Assembly: GCA_021779255.1 (NCBI GenBank) | Contig: JAJYBC010000002.1 | Location: 1-46,234, forward strand | Direction of reading: 5' to 3' | DNA from: a bacterium | Lineage (GTDB): Bacteria; Patescibacteriota; Minisyncoccia; CAIUEV01 | DNA: 46,234 nucleotides | Part shown: one piece after another, positions 1-46,234 of the stretch | How the letters are laid out: each line of letters starts with the position of its first letter | How positions within the stretch are numbered: the stretch's first letter is position 1 | The notes under the pieces: generated by a model | What the model was told of the DNA's origin: nothing | The model's database searches: none | The model's input: only the letters and a program-made list of their open reading frames with translations | Position numbers and translations under genes: made by a program

Positions 1-171
1 AAAACAATAAAAAAACAGAAAAAGAGAATAAAAAAATAATATAATAAAAAAACACAAACAAACAATTACAAATAGTAAACACCAAATTTTCGATATCTTC
101 AATTTATTTACGATTTTGTTTTTATTATGTATAAAATGAGGGGCGGTAGATATATTAGTCATCTTGTAAAA

Positions 172-1650
172 ATGAAAAATTTAAATTGGCAACCGGTTAT
201 CGGTATGGAAATTCATGTTCAACCCAAGACTCGCAGCAAAATGTTCTGTCGTTGCGCTAACGATCCTTTTTGTAAAGAACCGAATATTCATATTTGTCCC
301 ACTTGTACCGGTCAGCCGGGCGCTTTGCCGGTGGCAAATGAGCAGGCGATCGAAGAAATAATTAAATTAGGTGTTGCTTTTGATTGTCAAATTGCCGAAT
401 ATAGTTGTTTTGATCGTAAAAGTTATTTTTATCCCGACTTGCCGAAGGGTTATCAAATCAGCCAGTACGACAGTCCTTTTTGCTCAGGTGGATCTTTGGA
501 AGTGGCAGGACGAAAAATTGCGATTAATCGAATTCATTTAGAAGAAGATGCTGGTAAAAATTTTCACCCTAAAGGTTCGGAAGAAACGTTAGTTGATTTG
601 AATAGAGCCGGAGTGCCTCTTATCGAGCTAGTAACGGAGCCGGAAATTCAAAGTGCGGTTGAAGCTAAAAATTTTTGCCAAGAGTTGCAATTGGTTTTGC
701 GTTATCTAGGAATTTCTGATGCTGATATGGAAAAAGGGCAGATGCGTTGTGAAGCCAATATTTCTTTGATTAGACAAGGGACCAAGCCGAAAGATCGCTT
801 AAAAGGTACAAAAGTGGAAGTCAAAAATCTTAATTCCTTTAAAGCAGTGGAACGCAGTATTGAATATGAAATTAGAAGACAGAGCAAACTTTTGGAAAAA
901 GGGGAAAAAGTGGCGGGAGAAACTCGCGGTTGGAACGAAGGTAAACAAGCAACAGTCAGTCAACGGAGTAAAGAAGTAGCCAGCGAATATCGCTATTTCC
1001 CAGAACCGGACGTGCCACCCATTTTTATCGAGCAACAAAAAGTAAAAGAATTAAAACAGAGTTTGCCGGAATTACCATTAGCCTATCGAGAAAGATTGCA
1101 GAATGAATATCGGATTAATCAAAAAACCGTAGAAACTTTGTCAATTAGCAAATATTTGGGTGATTTTTTTGAGGCTACGGCCAGTGAATTTATTCTTTGG
1201 TGGCAGGATCTTAAAGGAAAAAAAACAAAAGTACCGGTAGATGCCTTTCAATTAATAGCTAATTATATTATTACCGAAGTCAAAAAAAGTTGGACTTCGG
1301 GTAGTGAAAATTGCAAATTAACAGCGGAAAATTTGGCTGAATTAGTGGTAATGCTTAGAGAAAATAAAATTAATTCTTCGGCTGGGCAAACTATTTTACA
1401 AAAAATGTTGGAAGTAGGGGGAGATCCTAATCAAATAGCTGAAAAATTGGATTTAGCGCAGGTTTCTGACGGCGGAGCGCTTAAAGTAGCCATCGAAGCT
1501 GTACTTCAAAATCACCCGCAAGTTTTAATTGAGTTGCGTAGCGGTAAAGAAAAAGCTTTGCAATTTTTGATCGGACAAGTTATGAAAGAGACAAAAGGTA
1601 AAGCTAATCCGCAGATGGTCAGTGAACTGATCAAAAAAGAATATTTGTAA
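172..1650 (+). CDS. gatB: Asp-tRNA(Asn)/Glu-tRNA(Gln) amidotransferase subunit B
   Basis: The translation MKNLNWQPVIGMEIHVQ...CPTCTGQPGALP...NRIHLEEDAGK...RCEANISL...YRYFPEPD plus the C-terminal GatB/YqeY-like tail is the canonical GatB layout. The ORF opens at 127, but the ATG at 172 gives the usual short N-terminus before VIGxEIH. Confidence 0.9.
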   Translation: MKNLNWQPVIGMEIHVQPKTRSKMFCRCANDPFCKEPNIHICPTCTGQPGALPVANEQAIEEIIKLGVAFDCQIAEYSCFDRKSYFYPDLPKGYQISQYDSPFCSGGSLEVAGRKIAINRIHLEEDAGKNFHPKGSEETLVDLNRAGVPLIELVTEPEIQSAVEAKNFCQELQLVLRYLGISDADMEKGQMRCEANISLIRQGTKPKDRLKGTKVEVKNLNSFKAVERSIEYEIRRQSKLLEKGEKVAGETRGWNEGKQATVSQRSKEVASEYRYFPEPDVPPIFIEQQKVKELKQSLPELPLAYRERLQNEYRINQKTVETLSISKYLGDFFEATASEFILWWQDLKGKKTKVPVDAFQLIANYIITEVKKSWTSGSENCKLTAENLAELVVMLRENKINSSAGQTILQKMLEVGGDPNQIAEKLDLAQVSDGGALKVAIEAVLQNHPQVLIELRSGKEKALQFLIGQVMKETKGKANPQMVSELIKKEYL

Positions 1651-1656
1651 TTATGC

Positions 1657-1729
1657 GGGCTCGTAGCTTAGTTGGTAGAGCGCCTGCTTTGCAAGCAGGA
1701 GGTCAGGGGTTCGAATCCCCTCGAGTCCA
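1657..1729 (+). tRNA. tRNA-Ala (anticodon UGC)
   Basis: Hand-folded cloverleaf. Acceptor GGGCTCG/CGAGTCC includes the G3:U70 alanine identity pair. D arm is GCTT-AGTTGGTA-GAGC. Anticodon arm is CCTGC-TTTGCAA-GCAGG (TGC). T arm is AGGGG-TTCGAAT-CCCCT, and the discriminator is A. CCA is not fully encoded (ACCCG). The gene starts 6 nt after the gatB stop. Confidence 0.93.
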
Positions 1730-1832
1730 CCCGAATATTTGTAAACGTCTATTTCTCAGTATATTTAATCGATTTACTAATAACGCTAGAAGGATTCGAA
1801 CGGGGAGCAAATTTAATTTTAGATTTACCTTC

Positions 1833-2366
1833 ATGCTAAGAGAAAGAAATTATGCTTTTGTGGATGGCCAAAATCTTCATATGGGAACAACAAAAATAGA
1901 AGGATCGTGGAAGATCAATTTTAAAAAATTTAGAATTTTTTTGAAGGATAAATTTCACGTTGAGATAGCTTACTACTTCCTAGGTTGTGTCATAGAAGAA
2001 AATCAAGAACTATACACAAAAATTCAAGAAGCTGGGTTTGTCTTGGTTTTTAGAGAACATAATGCCTCTATGGTTGGGAAAAAGAAGGGGAATGTTGACG
2101 CAGATATAATTTTTTCCATAATGAAAAAAATGTATCAAAAAGAGAATTTTGATAAAATTGTTTTAGTTTCAGGTGATGGAGATTACAAGAGAATGGTTGA
2201 TTTTTTGATTGAAGAGAAGAAATTTAAGAAAATATTATTTCCGAACAAAAAATTTGCATCTTCTCTTTATAAAAAACTTGGTTCCGAATTTTTTGATTAT
2301 TTGGATAGCAAGGGGGTCAAGAAGAAAATTGATTTGCAAATGAAAAAAGGGCTCCGCAGGCACTGA
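1833..2366 (+). CDS. NYN-domain (LabA/DUF88-like) putative RNase
   Basis: FVDGQNLHMG...GNVDADIIF...VLVSGDGDY matches the acidic NYN/PIN-like motifs. The listed ORF (from 1653) reads through the tRNA gene, so the ATG at 1833 (MLRERNYAFVDGQN) is taken as the start. Confidence 0.7.
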   Translation: MLRERNYAFVDGQNLHMGTTKIEGSWKINFKKFRIFLKDKFHVEIAYYFLGCVIEENQELYTKIQEAGFVLVFREHNASMVGKKKGNVDADIIFSIMKKMYQKENFDKIVLVSGDGDYKRMVDFLIEEKKFKKILFPNKKFASSLYKKLGSEFFDYLDSKGVKKKIDLQMKKGLRRH

Positions 2367-2569
2367 CACCTTTTGGATCCCTTTTTGTCTTGATACTAAA
2401 TTTATAAGGGTCTATTTTAAAAAAGTCAAATAATTGTCGGCTATATTGACACAAAGAAAGTTTGGGGAGTAAAGTGAAAGATAATCAAAAATCAAGGAGG
2501 AAAAATTCGGCTCTTTAAGATTTGTTACAAAACGAAGGTACTCATATAACTGGATCAAAGGAGGATATT

Positions 2570-2908
2570 ATGCAAAGATGGTGGGTACGGGCGATAATTC
2601 TTATCCCAGTTTGTCTAGCGTTTATATATTTTATACTCTGGGCGGTCGGTCAACAAAACGAGCCGGAATTGGCCAAAGTTAACCAGCGGATCGAGGCACT
2701 CAACAGAATAACTCCCGAGCAATATTATAATAAGACAAAAGAGGAATTGATTCGACAAAAGATCTTTTATGAAGAACAGATCAAGCTTTATAGTCAAGGG
2801 ACTAAGTATGTTTTTTATCAAAGTTTTCTTGGCATGCCAAAAGCTATAAAACATGAAATACCGGAGATGTGGAAAAAAATCAAAGAGTACAAGGAAAAGG
2901 AAGAGTAG
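2570..2908 (+). CDS. hypothetical single-pass membrane protein
   Basis: An AAGGAGGA Shine-Dalgarno sits 6 nt before the ATG at 2570 (MQRWWVRAIILIPVCLAFIYFILWAV). One N-terminal TM segment is followed by a charged coiled-coil-like tail, and an intrinsic terminator follows the gene. Confidence 0.6.
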   Translation: MQRWWVRAIILIPVCLAFIYFILWAVGQQNEPELAKVNQRIEALNRITPEQYYNKTKEELIRQKIFYEEQIKLYSQGTKYVFYQSFLGMPKAIKHEIPEMWKKIKEYKEKEE

Positions 2909-2934
2909 TGTATGTTAATCATAAATTAAGCCAG

Positions 2935-2970
2935 TCCCCAATGGTAGTAATATCGTTGGGGATTTTTTTA
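2935..2970 (+). terminator. rho-independent terminator
   Basis: Stem TCCCCAA (2935-2941) pairs with TTGGGGA (2956-2962) and is followed by TTTTTTTA, directly after the 2570..2908 CDS. Confidence 0.6.
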
Positions 2971-2981
2971 TTTGCAGGAAA

Positions 2982-3006
2982 GGGCAGGTCGCGACCTGCC
3001 CGTACG
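2982..3006. repeat. REP-like GC-rich palindrome, family 1 (GGGCAGGTCGCGACCTGCCC + GTACG)
   Basis: A perfect 20-bp palindrome centred on TCGCGA in AT-rich intergenic DNA. Related copies lie at 4121..4174 and 15158..15195. Confidence 0.8.
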
Positions 3007-3106
3007 TAGTTCGTGTCGACAAATATTTTTTACATTATTTTTTTGCCTTTTTTTAAAGTTTATTCTAAAATAGTAAAGTCAATTTTAATCATCTTAAATA
3101 AAAAAA

Positions 3107-4084
3107 ATGACGAAAAAAATTTGGTTTTTGGGCCTAATGCTAGGGATTTTTGTAGGAATAACGGGAGTTGCTAAAGCCGACGACAGTTTGCCGGTTGAGA
3201 GCGATCCTTTCTGGACAATTATGAGTCAGCTAAACCGACCGGATGATACAACTTGTTATACTAAAACCAAAGCCCTCTTAGATTCTTTGAATCTTGGTTA
3301 TAATACGACCGAGCGAGCAACAGCCACTTGCGCCGGTGTGGCTCGAATTATGGATATGCAGGCAAACATGACAACCGATGGTGTTACTACTAATCTTTTT
3401 GATCAAACTGATTGGCATCACGTGAGCGGTCTCTATTTCGAGAAAACGGGTTATGGACGAATTGAATTTAGTACAGAAATTGATTTTATGAGTCGAGACT
3501 TTATGATTTTTATTCAGACTTTTGGAGAACGCATGGCTATGCAAAAAGATGAAATTAGTTTAGACGCCGATATTGTTGAAAGTTTGCGAACGGCCGGAGC
3601 TGTGCTAACTATGTATAATGTATCTAGCTTCTCTAATCCGGAGATTTTAGTCGATAATGCAACTGATGACGGAAGCGTGGTTTCTAATCTAACGTATGAT
3701 AGTAATAGCCAAACCATTGTTTTTGATGCTGCTCATTTTACTTCTTTTAAAGCGGTGGAAAAAGGAACTGTGGATAGTGGTAAAAAACCGAGAATAACCA
3801 GTGTCGAATTTAAAAAATATATTTCTGATGGCAAGGAAAAAATCAAAGTAGAGATTAGAGGCAAAAAACTAAACAAAGATGCGGTTATCAAATTGGGGCA
3901 TCAACAAATCGATAAAATTACTTGGAAAAACAGTCAAAAAATTGAAGCTACCTTTACCATTAAAAAAGTTTTGAAGGGTAATTATAAAAATCCAGTCATG
4001 CTAAAAATAACCAATCCGGGAGGCAAGTCAAAAAAATATAGTGAGAAAGTTGATTTAGATGATATAATTCTGACCAAGAAATAA
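3107..4084 (+). CDS. hypothetical secreted protein with a C-terminal Ig-like (IPT/TIG-like) region
   Basis: Signal peptide MTKKIWFLGLMLGIFVGITGVAKA/DD. The C-terminal stretch PRITSVEFKK...IKVEIRGKKL...ATFTIKK...MLKITNPGGKS looks like a beta-sandwich Ig-fold repeat. I recognise no family for the N-terminal part. Confidence 0.7.
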   Translation: MTKKIWFLGLMLGIFVGITGVAKADDSLPVESDPFWTIMSQLNRPDDTTCYTKTKALLDSLNLGYNTTERATATCAGVARIMDMQANMTTDGVTTNLFDQTDWHHVSGLYFEKTGYGRIEFSTEIDFMSRDFMIFIQTFGERMAMQKDEISLDADIVESLRTAGAVLTMYNVSSFSNPEILVDNATDDGSVVSNLTYDSNSQTIVFDAAHFTSFKAVEKGTVDSGKKPRITSVEFKKYISDGKEKIKVEIRGKKLNKDAVIKLGHQQIDKITWKNSQKIEATFTIKKVLKGNYKNPVMLKITNPGGKSKKYSEKVDLDDIILTKK

Positions 4085-4111
4085 AAAAAACGACCAATTT
4101 TATTGGTCGTT
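4083..4111 (-). terminator. hairpin terminator (T-run on the minus strand)
   Basis: AACGACCAAT (4089-4098) pairs with ATTGGTCGTT (4102-4111). The A-run on its plus-strand 5-prime side is a U-run for the leftward-transcribed response-regulator/tsf/rpsB block. It may also stop the plus-strand 3107..4084 gene. Confidence 0.5.
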
Positions 4112-4120
4112 AGGTTGGGA

Positions 4121-4174
4121 GGGGACAGGTCGCGACCTGTCCGTACGACCTGTCCGTACGATCTGTCCGTACGA
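4121..4174. repeat. REP-like palindrome, family 1, with the right arm repeated three times
   Basis: GGGGACAGGTCGCGACCTGTCC is followed by three tandem 13-nt units (CCTGTCCGTACGA, CCTGTCCGTACGA, TCTGTCCGTACGA). Confidence 0.85.
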
Positions 4175-4197
4175 TGTTATTTTTACGAAGATGAGGT

Positions 4198-4584
4198 CTA
4201 GTTGATAAGCAAGTTAATCGTTTTGATGAATTCTCGAAAAGAGAAAGGTTTTTGAAGAAAATGGGAACAATTTTCTGGGGGAAAAGCATTGCCCGAAAGG
4301 ATGATGATTTTAGTCTCGGGAAATCGAGCTTCTATCTTATTCTTTAGCGTAATTCCATCCATCTCGGGCATAACAATATCGGTGATAACCAAATCGTAGT
4401 CAAACTCTTTATTCCCATCTATTTTTAGCCAAGCTTCCTGTCCGTTGCAAGCTTCCTCTACCAAAAAAACTTTACCATTTTGATTTCTTTTGCTGATTGT
4501 TTCTAGTAAATCAATCAATATTTTTCTGATGTTATCGTCATCATCAACAACTATGATCCTTTTGTAAATTACTTTTTGATTCAA
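4198..4584 (-). CDS. receiver-only response regulator (CheY-like)
   Basis: IIVVDDDD...DLVITDIVMPEMDG...IIILSG...KPF are receiver-domain motifs. The start is TTG, preceded by AAGGAGG at a 6-nt spacing. There is no output domain. Confidence 0.85.
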   Translation of the reverse strand: MNQKVIYKRIIVVDDDDNIRKILIDLLETISKRNQNGKVFLVEEACNGQEAWLKIDGNKEFDYDLVITDIVMPEMDGITLKNKIEARFPETKIIILSGNAFPPENCSHFLQKPFSFREFIKTINLLIN

Positions 4585-4701
4585 AATAGAACCTCCTTGT
4601 AAATTGAATTTAATAATGGATCTCTGGGACAGAATTTTAGTACAGTTTTAAATTTAAAGCAAGTCCGCCGGAAGATTTTTAAGGTGAAACGCGCTTAAAG
4701 T

Positions 4702-5097
4702 CTAACGTCGCAACTCAATGTTTAATAATTCAGAGGCTCGAGACAAAACTTCAGCGGGAGTAACTTTGACTTTAATAAAACATTCGTCAGCGCCGGTTTT
4801 TTTCATTTCTTCAATTTCCGAATCAAGGGCAGTATTAGATAAAACAATAATTTTGGGGTAGCCCTTAGCTTTTTTTTCTTGTTCTATTTGGTGTAACATT
4901 TCCAGACCGTCCATAGCGGGCATGGACATATCCATTATAACCAAATCAAAGTGACCGCTCTGAATTTTTTTTAACCCCCAAGCTCCGTTTTCGGCTTTTT
5001 CTACTGAAAAACCGGCTTGGATAAATTTGTGTTGATAAATTTCAATTAAATCTTGATTGTCGTCGATGATTAGGACTTTTTTTGTTTTTTGATTCAT
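4702..5097 (-). CDS. receiver-only response regulator (CheY-like)
   Basis: VLIIDDNQDL...DLVIMDMSMPAMDG...IIVLSN...KVKV are receiver motifs. The protein is 131 aa with no output domain. Confidence 0.85.
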   Translation of the reverse strand: MNQKTKKVLIIDDNQDLIEIYQHKFIQAGFSVEKAENGAWGLKKIQSGHFDLVIMDMSMPAMDGLEMLHQIEQEKKAKGYPKIIVLSNTALDSEIEEMKKTGADECFIKVKVTPAEVLSRASELLNIELRR

Positions 5098-5106
5098 AAA
5101 ACAATT

Positions 5107-5478
5107 TTATAAATTAGATTCAAGCTCTTGAAATAATTTTTCAGGAGTATAGTCAGCTTTAATTAAAAAAGCCAAAGCACCTAAGTTTTTTGCTTCCCGT
5201 TCTTTATCGATATCTTGATTGTTACTGAAAATGATAAATTTGGTTTTACCTTTCCAATTTAATAATTTAAGATTTTTAAGAATCTCAATACCGCCACCTC
5301 CGGCAATTAACAAATCAAGCAAAGCCACGTCGGGTTCCTCTTTTTGAATAATTTCCAAAGCTTTTTTGGTTTCGTCAGCAGAAAGAACTTGGCAACCGGC
5401 TTTTTCAAATCTTTTCTGATAAATTTCAGTAATCATCTCGTCATCTTCCAACAAAAGAACTTTTTTGATTTTTCCCAT
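5107..5478 (-). CDS. receiver-only response regulator, atypical post-acceptor loop
   Basis: VLLLEDDEMI...VALLDLLIAGGGGIE...FIIFSN...IKADY follows the receiver fold pattern, but LIAGGGG replaces the usual MPxMDG after the predicted acceptor Asp. Confidence 0.75.
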   Translation of the reverse strand: MGKIKKVLLLEDDEMITEIYQKRFEKAGCQVLSADETKKALEIIQKEEPDVALLDLLIAGGGGIEILKNLKLLNWKGKTKFIIFSNNQDIDKEREAKNLGALAFLIKADYTPEKLFQELESNL

Positions 5479-5493
5479 AGGTTAATTCTAACT

Positions 5494-6081
5494 TTAGATT
5501 TGAAATCGACAAAATTTTCCTAATTGAATATTCTCACCTATTTTAGCAACGGCGTCCTGAACGATCTCTTGAACTTTGCGAGTAGGATCTTTAATAAAAG
5601 CTTGGCTGAGCAGAGCATTTTCTTCGCGAAATTTATTCATTTTACCCTCCAGCGCTTTTTCAACTATATCGGCCGGTTTACCTGATTTTTCCAGTTGTTC
5701 GCGGTAAATATTTTTTTCTTTTTCCAGCTCCTCATCGGAGATATCTTCCGGATGAATAGCGCGTGGATTATTGGCTACAATTTGCATTGCTAAATCTTTG
5801 CCAAGAATTTCGAAGTCGGAGTTTTTAGCTACAAAGTCGGTTTCGCAAAAAAGTTCCAACATAGCGCCTACTTTTTGGTTGGTATGAATATAAAAAGCGA
5901 TAATGCCCTCTTTGGTTTCTCTTTGAGATTTACGGTTAGCAGTCTCCAAACCTTTCTTGCGTAAAGCGACAATAGCTTTTTCGATGTCACCACCAGTTTC
6001 CTCCAATGCTTCTTTGCACTTGGCAATACTTACAGCGGTTTTTTCGCGGAGCTCTTTAATCTGATCGAGAGTAATAGTCAT
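5494..6081 (-). CDS. tsf: translation elongation factor Ts (short form)
   Basis: The N-terminal UBA-like region IKELREKTAVSIAKCKEALEETGGDIEKAIVALRKKG and the CETDFVAKN motif fit EF-Ts. The gene lies directly downstream of rpsB, as in the conserved rpsB-tsf operon. Confidence 0.9.
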   Translation of the reverse strand: MTITLDQIKELREKTAVSIAKCKEALEETGGDIEKAIVALRKKGLETANRKSQRETKEGIIAFYIHTNQKVGAMLELFCETDFVAKNSDFEILGKDLAMQIVANNPRAIHPEDISDEELEKEKNIYREQLEKSGKPADIVEKALEGKMNKFREENALLSQAFIKDPTRKVQEIVQDAVAKIGENIQLGKFCRFQI

Positions 6082-6090
6082 AAAAATAGT

Positions 6091-6885
6091 TTATTTTTTA
6101 GTTTTTTTAATTTCTTTGGAAACGTAATTTAAAAGTAATTCGACTGATTTTAAAGAATCATCGTTGGCGGGAATAGGAAAATCAATTTCTTTAGGATCGA
6201 TGTTTGTGTCAACCAAGCCGATAATGGGCACTCCTGTTTTTTTAGCCTCGGCAATAGCTGTTTTTTCTTCTTTAACTCCAATTACGAAAAGAGCTTCCGG
6301 CAGTTTAGTCAAATTTTTAATTCCACCCATATTCTTTTCAAAATCGCGAATTTCTTGGCGAAATTTGGTTTGTTCTTTTTTAGTGTAATGACCCAGACTG
6401 CCTTCGTTTTCTTTTCTTTCTAACTCTAGAAGTTTCTTAATTCGACGAGAAATGGTGGAAAAATTAGTGAAAGTGCCACCTAACCAACGTTCTGAAACAT
6501 AAGGCATAGTGTTTTCCTCGGCTGTCTTTTTGACCAGAGAACAAATCTGTTTTTTAGTTCCTAAAAAAAGGATAATTCCTTGTTTTTCGATAATATCTTT
6601 GATTTTGTCTAAAGCCAGTTCGAATTTTTTGAGAGTAATTTCCAAATTAATAATGTGAGTTCCCCCGTGTTCACCAAAAATATAACTGCTAGCTTTGGGA
6701 TTCCAGCGACCTTTTTGATGGCCGAAATGAACTCCCGCTTTTAGCATTTCTTCCAATTTCGGTAGACGATCATTGTCAGATTTTTTCTCGGTTTTTTTAG
6801 TAGTAGACGAATTTTGAGACGCTACTTTGGCAGAAGAAGCGCTAGCGTCGTCGGTAATTGTGGTCGATTCCTTAGTTTCTTCCAT
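6091..6885 (-). CDS. rpsB: 30S ribosomal protein S2, with a low-complexity N-terminal extension
   Basis: LLKAGVHFGHQKGRWNPK...ERWLGGTFTNF...PIIGLVDTN are S2 hallmarks. The ATG at 6885 (MEETKES...) is preferred over the upstream TTG at 6921. About 55 Ser/Thr/Lys-rich residues precede the conserved core. Confidence 0.9.
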   Translation of the reverse strand: MEETKESTTITDDASASSAKVASQNSSTTKKTEKKSDNDRLPKLEEMLKAGVHFGHQKGRWNPKASSYIFGEHGGTHIINLEITLKKFELALDKIKDIIEKQGIILFLGTKKQICSLVKKTAEENTMPYVSERWLGGTFTNFSTISRRIKKLLELERKENEGSLGHYTKKEQTKFRQEIRDFEKNMGGIKNLTKLPEALFVIGVKEEKTAIAEAKKTGVPIIGLVDTNIDPKEIDFPIPANDDSLKSVELLLNYVSKEIKKTKK

Positions 6886-7051
6886 GAAATAACTGATTAC
6901 GAATAAATTTAATAAAAACAAAAACAGACTTGATAATAAATCTAGTTACTTATATTAATAAGGGGAAATATCGTTTTCGTCAAAAAATTCGAGGAATAGT
7001 CTATAATTTTCCAGATTTATAGATAGCGTATATACTAAAACATAGTAATAG

Positions 7052-7139
7052 GCTTTTTTTGTCTGTAAAAATTTTTTTTGAGTGGAGAAGTCACCCTGCC
7101 GGGGGCACACTCAAAAAAAATTTTTACAGACAAAAAAGC
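7052..7139. repeat. long hairpin with a conserved GC-rich apical core (family 2, copy A)
   Basis: A 32-bp AT-rich stem with one bulge pairs 7052-7084 with 7108-7139. The loop is GAGAAGTCACCCTGCCGGGGGCA. The core GAAGTCACCCTGCCGGGGGCACACTC is identical over 26 nt to the reverse complement of 12064..12089. Confidence 0.85.
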
Positions 7140-7170
7140 TAAATATATTTTTTAATAAACGATTTTGAAA

Positions 7171-7689
7171 ATGAAAAATAAAATCCTGTTTTTTCTATTA
7201 CTAACAGTAGGTTTTTTCCAAGCGAAGTTAGTTTTGGCTGTTTGTCCGGTCTGTACTGTAGCGGTAGCCGGCGGTTTAGGTGTTTCTCGTTGGCTGGGTG
7301 TTGATGATTTTATCTCGGCTATTTGGATCGGGGGGCTTTGTTTCTCAATGACTGTTTGGAGTTGGAATTATTTGAAAAAAAAGAAAAAACTAAATTTGGT
7401 AACCGGTTTTTTCGCGTTATTTTTGGTTTATTTTTCGGTCATTTTTCCTCTGCAGAAATTAAACTTTTTGGGTTTACCGTTTAATACTCTTTGGGGTTTT
7501 GATAAAATTATTTTAGGTTTAATCCTTGGCACGATTATCTTCTGGCTGGGTGTTTTTTTCAATACTTTTCTGAAGAAAAAAAATGAAGGTCGAGTTTATT
7601 TTCCTTTTCAGAAGGTAGTGATGCCTTGTGTTTTTTTGTTGCTGGCCAGTTTAATTTATTATGTTTATTGTAAATGTGTTTTAAATTAA
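7171..7689 (+). CDS. hypothetical polytopic membrane protein with an N-terminal CPVC motif
   Basis: About 5 hydrophobic segments, with LAVCPVCTVAVAGG in the first. The ATG at 7171 is preferred over the TTG at 7165. No family recognised. Confidence 0.6.
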   Translation: MKNKILFFLLLTVGFFQAKLVLAVCPVCTVAVAGGLGVSRWLGVDDFISAIWIGGLCFSMTVWSWNYLKKKKKLNLVTGFFALFLVYFSVIFPLQKLNFLGLPFNTLWGFDKIILGLILGTIIFWLGVFFNTFLKKKNEGRVYFPFQKVVMPCVFLLLASLIYYVYCKCVLN

Positions 7690-7718
7690 AAAATTCTTAT
7701 ATCTAAGCTTGAAAATCT

Positions 7719-10196
7719 ATGTCCAAAGAAAATCTAAAAGAACGAGAGATTGTGCAGGAAATGGAAGAATCATATTTGGATTATGCCATGAGTGTTATTG
7801 TCTCCAGAGCTTTGCCGGACGTGCGTGATGGCTTAAAACCCGTTCATCGCCGTATTCTTTATGCTATGCATCGTCTCGGCTTAAGGCATAACGTTAAATA
7901 TCGCAAATCCGCCTTGGTAGTAGGAGACGTTTTGGGCAAGTACCATCCTCACGGCGATTCGGCTGTTTATGATACTCTAGTCAGAATGGCGCAGACTTTC
8001 TCTTTCCGCTATCCGTTGATTGACGGTCAAGGAAATTTCGGATCGATGGATGGTGATTTCGCTGCCGCTATGAGATATACAGAATGCCGTATGACTAAAT
8101 TGGCGGAAGAATTATTAACCGACATTGAAAAAGAAACTGTCGATTTTATGGATAACTATGATGCCAGTCGCAAAGAGCCTAAAGTTTTACCCGCCAGATT
8201 ACCCCAGTTGTTGCTTAATGGAACAATGGGCATTGCAGTGGGTATGGCTACGAATATCCCGCCTCATAATTTGGGGGAACTAGTTGATGCTTGTGTTTAT
8301 TTGTTGAAAAATCCAGAAGCAACGGTAGAAGATTTAATGGAGTTTGTTAAAGGTCCTGATTTTCCAACAGGAGGAACTATTTTTAATAAAAAAGACATTT
8401 TGCAGGCTTACGAAACAGGTAAAGGGCGAATTTTAACCAGAGCGGAAGCGGAAATTGAGGAAACCAAAAAAGGCCATCAAATTATTGTCAGAGAAATTAC
8501 TTATCAATCAAACAAGGCTCAAACAATTATCAAAATTGTTGAGTTGGTTAAATCGGGTAAACTGGAGGGTATTAAAGACATTCGCGACGAATCGGATAAA
8601 GACGGTGTAAGAATTGTTATCGAACTTAAACGAGACGCTCAACCGAATAAAATTTTGAATAAGTTGTATTTATTAACAGATTTACAGAAAGCTTTTAATG
8701 TCAATATGTTAGCTTTGGTAGATGGAATTCAACCTCGAGTGTTAGGTTTAATCGATGTTCTTAGCTATTTTTTAAAACATCGAAAAGAAGTAATTAAACG
8801 TCGTACCGAGTTTGAATTGCGAAAAGCTAAAGAGCGAATGCATATTTTGGAAGGATTGAAAAAGGCATTGGATTTTATTGATCAAGTGATTGCGACAATT
8901 AAGCAGTCGAAAACCAAAGAAGAAGCTCACCGGAATTTAATGAAAAAATTTGACTTTACGGATGTTCAGACTACGGCTATTTTGGAAATGAAATTACAAA
9001 CTTTGGCCGGTTTAGAGAGAAAGAAAATCGAAGATGAATTGGAAGAAAAACGAAAGTTGGTAGAAAAATTGGAAGCTATCTTAGCCTCAGAAATTTTATT
9101 GAAAGGAGTTATCGAAAAAGAGTTGTTAGAAGTTAAAAGTAGCTTTCCCAGCGAACGAAAAACCAAAGTAATGGCTCGAGGTATGAAAGATTTTTCGGCG
9201 GAGGATTTGATTCCACAGGAAGAAACTTTAGTCGTGGCTACCAAAAGCGGATATATCAAAAGAATGAATCCTAAATTATATCATTCGCAACATCGAGGTG
9301 GCAAAGGGGTGATTGGCGCTTCTCATAAAGAAGATGATACCATTAGCCATCTATTCATTACGGATACTCACGCTGACATCATGTTTTTTACCACTGCGGG
9401 ACGAGTTTTCCAATTAAAAACTTACGATATTCCGGAGTTTTCTCGTACGGCTAAAGGCCAAGCGCTGGTTAATTTTCTGAGTCTGGGCAGTCAAGAAAAA
9501 GTCTCAGCGATTATTGCCCTTTCCAACTTCAGTCAAGAATTGCCGAAATATTTTTTCTTTGTGACTAAAAAAGGAGTTATTAAAAAAACGGAAAAAATAG
9601 CTTTTGATTCGGTTAGACGAAGTGGCTTGATTGCTATTAAATTAAGACCAGACGATGAATTATGTTGGGTGAAAGGAAGCTCCGGCGAGAGCGAAGTGGT
9701 TTTAGTTTCTTCTTATGGCCAAGCTATTCGTTTTGACGAAAAAGAAGTAAGACCGATGGGGCGATCCGCTTCGGGAGTGCGAGGAATGAGACTTAAAAAT
9801 AGTGATTATATCGTGGGTATCAATATGCTTTCCGGTGGGGAAGAATCCAGTTTACTTTTAACCATTAGCGCTAATGGCATCGGTAAGTTTTCGGCTCTTA
9901 AAAATTATCGGAAACAAAAAAGAGGAGGCAGCGGCATTCGAACGATGAAAATTACTGAAAAAACCGGTCCTTTGGTCTTGGCGCGAATTATTTCTCGGGA
10001 AGCAAAAGAAAAAACGGATTTAATCCTAACTTCTCTTAAAGGACAAGTAATCAGAATGGCCGTCAAAGGGCTTTCTATCCTTAGCCGTAACACCCAAGGA
10101 GTGAGATTGATCAGACTGGGAGACGGAGATGAAGTGGCTTCAGGAGATGTCATTGAAACGGAAACGGAAATTAAATTGGATAATAAAAAAGTTTGA
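7719..10196 (+). CDS. gyrA: DNA gyrase subunit A
   Basis: [30 protein letters not shown]...[17 protein letters not shown]...AAMRYTE (catalytic Tyr region), plus a C-terminal beta-pinwheel region containing QHRGGKG, a GyrA-box-like motif. Confidence 0.95.
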
Positions 10197-10276
10197 TTTT
10201 TTAAGCACGAAGTCGTTTTGTTAAGGGCGCATTTGAAAAATTAAAGAGGCTAAAAAATTATTTAAAAAAATAAAAA

Positions 10277-11683
10277 ATGTTTTTTAAGCGTAAAAAACAA
10301 TTTTCTGTACAAAAGGGTATGATTATTCCCTTTGTGATTGTTTTTGGTTCGATTCTAACTCTTATTTTAGTAAGTCTTTTGGGCTATGTTTCTTATCGTT
10401 ATCAACAATCGGTGAGACAAACTTATAAAGCGAACGCTTTACAAATGGCTGAAGCCGGCTTGAATTATTATTATTGGTATGTGTTGCATACTCTGGAAGG
10501 TAAATCCTCGGCTCAATTGGAAGCTTATTGGGCCACTGCTCCTCTGGGAGTTCCTTCTTACGAAAATCAAGTTAAGGATCAGTCGGGTAAGGTAATCGGC
10601 GTCTATCGTCTTGAAGTCACACCACCGGCTAAAGGTTCAACGATTATTATGGCGAAAATTATCGGTTGGGATATTAAAAATGCCAAATTGACACGAACCA
10701 TTGAAGCTCGTCTGCGAAAACCGTCTTGGAGCGAGTATAGTGTTATTGCCAATGACGTGATGCGCTTTGGTGAAGGAACGGAAACTTGGGGTCCGATTTA
10801 TTCTAACAATGGCATTCACTATGACGGGGTGGCTCATAATTTGGTTTCCAGTTACGTAACTAATACGTATTGGGATCCCGACTATAATGCCTACAAACCA
10901 GGTGTTTGGACTTCTTTACCTAATGAAGCGCAAGTTTTTTTGGCGGGTAAGGCTTATCCGGTGAGTTATAAAGATTTTAATCAAGTCTCGGTTGATTTTG
11001 GGGTGATGAAAACTTATTCGGCGCCGACCAAAGGGGGATTATATTTCCCAGCCGTTAACAAAAAAGATTGTGGCTATCACGTTCAACTGCGCACGGACGG
11101 AAAAATTCGAGTAGCCACAGTCAATACTTGCGATACGAGCAGTTATAAAATTGTTAAAGAATCTTCCTTTACTACTTACACAATGCCGACTAATGGTTTG
11201 ATTTTTTTTCAAGCCAATACTTGGGTCGAAGGAAGTATTAGTGACAAACATTTAACTATTGCAGCCGCTGATCCGGACAACGGAGCGGTGACCAATATTT
11301 ATCTTTTTAATGATGTTACTTATACCAACACAGATGGCCGAGATGTTTTGGGTTTAATTGCCCAAAATAACGTGAGCGTGGGTCTTTATAGCGATGATGA
11401 TTTGAGAATTGATGCGGCATTGGTAGCTCAAATTGGTCGAGTTGGGCGAGATTATTACACTTATTCCGATTCCAATAGCTATTATATCAGAAATACGATA
11501 ACAGTTAACGGCGCTATTGCTACCAATAGTCGTTACGGTTTTGCTTGGATTTGTGGAGGAACTCACTGCTCCGGTTATCGCAATCGGAACATTATTTATG
11601 ATAATAACTTGCTTTATACACCGCCACCGTTTTTCCCGACGGGCACCCACTATTCGATTGATCAATGGGAAGAGGTAAATTAA
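10277..11683 (+). CDS. PilX-N-like putative pilus-associated protein
   Basis: The N-terminus QKGMIIPFVIVFGSILTLILVSLLGYV...ANALQMAEAGLNYY resembles the PilX N-terminal domain: a hydrophobic helix followed by an AEAG motif. The remainder is a large beta-rich extracellular region. Confidence 0.6.
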   Translation: MFFKRKKQFSVQKGMIIPFVIVFGSILTLILVSLLGYVSYRYQQSVRQTYKANALQMAEAGLNYYYWYVLHTLEGKSSAQLEAYWATAPLGVPSYENQVKDQSGKVIGVYRLEVTPPAKGSTIIMAKIIGWDIKNAKLTRTIEARLRKPSWSEYSVIANDVMRFGEGTETWGPIYSNNGIHYDGVAHNLVSSYVTNTYWDPDYNAYKPGVWTSLPNEAQVFLAGKAYPVSYKDFNQVSVDFGVMKTYSAPTKGGLYFPAVNKKDCGYHVQLRTDGKIRVATVNTCDTSSYKIVKESSFTTYTMPTNGLIFFQANTWVEGSISDKHLTIAAADPDNGAVTNIYLFNDVTYTNTDGRDVLGLIAQNNVSVGLYSDDDLRIDAALVAQIGRVGRDYYTYSDSNSYYIRNTITVNGAIATNSRYGFAWICGGTHCSGYRNRNIIYDNNLLYTPPPFFPTGTHYSIDQWEEVN

Positions 11684-11973
11684 AATTTTACAGGGGCGGG
11701 GTTATTACGCCCATCCGTAGGAGCGTATCGCGATACGCTCCTACCGGAATCCGCGATATTTTCTTGGTTAGAGGTGGTTCTATTCTCCGGCAGGGGATTT
11801 TTGATTTGTTCGATACTTTGAACCGGCGCATCTGGATTAATAATTTCGGGCTTGACGGGTAAAACTGTTTGGCCGAATTCGAGATCGCGACGGGCTTGAA
11901 GAAGACTTCTCTTGTCTTCTTCTTGATTATCGCCAGAAGTTAAATTTTCCGGTTGCTTTTCTAATGTTTCCAT
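11680..11973 (-). CDS. possible small acidic hypothetical protein (doubtful)
   Basis: A 97-aa ORF with no recognisable motif. Its 3-prime end reads through the 28-bp palindrome, and the opposite strand also has an ORF across the same palindrome, so it may be non-coding. Confidence 0.3.
   Translation of the reverse strand: METLEKQPENLTSGDNQEEDKRSLLQARRDLEFGQTVLPVKPEIINPDAPVQSIEQIKNPLPENRTTSNQENIADSGRSVSRYAPTDGRNNPAPVKF
11717..11744. repeat. perfect 28-bp palindrome GTAGGAGCGTATCGCGATACGCTCCTAC
   Basis: Verified by reverse-complementing the half-site. The centre is TCGCGA, as in family 1. It lies 34 nt after the stop of 10277..11683 and may act as a terminator or a REP-like element. Confidence 0.8.
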
Positions 11974-12035
11974 TTTTGTTATTTAAATATATAATAAAAG
12001 CAACTTGATTCTGTATGTTTTTAGTTTTTTTATTT

Positions 12036-12119
12036 GCGAATTTTTGGTAGTTTCCAATTGAGAGTGTGCCCCCGGCAGGGTGACTTCGCACTCGAAATTG
12101 AAAACTACCAAAAATTCGC
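12036..12119. repeat. long hairpin with a conserved GC-rich apical core (family 2, copy B, inverted core)
   Basis: A 31-position stem with 3 mismatches pairs 12036-12066 with 12089-12119. The loop is TGCCCCCGGCAGGGTGACTTCG. The stem sequence is unrelated to copy A while the core is conserved. Confidence 0.85.
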
Positions 12120-12158
12120 TAGAAACTAGAAACTTTTTTGAAATTATAAACTATTTTT

Positions 12159-13610
12159 ATGACTTTGGCTTCTCGAATTGCTCATAATTCAATCATCTCA
12201 GCGATTACTCGAGTTTTGAGCTTGGGTATTGCTTTAATTAATGTCGGCTTAATTACTCGTTATTTAGGCACTAACGGTTTTGGTGACTACACAACGGTTT
12301 TGGCTTTTTATTTTCTAATCACAGCTGTTTCCGATTTTGGCATTAATCAAATTCTCACCAGAGAAATATCTCGTCCGGAAGCTAAAGAAAAAAAGATTAT
12401 GGCCGATGTGCTGGGTTTGCGTTTAACTTCGGTTTCTCTTTTATCAATAATTGGCGTTTTGGGTGTTCTTTTTTTACCGTACAGTTTCGTAATTAAACAA
12501 GGCATTTGGATTATGTTTTTGGCCTTATTGTTTTCTTCGCTTTCCCAAACGCTGAACAGCCTCTTTCAAAAAAAATTAGTAATGAATCGATTGGCTTGGC
12601 GGGAGTTGATTGGTCGTTTTATCCAATTGGGAATATCTTATTGGGCAATTAAAAGTAATTTGGGTTTATTGGGGATTCTTTTGGCGATGGTGATTAGTTT
12701 CCTATTTGTCCTGTTGGCTTCTTGGCAACTGGCCAATAAATATACTAAAATCAGTTTCTCTTTTGATTTTGCTTATTGGAAATATTTTCTGAAAGAATCG
12801 GCCCCCTTGGGTATTGCCGCTTTTGTCAATTTCCTTTATTTTAAAGCGGATACGATTTTACTTTCTTTATTGCAAAATAGCCACGATGTAGGTATTTACG
12901 GCTCAGCTTACAAAGTTTTAGAAAGTTTGATCTATTTCCCTTTTATGTTTATGGGTTTGGTTATGCCGGTTTTCTCTTACAACATTTTTTATCGTCCTAA
13001 GAATTTTCTCAGAGTGGCCAGTCGAACTTTAAAAGCTCTTTGGCTAGTGACTCTTCCTTTGGTGATTTTGCTATTTTTTTTGGCGCCCGAAGCCATTCGA
13101 GTTATTGCTGGGCCGGGATTTGAAGAAGCAACCTTGGTTTTGAGAATTCTTTCTTTAGCTTTGGGAGCAATTTTTTTAGCTCATTTTTTCAACAGTATTT
13201 TGATCGTAGTCAATCAGCAAAAATTATTGTTGTGGATTCTAACTGCCACGGCCGGCTTAAGTTTAGTTTTAAATTTTATTTTAATTCCCTATTATTCCTA
13301 TATGGCAGTGGCCGTGGTGTCTACTCTTTGCGAGGTTTTAGTCACCTTCCTAGTTTATTGGTTTAGTCGTCGTTGGGGGGTGGGCAAGGGTGAAGGTTGG
13401 GAGCCATTGCCGATTATTTCCATGTTGGTAGCTTCTTTGGGAATGATTTTAATTTTACTTTCGTTGGATATGCTTAATCTTTCTCTTTGGCTGAGGGTTA
13501 TAGTCAAAGGGTTAGTAGGCAGTTCAACTTATTTGATTTTAATATTTTCTACTCGAGGTCTAAAATTGGCCGAAGTAAAAGAACTTTTAGCTTTTTCTAA
13601 AAATGGATAA
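12159..13610 (+). CDS. MOP-superfamily oligosaccharide/polysaccharide flippase (Wzx/MurJ-like)
   Basis: 483 aa with roughly 12-14 hydrophobic segments. The N-terminal pattern SIISAITRVLSLGIALINVGLITRYLGTNGFGDY is typical of the Polysacc_synt flippase family. Confidence 0.75.
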   Translation: MTLASRIAHNSIISAITRVLSLGIALINVGLITRYLGTNGFGDYTTVLAFYFLITAVSDFGINQILTREISRPEAKEKKIMADVLGLRLTSVSLLSIIGVLGVLFLPYSFVIKQGIWIMFLALLFSSLSQTLNSLFQKKLVMNRLAWRELIGRFIQLGISYWAIKSNLGLLGILLAMVISFLFVLLASWQLANKYTKISFSFDFAYWKYFLKESAPLGIAAFVNFLYFKADTILLSLLQNSHDVGIYGSAYKVLESLIYFPFMFMGLVMPVFSYNIFYRPKNFLRVASRTLKALWLVTLPLVILLFFLAPEAIRVIAGPGFEEATLVLRILSLALGAIFLAHFFNSILIVVNQQKLLLWILTATAGLSLVLNFILIPYYSYMAVAVVSTLCEVLVTFLVYWFSRRWGVGKGEGWEPLPIISMLVASLGMILILLSLDMLNLSLWLRVIVKGLVGSSTYLILIFSTRGLKLAEVKELLAFSKNG

Positions 13611-14268
13611 TTCTATTTTCCGAGTTCGTCATTTTAAAGAGGCTAATCTCGGCAATTATTTAAAAGAACGGAGAATAAAAAAAAAGCTTAGTTTGGAGGA
13701 AATAGCTTCCGAATTGGCTATTAGTCGAAAATATTTGATGGCCTTGGAAGAAAATAATTTAGCTCTTTTGCCCCCCGAAGTTTATGTAAAAGGTTTTTTA
13801 CAACGTTACGCTAATTTTTTAGGGTTAGACGAGAACAAAGCTTTATTCCTTTTTGAAAAAAATCGTCAAAAAAGTAAACTGGTTAAATTTCCTCGAACTC
13901 GCTTACCGTTAATTAAAATAAAAAAATTAATTAATTATCGAAATTTGGTTTTTTTTGCGGTGGTTTTTTTGTTAGTTATTTTGGTGGCTTATTTAGTAAA
14001 AGTGATCGGACCGGTTTATCAAAATCCTTCTTTCGATTTGAAAAATCCTTCCAAGTGTCCTTTTGAATCGCAAGAAGGGTCTTTAAAAATCTCTGGTGAA
14101 ACTCAACCGGAAAGCAAAATTTGGATCAACGAAAAAGAAGTTGTAGTTGAAAAAAATGGTTATTTTGAATGTCTAGTTTTTCTTAATAAAGGAGAAAATC
14201 AAATTCAATTTAAAATTAAGAATAAATTTGGCAGAGAGAAGAAGAGCAACTGCTTGGTGAAATACTAA
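13603..14268 (+). CDS. RodZ-like HTH (XRE-type) membrane protein
   Basis: LGNYLKERRIKKKLSLEEIASELAISRKYLMALEENN...VYVKGFLQRYANFLGLD, followed by a single TM segment and an extracellular tail. It overlaps the upstream gene by 8 nt (ATGGATAA). Confidence 0.7.
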   Translation: MDNSIFRVRHFKEANLGNYLKERRIKKKLSLEEIASELAISRKYLMALEENNLALLPPEVYVKGFLQRYANFLGLDENKALFLFEKNRQKSKLVKFPRTRLPLIKIKKLINYRNLVFFAVVFLLVILVAYLVKVIGPVYQNPSFDLKNPSKCPFESQEGSLKISGETQPESKIWINEKEVVVEKNGYFECLVFLNKGENQIQFKIKNKFGREKKSNCLVKY

Positions 14269-14324
14269 GATAAATATCTAATTCATCTAATTTCTAATAA
14301 AAATGCAGAAAAAGAAGGAAAATA

Positions 14325-14408
14325 GAATTAAGAGATAAGAGATAGGAATTAAGAACAAATAGCCGGATTTTCTTCATTCTTATCTCCTAATTCTTATCTC
14401 TTTATTCC
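14325..14408. terminator. imperfect long hairpin between convergent genes
   Basis: GAATTAAGAGATAAGAGATAGGAATTAAGAA pairs imperfectly with TTCTTCATTCTTATCTCCTAATTCTTATCTC. It sits between the RodZ-like gene (+) and miaA (-) and overlaps the last codons of miaA. Confidence 0.3.
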
Positions 14409-15383
14409 TGACTTATTAGAGGAATTAGAAATTAGAAATTTTTTTGTTAACCTATTCGCTTCTTGACCATCTTTGACCCAGTGGATTCTTTTGTCTTTTT
14501 TAAACCAATTGATTTGCCGACGGGCAAATTGATAAATTTGTTTAGCCAAATTAATCTCAAGTTCTTGCCTGTTGATTTTATTTTGGAGAAAATAAGATAT
14601 ATACCTAGGTTCTAAACCCATTCTTTCCAGCCGAGCATAGTCGGCTTTTTTTTGAGAAATTATATTTTTTACTTCTTCAATCATACCTTGATTCAATCTC
14701 TCTTTTAATCTTTGAACAATTCGTTTTTTTAGAATTTCGTTAGAATAAATTTTTCCTAAAAAGAGAAAATTATATTTAGGTTCCGACTTTGGTTTGAAAC
14801 TGGCAAAACTTTGACCAGAGACAAGGCAAATCTCCAGAGCTCTTTGCAATCTTCTGGGGTTATTTTGATCGATACCAGTATAGGCCTCGGGATCTATTTT
14901 TAATAAATTTTGCTGGAGCTCTTCTAAACTCATTTTTTCCAGTTTTTGTCGAAGAGTCAGATCTTTTTTAAATTGAGGGAACTGCCAACCTTCTGTAATC
15001 GAATAAACGTAAAAAGGACTTCCGCCGACTACAATAGGTAATTTTTTATGATGTAAGATTTGATTAATAATTTTAAAAGCTTTTTGCTGAAATTCGGCCG
15101 AGCTAAATTCTTCGTTAGGCTCCAGAATATCAATAAGATAAGAGGGAATTGTTTGTTGGGACAGGTCGCGACCTGTCCGTACGCGGCCTGTCTCTGTTAT
15201 AATATATTCATTTTTGTCTTTTCCGGTGCAAAGATCGAGATAGCGATAAATTTGCCTAGAATCGGCCGAAATAATTTCACCGTCAAATTTGACGGCTAAT
15301 TCCACTCCCAGTCTAGTTTTTCCGCAGGCCGTCGGACCTACAACCGCCACCGCTTTGGGCAAATTAAATTTATCTTTTTGCAT
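14394..15383 (-). CDS. miaA: tRNA dimethylallyltransferase
   Basis: P-loop VVGPTACGKT, then IISADSRQIYRYLDLCTGK...YLIDI...IVVGGSPFY. It carries an in-frame insertion encoded by a REP-like palindrome (see findings). Confidence 0.9.
   Translation of the reverse strand: MQKDKFNLPKAVAVVGPTACGKTRLGVELAVKFDGEIISADSRQIYRYLDLCTGKDKNEYIITETGRVRTGRDLSQQTIPSYLIDILEPNEEFSSAEFQQKAFKIINQILHHKKLPIVVGGSPFYVYSITEGWQFPQFKKDLTLRQKLEKMSLEELQQNLLKIDPEAYTGIDQNNPRRLQRALEICLVSGQSFASFKPKSEPKYNFLFLGKIYSNEILKKRIVQRLKERLNQGMIEEVKNIISQKKADYARLERMGLEPRYISYFLQNKINRQELEINLAKQIYQFARRQINWFKKDKRIHWVKDGQEANRLTKKFLISNSSNKSGIKR
15158..15195. repeat. REP-like palindrome, family 1, inside the miaA coding sequence
   Basis: GGGACAGGTCGCGACCTGTCC GTACG CGGCCTGTCTC is the same palindrome as at 4121 plus a degenerate second right arm. 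On the minus strand it encodes ...TGRVRTGRDLSQ... Confidence 0.85.
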
Positions 15384-15414
15384 AAATTTCTAATTTTTAA
15401 AATTGACAATTACT

Positions 15415-16680
15415 TTAGTTTTGCATCATTCGGACAACGCGACGCATAATACTGCCGAGAACTCTTTCTTCACCAATTAAATCGAGAGCTAAATTGGCCA
15501 AGCCCATTGGGGTGACGTCTTGAAAATCCCTTAATTTGCCGGTTTTATCAATGATGTTAATAACATCTTTAGGGTAGATAAAATCGACCTCTATCGGCTT
15601 GGCAAAAGGCAGATCCTCCGGCCAGTGATTTTTTTCTAGAACTTTTTTAATTTCCGGCAGATGCGCTCCTCCACCACAAAGTAAAAAATTGTGAGGTAAA
15701 AGATCGTTACCAACAAATTCGCCTAGCGCCAATTCCACACCGGAAAGCCAAACTTGACAATCTTCTTCCAAAATACTTTGGAGTTTTTGCATTAGTTGGG
15801 GTCCCAGATCTCTTTTAGAATAGCGAATTTTTAATTTTTCCGCTTCTTCGAAACTGATATTTAATTCATTCGCTAAGCGCTTGGTAAAAGCTCGGCCACC
15901 CAAAGCGAACATTTTAGTTCCCTCAATTCCACCGTTACGTACGACGGCAATATCGGTGGTGCCACCGCCAACATCGATAAAAACAGCTGAGAATTCCACG
16001 GAATTTTCTGTTCCCAAAGAACGAGCTACGGCGTACGGTTCAGCGGCGATAGATAACAAATCTAAACCCAACTCATTGACGATACTTTGCAAGGCGCCCA
16101 AATGAATCATTGGCGCGTACGAATTAAAAACGGAAATGGAAACTTCTTTGCCTTGAAAACCCAAAGGATTGGTGACTCGATAGCCGTCAATTTTAACGTC
16201 CACGATGGCGGCGTTAATTAATTTAATATCAATTTCCGAATGTCCGGTTTCCCAAGCCAATTGTTGACGAATACGGTCAAAAGCTTTCCATTGAACCTTT
16301 TGAACAATATTTTTGAGCTCGGGCATATCGATTTTAAGTTGTGGCCTTAATCTTTCATAGCGAACGGTTACGGTGGTTCCTTTGACCAATTCTCCGGCGA
16401 TACCCACAATACATTGTTCGGGCACAAATTTTAGTTTTTCGGAAGCTTCAGCAACAGCTTTACTGCAAGTTTCTACGACGCCTTCAATATCGGCGACGGC
16501 GCCCGAAGTCATATGACCCGATTTTTGTCTGGCGCGACCGACGCCAACGACAATCCCTTTATCTTCTTGCGAATCTATTTGAAAAATTAAAGCCTTGACA
16601 AATTCGGTGCCAATATCAAGAGAAAGCGCGTGGTTAGCTGAATTTTGTTTTTGACCGAAGATATTTTGCCAAAGAGACAT
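15415..16680 (-). CDS. ftsA: FtsA-like actin-family ATPase (probable cell division protein)
   Basis: LSLDIGTEFVKA (phosphate 1), FIDVGGGTTDIAV (phosphate 2) and LCGGGAHLP (adenosine motif). At 421 aa the layout is FtsA-like rather than MreB-like. Confidence 0.7.
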   Translation of the reverse strand: MSLWQNIFGQKQNSANHALSLDIGTEFVKALIFQIDSQEDKGIVVGVGRARQKSGHMTSGAVADIEGVVETCSKAVAEASEKLKFVPEQCIVGIAGELVKGTTVTVRYERLRPQLKIDMPELKNIVQKVQWKAFDRIRQQLAWETGHSEIDIKLINAAIVDVKIDGYRVTNPLGFQGKEVSISVFNSYAPMIHLGALQSIVNELGLDLLSIAAEPYAVARSLGTENSVEFSAVFIDVGGGTTDIAVVRNGGIEGTKMFALGGRAFTKRLANELNISFEEAEKLKIRYSKRDLGPQLMQKLQSILEEDCQVWLSGVELALGEFVGNDLLPHNFLLCGGGAHLPEIKKVLEKNHWPEDLPFAKPIEVDFIYPKDVINIIDKTGKLRDFQDVTPMGLANLALDLIGEERVLGSIMRRVVRMMQN

Positions 16681-16689
16681 AAAAAATTT

Positions 16690-17805
16690 CTAATTTCTAA
16701 TGGGCATGACAACATAGCTAAAATCAACCAAAGGTTTTTCCGTTTTTTTATCAATACCTTGAATTAAGGAGGGACCGTCACTTCCATTTAAGAAAAATAA
16801 AATTTCTTCCTCACTGATACTGTTTAATCCGTCCTGTAAAAATTGATAATTGAAAGTAACTTCGAATTTTTCTCCTCTAGTTTCTGCTGGCAGACTGGCG
16901 TGATGTTCTCCCAGTTCTCCTCCGGTTGCGTGTAAGGAAATTTTATCTTCTTCCAGCGCTATTTTTAAATCTTTGGTTTGAGTGGCGGAAAAAATGCCGG
17001 CGAGGCGTAAAGATCCCAATAATTCTTCTTTATTTATTCGAGCTTCAGCTTTAAAACTGGTAGGAATTATCTGCTTATAATCGGGATATTGACCTTCAAT
17101 TAAACGGCTGACGAAATAAACACCTTCATTTTGAAAAGCAATTTGATTCTCAGAAGTGATAATTGTAATCGGTTCTGAATTTTCACCAAAAATTCTTTCA
17201 GCTTCCTGCATACTTTTTCCTGGTACAATCAAAACAATCTCTTTATCGGATTTTTGTAAGAGTTTTATCGTTTTTTCGGCTAAACGATAACCATCAGTGG
17301 CGGCAATTTTAACCTCGTCTTGATTGATTGTTAAACAAACGCCGGTTAATTCCAATTTTGTTTCCAAAGTGGCGAGAGAAGGAGCGACTTTTTTGATGGC
17401 TTCGCTAAATAAACTACCTTGGACTTGAAAATTTTCACCTTCTTTGATTTGGGGAATCAAAGGAAAATCTTCAGCGGGGATGGTTCGTATTTTTGACTTA
17501 AAACTGGCGCTGGTTATTTTTAGAACCTGTTTTTCTTGTTCCAATGTGAGCTGGTCATCCTTGGAATTTTGAACAAAACTGGAAAGTAAATGAGCAGGTA
17601 CAGTTATTTTACCCTCTTTTTCCACTTTAGCGCGAACATAGCTGATCACTCCAATTTCCAAGTTGGTAGCTGATAATTTCAATAGTCCTTTTTCTGTTTC
17701 TAAAAGGATATTGCCTAAAATCGGCAAAGTAGGATTTTTTCCGACAGAACGTTCACAGCGAGCAATCCCTTTGCGAAGATTGTCGCGAGTACATATGATT
17801 TTCAT
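16690..17805 (-). CDS. dnaN: DNA polymerase III beta sliding clamp
   Basis: 371 aa. MKIICTRDNL...PILGNILLE...LKLSATNLE...DGYRLA...RLIEGQYPDY...MPIR are typical DnaN landmarks. Confidence 0.9.
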   Translation of the reverse strand: MKIICTRDNLRKGIARCERSVGKNPTLPILGNILLETEKGLLKLSATNLEIGVISYVRAKVEKEGKITVPAHLLSSFVQNSKDDQLTLEQEKQVLKITSASFKSKIRTIPAEDFPLIPQIKEGENFQVQGSLFSEAIKKVAPSLATLETKLELTGVCLTINQDEVKIAATDGYRLAEKTIKLLQKSDKEIVLIVPGKSMQEAERIFGENSEPITIITSENQIAFQNEGVYFVSRLIEGQYPDYKQIIPTSFKAEARINKEELLGSLRLAGIFSATQTKDLKIALEEDKISLHATGGELGEHHASLPAETRGEKFEVTFNYQFLQDGLNSISEEEILFFLNGSDGPSLIQGIDKKTEKPLVDFSYVVMPIRN

Positions 17806-17838
17806 GTTGAATCGTCAAGTTTAAATTTAAGAGCGAGG

Positions 17839-18969
17839 TTAGTTAGCGGCTGGTTCCCACTTTAATCTCTGTCCCGGTTCAAGAATTTCCACCCAAATTT
17901 GTCCCGGTACGAATTTGATTTCTTGACCGCTTTCGTCATAAAAGAATAATTTACTGCTAGCCGTAGACTTGTCTTTTTTCCAAGAACCTTTAATTTCTTG
18001 GCCATTTAGATAGTAGAAAGCTTCGCCTGAATCAGAACTGTCGAACCAAGGATCTCCCAGTTGAACGTTGTTATATTGACCCTCAATTTGAGCGGAAGCA
18101 GCAAAGAGAACGGCTACGTTTTTGGGCGCAATTCTCTTTCCGTTGTTACGGTCGGTATCTTCTTTACCATCCCAAGAACGGAGATAAGAGTTGGATTCTT
18201 TATCGTAATCATAGGCGGTATCGTAAGGGCTGGCAAAAGCTACTCTTAAATGACCACCGTTTGGTCGTTGATCCAAAGGAGCTTCGGCTTGATGAGGATA
18301 TCCAACGAATTGATCTTCCATTCGGTAACCAAAAGCTTTGGCCCCCTCCAATAATTTGGCAAATTTAGCATAACCGGAATCAACTCCGCGAGGCATACCC
18401 TCTTTACGGTAGCAATATTGACCGGCCGACTTACCGGCATCGTTATTACAGTTCATATCATCAATAACGCCACTGTTTAAAAGTTCCATAAATTTTTCAA
18501 TACTTGAGCGACCCCAATGAACAAAAATAGCGTCTAGTCCTTTGGCAATATGAACAAAATCGTGACGAGCGCTGCGCATAGAGCCGATATCTTCCGGATT
18601 GCCACAAACATAAACTCCCATCAAACGAGTGATAGAGGCAGTAATAACTGGCATTTCAAAGACCATATCCGCTTCGGAAAACCCAGAGGCTGGCCGAGCT
18701 GTAACGTCAGAAGGTTGCATTACGGCGAAAGGTCTGCGATTCCAATCGGCACAAGCGATACCAGATAGAGGGCTAACATTTCCGGTGTTAAGAATCGGTT
18801 GTTCCGCATTAACGGTAACGTTAGCATTTTGATTTTTCGATAGAAGATTATTCTTTTTGGATTTGCCCAAAATTAACCAGAGAACTAAAGAACCAACAAT
18901 TATTCCGAGAGCGATGGCAATGATCATAGTTTTGTTTTCTTGAACTTTTTGGAGCATTTTTTCTTTCAT
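17839..18969 (-). CDS. DUF3048-family (YerB-like) membrane-anchored protein
   Basis: N-terminal TM anchor, then SPLSG...RRPFAVM...ARPASGFSEADMVFEMPVIT-SITRLMGVY...MRSARHDF...AIFVHWG, matching the DUF3048 signature as I recall it. Confidence 0.65.
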   Translation of the reverse strand: MKEKMLQKVQENKTMIIAIALGIIVGSLVLWLILGKSKKNNLLSKNQNANVTVNAEQPILNTGNVSPLSGIACADWNRRPFAVMQPSDVTARPASGFSEADMVFEMPVITASITRLMGVYVCGNPEDIGSMRSARHDFVHIAKGLDAIFVHWGRSSIEKFMELLNSGVIDDMNCNNDAGKSAGQYCYRKEGMPRGVDSGYAKFAKLLEGAKAFGYRMEDQFVGYPHQAEAPLDQRPNGGHLRVAFASPYDTAYDYDKESNSYLRSWDGKEDTDRNNGKRIAPKNVAVLFAASAQIEGQYNNVQLGDPWFDSSDSGEAFYYLNGQEIKGSWKKDKSTASSKLFFYDESGQEIKFVPGQIWVEILEPGQRLKWEPAAN

Positions 18970-19045
18970 TGATTTTTGGTTAATTTTAAATAATGAATTT
19001 AAGAATTTAATTTATTGTGATATGTTTTTTCAAAAAAGAAAAGTT

Positions 19046-20233
19046 TCAAAAGAAAATTCGTCGGAGGTGTTGGGGAATATGAACCAAAATTTCGTAAGGA
19101 ATAGTCTCGCAAAGTTTGGCTATATTTAAAACAGAATTTTTATCTTTGGGATTTCGACTGATTAAAATAACTTTGTCGCCAACCTTTATTTCCGGTAAAG
19201 AGCTAACATCCACCAAACTAATATTCATACTTATTCGTCCAACGATCGGACAAAATTGTTCTTTAATTTTGTAATAACCTTTGTTGGATAATCGGCGATC
19301 TATTCCTTCGAAATAGCCGGCCGGAATAGTCGCTATTTTTGTGGTTCGATTAGCTCTATAAGTGATACCATAGCCGACGTATTCGTCTTTCTCGACTGTT
19401 TTAAGACCGGTTACAATCGTTTGCATTTCAAGAGTTGGTTTTAATTTGATTTTTGCGAAAGGAGAAGGATTAAAACCGTGTAAACCGATACCTAAACGAA
19501 TTACGTTGGTTGTTTGAGCTAATTTATTTTCTGAAAATGGCGATTTAGTCCTATTTTCAGTCCAATTGGTATAATAGCTACCGCCGGTGGCGGCCAAATG
19601 GAAAAATTTAATTTGAGGAAATTCTTGGCGCCAAAGTTGGCTGGCTTTTTGCCAATTTTCAATTTGGTAAAGAGAATAATTTTTATTTTCATTATCGGCG
19701 TTGCAAAAATGAGAGCAAAGACCGTCGAGAATTAGATGAGGATTTTGTTTGATCAGTTGGATGGCTTCCGAAATTTCTTTAATTAAAATACCTTGCCTGT
19801 GCATACCGGTGTCGATTTTTAAATGAAAATGTTGCGGTTTAAATAATTTTTTCGTCAAGTTCTTTAATTGGTTCAAACTAGTGATTGTAAAAGCAATATT
19901 TTTTTGGCGATTAGCGACAATGTCTTCGTTTCTAGTAAAACCGATTATTAAAATGGGCGATTTAATTTTTGCATTTTTAAGAGTGTTAGCTTCAAAAAGA
20001 GAATCTACCACCAAAAAAGCGATTTTTTCTTTATCCAGTATTTTGGCCGTTAAGACTAGATCGTGACCATAAGCGTTGCTTTTAAGGACGGGCGCTATTT
20101 GATGGTGAGGAAATTCTTGTTGAAAAGAATGCAAATTAGTTAAAAGATGTTTTTTAGAAACAAAAATCTCAATCAAAGGATGATGTCCGTTAAGATTTTT
20201 TTTAATTTGGCGTAAAAAATCAAAGATTCTCAT
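19046..20233 (-). CDS. alr: alanine racemase
   Basis: The PLP-lysine motif PVLKSNAYGHD, the TIM-barrel N-domain and the C-terminal beta domain (VGYG...IPAGYFEG...GRISMN). Confidence 0.85.
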   Translation of the reverse strand: MRIFDFLRQIKKNLNGHHPLIEIFVSKKHLLTNLHSFQQEFPHHQIAPVLKSNAYGHDLVLTAKILDKEKIAFLVVDSLFEANTLKNAKIKSPILIIGFTRNEDIVANRQKNIAFTITSLNQLKNLTKKLFKPQHFHLKIDTGMHRQGILIKEISEAIQLIKQNPHLILDGLCSHFCNADNENKNYSLYQIENWQKASQLWRQEFPQIKFFHLAATGGSYYTNWTENRTKSPFSENKLAQTTNVIRLGIGLHGFNPSPFAKIKLKPTLEMQTIVTGLKTVEKDEYVGYGITYRANRTTKIATIPAGYFEGIDRRLSNKGYYKIKEQFCPIVGRISMNISLVDVSSLPEIKVGDKVILISRNPKDKNSVLNIAKLCETIPYEILVHIPQHLRRIFF

Positions 20234-20292
20234 TTTGGCTCATTAACTCATTAAAATATGGACAATTTGGATAAAATGTCATTTAAGCTTAA

Positions 20293-21420
20293 TCATAAAG
20301 ATAAATCAGCTTTAGCTTCCAGCGTTTGCCAATTCTGGAAAAAGACTTTTCTCTTTTCTTGACTAATTTTTTGCCATTTAAAATAAACGACAGGAATTAA
20401 CATAGCAGCATTATCTCCGGTTAACTCGAAAGGAGGCCAATTCACTTTGAGGCGGGAGCTAATCAAAAACAGTTCTTCAGACCAGCGTTTACGCAGTAAA
20501 TGGTTGGCGGAAACTCCTCCTCCCAAAAGGGCCGTTTTAAAAGAATGTCTGGCTAAAGCTTTTTTGGTTTGAGAAAGCAGGCTTTCAACAGCGACATCCT
20601 CAAAAGCTTTGGCTAAATCTTGTTTTTGCTTTCGGGTTAAAGGAAGATTGAGATCCGGTTTAGGTTTTTGATTAAAAATGGATTTAGAGTTAGATTTGGG
20701 TAAAAAAGATAAAGCTTTGTAAAGAACAGCCGTTTTAAGTCCGGAAAAAGAAAAATTTAAAGCGGGATTTTTTTGGAGAGGAAGAGAAAAAGAAAAATCA
20801 GGCTCTCCTTTGCGAGCCAATCGACTTAATGCGGCTCCTCCCGGATAGCCGAGGCCTAAAATTCGCGCTACTTTGTCAAAAGCTTCACCGACTGCATCGT
20901 CCAAAGTCTCACCTAAAATTTCGTATTGCAAATGTTTTTTCATTTTAATCAGTAGCGTGTGGCCACCGGAGACTAAAAGGGCCAGTAAAGGAAAAGGATT
21001 ATCGGTTAGAGAAAATTGTTGGGGTAAAGATTTGGTCCAAGCTGAATAGATGTGAGCTTCTAAATGATTAACGGGAATCAAAGGTTTTTGCCAATCTCGG
21101 CTTAGTTGTTTGGCAAAATTAACGCCCGTCCAAAGAGCGGGAATCAACCCCGGTCCTTGAGTTACTCCGATTAAATCAATTTTTGCTTGTGCCATTTTAC
21201 TACTTTTAAATCCCGCCTTTTGGCAAGCGGATTCGAAGACAAGCGGTAAATTTTTTTGATGTTCTCGAGCGGCTAAAGTTGGTACAACTCCGCCCCAGCG
21301 AGCGTGCAATTTTATTTGGGAAGAGACAACATGAGAAAGAAGTTCAATTCGTTGGTTTTTAATTTCTCCAATAGCGATAGAAGTTTCATCACAAGAAGTC
21401 TCGATGGTCAAAATAAGCAT
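20293..21420 (-). CDS. tsaD: tRNA N6-adenosine threonylcarbamoyltransferase (Kae1/TsaD)
   Basis: ILTIETSCDETSIAI...VNHLEAHIYS...LVSGGHT...DEAFDKVARILGLGYPGG...GGGVSAN are TsaD motifs. A roughly 30-aa Lys-rich insertion is present. Confidence 0.9.
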   Translation of the reverse strand: MLILTIETSCDETSIAIGEIKNQRIELLSHVVSSQIKLHARWGGVVPTLAAREHQKNLPLVFESACQKAGFKSSKMAQAKIDLIGVTQGPGLIPALWTGVNFAKQLSRDWQKPLIPVNHLEAHIYSAWTKSLPQQFSLTDNPFPLLALLVSGGHTLLIKMKKHLQYEILGETLDDAVGEAFDKVARILGLGYPGGAALSRLARKGEPDFSFSLPLQKNPALNFSFSGLKTAVLYKALSFLPKSNSKSIFNQKPKPDLNLPLTRKQKQDLAKAFEDVAVESLLSQTKKALARHSFKTALLGGGVSANHLLRKRWSEELFLISSRLKVNWPPFELTGDNAAMLIPVVYFKWQKISQEKRKVFFQNWQTLEAKADLSL

Positions 21421-21452
21421 TTAGATTTATTTTCTTGGTTATTTTTAAATAC

Positions 21453-21710
21453 TTATCCTCCCAGCATACTACTTAAACCTCCCATGTTTTCCATCATTTT
21501 TTTCTGAATAGAACGCATAGACCGGTTAAAGCATTTACGGAGATTTTTAGTTAATTTCGGGTGGTTGGGATCATCAATTTCTACATTTAGAACTTCCATC
21601 GCGCCGTTGAGAGTGATTCTTACTCCATCGTATTCTTCGGTGTGACTTACTTCTTCCATTTGTTTTTTCATCTGGCGCAAGCGTTTAAGCTCTTTAAGCT
21701 GTCCTAGCAT
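21453..21710 (-). CDS. ybaB: YbaB/EbfC-family nucleoid-associated protein
   Basis: 85 aa. LKRLRQMKKQMEEV...GVRITLNGAMEVLNVEID fits the YbaB pattern. Confidence 0.75.
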   Translation of the reverse strand: MLGQLKELKRLRQMKKQMEEVSHTEEYDGVRITLNGAMEVLNVEIDDPNHPKLTKNLRKCFNRSMRSIQKKMMENMGGLSSMLGG

Positions 21711-21747
21711 GGTTTTTAGTTAAAAATAAATTTTCAATTTTAGATTT

Positions 21748-23388
21748 TTAATTTGAAGGAGTAACACCATTTTCTGATTTTTCTTGTTCTAATCCCTCAT
21801 CGGTTAAGAAAAAATCTTTTTCATCGCCGGGAACGAAAATTTGTTGAGCGTTTTGTCCTAAAATGATAACAAAATCAGCATCAATAGAGGGCTCTTTGTA
21901 GAGAGAAATTTGTCCATCAAAACGACGGGAAAGGTCATCTAGACTAAAAGGTTTACGTCCTTCGGCGTTGTCGTAAATAATGGTTTGTTTAATATTATCT
22001 AAATTTAAGGTTATTTTATCAATCAAAGAAGCGGAAGTCAAATTTTTTCTATTTGCTCCGGAGACAACAGGCAAATGAGAGTCAGCTTTTCTTTGCCAAA
22101 GAAAAACATTAGCCAAGTTAAAATCACCTTCCACGATTTGATAATTTTTACTGCGTAAAATATCGCGAGCTTTATCGCCTAAATTGGTTAATCCGGGAGT
22201 GGTAATAACGGCTACTCGCGCTTGTTCTTGATTGCGAGCTTTTTCTTGTCTATCAGCGATGTCAAGTTGTAAAATGTAATTAGCTAATTTACGAATCTCG
22301 TAATAATTACCTGAACGTGGGCGTAGAGTGTAAGCGCGAATTTGGCCGATAGTCGGATTATAATCTTCTAGTAATCCTTCCGGACTGTTATCCAGAACTT
22401 TGTTCACAATTTTACTTTCATCAATGTCTTTAATTAGTAATAAAAATGGAAAATAATCGGAAAATCCAATATCCGTCTTAACGTTATCTTGAATAATTTT
22501 AAGTATTTGATTAAAAAAATCCAAACTTTCTTTCAGTCCTCTCTTCTCAAAAAATTTATTTTTCAGAGATTCAATAACTTGTTGCTGACGTCGAGCTCGT
22601 CCAAAATCGCCACCGGCAATATGACGGACACGAACGTATTTGAGAGCGGTAGCACCGTCTAAATGATGGGGACCTTTTTCGATGGCAAAGGTTTGGTAAC
22701 TGAAATTGGGTCCGGGATAACGATTGTCGTAAATATCATTTTCCACTTGAACGTCCACTCCGCCCAAAGTGTTGACTGCTTCTTCGAAAGCGGAAAAATT
22801 AACCATAACATAGTAATCGATTTTCTGGCCGGTTATTTCGCTGACGGCTTGTTCCAATATTTCAATGCCTTTTTGGTGGCCACCCATTTTTAAGCCGTAA
22901 ACATAAAGAGCGTTGATTTTGGTAAAAAGCTTAGTGTTGGGTACGGCTACATATAAATCACGAGGAATAGAAATAAGAGAACTTTGATAAGTGGTTGGGT
23001 TAATGCTGGCTAAAATGATAGTATCGGTTAAATCACTGCCCGGATAACCGGGAACAGCTTTTCCAAGTAATAAAATATTAATTCTTTCGTGAGTGCCTTT
23101 TTGAGGGAAAGTTTTTTCTTTAGCAAAATCTAAAAGTCCAAACTGACGTTTGTATTCATTTTTTGTCGCTTCGTCGATGGTGGCGACATTATTAAGACCT
23201 GACAAGTCAGGTGTTTCTACCGCAAAAGTATTTTCGGGAGAAGTATCAACGGTTGGTGGCTTAATATTACCAAAAGTGATTTTTTCCGAGACATTCCAAA
23301 CTCTAAAAAAAAATTGACCAACCAGAAAAGATCCAATCAAAAGAGGAAGGACAATAAAAATAAGAACCAGATATTTCCAGCGAGACAT
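21748..23388 (-). CDS. LytR-CpsA-Psr (LCP) family protein with a long C-terminal extension
   Basis: N-terminal TM anchor, then INILLLGK...SDLTDTIILASINP...LISIPRDLYV...INALY...VNFSAFEEAVNTLGGVDV...RHIAGGDFGRARRQQ. Confidence 0.85.
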   Translation of the reverse strand: MSRWKYLVLIFIVLPLLIGSFLVGQFFFRVWNVSEKITFGNIKPPTVDTSPENTFAVETPDLSGLNNVATIDEATKNEYKRQFGLLDFAKEKTFPQKGTHERINILLLGKAVPGYPGSDLTDTIILASINPTTYQSSLISIPRDLYVAVPNTKLFTKINALYVYGLKMGGHQKGIEILEQAVSEITGQKIDYYVMVNFSAFEEAVNTLGGVDVQVENDIYDNRYPGPNFSYQTFAIEKGPHHLDGATALKYVRVRHIAGGDFGRARRQQQVIESLKNKFFEKRGLKESLDFFNQILKIIQDNVKTDIGFSDYFPFLLLIKDIDESKIVNKVLDNSPEGLLEDYNPTIGQIRAYTLRPRSGNYYEIRKLANYILQLDIADRQEKARNQEQARVAVITTPGLTNLGDKARDILRSKNYQIVEGDFNLANVFLWQRKADSHLPVVSGANRKNLTSASLIDKITLNLDNIKQTIIYDNAEGRKPFSLDDLSRRFDGQISLYKEPSIDADFVIILGQNAQQIFVPGDEKDFFLTDEGLEQEKSENGVTPSN

Positions 23389-23425
23389 AAGAGATGTTAA
23401 ATTTCTAAAATATTTCGTATTTGTA

Positions 23426-23872
23426 TTATCCTCTTTTCCTGCGATATTTTTCCAGTACTTTTAGACGAGCAATCTCCCTTTCTAATCCAGATTCTAATTT
23501 GGCGAATTCTTGTTTATCGACACCCATTTTTTTGGCTTTTTCAATCATTTCCTCGGCTTTTTTCTTAGCTAGTTCAATTTTTTCTCTCTCTAATTCTTCC
23601 ACTCTCTCGGCTTTTTGTAAAAGCAAACGCACGGTGTTTTCTCTAATTTCAATGATGCCTTCAGAAACGGCCATTGTTCTTTCTTTGGGAGTATTATGGT
23701 CTTGCAATTCGGTTATCTTGGCTTCACCCGGTTTAATAACGGAAACAAGTGGCGTGTGAGAAGGTAGAATGGTGATTTCTCCTTCCAAAGTATTAATAAT
23801 CAGCTTGGTAGCTGGTTGTTGATAAATAATTTGCTCGGGAGTAATCATCCGTAGCAGAAAAGTAGAAGACAT
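23426..23872 (-). CDS. atpC: F-type ATP synthase epsilon subunit
   Basis: ITPEQIIYQQPATKLIINTLEGEITILPSHTPLVSVIKPGEAKI...VSEGIIEI followed by a helical C-terminal domain is the classic epsilon pattern. There is no adjacent atpD. Confidence 0.75.
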   Translation of the reverse strand: MSSTFLLRMITPEQIIYQQPATKLIINTLEGEITILPSHTPLVSVIKPGEAKITELQDHNTPKERTMAVSEGIIEIRENTVRLLLQKAERVEELEREKIELAKKKAEEMIEKAKKMGVDKQEFAKLESGLEREIARLKVLEKYRRKRG

Positions 23873-23922
23873 AGTACTAAATAAAGATAATAAATAAATT
23901 TTTAATTCACCCGATAAAATTT

Positions 23923-26052
23923 CTATTTGGTCTTTCCTTCAATAATCTCTTGAGCGATATTGTCAGGAACACGATTATAATGAGAAAATTCCATAGCGTA
24001 AGTGGCTCGACCTTGGCTCATAGAGCGAAGTTGGGTGGCATAACCGAACATATTAGCCAAAGGAACTTTACCGGTAATAATTTTCAAACGTAAAATTCCT
24101 TGTTCACGATCTTCCATATTTTCGATTTGTCCTCGGCGAGAATTGAGATCTCCCACGATATCACCCATAAATTGTTCTGGGGTTACAGCCTCGACTTTCA
24201 TAATTGGTTCGATGATAAAAGGTTTTCCTTGTCGCATAGCTTCTTTAAAAGCCATGGAAGAGGCAATTTTAAAGGCGGCTTCCGAAGAATCAACATCGTG
24301 ATAACTTCCGTCAAACAAGGAGGCTTTAACGTCCACAACGGGATAGCCGGCAATGACTCCGCTACCCAAAGCTTCTTTGACGCCTTTTTCACAGGCAGGG
24401 ATAAATTCGTTGGGAATAGCCGCTCCTTTGATTAGATTGGCAAACTCAAAACCTTGACCGGCTTCTTGAGGTTCCAGACGGAGGAAAACGTGTCCATATT
24501 GACCGCGACCGCCACTTTGACGAATATATTTTCCTTCTGCTTCCGAAGTTTGACCGATGGTTTCCTTGTAAGCGACGCGGGGTTTGCCCATAGTGGCCTC
24601 CACTTTAAATTCTCTTTTCATTCGATCAACTAAAATTTCAAGGTGAAGTTCACCCATACCGGCGATAATAGTTTCGGCTGTTTCTTCATCGGTATGAACT
24701 TTAAACGTAGGATCTTCATCGGATAATTTTTTAAGAGCCAAGCCCATTTTTTCTTGATCAGCTTTAGTTTTTGGTTCAATAGAAGCGGAAATAACCGTAT
24801 CCGGAAATTGCATACTTTCGAGAATAATAGGATTATTTTCAACGCAGAGGGTATCACCGGTAGTGGTATTTTTCAATCCTACCATGGCGGCAATATCGCC
24901 GGCGTAAATTTCTTGGACATCTTCCCTTTTATTGGCGTGTAAACGAACTATTCGGCCAACTCTTTCTTTTTGGTCCTTGGTGGCGTTTAAAACATAGGAA
25001 CCTGTTTGAAGTGTTCCCGAATAAACTCTAAAAAAGCAGAGATTACCAACAAAGGGGTCGGTAGCCAGTTTAAAAGCTAAGGCGGAAAAGGGCGCATTAT
25101 CTTCTACCGGACGAGTAATAATTTCGTGAGTAGCGGGATGAAAACCGGTGATTGCCGGTTTTTCAAGCGGAGAAGGCAAATAGTCGATAATCATATCCAA
25201 CAGTTTGATCACGATTACGCTTCTCCCGTCACCGCCGGTTACGGGAAATAATTTACCTGCCAAAGTAGCTTCACGGAGAGCATATTTTAATTCTTCATTA
25301 GAAAGTTTTCCGTCTTCCAAAAAAACTTCGATTAGCTTGTCGTTGGTCTCGGCAACTTTTTCGGCTAAAATATTGCGATATTCTTCGACCTTGGCCATCA
25401 TTTCTTCCGGAATGATTGTTTCGCAAAGCTCAGTGTGCGCGTCATTAGTGTAAATATAAGCTTTCATAGCGACCAAGTCAACCAAACCTTTAATTCCCTG
25501 TTCTTCGCCGATGGGCAGAGTAATAGCTACGGCGTTGGAACTTAATCTTTCGTGAATAGATTTTAAGCTCATATAAAAATCGCCGCCTGTCTGATTGATT
25601 TTATTAATGAAACAGATGCGGGGAACGCTATATTTGTCGGCTTGACGCCAAACAGTTTCCGATTGAGGTTCTACACCCATTTTACCGTCAAAAACCACAA
25701 CGCCTCCGTCTAAGACCCGCAAAGAGCGTTCTACTTCTACGGTAAAATCAACGTGACCGGGTGTATCGATAATATTGATTTGGTATTCTTTTTTTCCAGC
25801 TTCTATCTGGCCGTTAGCATCAAAAGTTGAAGGAGACCAGAAACAAGTAGTGGCGGCAGCTGTGATGGTGATTCCTCGTTCTCTCTCCTGTTCCATCCAG
25901 TCCATAGTCGCTTCACCTTCGTGCACTTCGCCGATTTTGTGAGTGATACCGGTGTAATACAAAATTCTTTCGGTGGTAGTGGTTTTTCCGGCGTCAATGT
26001 GAGCGATAATCCCGATGTTACGGGTTTTTTCGAGAGGATAACTTCGAGGCAT
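23923..26052 (-). CDS. fusA: translation elongation factor G
   Basis: [23 protein letters not shown]...[13 protein letters not shown]...[10 protein letters not shown]...NKID; 709 aa, full five-domain length. Confidence 0.97.
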
Positions 26053-26164
26053 AGCGTAAGATTAATTTTCAATAGAGATTTTTTACAATTTATCTTACAT
26101 CGAAAAATATAAGAGTGTCAATTACACGAATAACAAAGGCATACAGCAAGACGTTTTTAGCAAA

Positions 26165-26524
26165 TTATTTTCTGGCCACCAAGTACCAGATCACAATACC
26201 AAGAGTCCACCAAGGAAAAACACCAATTACGGGCAATAATTCCAGAATAAAGACCATAAATACCAAAAAAACGGAAAAAATCACCGCTCGAGAGGAAAAA
26301 ATCAGTAAAAAAAGAAGCAACAAAAGAGAGGTAATATCCAAAGTTTGAGGAATGAGAGAAAGTTGATTCCAAGTGACTAAATCAAAAAAATCGTTAATAA
26401 TGGCAATAGTTAAACCTAAAAAGAAAAAAATTAACAAATTATCACTACCAAACAAATTAAAATCGTTTTTTGGTTTTTCGGTTATAACTTCACTTCGAGA
26501 GAGCTCTTTTTTTTCTTCCGGCAT
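26165..26524 (-). CDS. hypothetical small membrane protein
   Basis: 119 aa with three hydrophobic segments after a charged N-terminus. It lies upstream of fusA and divergent from pilM. No family recognised. Confidence 0.5.
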   Translation of the reverse strand: MPEEKKELSRSEVITEKPKNDFNLFGSDNLLIFFFLGLTIAIINDFFDLVTWNQLSLIPQTLDITSLLLLLFLLIFSSRAVIFSVFLVFMVFILELLPVIGVFPWWTLGIVIWYLVARK

Positions 26525-26627
26525 AACTTGAATTTTAAAAAATAATTTGACTATTTTTATTTGTGAAATAAAATAACTATAATCAGTTTACCACAATAAA
26601 AAAATAAAATTATAAAGAAAAAAATAT

Positions 26628-27692
26628 ATGTGGAGTTTATTTGGAGGCGATAAAAATAAATTGGTCGGTATTGATATTGGGACTTCGGGAATTAAAGTGG
26701 TCGAATTGGAACATTCTCCAAGTTTGCGGGAAGTGTATTTAAAAAATTACGCCTTAGTCGGTTTCAAGGAAAATTTACCTCAAAAGGAGCGAGAGAGGCG
26801 CATTACCAAAGAAGAAATAGTGGAACTTCTGAAAGCCACTTTAACTCAAGGTAAAATTAAGACCAAAAATGCTTCTTTTTCCATACCGTCTTTTTCCAGT
26901 TTTTTGTCTTTTGTAACTATGCCCAGGGTTAGGCCGGAAGATCTCAAAAAGGCGATAACTATCGAAGCTCAAAAATTCATCCCCGTTTCATTGGAAGAAG
27001 TGGTTTTGGGTTGGGAAGTAATCGATGAACCGGAAGGTAAAGATATTTCCAACATTCGTGATCAGAATAAAATGAAAGTGTTGCTTCTAGCCGTTCCCAG
27101 AGATATTGTAAATCGCTATAAAGAAATTGCTAACGCTTGCGGTTTAAAATTACAAAATTTGGAAGTTGAAGCTTTTCCTCTTTTACGATCGCTCACACAA
27201 AATTATCAGAAAACTTTTGTAATTGTAGATATCGACTCTCGAGTTTGTAATTTATTGGTTGTCTCGGGGGGAAGTTTAAGGGGGGCTCGAAATATTGGTC
27301 TCGGCGGCGATGATTTAACAGAGATTTTGGTTCGGAGTATCAATATTGACTATGATCGAGCGGAAGAGCTAAAGAAAGAGGAAGGTTTTCACAACAAGCA
27401 GGTGGCTGAGTTGTTCGTACCGGTTCTGGGTAATGTGATCGATGAAGTTAAAAGAGTAATATCGATGTACAAAAGTAAAAATCCCAACAAAGAGATAGAC
27501 GAAATAATTTTGAGTGGAGGTACGGCCGATTTGAAAGGATTGGTGGATCTTTTCACCAGTAAATTAAATTTGCCAACTGTTGTGGGAGATCCGTGGAAAA
27601 AATTAACAATTGATGAACAAGTCAAAAAAGCTGTGGTTGAAAGAGGCACAACTTTCTCTATTTCTATTGGATTGGCGTTAAAGAATGAATGA
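26628..27692 (+). CDS. pilM: type IV pilus assembly protein PilM (actin-like ATPase)
   Basis: LVGIDIGTSGIKVVEL...AQKFIPVSLEEVVLGWEV...VDIDSRVCNLLVV...ILSGGTADLKGL is the PilM pattern, and the gene heads the pil operon. Confidence 0.85.
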   Translation: MWSLFGGDKNKLVGIDIGTSGIKVVELEHSPSLREVYLKNYALVGFKENLPQKERERRITKEEIVELLKATLTQGKIKTKNASFSIPSFSSFLSFVTMPRVRPEDLKKAITIEAQKFIPVSLEEVVLGWEVIDEPEGKDISNIRDQNKMKVLLLAVPRDIVNRYKEIANACGLKLQNLEVEAFPLLRSLTQNYQKTFVIVDIDSRVCNLLVVSGGSLRGARNIGLGGDDLTEILVRSINIDYDRAEELKKEEGFHNKQVAELFVPVLGNVIDEVKRVISMYKSKNPNKEIDEIILSGGTADLKGLVDLFTSKLNLPTVVGDPWKKLTIDEQVKKAVVERGTTFSISIGLALKNE

Positions 27693-27742
27693 TCCTTCGG
27701 TAAAATTCGTCTTAATAAATTGAAAATTTTTAAAATAAAAAT

Positions 27743-28432
27743 ATGGATGCTCGTAAAGGCATAGTTGTTTCTAGAACTAATTTAGTGGAAACTAAAAAAG
27801 AAGTTCCGGTACCTTGGAAAGGAGTTTTCTTTCTATTTTTTCTGACTTTTTTTCTTTGGCTGGGAACATTTATTTATAGTCGCGGAGTGAGCAATCAAAT
27901 TACTGATTTGCAAAATCAAATTGTAACTTCCAAACAGACTCGAGACTATAAAAAAATTGCTTTGGTGGCTGATAGCGAAAGTCGCCTTCAATCAATCAAA
28001 CAAATTTTAGACAAGCGATCCGATTGGGAAAATTTATTAAAAAAGATAGAAGAAAATACTATTCCGGATGTGACTTATACTCAAATGGATGCAACCTTAC
28101 AAGAAGGTGCGGGATCGGTCGGCACAGTCGGCCAAGATTCCCTAGTAAGTTCGTCAGGAAAAAGTTGCACAGTCGATTTCAGCGGAACAACCAAAGGGTT
28201 AGATAATTTAGCTAGACAGATTGCTGTTTTTCAGGAGAGTAAAGACGTTAACGGAGATGTTTTTGCCAGAGACGCTTCTATTCAAAAAGTGGAGATTAGA
28301 AAAACCGATACAGCCGAAGGCGACAACAAAGGCATTGTCGATTTTGTGATTCAGGTTGAGTTAAATCCAAATATTCTTGATCCTGAGAATATCAATAAAA
28401 AAAACTTAACGACCCAAGAAGCTCCCCAATAA
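27743..28432 (+). CDS. PilN-like pilus assembly protein
   Basis: Bitopic topology (short cytoplasmic N-terminus, one TM, coiled coil, extracellular domain) and a position immediately after pilM. Assigned by context, not by motif. Confidence 0.55.
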   Translation: MDARKGIVVSRTNLVETKKEVPVPWKGVFFLFFLTFFLWLGTFIYSRGVSNQITDLQNQIVTSKQTRDYKKIALVADSESRLQSIKQILDKRSDWENLLKKIEENTIPDVTYTQMDATLQEGAGSVGTVGQDSLVSSSGKSCTVDFSGTTKGLDNLARQIAVFQESKDVNGDVFARDASIQKVEIRKTDTAEGDNKGIVDFVIQVELNPNILDPENINKKNLTTQEAPQ

Positions 28433-28459
28433 TTATTTAACTTTTAAATTTTTAATTTG

Positions 28460-29107
28460 ATGTCAAAAATAAGAATTTTAATTTTTCCTCTGGTGTTGTT
28501 TTTTTCTGTTCTTATTATCTGGTTCGGCATCAAGCCAGTTTTTGATAATGCAAGAAAACTGGATACAGTGAAGAAATTGGAATTACAAAAACTGATAGAG
28601 CAAGAAAAAAGTTTGCAAGAAAGAACAGAAAGGATTGTGCAAGAAGAAAACGAAAAAAATCAATTAAGTTTGGTTTTTTCGGCTCTGCCAACGCAAAAAG
28701 AAGTCAAAAGCGTTATTGCCCAAATTGAGTTCATTGCTAACGAAAATAAAATTACTTTAACCAGTATTTCAGCAGAAGATAAGTCAGAGGGCAATGCTAT
28801 AGCGGCAGTAGCCGGTGTTCCGGATACGGGAGGATATAAAATAATTAACGGCACTATTGAAGTGAGTGGTGGCTATGGTCAACTGAAACAACTAATTCGC
28901 AGTTTATGGAAGCTGGAAAGAATAATCAATATTACCAAAATTTCAATTAATAATGTTGCTAGCGGAGGAGACCAGGGATCGGTTGGCCGATACTCTGTTA
29001 ATTTTAGAGCTTACTGGCAACCGGAAATTACTGAACAGATGATTAAAACGGGTCTGGAGAGTAAAGAAGCTAGTCCCAACAGCACTCTTACCCCTTTGGT
29101 TCCCTAA
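28460..29107 (+). CDS. PilO-like pilus assembly protein
   Basis: N-terminal TM, coiled coil (LELQKLIEQEKSLQERTERI), then ALPTQKEVKSVIAQIEFIANENKITLTSIS resembling the PilO core. The ATG at 28460 is preferred over the TTG at 28457. Confidence 0.6.
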   Translation: MSKIRILIFPLVLFFSVLIIWFGIKPVFDNARKLDTVKKLELQKLIEQEKSLQERTERIVQEENEKNQLSLVFSALPTQKEVKSVIAQIEFIANENKITLTSISAEDKSEGNAIAAVAGVPDTGGYKIINGTIEVSGGYGQLKQLIRSLWKLERIINITKISINNVASGGDQGSVGRYSVNFRAYWQPEITEQMIKTGLESKEASPNSTLTPLVP

Positions 29108-29135
29108 AAATTTTTAAAAGCTAAAATCATAAATT

Positions 29136-29438
29136 ATGTCAAAAAAAAATCTGGTAACTTTATCTATATTATTGATTTTTATAGTAGTTGGAGCTTCGGG
29201 ATTTCTTTTTTGGAATGATATTGGTTCCTATCTCGGTTTTAGTGATAATCAGAATAAAATTCAGCAAAATCTAAGTGGTTCTCCGATAACGATTAGCGCT
29301 GGAAATCAACAAGTTGTTATTCCCCCAACTCTTTCCACTGATGTTTTAGATAAATTGGAGAGTGAATTGACGGAAAATGCCGGGATGCCTTTAAAAGTAG
29401 AAAAAAAAGGGAATCTACTACCTTTTGGAATTCAGTAA
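29136..29438 (+). CDS. hypothetical small membrane-anchored protein in the pil operon
   Basis: 100 aa with one N-terminal TM segment, located between the PilO-like gene and pilB. It could fill a PilP-like role; this rests on position only. Confidence 0.5.
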   Translation: MSKKNLVTLSILLIFIVVGASGFLFWNDIGSYLGFSDNQNKIQQNLSGSPITISAGNQQVVIPPTLSTDVLDKLESELTENAGMPLKVEKKGNLLPFGIQ

Positions 29439-29456
29439 TACGTGTAATTTTTTATT

Positions 29457-31175
29457 ATGGATTCTCCTAGCGTCAAAAATGAAATAGCCGAATTACTCAA
29501 ATATATTCCCCGAGAAGCGGCGGAAAGATATAAAATGATTGTCTTGGAAAAAACTGGCAATCTTTTGAAAATCGGGATGGTTGATCCCAACAATTTAGAG
29601 TCGCAAGATGCTCTGCGTTTTATTTTAAATCGGCATAATCTTCAAGCGGAAGTTTATGTAATTGAAGAAGATGAATTGCAAAGAGAAATCAAAAAATATG
29701 ATGCTGCCAAGCAGGCGATCGGCGAAGCATTAAAAGATTTGGAAGAAGAAGAGAAAAAAGAGAAGCAAGAAGATAATCAAGGCGACAAAAAAGAAAAAAA
29801 AGTCGAAGAACTTTTTGAATCGGCTCCAGTGGCAAAAATTGTGGACGTGATTATTGAAAATGCGGTGGAGGGTGAAGCGAGTGATATTCATATAGAGCCG
29901 GAAGAAAATCAAGTAAAAGTTCGTTTTCGAGTCGACGGAGTTCTTCATTCCAGTCTTTTTTTGCCTAAAAACATAGGTCCTTCTATTGTTTCCCGAGTTA
30001 AAATTCTTTCCAATTTGAAAATTGACGAAAAGAGAAAACCTCAAGATGGTCGATTTAAAATAAAATACAAAGGACGTAATATCGATCTGCGTATTTCAAT
30101 TATGCCGGTTGCCGAAGGCGAAAAAATTGTGATGAGAGTTCTGGATGTTAAAAAGGGGCAAGCTGATTTAGAAGGATTGGGTATCTGGGGAAGAGCCAGA
30201 GAAATTGTGGAAAAAGAGATCAAAGAACCTTTCGGTTTAGTTCTAATTACCGGACCGACCGGTTCGGGAAAATCGACAACTCTTTACACTCTTCTTTCAA
30301 TGTTGGATCGAGAAGAAAATAATATTGTTACCTTGGAAGATCCGGTAGAATATCGGATCGAAGGAATCAATCAAAGTCAAATTTATCCTGAAATAAATTT
30401 TAATTTCGCCACCGGGCTGCGTTCTATTTTGCGTCAAGATCCGGATATTATTATGGTAGGGGAAATTCGCGACGAAGAAACGGCTGAATTGACTGTCCAC
30501 GCAGCTCTAACTGGTCATTTAGTTCTCTCAACTTTGCATACTAACAATTCAGTAGGAGCAATACCTCGCTTAATAGATATGAAAGCGGAACCGTTTCTTT
30601 TATCTTCGAGTTTACGAGTCTTAATTGCCCAAAGATTGGTAAGAAAAGTTTGCGATTATTGCCGAGAGGCTTATACTCCTAATGAAGTAACAGCTAAGAA
30701 AGTAAAGGAAATTTTAAAGAGAATTCCGGAGGAAGTTAAACAGTCAGCCGGAATTTCAGAAATTACCGAAATAAAATTTTATCGTGGAAAAGGCTGCGAA
30801 CACTGTTCTAACACCGGAATGAAAGGTCGGCTAGGAGTTTTTGAAGTATTTAAAATTAATGATAAAATGAAACAGATAATCGAAGCGGAAAATCTCAAAG
30901 GAGAAGTTCTTTGGGAAGAATTTTATCATCAAGGTGCGATTACGATGAGAGAAGACGGGATTATTAAGGTTTTACAAGGTCTGACAACGATTGAGGAAGT
31001 GGAAAATTCTACTGCCGATACGGCTAAGGAAAAAACTTTCGAGGCGACAAAAGACGATTTAGATAAAGTAGAGATAGAAGAAAAAAGAACGGAAGAAGTT
31101 GAAGTCGCGGAGAAAGTGAAGACAACGGAAGAAATTTTGAAAGCGGAAAGAGCCAATCCAGTATTTTCTTCTTAG
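29457..31175 (+). CDS. pilB: type IV pilus assembly ATPase PilB (GspE family)
   Basis: T2SSE N-terminal domain (AERYKMIVLEKTGNLLKIGMVDP), Walker A GPTGSGKST, Asp box, Walker B IIMVGEIRD, His box LVLSTLHTN and tetracysteine CDYC...CEHC. It has an acidic C-terminal tail. Confidence 0.92.
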   Translation: MDSPSVKNEIAELLKYIPREAAERYKMIVLEKTGNLLKIGMVDPNNLESQDALRFILNRHNLQAEVYVIEEDELQREIKKYDAAKQAIGEALKDLEEEEKKEKQEDNQGDKKEKKVEELFESAPVAKIVDVIIENAVEGEASDIHIEPEENQVKVRFRVDGVLHSSLFLPKNIGPSIVSRVKILSNLKIDEKRKPQDGRFKIKYKGRNIDLRISIMPVAEGEKIVMRVLDVKKGQADLEGLGIWGRAREIVEKEIKEPFGLVLITGPTGSGKSTTLYTLLSMLDREENNIVTLEDPVEYRIEGINQSQIYPEINFNFATGLRSILRQDPDIIMVGEIRDEETAELTVHAALTGHLVLSTLHTNNSVGAIPRLIDMKAEPFLLSSSLRVLIAQRLVRKVCDYCREAYTPNEVTAKKVKEILKRIPEEVKQSAGISEITEIKFYRGKGCEHCSNTGMKGRLGVFEVFKINDKMKQIIEAENLKGEVLWEEFYHQGAITMREDGIIKVLQGLTTIEEVENSTADTAKEKTFEATKDDLDKVEIEEKRTEEVEVAEKVKTTEEILKAERANPVFSS

Positions 31176-31213
31176 CTTTTTCGAGTTTCAATATTTTTAT
31201 TTAATTTAACAAA

Positions 31214-31597
31214 ATGAAATCAAAAAATAAAAAGGTGTTGATTGTGGAGGACGATCCTTTTATTGCTGATGTCTATACTTTAAAGTTGGAAAGCGAGGGT
31301 TATAACGTTGATTTGGCTGAAGACGGTTTGCGTTGTTTGGAAAAAATGCGAAAAAATAAATATGATGTGGTTTTGTTGGATATTATTATGCCCAATATGG
31401 ACGGCTTTGCTACTATGGAAAGAATTAAAATGTCTCCGGAACTTAATACCACTCCTGTGATTATTTTAACCAATTTAAGTCAAAAAAAAGATATCCAGAA
31501 GGGGATTGATTTGGGGGCGGTTGATTATATCATCAAAACTCGTTTTACACCGACTGAAGTGCTGAAAACAATTGATAAAGTTGTTGGCGAAAAATAA
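31214..31597 (+). CDS. receiver-only response regulator embedded in the pil operon (PilG/PilH-like position)
   Basis: VLIVEDDPFI...DVVLLDIIMPNMDG...VIILTN...DYIIK are receiver motifs. There is no output domain. Confidence 0.85.
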   Translation: MKSKNKKVLIVEDDPFIADVYTLKLESEGYNVDLAEDGLRCLEKMRKNKYDVVLLDIIMPNMDGFATMERIKMSPELNTTPVIILTNLSQKKDIQKGIDLGAVDYIIKTRFTPTEVLKTIDKVVGEK

Positions 31598-31633
31598 AGG
31601 TAGTTAGTTATTTAAATAATAAAAATAATAAAA

Positions 31634-32710
31634 ATGTCTTCAATTGTTCGAGCTGAACAACAATTAAAAAAACTTTTAGAGGTTGTTATTCAACAAGGAG
31701 CTTCCGACTTGCATTTATCTGTGGCTAGACATCCAACCCTAAGAATAGATGGGAAATTGGTTCCTCTTTCCAGTGAAAATATTTTGACCCGCAAGGACGT
31801 CTTCGATCTTTGTAGCGCTCTCATTAACGAGGATCAATTGGAAAATTTAAAAAAAGAATTGCAAATCGACTTTACTTATGAGCTGGAAGGAAAAATGCGA
31901 TTTCGAGTGAATATTTTCTTTGAAACTGGTAATCTAGCGGCCGCTTTGCGTTTAATTCCTTTTAAAATTCGAACCTTAGAAGAACTAAAATTGCCATCGA
32001 TTTTACACCAAGTAATTCGTCAAAACCAAGGGTTAGTATTGATTGTCGGGCCGACAGGCGTTGGTAAATCAACTACCTTGGCCGCTTTGGTCGATGAAAT
32101 AAATCATACTCGAACGGAACATATTATCACAATTGAGGATCCGATTGAATATATTTATAATCCCGATCGTTGCATTATTAATCAAAGAGAAGTCTATAAG
32201 GACGTTAAAACTTTTGCCAATGGTCTCAGAGGTTCTTTTCGAGAAGACGTGGATGTTCTGTTGGTTGGGGAGATGAGGGATGCGGAAACTATCGCTACAA
32301 CCATCACGGCGGCCGAAACGGGTCACTTGGTGATGGCAACTCTGCATACCAATGATTCAGCTCAAACAATTGACCGAATTATTGATATTTTTCCCGCTTC
32401 TCAACAACAACAAATCCGAGCTCAACTTTCCAGTATTTTAGTAGCGGTTGTTTCCCAAAGATTAATTCCCCGAATTGGTGGCGGTCGAGTTCCGGCAGTG
32501 GAAGTTCTATTAAATAATGATGCAGTGAGTAATCTAATTCGAGAAGGTCAAGTTCACCAGATTGTCAATGTTCTGGATACTTCTCTAGAAGAAGGAATGA
32601 TCTCGATTAATCGATCTTTGGCCGAGTTGGTTAAAGAAGAACAAATCACTTTGGAAAATGCCGAAAATTATGCGACCGATAAGCACACCTTGCATATGTT
32701 GTTAAGATAA
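31634..32710 (+). CDS. pilT: twitching motility (retraction) ATPase PilT
   Basis: 358 aa. GASDLHL...PTLRIDG..., Walker A GPTGVGKST, ITIEDPIEY, LLVGEMRD, ATLHTNDSAQTIDRIIDIFP are PilT-type motifs. Confidence 0.9.
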   Translation: MSSIVRAEQQLKKLLEVVIQQGASDLHLSVARHPTLRIDGKLVPLSSENILTRKDVFDLCSALINEDQLENLKKELQIDFTYELEGKMRFRVNIFFETGNLAAALRLIPFKIRTLEELKLPSILHQVIRQNQGLVLIVGPTGVGKSTTLAALVDEINHTRTEHIITIEDPIEYIYNPDRCIINQREVYKDVKTFANGLRGSFREDVDVLLVGEMRDAETIATTITAAETGHLVMATLHTNDSAQTIDRIIDIFPASQQQQIRAQLSSILVAVVSQRLIPRIGGGRVPAVEVLLNNDAVSNLIREGQVHQIVNVLDTSLEEGMISINRSLAELVKEEQITLENAENYATDKHTLHMLLR

Positions 32711-32723
32711 AATAAAAATTTTT

Positions 32724-33923
32724 ATGGATATAAACTTTAATCAGTCAGCTAAGAATCCGAAAGTAGCGATTGACCAAATAAATCAAGCTAATCAGCCAAA
32801 AAAAACGGCGCCGATTAGAGTTGAAAAAAGAACAATTGAAGAAGAAAATAAACCTGTGGATGCTTTTGGTTTTGCGAAGTCTTTTTTTGGGCGAATGAAA
32901 GAAAAAGAGCTAGTAACTTTTTTTCGAGAATTATCGATTTTAGTGGAAGCCAGAGTCCCTCTTATTAGGGCTTTGAAGTCTATTCGTTCGCAAGAACATA
33001 GTCAAGGAATGAGTGAAATGGTGGCTGATTTTCAAAGAAGAATAGAAGGAGGCAACCAATTGTCAGAGGCTATGGAAGAATATGATCGCTATTTTTCACC
33101 CCTTTATATCAACGTGGTAAAAGCTGGTGAAACTTCCGGTCGTCTTGAGGTCGTGCTTAATTATTTGGCGGACAGTCGAGAAAAAAGTTATGAACTTCGA
33201 AGGAAAATAATCGGCGCTTTAATCTATCCAGCGGTTATTATGGCGGCTTTTCTGGGAGTTTTTGTCTTCTTAATGATTTTTGTAATGCCCAATTTAAGTA
33301 AAACTCTGATGGATTCAGGCACTAAGCTTCCTTGGACAACTAAAATAGTCATGGGGATTAGTGGATTCGTAACCAATTATTGGTTTTTTTTATTGTTTAT
33401 TTTGATGAGTTTCGGTTTGGGAATTTTCTACTATTTAAAAACCAAGGAAGGAAAAAGACAGTGGGACGTGATAATTCTAAATTTGCCAATTTTCGGAAAT
33501 TTGTTTCGCTATATGTATATGAATATGTTTGCCGATAACTTGGGGCTTTTACTTAGAGAAAGTGTACCGATTACGCGATCGTTGGAAATTACGGCTGATA
33601 TTATGGGTAACCATATTTATGCCGATGTGATTATGGATTGTGTCAAAGAAGTTCAACGAGGAGGAATGATCAGTTTAGCGTTGGAGAAAAGCAAATATTT
33701 TCCCAATGTGGTACCTCAAATTTTGAGAGTGGGTGAAGAGTCAGGTAAGACGGCTGATACTTTAGCAACGATTGCTAATTATTACAGTAAAGAAGTTAAT
33801 AATTTGACTCAAAATATGATGGCCCTGATTGAACCGATCTTAATTCTATTTTTAGGGGTAGGTGTGGCGATTATAGTGGCTTCGGTTATTATGCCAATTT
33901 ACAATATGGCTGGTAGTATGTAA
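32724..33923 (+). CDS. pilC: type IV pilus platform protein PilC (T2SS F family)
   Basis: Two T2SSF repeats (FFRELSILVEARVPLIRAL... and MFADNLGLLLRESVPITRSLEI...), three TM regions, 399 aa. Confidence 0.9.
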   Translation: MDINFNQSAKNPKVAIDQINQANQPKKTAPIRVEKRTIEEENKPVDAFGFAKSFFGRMKEKELVTFFRELSILVEARVPLIRALKSIRSQEHSQGMSEMVADFQRRIEGGNQLSEAMEEYDRYFSPLYINVVKAGETSGRLEVVLNYLADSREKSYELRRKIIGALIYPAVIMAAFLGVFVFLMIFVMPNLSKTLMDSGTKLPWTTKIVMGISGFVTNYWFFLLFILMSFGLGIFYYLKTKEGKRQWDVIILNLPIFGNLFRYMYMNMFADNLGLLLRESVPITRSLEITADIMGNHIYADVIMDCVKEVQRGGMISLALEKSKYFPNVVPQILRVGEESGKTADTLATIANYYSKEVNNLTQNMMALIEPILILFLGVGVAIIVASVIMPIYNMAGSM

Positions 33924-33973
33924 AAGATAAATTTTTAATTCACCTAATTCAATTAATTTATTAGCTTATCCGA

Positions 33974-34046
33974 AATTTTTATGTATTTATTTCTAGGATC
34001 TTCTCGACAGGATGACTTGTCCACTAAAAATAAATACATAAAAATT
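33974..34046. repeat. hairpin with a family-2-related apical core (copy D)
   Basis: A perfect 19-bp AT stem pairs AATTTTTATGTATTTATTT (33974-33992) with AAATAAATACATAAAAATT (34028-34046). The loop contains CGACAGGATGACTTGTCCACT, matching the core reverse complement at about 18 of 22 positions. Confidence 0.75.
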
Positions 34047-34061
34047 GCAAATATCTATTGC

Positions 34062-34089
34062 TTGACTAAAAATAATTTTGTTAGATAAT
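34062..34089 (+). promoter_or_regulatory. candidate sigma-70-type promoter for the pilin gene
   Basis: TTGACT (34062-34067), a 16-nt spacer, then GATAAT (34084-34089), about 70 nt upstream of the pilin ATG. The pilin ATG is itself preceded by a GGGGGGTGG ribosome-binding site. Such hexamers arise easily in AT-rich DNA. Confidence 0.35.
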
Positions 34090-34161
34090 GATAAAGTCAA
34101 TTAAAATCCATTAAAATATTAAAATAAAAATGGAAAAACAAAATCGAAGGGGGGTGGAAAT

Positions 34162-34599
34162 ATGAGTTGCGGAAAATGTAAAAAAACTAAGAAAACTAAA
34201 AAAACCAAGAAAAAAGGTTTTACCCTTATGGAGCTTTTAGTGGTGGTGGCTATTATTGGAATTTTAGCCGCTATTGTTTTGGTTTCTTTGAATAGCGCGC
34301 GAAACAAAGGTAAAAATGCCGCTATTAAAGCTCAGATGGCTCAATTGCGATCAGCTGGCGAAATGTACAATGAAGAAGTCGGAGATTTCACAGGATGGTG
34401 TGCTAATTCAGAAGCAGCTAGAATCACCCAAGGAGCGATTGATTCGGGAGGAACTCTTCCTAACTGTGATGATAACAATGCAGCTTGGGCTTCGGAGATT
34501 ACTTTGGTTGGCACAACCGATCTTTGGTGTGTTGATTCGACCGGTGTTTCAAAACAGATCACGGCTTCCAAAGGCGCAGACACAGTGGCTTGTCCATAA
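34162..34599 (+). CDS. type IV pilin (probable major pilin)
   Basis: Class III signal ...KKKG/FTLMELLVVVAIIGILAAI with Gly at -1 and Glu at +5, four Cys in the C-terminal globular part, a strong RBS and a strong terminator. It is the last gene after pilC. Confidence 0.9.
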   Translation: MSCGKCKKTKKTKKTKKKGFTLMELLVVVAIIGILAAIVLVSLNSARNKGKNAAIKAQMAQLRSAGEMYNEEVGDFTGWCANSEAARITQGAIDSGGTLPNCDDNNAAWASEITLVGTTDLWCVDSTGVSKQITASKGADTVACP

Positions 34600-34649
34600 T
34601 TTCTAAATGTTATATGTGCGCATGCGCATTTAAAAATGGACAGTTAAAC

Positions 34650-34697
34650 AACAAACGTCCCGCAGATGCGGGACGTTTGTTAATATTTGCCTTTTTC
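34650..34697 (+). terminator. strong rho-independent terminator after the pilin gene
   Basis: A 14-bp perfect stem pairs AACAAACGTCCCGC (34650-34663) with GCGGGACGTTTGTT (34668-34681). The loop is AGAT and a T-rich tract follows. Confidence 0.75.
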
Positions 34698-34749
34698 TAT
34701 TTTCATTGCTATAAAAAAGAGGATAGCAATTATTTCTTAATTAAAATCT

Positions 34750-36270
34750 ATGACGGTTTTTCTTTTAGCGGTTTTATTTTTAGTAATTGGTAGTGTCGGG
34801 GGTTATTTAGCTCAAAATTTTTGGTCGCAAAAAAAGCAAGAAGGCGCTCTAAATAAAGCCGATAAAATTATGGATGATGCCAGATCGGAAGCCAAAGATT
34901 TGATTTTGTCAGCTAAAGAAAAGGCGGTAAAAGCTCTTTCGGAAATTAAGAAAGAAGAACAAATGCGTCGAAGGCAAATGGATAAAACTGAGGAGAGATT
35001 AGAAAAAATGGAAGGCAATATCTCTCGCAGAGAAGAAGATACTCGTCGAGAATGGGATGGACTCAAAAGAAAAGCGGGAGAAGTGGATAAAATTAAGACG
35101 GAAGTTCAAGAATTACGACAAGAGGCGTTAGACAAGTTGCGAACAATAACTAAACTTTCTCCTGAAAAAGCCAAAGAATTACTTTTTAAATCAGTAGAGA
35201 AAGATTACGAAGAAGAAGTCAGAAATTACGTAGCTGGTTTGGAAAAACGTAAAAAATTAGCCTTGGATGATAAAGCCAGAGAAATTATGACTTCGGCCAT
35301 TCAACGTTATGCGGCTGGGCACGTGGTTGATCATACCACGTCTACTGTTTCCATTGGCTCGGACGAGGTTAAAGGCAGGATTATTGGTCGCGAGGGACGG
35401 AACATCAATACGATTGAAAGATTAACCGGAGCGGAAATTATTGTGGATGATACCCCTCAAGCAATTGTGGTGTCGGCTTTCGATCCGATTAGAAGAGAAA
35501 TCGCCAAACAAACTCTAGAGCGATTGGTGGCTGATGGACGAATTCATCCGGCTAGAATTGAAGAAACCATTTTAGAAGTCAAACGAGATATTAATAAAAA
35601 AATAACGGAAGCGGGTGAAGCGGCTATGTACGAAATTGGGGTAACAGGTCTTGACCCTCGTTTAGTCAAGTTATTAGGACGTTTGCGCTATCGAACTAGT
35701 TATGGACAAAATATTTTACTTCATTCCATCGAAGTGGCTCATTTATCCGGCGCTTTGGCTGCCGAATTAGGTTTTGATATTGCCGTGGCCAAAAAAGCCG
35801 GTTTGTTGCACGATATTGGCAAAGCTATTGACCGTGAAGTTCAAGGAACGCACGTAGAAATCGGTATCAATATTTTGAAAAAATTTGGCATTGCCGAGAA
35901 AGTAATTGATGCAATGAAATCACACCACGAGGACTATCCTTTTGCCAGTCCGGAAGCGAGCCTAGTGGCTTCGGCTGATGCCATTTCCGCTGCTCGTCCC
36001 GGAGCGAGACGAGACAGTGTGGAAAATTATTTAAAACGCATTGAAGAAATTGAAGAAATAGCGATGTCCTTCCCAGAAGTGGAAAAAACCTATGCTATTC
36101 AAGCTGGGCGAGAGGTACGAATTTTTGTCTCGCCGGAGAAAATATCCGATTTAGATTCGGTTAAACTAGCTCGATCGGTAGCTGATAAAATTGAAGAAAA
36201 TTTAAAATATCCCGGCGAAATTAAAGTGGTAATTATTCGCGAAACCCGCGTTATGGAATACGCTCGATAA
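34750..36270 (+). CDS. rny: ribonuclease Y
   Basis: N-terminal TM anchor, long coiled coil, KH domain (GRIIGREGRNI) and HD domain (LLHDIGKA...HHE). Confidence 0.93.
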   Translation: MTVFLLAVLFLVIGSVGGYLAQNFWSQKKQEGALNKADKIMDDARSEAKDLILSAKEKAVKALSEIKKEEQMRRRQMDKTEERLEKMEGNISRREEDTRREWDGLKRKAGEVDKIKTEVQELRQEALDKLRTITKLSPEKAKELLFKSVEKDYEEEVRNYVAGLEKRKKLALDDKAREIMTSAIQRYAAGHVVDHTTSTVSIGSDEVKGRIIGREGRNINTIERLTGAEIIVDDTPQAIVVSAFDPIRREIAKQTLERLVADGRIHPARIEETILEVKRDINKKITEAGEAAMYEIGVTGLDPRLVKLLGRLRYRTSYGQNILLHSIEVAHLSGALAAELGFDIAVAKKAGLLHDIGKAIDREVQGTHVEIGINILKKFGIAEKVIDAMKSHHEDYPFASPEASLVASADAISAARPGARRDSVENYLKRIEEIEEIAMSFPEVEKTYAIQAGREVRIFVSPEKISDLDSVKLARSVADKIEENLKYPGEIKVVIIRETRVMEYAR

Positions 36271-36287
36271 AATTTGCATTTGCGTCA

Positions 36288-36403
36288 TTGTGCGGATGAA
36301 TTTTGTATTGTTGTGCGGATGAATTTTGTATTGTTGTGCGGATGAATTTTGTATTGTTGTGCGGATGAATTTTGTATTGTTGTGCGGATGAATTTTGTAT
36401 TTG
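36288..36403. repeat. tandem array, 5 copies of the 23-bp unit TTGTGCGGATGAATTTTGTATTG
   Basis: Counted directly. Units start at 36288, 36311, 36334, 36357 and 36380; the last carries one extra T. Confidence 0.95.
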
Positions 36404-36412
36404 TATTATTGT

Positions 36413-36437
36413 AGAGACGGGTCTCAGACCCGTCTCT
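36413..36437. repeat. 25-bp palindrome AGAGACGGGTCTCAGACCCGTCTCT (left copy)
   Basis: An 11-bp GC-rich stem with a 3-nt centre, identical to the copy at 37027..37051. Confidence 0.95.
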
Positions 36438-36518
36438 TTTTATGTAATTAAAAAAAATTGAGGATTTTTTAATATTTTTTTTATTATTTTTTAATGATGT
36501 TTGGATTATAATTTAAAT

Positions 36519-37058
36519 ATGACCCAATTATTATTTCAAAATAAATATCGAATACCGTCCATTCGATTGAAAAAACACGATTATTCATTGTCGCGGTATT
36601 ATTTTATTACAATTTGTACTCACAATAAAAAATATATTTTGGGAAAAATTATGAATAATAAAATGAAATTATCATGGGTGGGAAAAATTATTAATACCGT
36701 TTGGAAAAATTTACCCAAATATTACTCCAATTGTGTTTTAGATGAGTTTGTAATTATGCCCAACCATATTCATGGTATTATTTATATTAAAAATACCTCT
36801 GGAAATAAAAAACATACATTGTCGGACATTGTCCGATCGTTTAAATCGTTTTCAACGCGGGAAATTAATCGCGTGCAAAAAACACCAAAAAATTTATTAT
36901 GGCAAACACGTTTTTATGAAAATATAGTCCGTGATGGAAATGCATTGGAATCAATCCGTCAATATATTCGGAACAATCCGTTAAAATGGTATCGCGATCG
37001 AAATAATTTTTATTTTGTTGAGAAAAAGAGACGGGTCTCAGACCCGTCTCTACAATAA
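36519..37058 (+). CDS. IS200/IS605-superfamily Y1 (HUH) transposase, REP-associated tyrosine transposase (RAYT)-like
   Basis: YFITICTHNKK..., HUH motif MPNHIHGII, SFKSFSTREIN, and the C-terminal LWQTRFYENIVRD...YIRNNPLKW carrying the candidate catalytic Tyr region. The last codons read through the right palindrome. The ATG at 36519 is preferred over the TTG at 36501. Confidence 0.8.
   Translation: MTQLLFQNKYRIPSIRLKKHDYSLSRYYFITICTHNKKYILGKIMNNKMKLSWVGKIINTVWKNLPKYYSNCVLDEFVIMPNHIHGIIYIKNTSGNKKHTLSDIVRSFKSFSTREINRVQKTPKNLLWQTRFYENIVRDGNALESIRQYIRNNPLKWYRDRNNFYFVEKKRRVSDPSLQ
37027..37051. repeat. 25-bp palindrome AGAGACGGGTCTCAGACCCGTCTCT (right copy)
   Basis: Identical to 36413..36437. It overlaps the 3-prime end of the transposase CDS. 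Confidence 0.95.
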
Positions 37059-37065
37059 TACAAAT

Positions 37066-37203
37066 ACAAAATTCATCCATACAACAATACAAAATTCATC
37101 CATACAATAATACAAAATTCATCCATACAATAATACAAAATTCATCCATACAATAATACAAAATTCATCCATACAATAATACAAAATTCATCCATACAAT
37201 AAT
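37066..37203. repeat. tandem array, 6 copies of the 23-bp unit ACAAAATTCATCCATACAATAAT (inverted relative to the left array)
   Basis: Units start at 37066, 37089, 37112, 37135, 37158 and 37181. They match the reverse complement of the left unit except for 2-3 fixed differences (CCATAC versus CCGCAC). Confidence 0.95.
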
Positions 37204-37251
37204 ACAAAAATACCTCCGTGTTCATGGGTTTTTAGACTGAGATGTCGAATC

Positions 37252-37764
37252 TTATTTGACTTCTTCGCAACGATCCTTAGTATCGCAGGAACAACCAGGG
37301 ACAGTGCCGGTAGTACTGCCGTCATTGCAAGTAAAGATGCCAGTGCTGAAACCGGTAGCCGAAAAAGTATATCCCGAGTTAATAGTAGCTGCTGGAATAT
37401 TACCTGACCAAGCGGCGTCAGCCAACATAGTGACAGTTGTTGAGCCTATTGTAACACTGTAGGTTATGCCTTGAGGAGCAGATTTGATATTGGCGTAAAT
37501 TTTATCAGTTCCGGTGCCAGAAGCACAAGTCAAAGAACCCCCAGTTGTAGCGGCTGTATCAAATTTAATAGTGCGACAGCCTTCACTGGCGGCCATTTCA
37601 TAACCTTTGGATAGTTCCATCATATCCGCTTTAGCTTTGGTGGCCAAGGCTTTTTTACGTCCGCCAGCCACGCTAACAACTACAATTGTGGTTAAAATTC
37701 CAATAATAGCCACTACCACCAACATTTCCACTAGCGTAAAGGCTTTTTGTTTTAGTTCTTGCAT
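37252..37764 (-). CDS. type IV pilin-like protein (Ala at the predicted -1 position)
   Basis: MQELKQKA/FTLVEMLVVVAIIGILTTIVV with Glu at +5. The C-terminal part is Cys-rich (7 Cys). Confidence 0.85.
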   Translation of the reverse strand: MQELKQKAFTLVEMLVVVAIIGILTTIVVVSVAGGRKKALATKAKADMMELSKGYEMAASEGCRTIKFDTAATTGGSLTCASGTGTDKIYANIKSAPQGITYSVTIGSTTVTMLADAAWSGNIPAATINSGYTFSATGFSTGIFTCNDGSTTGTVPGCSCDTKDRCEEVK

Positions 37765-37839
37765 TTTTTGTTTACACTTTTAAAGATAAATTTTTTTAGT
37801 TCGAATATCCTTTAAAATTTTAATAAACCCCTTACTTTT

Positions 37840-38388
37840 TTAGTCGGCGCATCCCCCGCTAACTGAACAAAAACAGCCGGAATTTTTACAGGAATAGAGA
37901 GCTGAAGCAGAAAAACCAGAACCTTTACTACAATAAGTCGGATTGGAGCTGAGAGTTATGGTTGTGCTCGGAGTTCCGTTAGCTGTCCAATTAGCTCCCC
38001 CTGTGGCCGAGTAATATTTTTCACCAGCAACAGGAGTTCCAGTGCAACCGGTAGCCGAATTACTGTCCACATTAATATAATAAGTAAAACCACTGGGTGG
38101 AGTCGATAAAGTAGCGTATTCTTTTGTGGTTCCATCAGGTAAAGTTCCAGATAACTTTAAGTTGGTAGAACCATTCGTGACAGTCAGTGTGTTACAACCC
38201 TCAGCACTAGCTATAGCCATAACATTATTTAATTGAGTTAGATCAGCTTTGGCGCGGGTAGCGTTGGCTTTTTGGCGGGCGCCAGCAATAACAAACGTAA
38301 TAATTCCAGCCAGCACACCGATGATGGCGATAACCACCAACATTTCGATGAGAGTAAAAGCTCTCTTTTTGTTTTGCATTTTTTTCAT
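37840..38388 (-). CDS. type IV pilin-like protein (Ala at the predicted -1 position)
   Basis: MKKMQNKKRA/FTLIEMLVVIAIIGVLAGI with Glu at +5. The C-terminus contains CSKG...CKNSGCFCSVSGGCAD. Confidence 0.85.
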   Translation of the reverse strand: MKKMQNKKRAFTLIEMLVVIAIIGVLAGIITFVIAGARQKANATRAKADLTQLNNVMAIASAEGCNTLTVTNGSTNLKLSGTLPDGTTKEYATLSTPPSGFTYYINVDSNSATGCTGTPVAGEKYYSATGGANWTANGTPSTTITLSSNPTYCSKGSGFSASALYSCKNSGCFCSVSGGCAD

Positions 38389-38482
38389 TTTTTAGGTTAA
38401 TTTTTAACTAAACGAAAAAACAAATAATTTTAACTTCTATATATTTTATATATTCCAAGAAAAAATAAAAGTTGTCAAGGAA

Positions 38483-39409
38483 TTAGAAATTTTTCTCCTT
38501 GTACTCTTTTTCTGTCGGTATTTGAAAATCAATTAATTCTTGAATTGCAGGGGGTTTTTGACTGGGCTGATTGTCGAAAGAAAGCTCCTGATAGCTAATT
38601 TTAACGGTTCCAATTTCCGGAACTAACCAAACTGTCCAATCAGCTTCGACTAGGTGTTTTTCTTGACCAACCTGCTGTTTTTTAGTTAGAGTGATTTTTA
38701 TTTTTTGGGCGGAAAAATTACCGGCAGGAACGTTGATTTCTTCTATGCCCAGTACTTCCCAATAAGTTTGCCAATCTTCTTTTATTTCTCGAGGTTTATC
38801 ACTAGGATTTTCGGCAGTTGTGGATAAGTTGTTGAAAACTTTGCGATTGAGACAAAAATTCTCGACCCAATTGTTGCCTGCTGAAAAGTCTGAATCAAGC
38901 GGTAAAAAAAGATCTTGAGTCTTAGGATCACAAGGCTCAGTAATAATTTGCCCTTGGTTTTGAATCTCCCAGAAATTTAAATCGGATAATAAAATTTTAT
39001 TATCTTGGCAAGCAACGTTTGATCTAACAGTCCAGTTATCCGGACCAGCTAATCGTCCATCTAAAAATGTTAAATTTTCTTCTGGCGCCGGAATGTCGAG
39101 AGTAAGTATTTTCTTCTGATCGCCTTCGGTTAATTGATAGCGCCAGTGAGAACCAGAAATAAAAGGAAAATAGCGACTTTGACAGAAAAGAGGTGCGGTA
39201 ATGACATTTTTTTCTATCTCTTTTTGCAATTTCTGTTTTTCAATCGGGGTTAAAGTGTCGATTGGCGGTTGGCCGTGAATAATTTTATCAATAGTGGAGA
39301 AGCCTTCGTTCCAGTAGCTGAATAAGCCGACTTGAGCGACATCAGTGTACTTTATGAGTAAGGCTAGCAATAGGCTAACGATTAATATGAGGATAAAGTT
39401 GAAACGCAT
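38483..39409 (-). CDS. hypothetical secreted or membrane-anchored protein, first gene of the pilin pair operon
   Basis: N-terminal hydrophobic anchor MRFNFILILIVSLLLALLI on a 308-aa protein with no recognisable motif. It is on the same strand as, and immediately upstream of, the two pilin genes. Confidence 0.65.
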   Translation of the reverse strand: MRFNFILILIVSLLLALLIKYTDVAQVGLFSYWNEGFSTIDKIIHGQPPIDTLTPIEKQKLQKEIEKNVITAPLFCQSRYFPFISGSHWRYQLTEGDQKKILTLDIPAPEENLTFLDGRLAGPDNWTVRSNVACQDNKILLSDLNFWEIQNQGQIITEPCDPKTQDLFLPLDSDFSAGNNWVENFCLNRKVFNNLSTTAENPSDKPREIKEDWQTYWEVLGIEEINVPAGNFSAQKIKITLTKKQQVGQEKHLVEADWTVWLVPEIGTVKISYQELSFDNQPSQKPPAIQELIDFQIPTEKEYKEKNF

Positions 39410-39459
39410 GAGAAATAAATTTTAAACTTTATTATATCAACCCCTTTGGCCTAAGAAGG

Positions 39460-39492
39460 CCACTTCCCCCCCAGCAGGGTGACTTCTCCACT
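39460..39492. repeat. family-2 core, solo copy C (no long stem)
   Basis: CCACTTCCCCCCCAGCAGGGTGACTTCTCCACT. Its reverse complement shares GTGGAGAAGTCACCCTGC (18 nt) exactly with copy A. The right flank AAAATTGAAAA resembles the flank of copy B. Confidence 0.75.
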
Positions 39493-39625
39493 AAAAATTG
39501 AAAATTCTTTTTACTAACACTCTATAGAAAAAATATAATTTATAATAATTGTAAGAAATTAAATTTCTCTTTTATAATAAACGGAAATAACTTTTGACAT
39601 CATTATTTAATAATTTAACTGAAAA

Positions 39626-42600
39626 ATGAAAATAAAAAACAAAAAAAGACGAATCATAGGAGCTTCGATGGCTTTTTGGCTTTTGGGAGGTCAATCGTTT
39701 CTGGCTCTATTGACCATCTCGACCTTATTTTTTAGTGGGAGCTCTTTGGCTCAAGCTTTTTCTTTTGACCGAGCAACTTTTAAAGATTTTCGCTATAGTA
39801 CGGGGACTTTAAATTATTTGGAGAGGATTGATTTGAACAGTTTGGTTAATCAACCACTTAAAATACCGTTTACCAGTCAAAATCCGGAACAAATTCCGGG
39901 AGGCGATCAAGACTGGCTGATTGTTCATCCTCCGGTATTACTCAACCAAAATGCAACCATACCCCTAAGAGTTGATTATTTGTCTTCCGGTCCGGATATT
40001 AGTCGAGAAGATGCACAATTTGTGCAAGAAGTGGGAAATCAAATCAATACTATTGCTAATAATAATCCGGTATTGATTGAAATTGTCAAAAATTTGTTGG
40101 AAAGAAATTTACAAGTTTCCGTTAAAGATGAGTCAAGTTTACTATCTCTTCTTTTCCAGAAAGTTAAAGCGGCCGATACCACAGACAATTCACTTCTTTT
40201 AACGAGCAGTGAACAAAATTCCTTGGGCTTAACTAATTTAGACACAACCAATCCACAAGTCAGGCAGCTCCTAATGGTTATGTTTCTGTTGCTATTAAAT
40301 AATCGATCATTGGCCACGTCGGTTAATCTTGATGAAACGGATTGCGTGAACAGCGGAGGACAATGGGTTAACGGAGCTTGTCAAAACGAACAGACGACTC
40401 TTTGTCAAAATAATGGAGGAATTTGGAAAAAATTTACCAATCAATGTTTGGCTGATCGCCAATTTTGCACTAATTCCGGTTTAAGTTGTACCGGTGTAAC
40501 CAGCACTGATCCTTTTTACGGTTGCGCTTGCAAAACTGGTTCTTGTATCGACGAACAAGATGGTTCTTGTATTCCTCGCAGTGAGAGTAAGAGAGGTAAA
40601 TGTGAAGGATCAAAAGGAACTTGGCAAGAGAGACCTTCTTCCAAGGAAGTTTGTTTGCAACAATGTGATACGACCGAAGCTGATTGTGCCTCGGCTTCGA
40701 CTAGCGACTATACTCAAAGTTATGATTCTAATTTTTATAATAATGGAAATGATAATAGTTCGGCTAGTTTAACTTCGGCCGGTTGCAAATGCCCAGTTAA
40801 CAAATGTCTTTCCTCAGCGGGAGAATGTATCGCCAAGGATGTCTCTAAGTTAGACGACGATAAAGACGGAGTGAATAATACCAACGATCGTTGTCCTAAT
40901 ACGCCTGCTGGCGAAACGGCTAATAATGTCGAAGGAAACGTCAATCGAGGTTGCTCCTGTTCGCAGTTGCAATCGATGGGTAAAATTGCTCAACCCCAAT
41001 GTCCGCCCGACGGTTGCGAGAGCAACTATTTAGTGAAATATGATCGATCGGCTCTGAACAATATGGTTCTTTGCCAAAGTGGAGTTATTCAACAACAAAA
41101 TACTAATTCCAACAGCGCTTGCCCAGTTATTTCTCGTTATCCCGAGGCTCAATGCAATCAGAATAACAATCAAAATCAAAATCAAAATAGCAACTTGGAG
41201 GATTTGTTGAAAAAAATGATGCAAGATAAAAACAAAAAAAAGGATCAAGGCAAGCAAAACCAAGGCGGTGGCAACGGTGGTAATCAAGGTAATCCGTCTC
41301 AACAACAACAGCAGCAACAACCCCAAGGAAATACCAATAATAACAATGATCTCAGCACGCTAGTTAAAAAGCAAGAAACCGGCAACGATCCTTCAGGAGT
41401 GGGAGCAGTTAACGCCGAAATAGACCGAGGAAGCGCCAAAAAACCATTTATTCTGCACGTCAGTCAATTTACCAAGATTTGTAATAGCAATACCTATGTT
41501 TTGACCAATGCCAAAGCAGCGGTTGGCAAATTTCGTAATAAACCGGTCGATAATAAACAAGCAGCTAGTAGTGGCCCAAATAAATTTAAAGGTTGCGGCC
41601 CGCAAGGTTGTCCGGTTGACAAAAATGCCAGAGATCAGGCCAATAAAGTTATCGACAGTGTTAAGGACTGGTCGAAGTATTCCAAAGAAACGGTCGACAA
41701 GATTAACGAATTAGTTAAAACTGATAAACCGGATAATAATACAGCTCAAACGATCAATAATCTTCTTACCAACGGTGCCGCTTCCACCAGCACCGGTCCG
41801 CAATTAGGTGAAGCGGGAAGTATGTTGAATGTGGGCAATGGCGATGTTTATTTCAAAGTGCCGGAGTGTAAAGAACTGGCTTCTTGCCATTGCTGCGCTT
41901 GTGGTTGTTGCGAAAAAGGCAAACCGGACGGTCAATGTGGTTGGGCTTTAGGCAAAGATTGCAAGGAGGGCAAATGTACTGGTGCCGCTTGTTTACAAAA
42001 AACGGTGGATAAATGTCAGGAGAAACAGGAAACAACCATTCAGTTGGATTTTGGCACAGGGGATGTATTTAAATGCTCCAACGAAGGCAGTCAAGCCAAG
42101 ACTATTCAAGATAAATGTAAAACTTTTCAAGAAGATAAAGGTAAAAATTCTTTCCATAACGGTATTTGTAACTATGATTGTGGAGCGGCCAGTGTCGATC
42201 AAAATACCGGTTGTGGCGATAAAAAATACAGTGATTGTGAAATTATTATTCCCAGCGCTCAAAATAATCCGGTCAGATTTAACGTTAAAGGTTCTGAAGT
42301 TGTTGATAAAAATGACGGCGGTACAGCTAAGTTTACTAACCACGAAAAAGGTAGCTTATTGCAAGCCCAGCCTAATTCTTGGGCGGACGGTGGTTGGGTA
42401 AAAGAGCTGGAAGACAAAGAAGGCACTTGCTGCAAATGTATGGCGGAAAAAGACGTCAAACAGCCGGGAAATGCCAAACCGACTGATGATATTAAAAATG
42501 ATCCTTTATGGGACACTTGGGATGAAGGTGTTACACCACCTGTCAAAATTACACCCAATACGGTTCCGCCAATCGGTCAGGTGCCAAACGCCGGAACAAC

Positions 42601-42898
42601 TAGTACAGACAAAATTTCTGATGATCAGAGAAATGAAATTCTAAAAAGAGGCTGGAGCGATCCGGAACGCCAAGATTTAATTAATTACGAAAATTTAAGG
42701 AATAAAGAAAAAATAACGACTCCTCCTACTTTTGAGGATATGCGGAATGCCAAACAGTACAATAATTTTCTAGATAATAGTGGCCATGGTTGGATTTATA
42801 AATATGTTACCGGACCAACTTTTACCGAATGGAAAACTGATTCTTGGCTTAAAGAATATCAAAGATGGAATCCAAACTACACGAGAACCTTGGAGTAA
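39626..42898 (+). CDS. giant secreted cysteine-rich protein with a thrombospondin-type-3-like Ca-binding repeat and a Q/N-rich linker
   Basis: Signal peptide ending SLAQA/FSF on a 1090-aa protein with about 50 Cys by my count. It carries DDDKDGVNNTNDRCPNTP (DxDxDGxxDxxDxC, TSP3-like) and the linker NQNNNQNQNQN...QQQQQQQP. It is a paralog of the next large gene. Confidence 0.85.
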   Translation: MKIKNKKRRIIGASMAFWLLGGQSFLALLTISTLFFSGSSLAQAFSFDRATFKDFRYSTGTLNYLERIDLNSLVNQPLKIPFTSQNPEQIPGGDQDWLIVHPPVLLNQNATIPLRVDYLSSGPDISREDAQFVQEVGNQINTIANNNPVLIEIVKNLLERNLQVSVKDESSLLSLLFQKVKAADTTDNSLLLTSSEQNSLGLTNLDTTNPQVRQLLMVMFLLLLNNRSLATSVNLDETDCVNSGGQWVNGACQNEQTTLCQNNGGIWKKFTNQCLADRQFCTNSGLSCTGVTSTDPFYGCACKTGSCIDEQDGSCIPRSESKRGKCEGSKGTWQERPSSKEVCLQQCDTTEADCASASTSDYTQSYDSNFYNNGNDNSSASLTSAGCKCPVNKCLSSAGECIAKDVSKLDDDKDGVNNTNDRCPNTPAGETANNVEGNVNRGCSCSQLQSMGKIAQPQCPPDGCESNYLVKYDRSALNNMVLCQSGVIQQQNTNSNSACPVISRYPEAQCNQNNNQNQNQNSNLEDLLKKMMQDKNKKKDQGKQNQGGGNGGNQGNPSQQQQQQQPQGNTNNNNDLSTLVKKQETGNDPSGVGAVNAEIDRGSAKKPFILHVSQFTKICNSNTYVLTNAKAAVGKFRNKPVDNKQAASSGPNKFKGCGPQGCPVDKNARDQANKVIDSVKDWSKYSKETVDKINELVKTDKPDNNTAQTINNLLTNGAASTSTGPQLGEAGSMLNVGNGDVYFKVPECKELASCHCCACGCCEKGKPDGQCGWALGKDCKEGKCTGAACLQKTVDKCQEKQETTIQLDFGTGDVFKCSNEGSQAKTIQDKCKTFQEDKGKNSFHNGICNYDCGAASVDQNTGCGDKKYSDCEIIIPSAQNNPVRFNVKGSEVVDKNDGGTAKFTNHEKGSLLQAQPNSWADGGWVKELEDKEGTCCKCMAEKDVKQPGNAKPTDDIKNDPLWDTWDEGVTPPVKITPNTVPPIGQVPNAGTTSTDKISDDQRNEILKRGWSDPERQDLINYENLRNKEKITTPPTFEDMRNAKQYNNFLDNSGHGWIYKYVTGPTFTEWKTDSWLKEYQRWNPNYTRTLE

Positions 42899-42947
42899 TA
42901 ATTGCGATAAATTCGGATATACTCGAGAATCAGCTTGAATAGTCAAG

Positions 42948-43154
42948 ATGGAATTGTTTTTTATTTCTTTAGAAAAAAATCCTTTTGAACTTAAACTCAA
43001 AACACATAAAGTGCAATCAAAAGTAGTCTATAAAGCTTGGAGCAGTAGAATATCTGGGGATTTAAGAGTAATTTGGGACTTTAATCAGGACAAAATAGGT
43101 GTTATAAATTTGCTAGATATTGGTGGCCATTCTGGAAAAAATAAAGTTTATTGA
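42948..43154 (+). pseudogene. RelE/YoeB-superfamily toxin-like ORF, N-terminally truncated, no antitoxin partner
   Basis: NPFELKLKTHKV...KAWSSRISGDLRVIWDFNQDKIGVINLLDIGGHS...VY aligns by eye with the C-terminal two thirds of RelE/YoeB toxins. An in-frame TGA 12 nt upstream leaves no room for the first strand and helix. Confidence 0.45.
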
Positions 43155-43198
43155 AAATAAAAATATGTTATTATAAAAAATAAAGTTTTGTTTTTAGT

Positions 43199-43340
43199 TT
43201 CGAACTTTTTCAACTTTTTGAATTTCTTTTTCTCAGTATCTAAATTTTTTTATGGGGTTTGCTACGCAAAACATAAAAAAATTTAGATACTGAGAAAAAG
43301 TAGTTGCCAAAAATGGCAAAAAAAGTTGAAAAAGTTCGAA
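43199..43340. repeat. 142-nt nested perfect hairpin just upstream of the second giant gene (copy E, different apex)
   Basis: The outer 21-bp perfect stem pairs 43199-43219 with 43320-43340. The inner 29-bp perfect stem pairs 43226-43254 with 43272-43300. The apex is GGGTTTGCTACGCAAAA, and there is a side mini-hairpin TTGCCAAAAATGGCAA. It ends 33 nt before the ATG at 43374. Confidence 0.85.
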
Positions 43341-43373
43341 GAAATAAGATTTTTTCATTTAATCTTTCTTTAC

Positions 43374-46234
43374 ATGTTTCTGCAAAACAAAAAGAAAAAA
43401 AATAGTTTAGTAAGATCTATTGGCATAGCTGTGGTGGCTTTTTTGCCTGTTTCGTCATTTATTTTGGCGGTTGTGATTGGTTTTTGGACGGAAAAAGCGC
43501 AAGCGGCAATAACTAATAAATTTCCGGACATCAAAGCGTACGCCAAAGTGATTAATATTCCCAGCTTTTTTGGTAAACCGGTGCGAATCCCTATCCCTTC
43601 AGATAATCCGGATAAAATTCCGGGGGGTGATCAAGATTTTCTTTATGTTTATCCACCTCAAATTTTATTGAATGTCAAAGCGAAAACGGCAGTTTCTTAC
43701 CCGATTAAATCAGTTTATCTGGCTTCGGGCGGTTATATTAGCGCCGAAAAGGAGAAAACGGTTAAAGAAGGAGTAGAAAACTGGATTAATAATTGTTTTT
43801 GTAATCAACAGCAATTATTGAAAGATTTGAAAGATATTGTGGTTAATCGTTCAACGGAGCCAAAAAAAGTGAGCTATTTTGAATTTTTGCAAAGTGTTTT
43901 TCCGATTATCAAAGTTAAAGCGGCTGATGCGACCGCTACCGATACAACTGCGACCACGAGTAGCACGGACAGCACGGCTCAGCTGGAAGCTTTAATGAAC
44001 TCTGATGATCCACAGGCCAAACAGATGCTGATGCTTTTGCTTCTCAATTTATTACTCTCGCAAAAATTAGCTGAAGCCAGTAATTTAGACAAAGATCAAT
44101 GTTTGGCTCAAAGCGGAGAGTGGATCAACGAAACTTGTTATTTACCAACCAGCAATTCTGCGACTGGTGGAACGTCTACTGATACCGCGAACACCGCTGC
44201 TACTAAAACTAAGGCTTGCACCAACTCTAACGGTAAATGGAAAAGTTTTACTTCTTCCAAGAATCTTTGTTTGGCGCAGTGTGGTAAATCGGCCAGTAAA
44301 TGTACGGGAACTAATCTTTCCGATTTTGAAGATGAATACGGAATTTATTTGAACGAGAATGATCCGAATTTGGCCGGTTGTCAGTGTGAAACTGGTCTTT
44401 GTGCCGATGTGGAGGGCAATTGTATCACTCAGGACAAAGGTCTTCTGGATGATGATGACGACGGAGTTTTAAATAAAGATGATCAATGTTTGAAAACGGC
44501 TGCCGGTGAAACGGTTAATACGGCAATTGGCGATGCCAACGCCGGTTGTTCTTGCTCCGACTTGGCCAAGAAAGGTAAAATTCGTCAGCAAGTAACTTGT
44601 CCCGCTAATGCTTGCGATGCCCAGTACATGGTGACTTATCCGCAGGGTGGATCAGACTCTTGTTCGAACGGAGTTGTTACCGCTTTTAACTGTACAGCAA
44701 CGCGTACGGCTGATCAGACTTGTAATGATGCTTATCAACAAGAACAAGCTCAAAAACAACAACAAGATCAGCAGAAGCAACAGGCTTTGCAAGATTTATT
44801 GAAACAATTAATGGGCGGTGGCCAACAAGGCGGTGGTCAAGGAGGTGGCCAAGGCGGTGGTTGCGGCGGCGGTCAAGGCGGCGGACAACCCAGCAGTGGG
44901 CAACCCAGTAGCGGTGGTCCCAGTGGCGCCAGTCCCAGCAGTCCGGCAGCCACCACTCAAACACCAGCCCAGACGGCTCCGGCTCCAACAATTTCACAAA
45001 AACAGGATTTAACAACTGGTGATACAATGACAACAGCTACTGATCCAAAAAGTGGAGAGACAGTGGCACAATCGGTTACTCAGTACGATCCTTCTACTGG
45101 GAAAACCACAACGACAGACGTTACTTCTTCTGGACCATTAATGGATTCAACTAGTCAAGCAGGAACAACGCCCAATATGGATAATCTTTATGGAAAAGGT
45201 AGTTCTTTTGGAGAGTATCCCAACACAGTGGCAGGTACAACTCCGTTTAGTGATCCTAGCAACATTAAACAAGAGGGAACGGCTCCTTTTCAGCAGCAAA
45301 TTACAGATTCTACTAAACCTGGAGACATTGGAAACAGCGGAAAACAGGGCCAAGCAGGTGATGATTGGGGTGGTTCTACCCCTCAAAATCCTTATGCTCC
45401 CGGTACTCCTGTCGAGAGTCTTCCTCCTAGTGCAAATACTCCTGATCCTAGTACCCAACCTCAGACCCAGCCTGCTCCTGACGCCCAAACTCCACAGTCT
45501 GAGACATTGAATTCCTATACAGACGATAAGGGTAGTATAACTGGATATGAAAAAGTTCAGACAGATCAAAATGGGAGCACAACGACCTATTATGATAAGG
45601 ATGGTAATAAGATTAACGATAAGCCAGAAGGGACATTGAATAACCAGCCAGTTAATCCTAAAACAGGAGGGTCTTCTTCAGAAGGGACACCAATACCTGA
45701 AGGGACAGCTAGTGAGGCTGGCACAGGAATTGGAGGAGGTCCAGGACAAGTTAATACAGAGGCAGCTACAACAAATCAATCAATTTTAGATAATCCTCAA
45801 AGTGCTACGCCGGAGCAGTTAAATAGTGCTGTAAATGACGCAACAAACACTTTAAACGACCCAAGTTTTCAAGAAATGTTGAATAGTGGAGATGCTATGG
45901 CTCTTGGAAACGCGCAAGACATAGTAAACTCACCTGGTTTTCAGCAGGCAGTTGCCAATGGAGATGTAGCAGCTACCCAAGCAATGACAAACACAGTTAA
46001 TTCCCCAACATTTCAAGATGCAGCTACTCAAGGTTTCGGAAATACTAGTCCATTGGGTGATAGCGGTTTTTGGACAGAAGGAAATGCTACTAATTCCGCA
46101 GGAACTACTTTAGGTCAAATGGGTTCGAGCGACCCAAATGCTTTTAATGGGGGCATTTTTGGTAGCTCTGAGAATATTCCAACTGGAGATGCTGGTGCCT
46201 CGACTTGGGGGACGGAAACGATGGGAGGGCAAAT
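43374..46234 (+). CDS. giant secreted protein, paralog of 39626..42898 (3-prime partial, runs off the window)
   Basis: This ORF is not in the supplied track because it has no stop in the window, so I translated it by hand. It reads MFLQNKKKKNSLVRSIGIAVVAFLP...EKAQA/AITN, then IPGGDQDFLYVYPP, DPQAKQMLMLLLLNLL, LDDDDDGVLNKDDQC...AGCSCSDL and a GGGQ/PSS linker. All are collinear with the first giant protein. The frame stays open to the last base. Confidence 0.85.
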   Translation, partial: MFLQNKKKKNSLVRSIGIAVVAFLPVSSFILAVVIGFWTEKAQAAITNKFPDIKAYAKVINIPSFFGKPVRIPIPSDNPDKIPGGDQDFLYVYPPQILLNVKAKTAVSYPIKSVYLASGGYISAEKEKTVKEGVENWINNCFCNQQQLLKDLKDIVVNRSTEPKKVSYFEFLQSVFPIIKVKAADATATDTTATTSSTDSTAQLEALMNSDDPQAKQMLMLLLLNLLLSQKLAEASNLDKDQCLAQSGEWINETCYLPTSNSATGGTSTDTANTAATKTKACTNSNGKWKSFTSSKNLCLAQCGKSASKCTGTNLSDFEDEYGIYLNENDPNLAGCQCETGLCADVEGNCITQDKGLLDDDDDGVLNKDDQCLKTAAGETVNTAIGDANAGCSCSDLAKKGKIRQQVTCPANACDAQYMVTYPQGGSDSCSNGVVTAFNCTATRTADQTCNDAYQQEQAQKQQQDQQKQQALQDLLKQLMGGGQQGGGQGGGQGGGCGGGQGGGQPSSGQPSSGGPSGASPSSPAATTQTPAQTAPAPTISQKQDLTTGDTMTTATDPKSGETVAQSVTQYDPSTGKTTTTDVTSSGPLMDSTSQAGTTPNMDNLYGKGSSFGEYPNTVAGTTPFSDPSNIKQEGTAPFQQQITDSTKPGDIGNSGKQGQAGDDWGGSTPQNPYAPGTPVESLPPSANTPDPSTQPQTQPAPDAQTPQSETLNSYTDDKGSITGYEKVQTDQNGSTTTYYDKDGNKINDKPEGTLNNQPVNPKTGGSSSEGTPIPEGTASEAGTGIGGGPGQVNTEAATTNQSILDNPQSATPEQLNSAVNDATNTLNDPSFQEMLNSGDAMALGNAQDIVNSPGFQQAVANGDVAATQAMTNTVNSPTFQDAATQGFGNTSPLGDSGFWTEGNATNSAGTTLGQMGSSDPNAFNGGIFGSSENIPTGDAGASTWGTETMGGQ

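Follow-up and report, generated by a model that had tools for sequence, protein, structure and literature searches.

A conserved GC-rich core on private, locus-specific hairpin stems defines a dispersed repeat family in one uncultured Moranbacteria population

The stretch of DNA analysed here (the window; 46,234 nucleotides) is a complete 46-kb contig of an uncultured member of the Patescibacteria (CPR) from mine-drainage metagenomes, and it carries a family of hairpins that share their tips and differ in their stems. The conserved unit is a GC-rich core of 31–33 nt, AGTG-TGCCCCCGGCAGGGTGACTTCTC-CACT, with a T-run on one border and an A-run on the other, and it occupies the exact dyad centre of an AT-rich inverted repeat of 22–34 bp that is private to each locus. 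The repeat is lineage-specific, dispersed and confined to one uncultured Moranbacteria (CPR/Patescibacteria) population, in which tens of copies are present. An identical tip on differing stems suggests that the stems are built locally as the tip spreads.

The hairpin reported at 7052-7139 in an earlier note on this DNA, here termed copy A, is real. Its two 30-nt arms (7055-7084 and 7108-7137) are 100% complementary and separated by 23 nt, and the pairing extends to 7052-7139 with one bulged T (34 bp including the bulge). The predicted RNA fold reaches -44 kcal/mol (z -8.6), which 0 of 200 shuffles equal, and the z values against shuffles for the two strands are -8.6 and -9.4. The assembled copies of the family, four in the window and two on L226, an adjoining contig of the same MAG, are as follows.

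7052..7139, minus strand: copy A, whole hairpin with a 30/30-bp stem (fold z as above), in the divergent spacer between rpsB (6885, leftward) and a 172-aa gene (7171, rightward)/gyrA
7080..7112, minus strand: copy A core, GAGTG-GAGAAGTCACCCTGCCGGGGGCA-CACTC, 33 nt with a 5-bp terminal inverted repeat, reading GTGCCCCCGGCAGGGTGACTTC on the minus strand
12034..12121, plus strand: copy B, hairpin, in the divergent spacer between a 97-aa gene (11973, leftward) and the flippase gene (12159, rightward)
12062-12093: copy B core, 32 nt, with one substitution and one deletion relative to copy A
33967..34053, plus strand: copy C, hairpin of a diverged single copy, between the co-directional pilC and pilin genes
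39460..39505, plus strand: copy D, core remnant (26/31), in the divergent spacer between a 308-aa gene (39409, leftward) and a 1090-aa gene (39626, rightward)
L226 8034-8124: copy E, complete, with a 34-bp stem
L226 8761-8847: copy F, complete, with a 32-bp stem

The 26-mer GAAGTCACCCTGCCGGGGGCACACTC is present at exactly two sites, 7087-7112 on the plus strand and 12062-12087 on the minus strand, where none is expected by chance, so that the inverted, 26-nt identical recurrence of the apex described previously stands, shifted by 2 nt from the coordinates 12064..12089 first given for it. The stem of copy B (31 nt, 90%) differs from that of copy A, and its core is flanked on each side by an unpaired GA, as is the core of copy F. 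Copy C has a third distinct stem (30 nt, 87%), with arms paired at 21/24 positions, and its core (33993-34026) is 22/31 identical to that of copy A; a 19-nt motif is kept at 16/19 although the remaining core has decayed. At copy D, the motif (39460-39492) is present without a hairpin (fold z about -0.5), and its right flank is B-like, AAATTGAAAA, with the complementary left arm absent. The two diverged versions of the apex that had been proposed are thus both found, at 33993-34026 and 39460-39505, the latter as sequence only. A degenerate 18-mer matches copies A, C and D, with 0.14 matches expected.

A chance palindrome is ruled out by the expectation for the 26-mer, by the shuffles and by simulation, since the window holds four hairpins with stems of at least 21 bp, compared with 0–1 in 40 simulations. 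An assembly artefact is likewise ruled out, because the same hairpins recur in ENA and NCBI contigs assembled independently, with a k-mer length (k=141) sufficient to bridge the entire hairpin, and likewise in the Logan contigs of four runs. The NCBI MAG contig DAIEJB010000053.1 (L127) begins inside hairpin A, its position 1 corresponding to about 7108 of the window, and Logan contigs break within the core. Such repeats fragment assemblies of this genome, and the family is therefore a practical source of assembly breaks in these MAGs.

The cores of copies A, E and F are identical over the invariant AGTG...CACT portion (31/31 nt), and their arms are unrelated. With pairs counted by distance from the core, the adjacent arms pair at 24/24 positions in A and E and at 22/24 in F, where only two junction bases are unpaired, as compared with 21/24 in the copies with diverged cores, B and C. 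Across these 24 positions, a copy's own arms pair at 93% (112/120), whereas left arms set against the right arms of other copies pair at 44%, and at least two Watson–Crick pair types are found at 17 of the 24 stem positions. Stem perfection tracks core identity, and the core and arms thus look equal in age. Mismatches that can be read as G-U number four on one strand and two on the other, without a strand signal.

The similarity of arms between copies (mean 14.1) lies close to that of the T-rich intergenic background (12.9), and the earlier description of the stems as completely different is upheld save for two related pairs of copies, P3 with P4 and B with P1. Within both pairs, a substitution or indel in one arm has its mirror image in the other. 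Whether a core is A-type or B-type does not follow from arm similarity. Copies B, P1 and D have arm sequence in common and different flanks, indicating that some arm sequence is able to travel with the core. The 5' arms contain more T than A in 11 of 12 cases (p=0.006), the reverse of the polarity of a terminator, and the junction of T-run, core and A-run is nearly universal among the copies. The T/A polarity of the surrounding spacer matches that of the arm in only 2 of 4 spacers and is insufficient alone as the source of arm polarity.

Read depth places the assembled copies within a much larger set. In run X1, depth over 7080-7118 is about 337x, with flanks at 8–9x, and the core is over-represented in all four mine-drainage runs, at about 40x flank depth. 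It appears in at least 14 contexts, as loose ends with many differing flanks in the four metagenomes, and because six loose ends are visible per run this catalogue is a lower bound. The metagenome copies cease to match copy A at about 7070-7076 and 7117-7122, limits that define the conserved unit as the T-run, GAGTG...CACTC and the A-run. Copy B resembles copy A in both depth and loose ends, whereas the depth over copy C is flat, indicating that close relatives of this variant are absent. In six more metagenome copies the left and right flanks are reverse-complementary over 15–25 nt, with pairing scores of 30–50 for a copy's own flanks and a cross-copy mean of 13.

Three contigs of the same MAG were reached via window proteins, namely L226, which adds 8.8 kb to the left of the window, L220, which adds 2.4 kb to the right (overlap 99.98% identical), and the separate contig L223. 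The idea put forward in the earlier note, of a repeat family with a conserved apex on unrelated, paired stems, is borne out by tens of copies, with E and F added to those of the window. Elsewhere, a scan of genome contigs with CCCCNGCAGGGTGACTTC returned, among the matches listed, only chance matches in GC-rich genomes, and two more specific core patterns had no match in 185,579 species-representative genomes. The JGI metagenome collection gave nine matches, all by chance and in coding DNA, and IMG/VR gave none. Nor was the family found in 430 kb of related CPR loci; the closest relatives are 'Candidatus Moraniibacteriota' MAGs, with 78% identity for GyrA and at most 72% for the flippase.

All six assembled copies are intergenic, and they occupy 4 of 6 spacers between divergent genes but 2 of 41 other spacers (Fisher p=0.0012; p=0.027 when spacer length is allowed for). 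Read as GTGCCCCCGGCAGGGTGACTTC, each of the six points to a gene start 23–167 nt away, the downstream genes being rpsB, the flippase gene, the pilin gene, the 1090-aa gene, murA and gatB. The proposal that every copy in this orientation lies upstream of a gene start is thus correct for 6/6 copies, but it is not significant as a rule, because only C and E, which lie in co-directional spacers, are informative. Promoter-like hexamers are located just upstream of copies A and B, and on this sequence evidence both hairpins could be transcribed. Compared with their orthologues in relatives, the spacers with A and B have an additional 57 and 54 nt, an excess that would approximate the core and one arm rather than the 88-nt hairpin, although with two cases and distant relatives this is a weak indication. 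Copy E is bracketed by a 20-nt direct repeat, 128 nt apart (chance expectation roughly 3%); copies A, B, C and F lack a visible target-site duplication, and the direct repeat is found at E alone.

The spacer upstream of the flippase gene can be compared among relatives. In L209 (8160-8165) the hairpin is absent, representing the empty state, whereas L210, of the VGKB01 MAG, carries at the same spot (8003-8121) a 119-nt insertion consisting of a 114-nt hairpin, with a GC-rich centre of 43 nt, and a repeated ACTAT. In addition, L213 has an unrelated 54-nt hairpin (9911-9964) a few bases from this spot, and the window carries copy B there. This site, which lies about 13 nt downstream of a promoter-like -10 box, is a hot spot for insertion. 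With five copies in the MAG and arms conserved among them, the element of L210 is a classical MITE, and its centre varies by nested GC-rich modules; one of these, the 20-nt palindrome CCTGCCTGCCGGCAGGCAGA, is present in two MITE copies only, exactly in the loop of the inner hairpin. The clade thus has mobile hairpins as well as GC-rich modules that land in hairpin tips, and the transposition of a whole hairpin in a relative shows that transposase-driven movement exists there. The window family differs from these mobile hairpins in its private arms. Comparison of the arms and flanks of copy B with the spacers of L209, L210 and L213 gave no signal of an ancestral arm, the relatives being too distant, and at four other L209/L210 hairpin sites considered as filled/empty pairs the spacers do not align.

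GC-rich palindromes of the form CCTGCC[TA]CCGGTAGGCAGG are located elsewhere in the same genome (L226 1037-1072; L223 555-585 and 2211-2272), inside TTTCTAA/TTAGAAA inverted repeats at gene ends. They nearly match the loop module of the VGKB01 MITE and have TCACC(C)TGCCGG in common with the family core, a short likeness of 11–12 nt by which these palindromes and the core may form a superfamily of apex modules.

We tentatively favour a mechanism in which the core spreads between loci while the stems are made, and kept symmetric, locally by template switching. The private stem would be neither carried along nor pre-existing; intrastrand template switching, occurring as the DNA is replicated, would form it upon arrival and maintain its symmetry. 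A nascent strand with a T-run at its end would pair with the A-run beside a donor copy and copy the core, then snap back on its own T-run and copy its own flank to produce the second arm, and finally rejoin the original template. The net gain per event would be the core and one arm, and copies would persist chiefly in the promoter-bearing spacers of divergent genes. On this basis we infer the mobility of the core, the origin of the arms by template switching and independence from a transposase; the module would be a tiny, non-autonomous repeat, probably selfish.

Several of the observations above are those predicted by template switching. In A, E and F the arms cannot have been co-transposed, since identical cores there stand on unrelated perfect stems, and perfect 30-bp palindromes that pre-existed at every locus are implausible, given that the orthologous spacers of relatives have none. 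The mirrored differences, indels included, are explained more simply by one templated copying event than by many independent compensatory mutations, while the junction of T-run, core and A-run and the excess of T over A in the arms are expected from switching guided by microhomology. The spacer excess of 57 and 54 nt would fit the gain of a core and one arm (n=2, weak), and the 20-nt direct repeat at copy E would fit an imprecise return to the template (n=1, weak). The mechanism also fits the absence of a cognate transposase. Indeed, template switching is known to homogenise and extend the arms of inverted repeats and to generate perfect stems in a single event (PMC7202029, PMC8794818, PMC13100816), and the hallmarks of such events, mirrored differences in homologous copies and locus-specific arms, are both seen here, which is compatible with the mechanism rather than proof of it. 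No empty site was found for any copy of the family, and without one the arrival of the core and the formation of the arms are both unobserved.

A more novel formulation, which we consider possible but doubtful, describes the module either as a transposase-free copy-choice repeat that builds palindromes from the flank of its target or as an integrator into the tips of ssDNA hairpins. With copy choice, each arrival would amount to an inverted 'target duplication' of 25–35 nt that creates a new private hairpin, and insertions would fall preferentially between divergent promoters. The earlier note had posed two causes for the pattern, selection for structure and an element that inserts into or generates palindromes. 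The evidence leans towards the second, on account of the 31/31 cores on unrelated perfect stems, the tracking of core identity by stem perfection and the mirrored differences.

Selection for structure is in our view unlikely, whether it acts on an RNA hairpin, located in 5' leaders or else intercistronic, or on an ssDNA signal. Under this reading the loop motif AGUGGAGAAGUCACCCUGC, or its complement, would be recognised by a protein, with pairing the sole requirement on the stems. Structured RNAs combine a conserved loop with covarying stems, whereas mobile hairpin elements show the opposite (PMC2800124), and the multiple pair types at 17/24 stem positions conform to the RNA pattern. The pairing (21/24) and motif (16/19) retained by copy C despite decay elsewhere hint at constraint rather than neutral decay, and they keep a functional RNA or ssDNA hairpin alive as a rival. 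The positions of the six copies 23–167 nt upstream of gene starts in one orientation, their enrichment in divergent spacers (Fisher p=0.0012) and the promoter-like sites that would permit transcription of A and B point in the same direction. However, absence of the family from all relatives and collections searched would be odd for a regulatory system, perfect stems of 30–34 bp with 31/31 cores suggest recent copying over long-term selection, copy D has no hairpin, and the downstream genes (rpsB, flippase, pilin, murA, gatB) are unrelated. The G-U mismatches, four versus two, also lack the strand signal of an RNA. Moreover, Rfam contains no match to the core, in agreement with the earlier note, in which it was not recognised as any known riboswitch or leader. 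At gathering thresholds the only Rfam match in the whole window is a tRNA-Ala, and a permissive scan of 6920-7170 returned only generic long-hairpin matches, such as miRNA precursors, and a Phe leader that scored 39.7 bits where the threshold is 55. The tRNA-Ala(UGC), at 1657-1731, lies inside the 5' end of the ORF of an NYN-domain protein (1653-2366); this gene probably starts downstream of the listed position, and another assembly calls a product of 163 aa.

A further reading, decidedly unlikely in our judgement, is that mobility is confined to the core, which would enter older AT-rich hairpins at their single-stranded tips. An HUH/Y1 enzyme could move it, for example one of the RAYT-like proteins whose genes lie 29 kb away and just beyond the window. 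The VGKB01 palindrome CCTGCCTGCCGGCAGGCAGA offers a precedent, since it is found in 2/5 MITE copies exactly in the CGCCGA..TCGGCG loop. The genome also has long hairpins without a core (43199-43340 and 14312-14407) and two genes for RAYT-like Y1 transposases, and the GA on either side of the B and F cores resembles a split loop. Yet such insertion needs perfect palindromes of 24–34 bp to pre-exist, and the orthologous spacers of relatives have none; nor would stems older than the core be expected to show perfection that tracks core identity. Terminators are the commonest natural hairpins, and the polarity of the family's stems is opposite to theirs. Finally, the hairpins that flank the two RAYT genes are different ones, which bear a GTAG tag and do not contain the core.

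The first of these genes and its surroundings are arranged as follows.

36519-37058: Y1/HUH transposase gene (Pfam Y1_Tnp match), with REP-associated tyrosine transposase as its best NCBIfam match (69 bits, short of the cut-off of 80)
36414-36436 and 37028-37050: GTAG+GAGACGGGTCTCAGACCCGTCTC hairpins flanking the gene, inverted
36288-36401: 23-nt tandem array, five units
37063-37209: 23-nt tandem array, 6.4 units, reverse complement, with 2–3 changes per unit

The region 36288-37209 constitutes a REPtron-like unit. A second paralogue (L220 131-649; 172 aa, 54% identical), about 2 kb past the right end of the window, has the same layout (L220 1-860), with a GTAG+AGACGCCCAATTCGGGCGTCTC hairpin and different tandem units, and a third copy of the AGACGCCCAATTCGGGCGTCTC hairpin lies inside its ORF (L220 408-434). 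Judged from their layout, both units look like REPtrons. The hairpins that flank the RAYT genes are low-copy and are not the family core; we set aside a link between RAYT and the core, to which the RAYT flanks lend no support.

It is highly unlikely that the family is a classical MITE, in which a transposase acting in trans would move the whole hairpin and the arms would diverge under selection for pairing. A relative does carry such an element, with the filled/empty pair L210/L209 and five copies in the MAG, and the arm sequence common to B, P1 and D on different flanks speaks for whole-hairpin movement. But A, E and F combine identical cores with unrelated arms, core type (A or B) does not follow arm similarity, the common terminal inverted repeat is just 4–5 bp, and target-site duplications are not seen at A, B, C and F. 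Conserved terminal inverted repeats, the mark of a MITE, are lacking, as only AGTG/CACT and the T/A runs are common to the copies. The lack of arms common between copies sets the family apart from a classical MITE. Over the 64 kb of this genome covered by the analysis, no autonomous element with the same ends was found.

An intrinsic (bidirectional) terminator, like the chance palindrome and the assembly artefact excluded above, is scarcely credible, since although the hairpins are long and intergenic and another hairpin of the window (14312-14407) lies between convergent genes, 4/6 copies lie between divergent genes with nothing to terminate, predictions place no terminator-like site at these hairpins, T prevails in the 5' arms of the AT-rich stems and A in their 3' arms, and the combination of a GC-rich stem, a short loop and a T-run downstream of a gene is not found.

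Other repeats and hairpins were observed in the window. The one at 43199-43340 is a composite, with a 34-bp inner stem, the loop GGGTTTGCTACGCAAAA and a 21-bp outer stem; it lies upstream of a large gene truncated by the contig end. It exists in multiple copies whose arms are conserved, and three further X1 contigs match 43211-43281 with 5–7 changes. The hairpin at 14312-14407 is long, AT-rich and coreless, lies between an HTH-domain gene (ending at 14268) and the convergent miaA (ending at 14394), and resembles a terminator in its position. At 11717-11744, within the 97-aa ORF, GTAG stands at both ends of a perfect 28-nt palindrome, GTAGGAGCGTATCGCGATACGCTCCTAC, and the same 34 nt recur in other, deeper contigs of all four runs; it may be a REP-like repeat within a gene. 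In the 1090-aa ORF, within 41118-41253, a 38-nt match (41156-41193) reaches a depth of about 187 versus 7 in X1, and its depth is high in all runs, marking it as repeated or widely shared sequence.

The family behaves like a selfish repeat of the REP, MITE or GC-cluster kind, yet it fails the membership tests of each. Like REPs and REPINs, it is short, extragenic, high-copy (about 40x depth, with all copies intergenic), hairpin-forming and non-coding (features compared from PMC3733652 and PMC3116915), its host has RAYT-like genes, and ssDNA hairpin biology is plausible. A REP is defined by a GTAG (or CGTC) tetranucleotide at one end of a short stem-loop (PMC3733652), whereas the core GAGTGGAGAAGTCACCCTGCCGGGGGCACACTC has neither GTAG/CTAC nor CGTC/GACG, consistent with the earlier note, in which it was not recognised as a REP. 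Neither RAYT gene is flanked by the core as in a REPtron, and with the tag missing and the RAYT genes carrying other hairpins, we reject a canonical REP. REPINs have a conserved stem and a varying loop or spacer; here the reverse is found, a conserved loop on private stems, and the family in addition favours divergent promoter spacers. The VGKB01 MITE (L210, L215-L219) is similar in its length of about 90–115 nt, its AT-rich arms, GC-rich centre and intergenic location, the two even sharing the spacer that precedes the flippase gene, but it keeps its arms in 5/5 copies and repeats ACTAT at the insertion, whereas the copies of the window family share the centre only.

The family also resembles the mitochondrial GC clusters and hairpin elements of yeast, other fungi and sponges, which are GC-rich mini-palindromes in the AT-rich spacers of a small genome. 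These clusters are thought to be mobile and nest inside one another, and we know of no enzyme for them. They differ in having conserved stems and variable loops (PMC2800124) and in being organellar, not bacterial. The hairpins produced by template switching (quasipalindrome correction) are alike in that one event makes or perfects a stem, changes are mirrored and arms are locus-specific. The known cases are single loci, and no dispersed conserved core that seeds tens of loci has been described (PMC7202029, PMC8794818, PMC13100816). A further likeness is to the origin hairpins of HUH-Rep proteins and to integron attC sites, the structure of which is read as single-stranded DNA. The former have a conserved loop on variable stems and the latter a conserved fold of variable sequence, and both are single functional sites with a cognate enzyme. 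By contrast, the present family has tens of chromosomal copies, and no cognate enzyme was found for it.

REPs, MITEs and organellar GC clusters are all common kinds of small palindromic repeat, and the spread of those that lack an enzyme is, to our knowledge, an old open question. The present family inverts the usual pattern, with identical centres on private perfect stems, and the origin of the stems is thus directly testable. In a streamlined CPR bacterium such as its host, selfish copies numbering in the tens are unexpected. Should the stems prove to arise by template switching, the family would represent a natural repeat that spreads through replication errors alone and creates new hairpins beside promoters, and it would show a de novo route to structured RNAs or regulatory hairpins.

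Follow-up and report, generated by a model that had tools for sequence, protein, structure and literature searches.

A palindromic repeat lies in frame within miaA

The window, that is, the whole stretch of 46,234 nucleotides analysed here, comes from a mine-drainage metagenome. It is AT-rich (about 35-40% GC) and its genes resemble those of Patescibacteria (CPR), the named relatives of its MiaA being Moranbacteria, Falkowbacteria and similar groups. Its miaA ORF matched the Pfam family IPPT (PF01715) at E 8.8e-55, and a 26-mer, GGGACAGGTCGCGACCTGTCCGTACG, was found exactly at 15158-15183 within this gene, confirming the REP-like palindrome that the first-pass annotation had placed inside miaA on the minus strand. 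The core of this 26-mer is a perfect 20-nt palindrome, which is followed on the plus strand by a GTACG tag and a degenerate extra arm (Table 1). The coding strand of the region reads TAT ATT ATA ACA [GAG ACA GGC CGC GTA CGG ACA GGT CGC GAC CTG TCC] CAA CAA ACA ATT CCC, which is translated as Y-I-I-T-[E-T-G-R-V-R-T-G-R-D-L-S]-Q-Q-T-I-P with E64-S75 as the insert, and the MiaA ORF contains the translated stretch ...GKDKNEYIITETGRVRTGRDLSQQTIPSYLIDI.... Relative to the nearest orthologs, MiaA has a net gain of 12 aa (36 nt), located around 15159-15194. The boundaries carry an uncertainty of 3-4 nt, as the similarity to other copies of this metagenome extends over 15158-15198. The GC content of the insert is 69% vs 35% in miaA, and zero stop codons were found in it across all six frames.

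Table 1. Positions and properties of the genes, repeats and palindromes discussed in the text
Feature	Locus	Position	Strand	Details
miaA (tRNA dimethylallyltransferase)	window	14394..15383	(-)	329 aa, uninterrupted ORF hosting the insertion
REP-derived in-frame insertion	window	15159..15194	(-)	36 nt, codons 64-75, peptide ETGRVRTGRDLS
Insertion, perfect palindrome	window	15159-15178	read on (+)	core GGACAGGTCGCGACCTGTCC
Insertion, GTACG tag	window	15179-15183	read on (+)	
Insertion, degenerate extra arm	window	15184-15194	read on (+)	CGGCCTGTCTC
Intergenic REP copy	window	4122..4173	(+)	26-mer (4122-4147) identical to the miaA copy, then on the right side two more tandem 13-nt right-arm units, ACCTGTCCGTACG and ATCTGTCCGTACG; between convergent genes
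Intergenic REP variant	window	2981..3006	(+)	GGGCAGGTCGCGACCTGCCC; downstream of a terminator-like hairpin; DNA fold z -3.7
RAYT-like (IS200/Y1-type) transposase gene	window	36519..37058	(+)	Pfam Y1_Tnp, E 2.8e-10
Left palindrome of the RAYT-like gene	window	36411..36437	(+)	GTAG-tagged, GTAGAGACGGGTCTCAGACCCGTCTCT, z -7.4
Right palindrome of the RAYT-like gene	window	37027..37053	(-)	same sequence inverted; overlaps last codons of the RAYT ORF
23-nt tandem arrays	window	36279-36401 and, inverted, 37063-37209		TTGTGCGGATGAATTTTGTATTG, 5-6 copies, outside the palindromes
MiaA loop palindrome	P0016			GTAGGAACAGGACGACGCCCTGTTCCTAC
MiaA loop palindrome	P0013			GTAGGAACAGAGCAATGCTCTGTTCCTAC
MiaA loop palindrome	L175			TAGGAACAGGGCACTGCCCTGTTCCTA
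MiaA loop element	L150			GGAAGTCSGACTTCC x2
MiaA loop elements	P0006, P0008			GC-rich multi-hairpin segments
DNA polymerase I (PolA)	Magasanikbacteria L002			in-frame REP
UvrC	L044			two in-frame REP copies
UvrB	L037			in-frame REP
PheT	L084, L085			in-frame REP
Glycosyltransferase	L098			in-frame REP
BcrAD/BadFG-type ATPase	Falkowbacteria L065			in-frame REP
AlaRS	Flavobacterium L088			in-frame REP
Type I restriction R subunit (HsdR)	L114	14-3025	(-)	two in-frame REP copies
DNA methylase	L049			in-frame REP

The miaA copy folds as DNA with a z-score of -3.2. An mRNA hairpin of moderate stability is predicted at the insert (-19.3 kcal/mol, z -1.8); it lacks a U-tract, neither a terminator nor a promoter was flagged there, and it matched nothing in Rfam at E up to 1. 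The proposal that this hairpin modulates translation found no support, the hairpin being moderate and not terminator-like. In three metatranscriptome runs of the same study no contig fell on miaA, which makes them uninformative on expression. The Rfam search across the whole window returned one tRNA only (1657-1729, 76.5 bits); this tRNA gene underlies the start of a listed ORF, 1653-2366, which probably has a wrong start or is spurious.

Three REP copies were found in the 46 kb. Besides the copy in miaA, one lies between convergent genes and one between unidirectional genes; shuffled window sequence gave 0 matches to the 26-mer. The intergenic copy that had been described as identical to the one in miaA indeed matches it at 26/26 positions, with its start at 4122 and not at 4121 as given earlier, and it has the same arrangement as the miaA insertion, with one left arm and several right arms. 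The variant copy at 2981-3006 (AGGGCAGGTCGCGACCTGCCCGTACG) carries 3 mismatches to the 26-mer, two of which form a compensatory A/T to G/C stem pair. No consistent direct repeat or target-site duplication was found around the three copies. On other contigs of this metagenome the segment 15158-15192 recurs in unrelated surroundings, which indicates that the whole unit is repeated, including its degenerate second arm CGGCCTGTC. The element is thus a short GC-rich palindrome (20-40 nt) able to form a stem-loop, with dispersed copies, two of the three in the window being intergenic and further ones lying on other metagenome contigs, as expected of a REP; a MITE, for which terminal inverted repeats, a target-site duplication and a length of 70-300 bp are characteristic, does not fit the 36-nt miaA insert and the lack of a consistent flanking direct repeat. 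The copies at 2981, 4122 and 15158 are co-oriented, with the GTACG tag toward higher coordinates, and the cumulative GC skew of the contig rises throughout; the shared orientation would fit the strand bias of single-strand transposition, for which three copies are too few. The TETGR/VRTGR duplication in miaA can be compared with the 13-nt tandem arms at 4148-4173 and with the RDLSLQ expansion of an HsdR gene described below.

The repeat belongs to a RAYT-associated family shared across phyla

An exact scan with the 25-mer GGRCAGGTCGCGACCTGYCCGTACG over 596 Gb, with one genome per species, returned at least 116 loci, where by our arithmetic ~0.02 matches would be expected by chance. The loci listed are mostly from Bacteroidota, including cultured Flavobacterium, Aequorivita, Pontibacter and Xanthomarina, with about a dozen from Patescibacteria (Magasanikbacteria, Falkowbacteria, Shapirobacteria, Komeilibacteria and Peribacteria) and single matches in Ignavibacteria, Cloacimonadota and Scalindua. 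In 28 of the 116 loci listed, including two of Patescibacteria (L062 and L084), homologs of a single RAYT gene were recognised, and the REP lies inside the RAYT ORF in 17 of those 28 and at most 231 nt away in 10 more. In Flavobacterium facile, an eight-unit tandem array of 63-64-nt repeats adjoins a 189-aa gene with an HUH motif (MPNHFH), within which the palindrome also occurs in frame; this gene matched the NCBIfam model of REP-associated tyrosine transposases with an E of 2e-16, short of the curated cut-off. Over 142 copies, the side opposite GTACG has the consensus GTAG (G.57, T.64, A.56, G.61), the tag by which the main REP superfamily is defined (PMC3733652); at this position the miaA copy reads GTTG, and the other two window copies are also unmatched. 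The RAYT linkage together with the GTAG consensus supports the assignment of the element to the RAYT-associated REPs, and the earlier description of a mobile repeat is borne out by its multiple copies here and across many genomes and by the tie of the family to RAYT transposases. These data show a REP family and its RAYT crossing phylum boundaries with near-identical sequence; no paper linking RAYT or REPIN to Bacteroidetes or Patescibacteria was found in the library searched, which is a weak negative.

Within the RAYT-like genes the REP occurs in frame at two recurrent positions, before the HUH motif (L042 1535-2104) or just after it (L001, L012, L017, L049, L062, L081 and L084). The presumed substrate of the transposase is thus part of the gene that encodes it. 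In L042 and L079 the REP-carrying RAYT adjoins tandem arrays of a 63-64-nt REP-centred unit. A CRISPR array was considered for these periodic Flavobacterium copies and rejected, as the 'spacers' are themselves repeated, and they were assigned as tandem REP arrays.

The window also holds a RAYT-like gene of its own (Table 1), which matched NCBIfam REP_Tyr_transpos at E 3e-19 with 69.4 bits, below the cut-off of 80, and points to the presence of REP machinery in this genome. Together with its palindromes and tandem arrays it makes the segment 36279-37209 look like a complete REPtron. Its protein is 26% identical to the Flavobacterium RAYT bearing the miaA-type REP, and its palindrome has the general form of the miaA REP with a different sequence. 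Judging from these sequences, this protein is unlikely to be the transposase that serves the miaA REP, and no RAYT flanked by the miaA-type palindrome was found in the 46-kb window. Two more kinds of repeat were observed: a third palindrome type at 11717-11744, GTAGGAGCGTATCGCGATACGCTCCTAC, which is a 28-nt perfect palindrome tagged GTAG...CTAC and lies between convergent genes, overlapping the 3' end of a 97-aa ORF (11680-11973); and a GC-rich 26-30-nt core, GAAGTCACCCTGCCGGGGGCACACTC, in three intergenic copies (7055-7137, 12036-12119 and 39468-39497), flanked in two of them by long AT-rich inverted repeats that differ between copies; for this core a MITE-like element and a structured RNA are both conceivable.

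In-frame copies occur in other genes

Long ORFs in which the REP is far from either end were compared with Pfam, and in-frame copies were recognised in the genes listed in Table 1, so that the search for other coding locations proposed in the first-pass annotation gave a positive answer in PolA, UvrB, UvrC, AlaRS, PheT and HsdR genes. Its view that in-frame REPs in housekeeping genes are rarely documented needs correction, since PMC3733652 describes Rickettsia RPEs and GTAG/CGTC REPs within uvrA/B, polA and dnaE as well as in genes for tRNA synthetases. By our own count over the loci listed, the REP is intragenic in ~8 of ~13 Patescibacteria loci vs a handful of ~100 in Bacteroidota, and the commonest reading frame of the REP in the other host genes encodes V-x-T-G-R. 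With the tiny, gene-dense genomes of Patescibacteria and mostly intragenic copies in the sampled loci, REPs may regularly supply loop insertions there. In the HsdR gene of L114, about ten in-frame tandem RDLSLQ repeats follow the second REP copy and are derived from one REP arm, which shows that such an arm can be amplified into tandem repeats within coding sequence.

The GK-HLID linker of MiaA has been entered repeatedly

The stretch from the GK motif to HLID usually has 9-10 residues in 120 relatives (range 5 to ~80), and among another 69 MiaA genes, taken from metagenomes, the mode was 10 and the maximum 33. In at least seven lineages this loop carries significant palindromes, which represent several unrelated families and have arms of 9-16 bp, compared with an average of 4-5 in shuffles that rarely reach the observed values. 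The palindrome of L175 recurs, between AT-rich flanks, on further contigs of the same metagenomes and is hence a repeat; no extra copies of the GGAACAG palindrome or of the GC-rich hairpins were found in the short flanks of other miaA loci, multi-copy status being shown for L175 only. In a loop-free tree, the window MiaA falls beside lineages with plain 9-aa loops, and P0016, P0013 and P0008 fall among lineages with 5-aa loops; the L175 MiaA is 37-43% identical to those of the window and P0016. The tree placement and the divergence of L175 indicate that the loop insertions are separate events. Repeated colonisation of one MiaA loop thereby offers a natural test set for insertion-tolerant protein sites.

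Such recurrence could mean that the linker is actively targeted by REPs of the GTAG/GTAC superfamily through DNA sequence or structure, or that the hairpin is kept by selection for pausing, mRNA stability or use as a recombination site, an explanation that we consider improbable. Active targeting would account for the related palindromes (GTA-G/C-G-A/G-ACAG...CTGT-T/C-C) that match the window copy in codon position and frame in P0016, P0013 and L175, whose MiaA proteins are 37-60% identical to that of the window, as well as for the other palindromic elements in the same loop of P0006, P0008 and L150; the seven lineages with arms well above the shuffled length and the multi-copy palindrome of L175 in its own metagenome point the same way. 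However, the loop elements come from unrelated families, and that of P0064 (L127 2479-2510) is not a palindrome at all, consisting of a plain heptamer tandem repeat, (AAATCCG)x4, and AT-rich sequence. Furthermore, the L175 MiaA, with its GGAACAG palindrome in the loop, bears a second GC-rich palindromic insertion near the C-terminus (4829-4915, WFRR[WEKQACPLVPLSGIGRAG]KIKW). Because of the P0064 heptamer repeat and this second insertion elsewhere, the site is better described as tolerated than as targeted. The shared frame is a weak argument for targeting, as the palindrome core encodes the same peptides on both strands and V-x-T-G-R is also the commonest reading elsewhere, and the nearest relatives of each carrier are without any insertion. 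Selection on the hairpin is countered by its lack of terminator-like features and of any matching Rfam family.

We tentatively raise a related proposal, which we hold to be rather unlikely, that in Patescibacteria the GK-linker is a preferred landing site for RAYT palindromes, beyond being tolerated. It is based on members of a single GTAG/GTAC superfamily that share codon position and frame in MiaA proteins of only 37-60% identity, on the REP family being 25/25-nt identical across phyla, and on a RAYT clade with an internal REP. If true, the cross-phylum identity and the RAYT with its internal REP would suggest that a REP-RAYT system has spread horizontally and that the transposase is possibly regulated by its own REP.

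The insertion is real and the host protein appears intact

It was then considered whether miaA is a pseudogene or was inactivated by the insertion, or whether the insertion is an assembly artefact made by the repeat; taken together we regard these as very improbable. The features that could suggest them are the HLID motif, which reads SYLIDI in place of the usual YHLIDI, and the assemblies of run X2, which break at the repeat. The ORF of 329 aa is nevertheless uninterrupted, and its product scored 209 bits against NCBIfam TIGR00174 (cut-off 148.65), far above the curated threshold, which speaks against the pseudogene possibility noted in the first-pass annotation. All 40 invariant columns of the family alignment are retained, among them those of GPTACGKT (P-loop GPTxxGKT) and DSRQIY (DSRQ(I/V)Y). 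The AF2 model is confident (mean pLDDT 88.7) and matches the E. coli MiaA-tRNA structures (2zm5/3foz) with a TM of 0.79. Contigs from runs X1, X3 and X4, which are independent runs of the same study, span the insertion with 0 differences, and an identical MiaA protein is encoded in two independent assemblies, NCBI GCA_027351095.1 and one ENA assembly. No insert-free population variant was found in the four metagenome runs among assembler contigs, which drop rare variants.

In the model, pLDDT dips to 57-61 at residues 61-80 and falls below 50 at 71-74, which fits a flexible loop at residues 61-80; the low pLDDT and the tolerance of this region to indels suggest that the inserted peptide may be surface-exposed. 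The inserted loop starts only ~8 residues past the conserved TGK motif, and given this closeness it may affect tRNA binding. A structural role of the GK-HLID linker is not given in an i6A review. Overall the window MiaA is probably still functional, as judged from its intact motifs and predicted fold.

The alignment with orthologs places the insertion in the linker that leads from the GK motif to the HLIDI strand, with the frame preserved and the surrounding motifs intact, as had been proposed. In the nearest orthologs (62% identical) the site is empty and reads YFIGKRKIP, in comparison with YIIT[ETGRVRTGRDLS]QQTIP in the window, so that 18 residues separate the Tyr from Ile-Pro here and six in the nearest relatives. 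The nearest relatives P0003, P0004, P0005, P0007 and P0009 have 303 aa each, and the ftsA-miaA gene order is common to P0003 and the window. In alignments with the window protein, a gap of 13-15 residues opens at this place in the solved MiaA structures of Bacillus halodurans, Staphylococcus epidermidis and E. coli. The claim of about 12 added residues holds, as MiaA orthologs lack the segment. No protein between 62% and 100% identity to the window MiaA was found among 5.8 billion database proteins; with no relative above 62% identity, no empty allele of this exact gene was seen. That the segment is an ancestral MiaA loop which merely resembles the repeat, or is the source of the intergenic copies, is next to inconceivable even though several other lineages have long loops, since all nine nearest relatives have loops of 9-11 aa without the segment, its DNA matches the intergenic copy at every position of the 26-mer, copies occur in >100 unrelated genomes, and it forms a GC island in the gene. 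The palindromes at the same site in other MiaA lineages are different elements, absent from the nearest relatives of their carriers, and the ancestral loop that the first-pass annotation had foreseen as a counter-argument was thus not encountered. Collectively, the insertion is real, in frame and located in the most indel-tolerant part of MiaA.

A selfish repeat as a probable passenger in a permissive loop

The explanation that we consider likely is that a selfish REP is carried as a passenger in a permissive loop of MiaA. The REP would be a small non-autonomous element mobilised by a single-strand transposase of the RAYT type (IS200/IS605-like, HUH/Y1), of which one copy would have landed inside miaA. 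Three circumstances may have allowed the insert to survive: its length is a multiple of three, it is free of stops in every frame, and it would have struck the linker from the short helix that follows the GK motif to the beta-strand (S)YLIDI, the one linker in MiaA that tolerates a change of length. The 12-mer, rich in Gly, Arg, Thr, Asp and Ser, most likely extends this loop flexibly and MiaA most likely stays active, and the insertion would then be a neutral or slightly costly passenger and not an adaptation.

Comparison with known systems

The REPIN/RAYT systems of Pseudomonas and E. coli reportedly consist of a single-copy HUH/Y1 gene flanked by its cognate palindromes and of many dispersed copies, and their REPs are said to be essentially extragenic. 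The layout of the window segment 36279-37209 is that of a REPtron, as in those systems. Unlike them, the miaA-type REP sits inside the RAYT ORF at two recurrent sites, and in place of lineage-specific repeats, near-identical 25-mers are shared across phyla.

The Rickettsia RPE resembles the miaA insert in being a selfish palindrome that lies in frame in housekeeping genes, is absent from orthologs and has hosts thought to be functional, and for the miaA insert, too, the frame is preserved, the host is intact and the segment is absent from orthologs. RPE-1 reportedly measures ~100-150 bp, encodes 30-50 residues, and belongs to an obligate intracellular alphaproteobacterium with no associated RAYT. 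In contrast, the miaA insert has 36 nt, is unrelated in sequence to the RPE families and comes from another phylum, which places it outside these families. Rickettsia RPEs have likewise been documented as in-frame insertions (PMC3733652, citing Ogata et al. 2000 Science).

The closest parallel is with the intragenic GTAG/CGTC-tagged REPs (Di Nocera, De Gregorio, Rocco 2013, BMC Genomics 14:522; PMC3733652), surveyed in Proteobacteria, Cyanobacteria, Chloroflexi and PVC. Like the miaA-type REP, these are short, RAYT-linked palindromes that lie mostly between genes at gene 3' ends, with an in-frame minority in genes of known proteins, notably of DNA repair and replication and tRNA synthetases; PolA, UvrB, UvrC, AlaRS and PheT are host classes in common, and a single unit contributes ~8-12 residues in both. 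The miaA-type REP differs in living in Bacteroidota and Patescibacteria and in its invariant tag, GTACG, the GTAG on the other side being merely a 56-64% consensus, and miaA is absent from the hosts of intragenic REPs listed in PMC3733652. As a selfish DNA hairpin that adds a peptide to an enzyme of an essential pathway, apparently without breaking it, the present case is a clean example from nature and the first that we found for Patescibacteria or for miaA. Taken alone it adds little beyond the Rickettsia RPEs and the 2013 survey of GTAG/CGTC REPs, and its wider value lies in the cross-phylum REP-RAYT family, the REPs inside RAYT genes and the repeated colonisation of the MiaA loop.

Follow-up and report, generated by a model that had tools for sequence, protein, structure and literature searches.

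A unit of 931 bp (positions 36279-37209) located between rny and a pilin gene is probably a REPtron that was gained there as a block, and whose outer tandem arrays would have arisen by local tandem amplification of the 5′ flank of its hairpins. It was characterised within a 46,234-nt stretch of bacterial DNA, hereafter the window. The outward extension of each hairpin by a 23-bp array is the sole unusual feature of the unit, a modest one that does not amount to a new system: by analogy with the tandem BIMEs found beside E. coli tnpA-REP, the arrays may be regarded as a variant of known behaviour. No published account was found of non-palindromic tandem arrays as outer ends of RAYT or IS200/IS605 elements, in keeping with the first-pass annotation of the window, to which no such description was known either.

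Organisation of the unit and of its arrays

From left to right, the unit comprises five 23-bp repeats, a 25-nt palindrome (AGAGACGGGTCTCAGACCCGTCTCT), a gene for a 179-aa HUH/Y1 protein, an identical second palindrome, and 6.4 repeats in inverted orientation (Table 1). All elements of this arrangement, i.e. tandem arrays, palindromes and a transposase ORF with HIHGII and YIRNNP motifs, had been noticed at first inspection and were found at the places then given. The palindromes both carry an outward GTAG foot, on opposite strands, and are GTAG-tagged REPs in the standard inverted arrangement of a REPtron. Symmetry extends beyond them, in that the arms 36279-36459 and 37005-37185 form an inverted repeat of 181 nt with 87% complementarity, the left arm of which starts with a partial repeat unit (TTTGCGTCATTGTG against TTTGTATTATTGTA, 10 of 14 positions matching as read from the sequence).

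Table 1. Features of the REPtron-like unit (positions in the window).
Feature	Position	Strand	Description
Decayed partial repeat unit	36279-36287	+	Left extremity of the 181-nt inverted repeat; 9 nt past the rny stop codon
Left tandem array, 5 x 23 bp, TTGTGCGGATGAATTTTGTATTG	36288-36402	+	On the GTAG-bearing strand, 5′ of the foot; separates rny stop codon from hairpin
Hairpin-proximal copy of the 15-nt module, ATTTGTATTATTGTA	36399-36414	+	Ends in the GTAG foot, 36411-36414
Left REP hairpin	36413-36437	+	11-bp stem, 3-nt loop, then TTTTT; rny terminator-like
Conserved 5′ region of the RAYT gene	36458-36518	+	Promoter-like TTGAGG-18-TATTAT; TGGATTATAAT 6 nt before ATG (promoter scan)
RAYT / TnpA-REP gene, 179 aa, subclass 2.4	36519-37058	+	H83-I-H85, predicted catalytic Y149, N153 at Y+4
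Right REP hairpin	37027-37051	-	GTAG foot 37053-37050 (-); then TTTTTC on the - strand; pilin-gene terminator-like
Right tandem array, 6.4 x 23 bp, TTGTATGGATGAATTTTGTATTA on the - strand	37062-37209	-	5′ of the GTAG foot on the - strand; between pilin stop codon (37252-37254) and hairpin

Each hairpin resembles an inward-facing terminator, for rny on one side and for the convergent pilin gene on the other, and may well serve as such. The second palindrome had been described as overlapping the stop codon of the transposase gene. It does overlap the 3′ end of the ORF, over the last 10 codons, but the stop codon TAA (37056-37058) lies 5 nt beyond the stem. The C-terminal tail encoded by this hairpin, EKKRRVSDPSLQ, is non-conserved and has no counterpart in homologues.

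Every array unit consists of a 15-nt module, TTTTGTATTnTTGTA, with which it opens, followed by 8 nt; the same module precedes the hairpin, and a 14-nt stretch recurs exactly in each unit of the right array, as inverted-repeat pairs show. The pattern TTTTGTATTNTTGTR, which describes the module, gave 12 matches, all within the unit, where 0.16 were expected. The 23-mer was matched 11 times in the window; outside the unit, the 46 kb contain no copy of the 23-mer or of the palindrome, and shuffled sequences gave no match. Tandem Repeats Finder (TRF) reported 5.0 copies with 100% match for the left array (score 228; the last unit has a final T in place of G) and 6.4 copies with 99% match for the right array (score 287). 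The five left units of the initial description therefore stand, and its six right units become 6.4, all counts being lower bounds. Its observation that the arrays differ from each other at fixed positions also holds, with three such positions, i.e. GC versus AT after TTGT and G versus A at the unit boundary.

That the arrays, or the variants specific to each of them, are artefacts of short-read assembly appears extremely improbable. They are present in three independent assemblies (ENA ERZ27236853, ENA ERZ27236866 and Logan SRR17201898), with GCGG-type units joined to rny and ATGG-type units joined to the pilin gene, and a second element (see below) contains an array that is homologous to them although diverged. 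Suspicion arises from contigs L099, L100, L002 and L003, which end inside arrays, and from copy numbers that vary by assembly (3 versus 6, and 5 versus at least 5.5): L099 breaks off after at least 5.5 units of the left array, and L001 and L101 carry 3 right units. Moreover, the left side of L101 has right-type units, in a perfect mirror image of the right array of this contig. Such doubt is limited to copy number and array purity. Copy numbers are minimum values because contigs break within arrays, and the picture of one variant per array is uncertain because short-read assemblies may have been collapsed or folded back, as the mirrored contig suggests; with these caveats, homogenisation inside each array is plausible.

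Assignment of the gene to a known RAYT family

The gene had been taken for one encoding a RAYT-like HUH/Y1 enzyme, and alignment of 16 sequences upheld this: both catalytic motifs are present, and H83-I-H85, Y149 and N153 are invariant. The protein matches Pfam PF01797 (E=2.5e-10, 40.9 bits for a cut-off of 23). With the NCBIfam model NF047646 (REP_Tyr_transpos) it scored 69.4 bits, under the cut-off of 80; this model was presumably built mainly on the proteobacterial groups 2 and 3. The motifs PNHIHG, LLWQTRFY and QYIRNNP correspond to the signature of TnpA-Y1 subclass 2.4 (NH[IFV]H, WQ and YIxNNP; Table 1 of PMC6006769), and asparagine at Y+4 is the hallmark of TnpA-REP proteins, as opposed to glutamine in IS200/IS605 (PMC3333891). 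A family profile had its best PDB match in the TnpA-REP structure 4ER8, with Y149 aligned to Y115 and YIxNNP to DYIYINP; the profile match extends over 44 residues (E=5.9e-5), and the relationship of the two proteins is distant. In a Foldseek search with the AF2 model (pLDDT 82.8), the first 30 PDB matches were all Y1 transposases (IS608, ISDra2, IS200 and TnpA-REP, with E down to 2e-7), and 4ER8 from E. coli was among the top matches (TMq 0.57, rmsd 3.8). Neither Pfam nor the AF2 model revealed a DNA-binding domain beyond the Y1 core. Judged by these sequence features, the gene belongs to an already described family, the RAYTs of subclass 2.4 or group 4 of Bertels. It is a gene of known kind, for a putative domesticated nuclease that would act on single-stranded DNA.

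An IS200/IS605 transposase (TnpA of subclass 1.1) was rejected as an alternative assignment. Such elements, e.g. IS608 and ISDra2, share with the unit the Y1 HUH fold, subterminal hairpins and a guide tetranucleotide 5′ of the hairpin foot. They differ from it in their motifs (DH[VI]H and Y[IV]ENQ, with Gln at Y+4) and in having asymmetric ends on one strand, where the unit has identical end hairpins on opposite strands; the NCBIfam model NF033573 (transpos_IS200) gave 27.6 bits for a cut-off of 55.

The closest known system is that of the subclass 2.4 REPtrons (Quentin et al. 2018, PMC6006769), equivalent to the group 4 RAYTs (Bertels et al. 2017, PMC5581495), which are scattered over many phyla. 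Common to both are the motif signature, a protein length of about 180-195 aa, and long perfect REP hairpins with a GT[AG]G foot inverted around the gene. Indeed, the long REP with 5′ GT[AG]G, canonical or double-foot, by which the subclass is recognised is present in the window, as a perfect 11-bp stem with a single GTAG foot; relatives show double-foot hairpins of the form GTAG...CTAC. Only the two flanking hairpins were found in the 46 kb, with no dispersed REP population there, and group 4 RAYTs have been reported to have few associated repeats (PMC5581495). The unit is set apart by its outer 23-bp non-palindromic arrays, of which no mention was found for the subclass, by a host within the CPR/Patescibacteria, and by a gene that contains no internal REP. 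A REP inserted in frame between HuH and Y is predominant, although not universal, in the subclass (PMC6006769). The window gene has no such insertion, nor has the relative P0002, whose contig has only 521 bp; the paralogue P0003 and most of 160 other relatives do have one, with the translation VETGLKPVST or VGAGFKPAPT. The host is Moranbacteria-like, and no published mention of RAYTs together with CPR bacteria was found.

Gain of the unit and a second element of the same layout

Empty sites between rny and the pilin operon, which the first-pass annotation had suggested looking for, were found in three sets of relatives (Rny 79-80% identical), in which rny converges directly on the orthologous pilin gene, across spacers of 75-173 bp that contain ordinary terminator hairpins and neither RAYT gene nor arrays. 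The GC content of the unit is 28%, versus 34-43% for 20 host ORFs. The unit was thus gained as a block, as the empty sites in three relatives and its low GC content relative to the host indicate, and the gain is not recent, given an Rny identity of only about 80% to the relatives that have empty sites. Its hairpins would now occupy, in the spacer between the convergent genes, the place of the ordinary terminators of the relatives. Homology of the empty-site spacers to the unit found no support: that of L191 shares AGACGGGTC with the hairpin, but local alignment was no better than with shuffled sequences.

A second element, on contig L003, contains the paralogue P0003 (54% amino-acid identity) and has the same layout among different neighbours. 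At least 5.9 units of 21 bp are followed by a GTAG hairpin, the same 5′ region, the gene, a second hairpin and degenerate inverted units of 15-18 bp. Its units are homologous to those of the window, and each starts with the 15-nt module that precedes the hairpin; its right array is decaying (69-85% matches). The TTTTGTA core, its position and its strand are common to the four arrays of the two elements, with unit lengths of 23, 23, 21 and 15 bp. Identity to L003 amounts to 82% over the 5′ UTR and codons 1-45, and to 65% over codons 46-85; the 5′ region is hence as conserved as the best-conserved coding part, and the -10 region of its putative promoter is also found in L194.

These two are the only array-bearing elements known. 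Closer relatives (e.g. P0004, P0005, P0007 and P0045) have no arrays: P0004 and P0007 have neither hairpins nor arrays, the P0004 gene being tightly packed in an operon, P0005 has a downstream hairpin only, and P0045 is a REPtron of the classical type, accompanied by BIME-like clusters. Scans guided by the protein, in genomes, metagenomes and viral contigs, yielded 160 further subclass 2.4 loci (33-47% identity), none of them from viral contigs; none has the 23-mer, and unrelated tandem repeats occur only occasionally. GTDB genomes and JGI metagenomes gave no match in exact scans for two tandem 23-mers (GGATGAATTTTGTATT-N7-GGATGAATTTTGTATT), nor did IMG/VR in one for the junction of module and hairpin. 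The possibility, raised at the outset, of a generic satellite was thereby countered for GTDB and JGI metagenomes, in which the 23-mer array is neither widespread nor traceable elsewhere.

An autonomous mobile element, active now or recently, of TIRtron or IS-like type, and with the inverted repeats of array and hairpin as transposon ends, would account for the empty sites in three relatives, for the occurrence of both array-bearing elements as AT-rich islands, for the 181-nt inverted repeat, and for the second element of the same layout in another genomic context. Moreover, TIRYTs, i.e. RAYT-like genes with long terminal inverted repeats, have been described (PMC3733652). We nevertheless consider this quite unlikely for the 931-bp unit. 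It is present as a single copy in 46 kb, no other copy of array or module was found in the exact scans of GTDB genomes, JGI metagenomes and IMG/VR, and its gain is not recent. The unit shows no target-site signature. Transposition by Y1 enzymes is specific to one strand, on which both of the asymmetric ends lie, whereas the ends are here inverted and on opposite strands, and E. coli REPtrons do not move as units (PMC3333891). The likeness to TIRtrons (Di Nocera et al. 2013, PMC3733652) lies in a RAYT-like gene within long terminal inverted repeats that sometimes extend over the 3′ end of the ORF (“3′ov”), and some TIRtron repeats combine degenerate GTAG units with unrelated sequence. Unlike these, the core of each arm in the window is a bona fide GTAG REP, the remainder is a tandem array sharing the 5′ flank module of the REP, and no family of dispersed copies was found for the unit.

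Possible origins of the arrays

Tandem repeats are associated with REP hairpins beyond the two array-bearing elements. The 160 other subclass 2.4 loci contain 35 tandem repeats, of which 16 are no more than 12 bp away from a GC-rich hairpin, where 2.35 were expected and at most 8 obtained in 2000 permutations; tandem repeats thus adjoin REP hairpins around genes of this subclass about seven times above chance. In 10 of the 16 cases the repeat unit is part of the hairpin itself, and many units are half-hairpins. A precedent exists in E. coli, where tnpA-REP is bordered by tandem BIMEs that are homogeneous at each locus and variable in copy number between strains, and for which amplification by strand transfer has been modelled (PMC3333891).

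Amplification of the hairpin flank, the reading we favour, can be outlined as follows. By homology, the RAYT would bind the folded single-stranded hairpin together with its GTAG foot, and would cut and rejoin single-stranded DNA through a 5′-phosphotyrosine intermediate. Units may then be added by either of two likely routes: cleavage, synthesis primed by the 3′-OH, second cleavage and strand transfer adding one unit, as proposed for tandem BIMEs, or slipped-strand replication at the hairpin. Arrays would persist because the stretch between stop codon and terminator is permissive, and their expansion and contraction would keep each array homogeneous and its copy number unstable.

The E. coli REPtron (tnpA-REP of group 2, 4ER8; Ton-Hoang et al. 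2012, PMC3333891) likewise has a Y1 HUH gene framed by GTAG REPs, and the repeats adjoining the gene are tandem and near-identical per locus, their number varying by strain in E. coli. Its model of one unit added per strand transfer would fit the window unit, and E. coli REPs double as terminators, as predicted here. E. coli units are, however, pairs of REPs with linkers (BIMEs) and bulged stems, and hundreds of REPs are dispersed in the genome; what is repeated in the window is a 23-nt flank module without a hairpin of its own, next to a single perfect hairpin, and no dispersed REPs are seen in the 46 kb. What is amplified is neither a REP nor a BIME, as it has no palindrome, and its 8-nt variable part shows 3 identities and 3 transitions in 8 positions to the hairpin arm. 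An origin of the unit from the hairpin itself is unproven because of this lack of a palindrome and weak match to the arm. Furthermore, the GTAG strand of the arrays contains neither CT nor CA, the dinucleotides cut in characterised systems, which counts against unit addition driven by the RAYT. Also against the favoured reading stand the restriction of arrays to two known elements, the NF047646 score below its cut-off and the lack of dispersed REPs in the 46 kb.

Conservation of core, position and strand while unit length drifts may be due to selection for a binding motif in addition to mutational bias. The arrays might hence be functional iteron-like multimeric sites, on whose TTTTGTA units several RAYTs or a host DNA-binding protein would load, on the GTAG strand beside each hairpin, and control cleavage, pair the ends or regulate the RAYT gene. 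The symmetric arrangement at both ends is in line with this, as is the retention of the core, its position 5′ of GTAG, its strand and the G/T-richness in four arrays of two diverged elements. In CRESS-DNA viruses and plasmids, iterons located next to a nick-site hairpin serve the HUH replication initiators. Such origins, including those of rolling-circle plasmids, resemble the unit in having short direct repeats next to a hairpin nicked by an HUH enzyme. With 2-4 iterons of 5-8 bp, however, their repeats are few and short, and Rep binds them through a dedicated N-terminal specificity region; the window locus has no replicon, helicase domain or skew switch. We regard iteron-like sites as unlikely, since most relatives of the same family have no arrays, the right array of the P0003 element is decaying, and no DNA-binding domain is visible beyond the Y1 core. 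Also, 100% identity within arrays and fast divergence between them fit expansion and contraction, not selection site by site. In the 4ER8 structure, the contacts of TnpA-REP are with the hairpin and with GTAG, and none is with a repeated flank (PMC3479197). It is tempting to go further and to see in the arrays an iteron-like pad loading several RAYTs on the GTAG strand, or the in vivo footprint of rolling amplification primed by the RAYT, and in the REPtron an intermediate between IS200/IS605 and RAYT, but we hold this to be distinctly unlikely.

The suggestion of a replication or partition feature made by the first-pass annotation was not borne out, and an origin or terminus of replication was discarded: cumulative GC skew rises through the locus without switch or reversal, resemblance to a DnaA box reaches 7/9 only, with no box of 0-1 mismatch in the unit, and there are no rep or par genes.

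The arrays could also act in RNA, as a protein-binding or stability element, since the same-sense sequence UUGURYGGAUGAAUUUUGUAUU would be present in the 3′ UTRs of both rny and the pilin gene, in a geometry of stop codon, array and inward terminator-like hairpin found on both sides. The GGAUG of each unit is similar to the core of a CsrA-type site. Such a role is very improbable, however, because a same-sense geometry is automatic for an inverted repeat between convergent genes, the relatives have 75-173-bp spacers without repeats, and the arrays are predicted to be unstructured, also for the left array as single-stranded DNA, with no match in Rfam, so that structured RNA or DNA was ruled out. 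As the P0003 units have no GGA, the idea of a CsrA sponge with one GGAUG per unit was dropped. GGATG recurs in the unrelated arrays of L060, L106 and L161, in few cases and on inconsistent strands.

Generation or amplification of REP-type repeats by RAYTs is known so far only from in vitro reactions and models. The locus provides a compact natural case in 931 bp, with one gene, one perfect hairpin type and arrays of the hairpin 5′ flank, for which a second diverged example and defined empty sites allow comparison, and it extends RAYT/REPtron biology to CPR bacteria. If array length varies within populations and the enzyme acts on the hairpin, the strand-transfer model of adding one unit will be testable with simple substrates. 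An iteron pad or rolling amplification, if true, would offer a direct handle on the amplification of REP-associated repeats; if the arrays are products of slippage only, the locus is an ordinary one.

The arrays had further been envisaged as the source of other hairpins in the window. This found no support, as those hairpins belong to a different, GTAC-tagged family and have no array module. In this second family, too, a tandem repeat adjoins a hairpin, at positions 4124-4174.

A RAYT unit with REPtron arrangement

Direct reading of window positions 35900-37600, TRF and a repeat finder gave the same layout of the unit, and confirmed the first-pass annotation of a RAYT gene framed by identical palindromes and inverted 23-bp arrays (see table). 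The right palindrome, said to overlap the RAYT stop, instead lies within the last ten codons, the stop codon (37056-37058) being 5 nt past the stem. The inverted-repeat arms of the unit span 181 nt with 87% complementarity, and the unit accounts for 931 bp of the 981-bp rny-pilin spacer. No further occurrence of the 23-mer or the palindrome was found within the 46 kb, with zero matches in shuffles.

Features of the unit, of the related P0003 element and of the second hairpin family in the window
Feature	Window position	Description	Source
Left array	36288-36402	5 perfect copies of the 23-mer TTGTGCGGATGAATTTTGTATTG	TRF, repeat finder
Left palindrome	36413-36437	25 nt, AGAGACGGGTCTCAGACCCGTCTCT	
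RAYT ORF	36519-37058	179 aa counted from ATG	
Right palindrome	37027-37051	identical to left palindrome	
Right array	37062-37209	6.4 copies, unit inverted	
P0003 left array		at least 5.9 perfect 21-bp units (TGATGTTTTGTATTTTGTACG), reaching contig end	
P0003 first hairpin		GTAG, inner stem differs	
P0003 5' region		82% identity to the window's	
P0003 gene		followed by second hairpin	
P0003 far-side array		inverted, degenerate units of 15-18 bp	
Second family, copy 1	2983-3000	GGACAGGTCGCGACCTGTCC	
Second family, copy 2	4124-4174	three 13-nt "tag + left arm" units before full hairpin, - strand	TRF (13 x 3.2, 96%)
Second family, copy 3	15160-15177	inside ORF 14394-15383 (-)	

The encoded protein matches Pfam PF01797 (Y1_Tnp, E=2.5e-10); its top NCBIfam model is REP_Tyr_transpos, at 69.4 bits under the cut-off of 80, and transpos_IS200 reaches 27.6 bits against a cut-off of 55. 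It has over 1000 homologues, many labelled RayT by JGI, with best non-self matches at 46-56% identity. Residues H83, H85, W128-Q129, Y149, N153 and P154 are invariant in a 16-sequence alignment, whose profile identified E. coli TnpA-REP (PDB 4ER8) as best solved relative (E=5.9e-5), Y149 corresponding to chain Y115. The first 30 structural matches of an AlphaFold model (pLDDT 82.8) are all Y1 transposases, with the best superposition on 4ER8 (TMq 0.57, rmsd 3.8 Å). With the Pfam match, the invariant HUH and catalytic Tyr, and REP_Tyr_transpos as top model (below cut-off), the assignment as a RAYT-like Y1/HUH transposase stands. The protein further carries the triplet NHIH / WQ / YIRNNP, the tabulated signature of TnpA-Y1 subclass 2.4 (Quentin et al. 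2018), i.e. Bertels group 4 (PMC6006769), as well as the Asn at Y+4 (N153) that distinguishes TnpA-REP from IS200/IS605 enzymes (Ton-Hoang et al., PMC3333891).

Because ATTATTGTAG precedes the left hairpin on the + strand and the right hairpin on the - strand, the GTAG feet point outward on opposite strands with the RAYT gene in between, as in a REPtron (PMC3333891, PMC3733652). Judged by its sequence, the unit is a genuine REPtron with a RAYT of subclass 2.4, and its bacterial host is placed in CPR because more distant Rny matches are named Moranbacteria or Parcubacteria. Hairpins of the closest relatives share the outer stem with the window (GTAGAGACG...CGTCTCTAC) and have different inner stems. 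A T-run lies inward of each window hairpin and both score terminator-like; transcription of rny would end at the left hairpin and that of the pilin gene at the right.

Most relatives (loci L019-L098, L104-L183) have an in-frame GTAG hairpin within the RAYT gene just past the HUH motif, about 250-290 nt into the ORF and translated VETGLKPVST or VGAGFKPAPT. Such an internal REP is a known hallmark of subclass 2.4 (PMC6006769); it is absent from the window gene and homologue P0002, and present in the sister element P0003 (locus L003, about 520-550). In all three sub-clade members, TGG(A/G)TTATAAT is found 6-8 nt upstream of the ATG (window 36503-36521, L003 about 215-240, L194 1-23) with no Shine-Dalgarno sequence; the RAYT mRNA may have little or no leader.

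The arrays in other assemblies and related elements

The locus is also present in ENA ERZ27236853, ENA ERZ27236866 and Logan SRR17201898. Two rny contigs end within the left array, L099 after no fewer than 5.5 units of the left-array (GCGG) type and L100 after no fewer than 4.5, and the right array is spanned by contigs L001 and L101 with 3 units, versus 6 in the window. The left side of L101 is a perfect mirror image of its own right array (4514-5370 of ENA ERZ27236866 k141_880143). The units to the left of its RAYT gene are thus of the right-array (ATGG) type, while in L100 of that sample rny is followed by GCGG units. This mirror is explained either by an assembly folded back at the inverted repeat, by a composite left array of greater length, or by a variant in the population. 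Array lengths are uncertain because the source assemblies used k=141, at which arrays beyond about six units are not resolvable. The repeats and their joins to unique flanks are solid; array copy numbers and per-array variant purity are not solid in these assemblies.

A second element encodes P0003, a 54% identical homologue at loci L002-L004 with neighbours different from the window's. Its array units are homologous to those of the window (TTGTGCG-GATGAATTTTGTATTG versus TTGTACGTGATG--TTTTGTATTT in L003). The hairpin is directly preceded by the module TTTTGTATTnTTGTA and then the G of GTAG, and this module also starts the unit in all four arrays; the pattern has 12 matches in the window (0.16 expected), none of them outside the unit. 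Every array is located 5' of GTAG on the strand that carries GTAG, and is G/T-rich on that strand. Among other close homologues, neither hairpins nor arrays were found for P0004 and P0007, P0005 has one hairpin and no arrays, and P0045 has classical BIME-like REP clusters, also without arrays.

Between window 36519-37058 and L003 237-755, codons 1-45 are 82% identical and codons 46-85 65%, so that the non-coding 5' region equals the best coding segment in conservation and exceeds codons 46-85. The two elements co-occur in the same samples. Such conservation suggests that the regulatory region is under constraint, or else that the elements recombined in the past.

Tandem repeats beside hairpins and the origin of the arrays

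Several roles proposed for the arrays were rejected. Exact scans of GTDB genomes, JGI metagenomes and IMG/VR were empty, and the arrays are not the widespread generic satellites considered in the first-pass annotation. Its suggestion of a replication or partition-like feature found no backing, with no skew reversal at the locus to indicate an origin or terminus and a DnaA box resemblance of only 7/9. Nor do the arrays seed the window's other hairpins, which belong to a different (GTAC) family with no array module. A structured RNA was likewise rejected (no Rfam match, arrays unstructured).

A survey of another 160 subclass 2.4 loci (L019-L098, L104-L183), drawn from many phyla, gave 305 GC-rich hairpins and 35 tandem repeats with a period of 10-70 and 2.8 copies or more. 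Of these 35 repeats, 16 are no more than 12 bp away from a hairpin, where permutation expects 2.35 (maximum 8 in 2000 trials). Subclass 2.4 as a family tends to have tandem repeats right beside its REP hairpins, and no quantification of this association near subclass 2.4 genes was found in the RAYT/REP literature examined. The repeat unit is part of the hairpin in 10 of the 16 cases, and many units are half-hairpins (L139, L141, L110, L134, L021), e.g. flank, GTAG and left arm at L139 (AAAATGTAGGGGCAATTC x5.1) or the 3' arm at L134. The second hairpin family of the window, tagged CGTAC on the - strand, also includes a copy preceded by partial units (see table); no cognate RAYT was found within the window. 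The 23-mers fit the hairpin-adjoining pattern in position and in the sequence of their first 15 nt; their last 8 nt (TGGATGAA or GCGGATGA) resemble the hairpin arm (GAGACGGG) only weakly. A further hairpin-less array adjoining a REP, a perfect 10-bp x 8.1 repeat (GGATGACGCA), was noted in a CPR-like genome (L060 3061-3166, Altimarinota MAG JBFWVJ010000001.1), between the RAYT stop codon and the downstream hairpin, on the non-GTAG side.

By homology, the enzyme would bind the folded single-stranded hairpin with GTAG and cut nearby via a 5'-phosphotyrosine link (PMC3333891, PMC3479197, PMC8266576). E. coli tnpA-REP is bordered by tandem BIMEs, near-identical per locus and differing in number among strains; tandem copies were assembled by strand transfer in vitro, and in model B one unit is added per cycle of cleavage, 3'-OH-primed synthesis, second cleavage and strand transfer (Ton-Hoang et al., PMC3333891). 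The window arrays share this population signature (identity inside each array, divergence from one array to the next and unstable length), which is why we interpret them as the 5' flank of the hairpin amplified locally, possibly through model B-type strand transfer or slippage at the hairpin. We propose that they are tolerated because they lie between stop codon and terminator. Three points speak against a pure by-product: motif, strand and position are constant in four arrays despite drifting unit length; the array unit has no palindrome; and the GTAG strand of the arrays lacks CT and CA, the cleavage site in studied systems. For these reasons a role as iteron-like binding sites may be entertained, although we consider it improbable, and a role as transposon ends slightly more doubtful still. 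Local amplification remains the preferred reading. The hairpins, the overlap with the ORF 3' end and the REPs inside relatives' RAYT genes are already described; new are the hairpin-less tandem arrays extending both ends, kept in at least two elements, which we take to be a form of the local amplification already known for REP-associated repeats.

Gain of the unit between rny and the pilin gene

Rny homologues (79-80% identity) were traced to three sets of contigs, each with rny and the orthologous pilin gene directly convergent. Their spacers (75, 173 and 161 bp) contain ordinary terminator hairpins, either a single bidirectional one or two, with no RAYT, no repeats and no significant similarity to the unit; these are empty sites of the kind that the first-pass annotation proposed to look for. 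GC content is 28% for the unit and 29.8% for the RAYT ORF, versus 34% to 43% for 20 long window ORFs, and the contrast is alike for the P0003 element (29.5% versus 43-44%). By this comparison, the unit was gained at a terminator spacer.

Compared with relatives (contigs L187 and L191), window 31634-42898 shows the block of rny and two pilin genes in inverted orientation with respect to the genes around it: T2SS E/F and a pilin to one side, the DUF3108-like and 1090-aa genes to the other. The RAYT unit lies mid-block, away from the breakpoints, one of which holds a hairpin with a perfect 15-bp stem (34650-34681). Elsewhere in the window, a tRNA-Ala (TGC) at 1657-1731 overlaps the start of a mechanically listed ORF (1653-2366), which, if a real gene, must therefore begin later.
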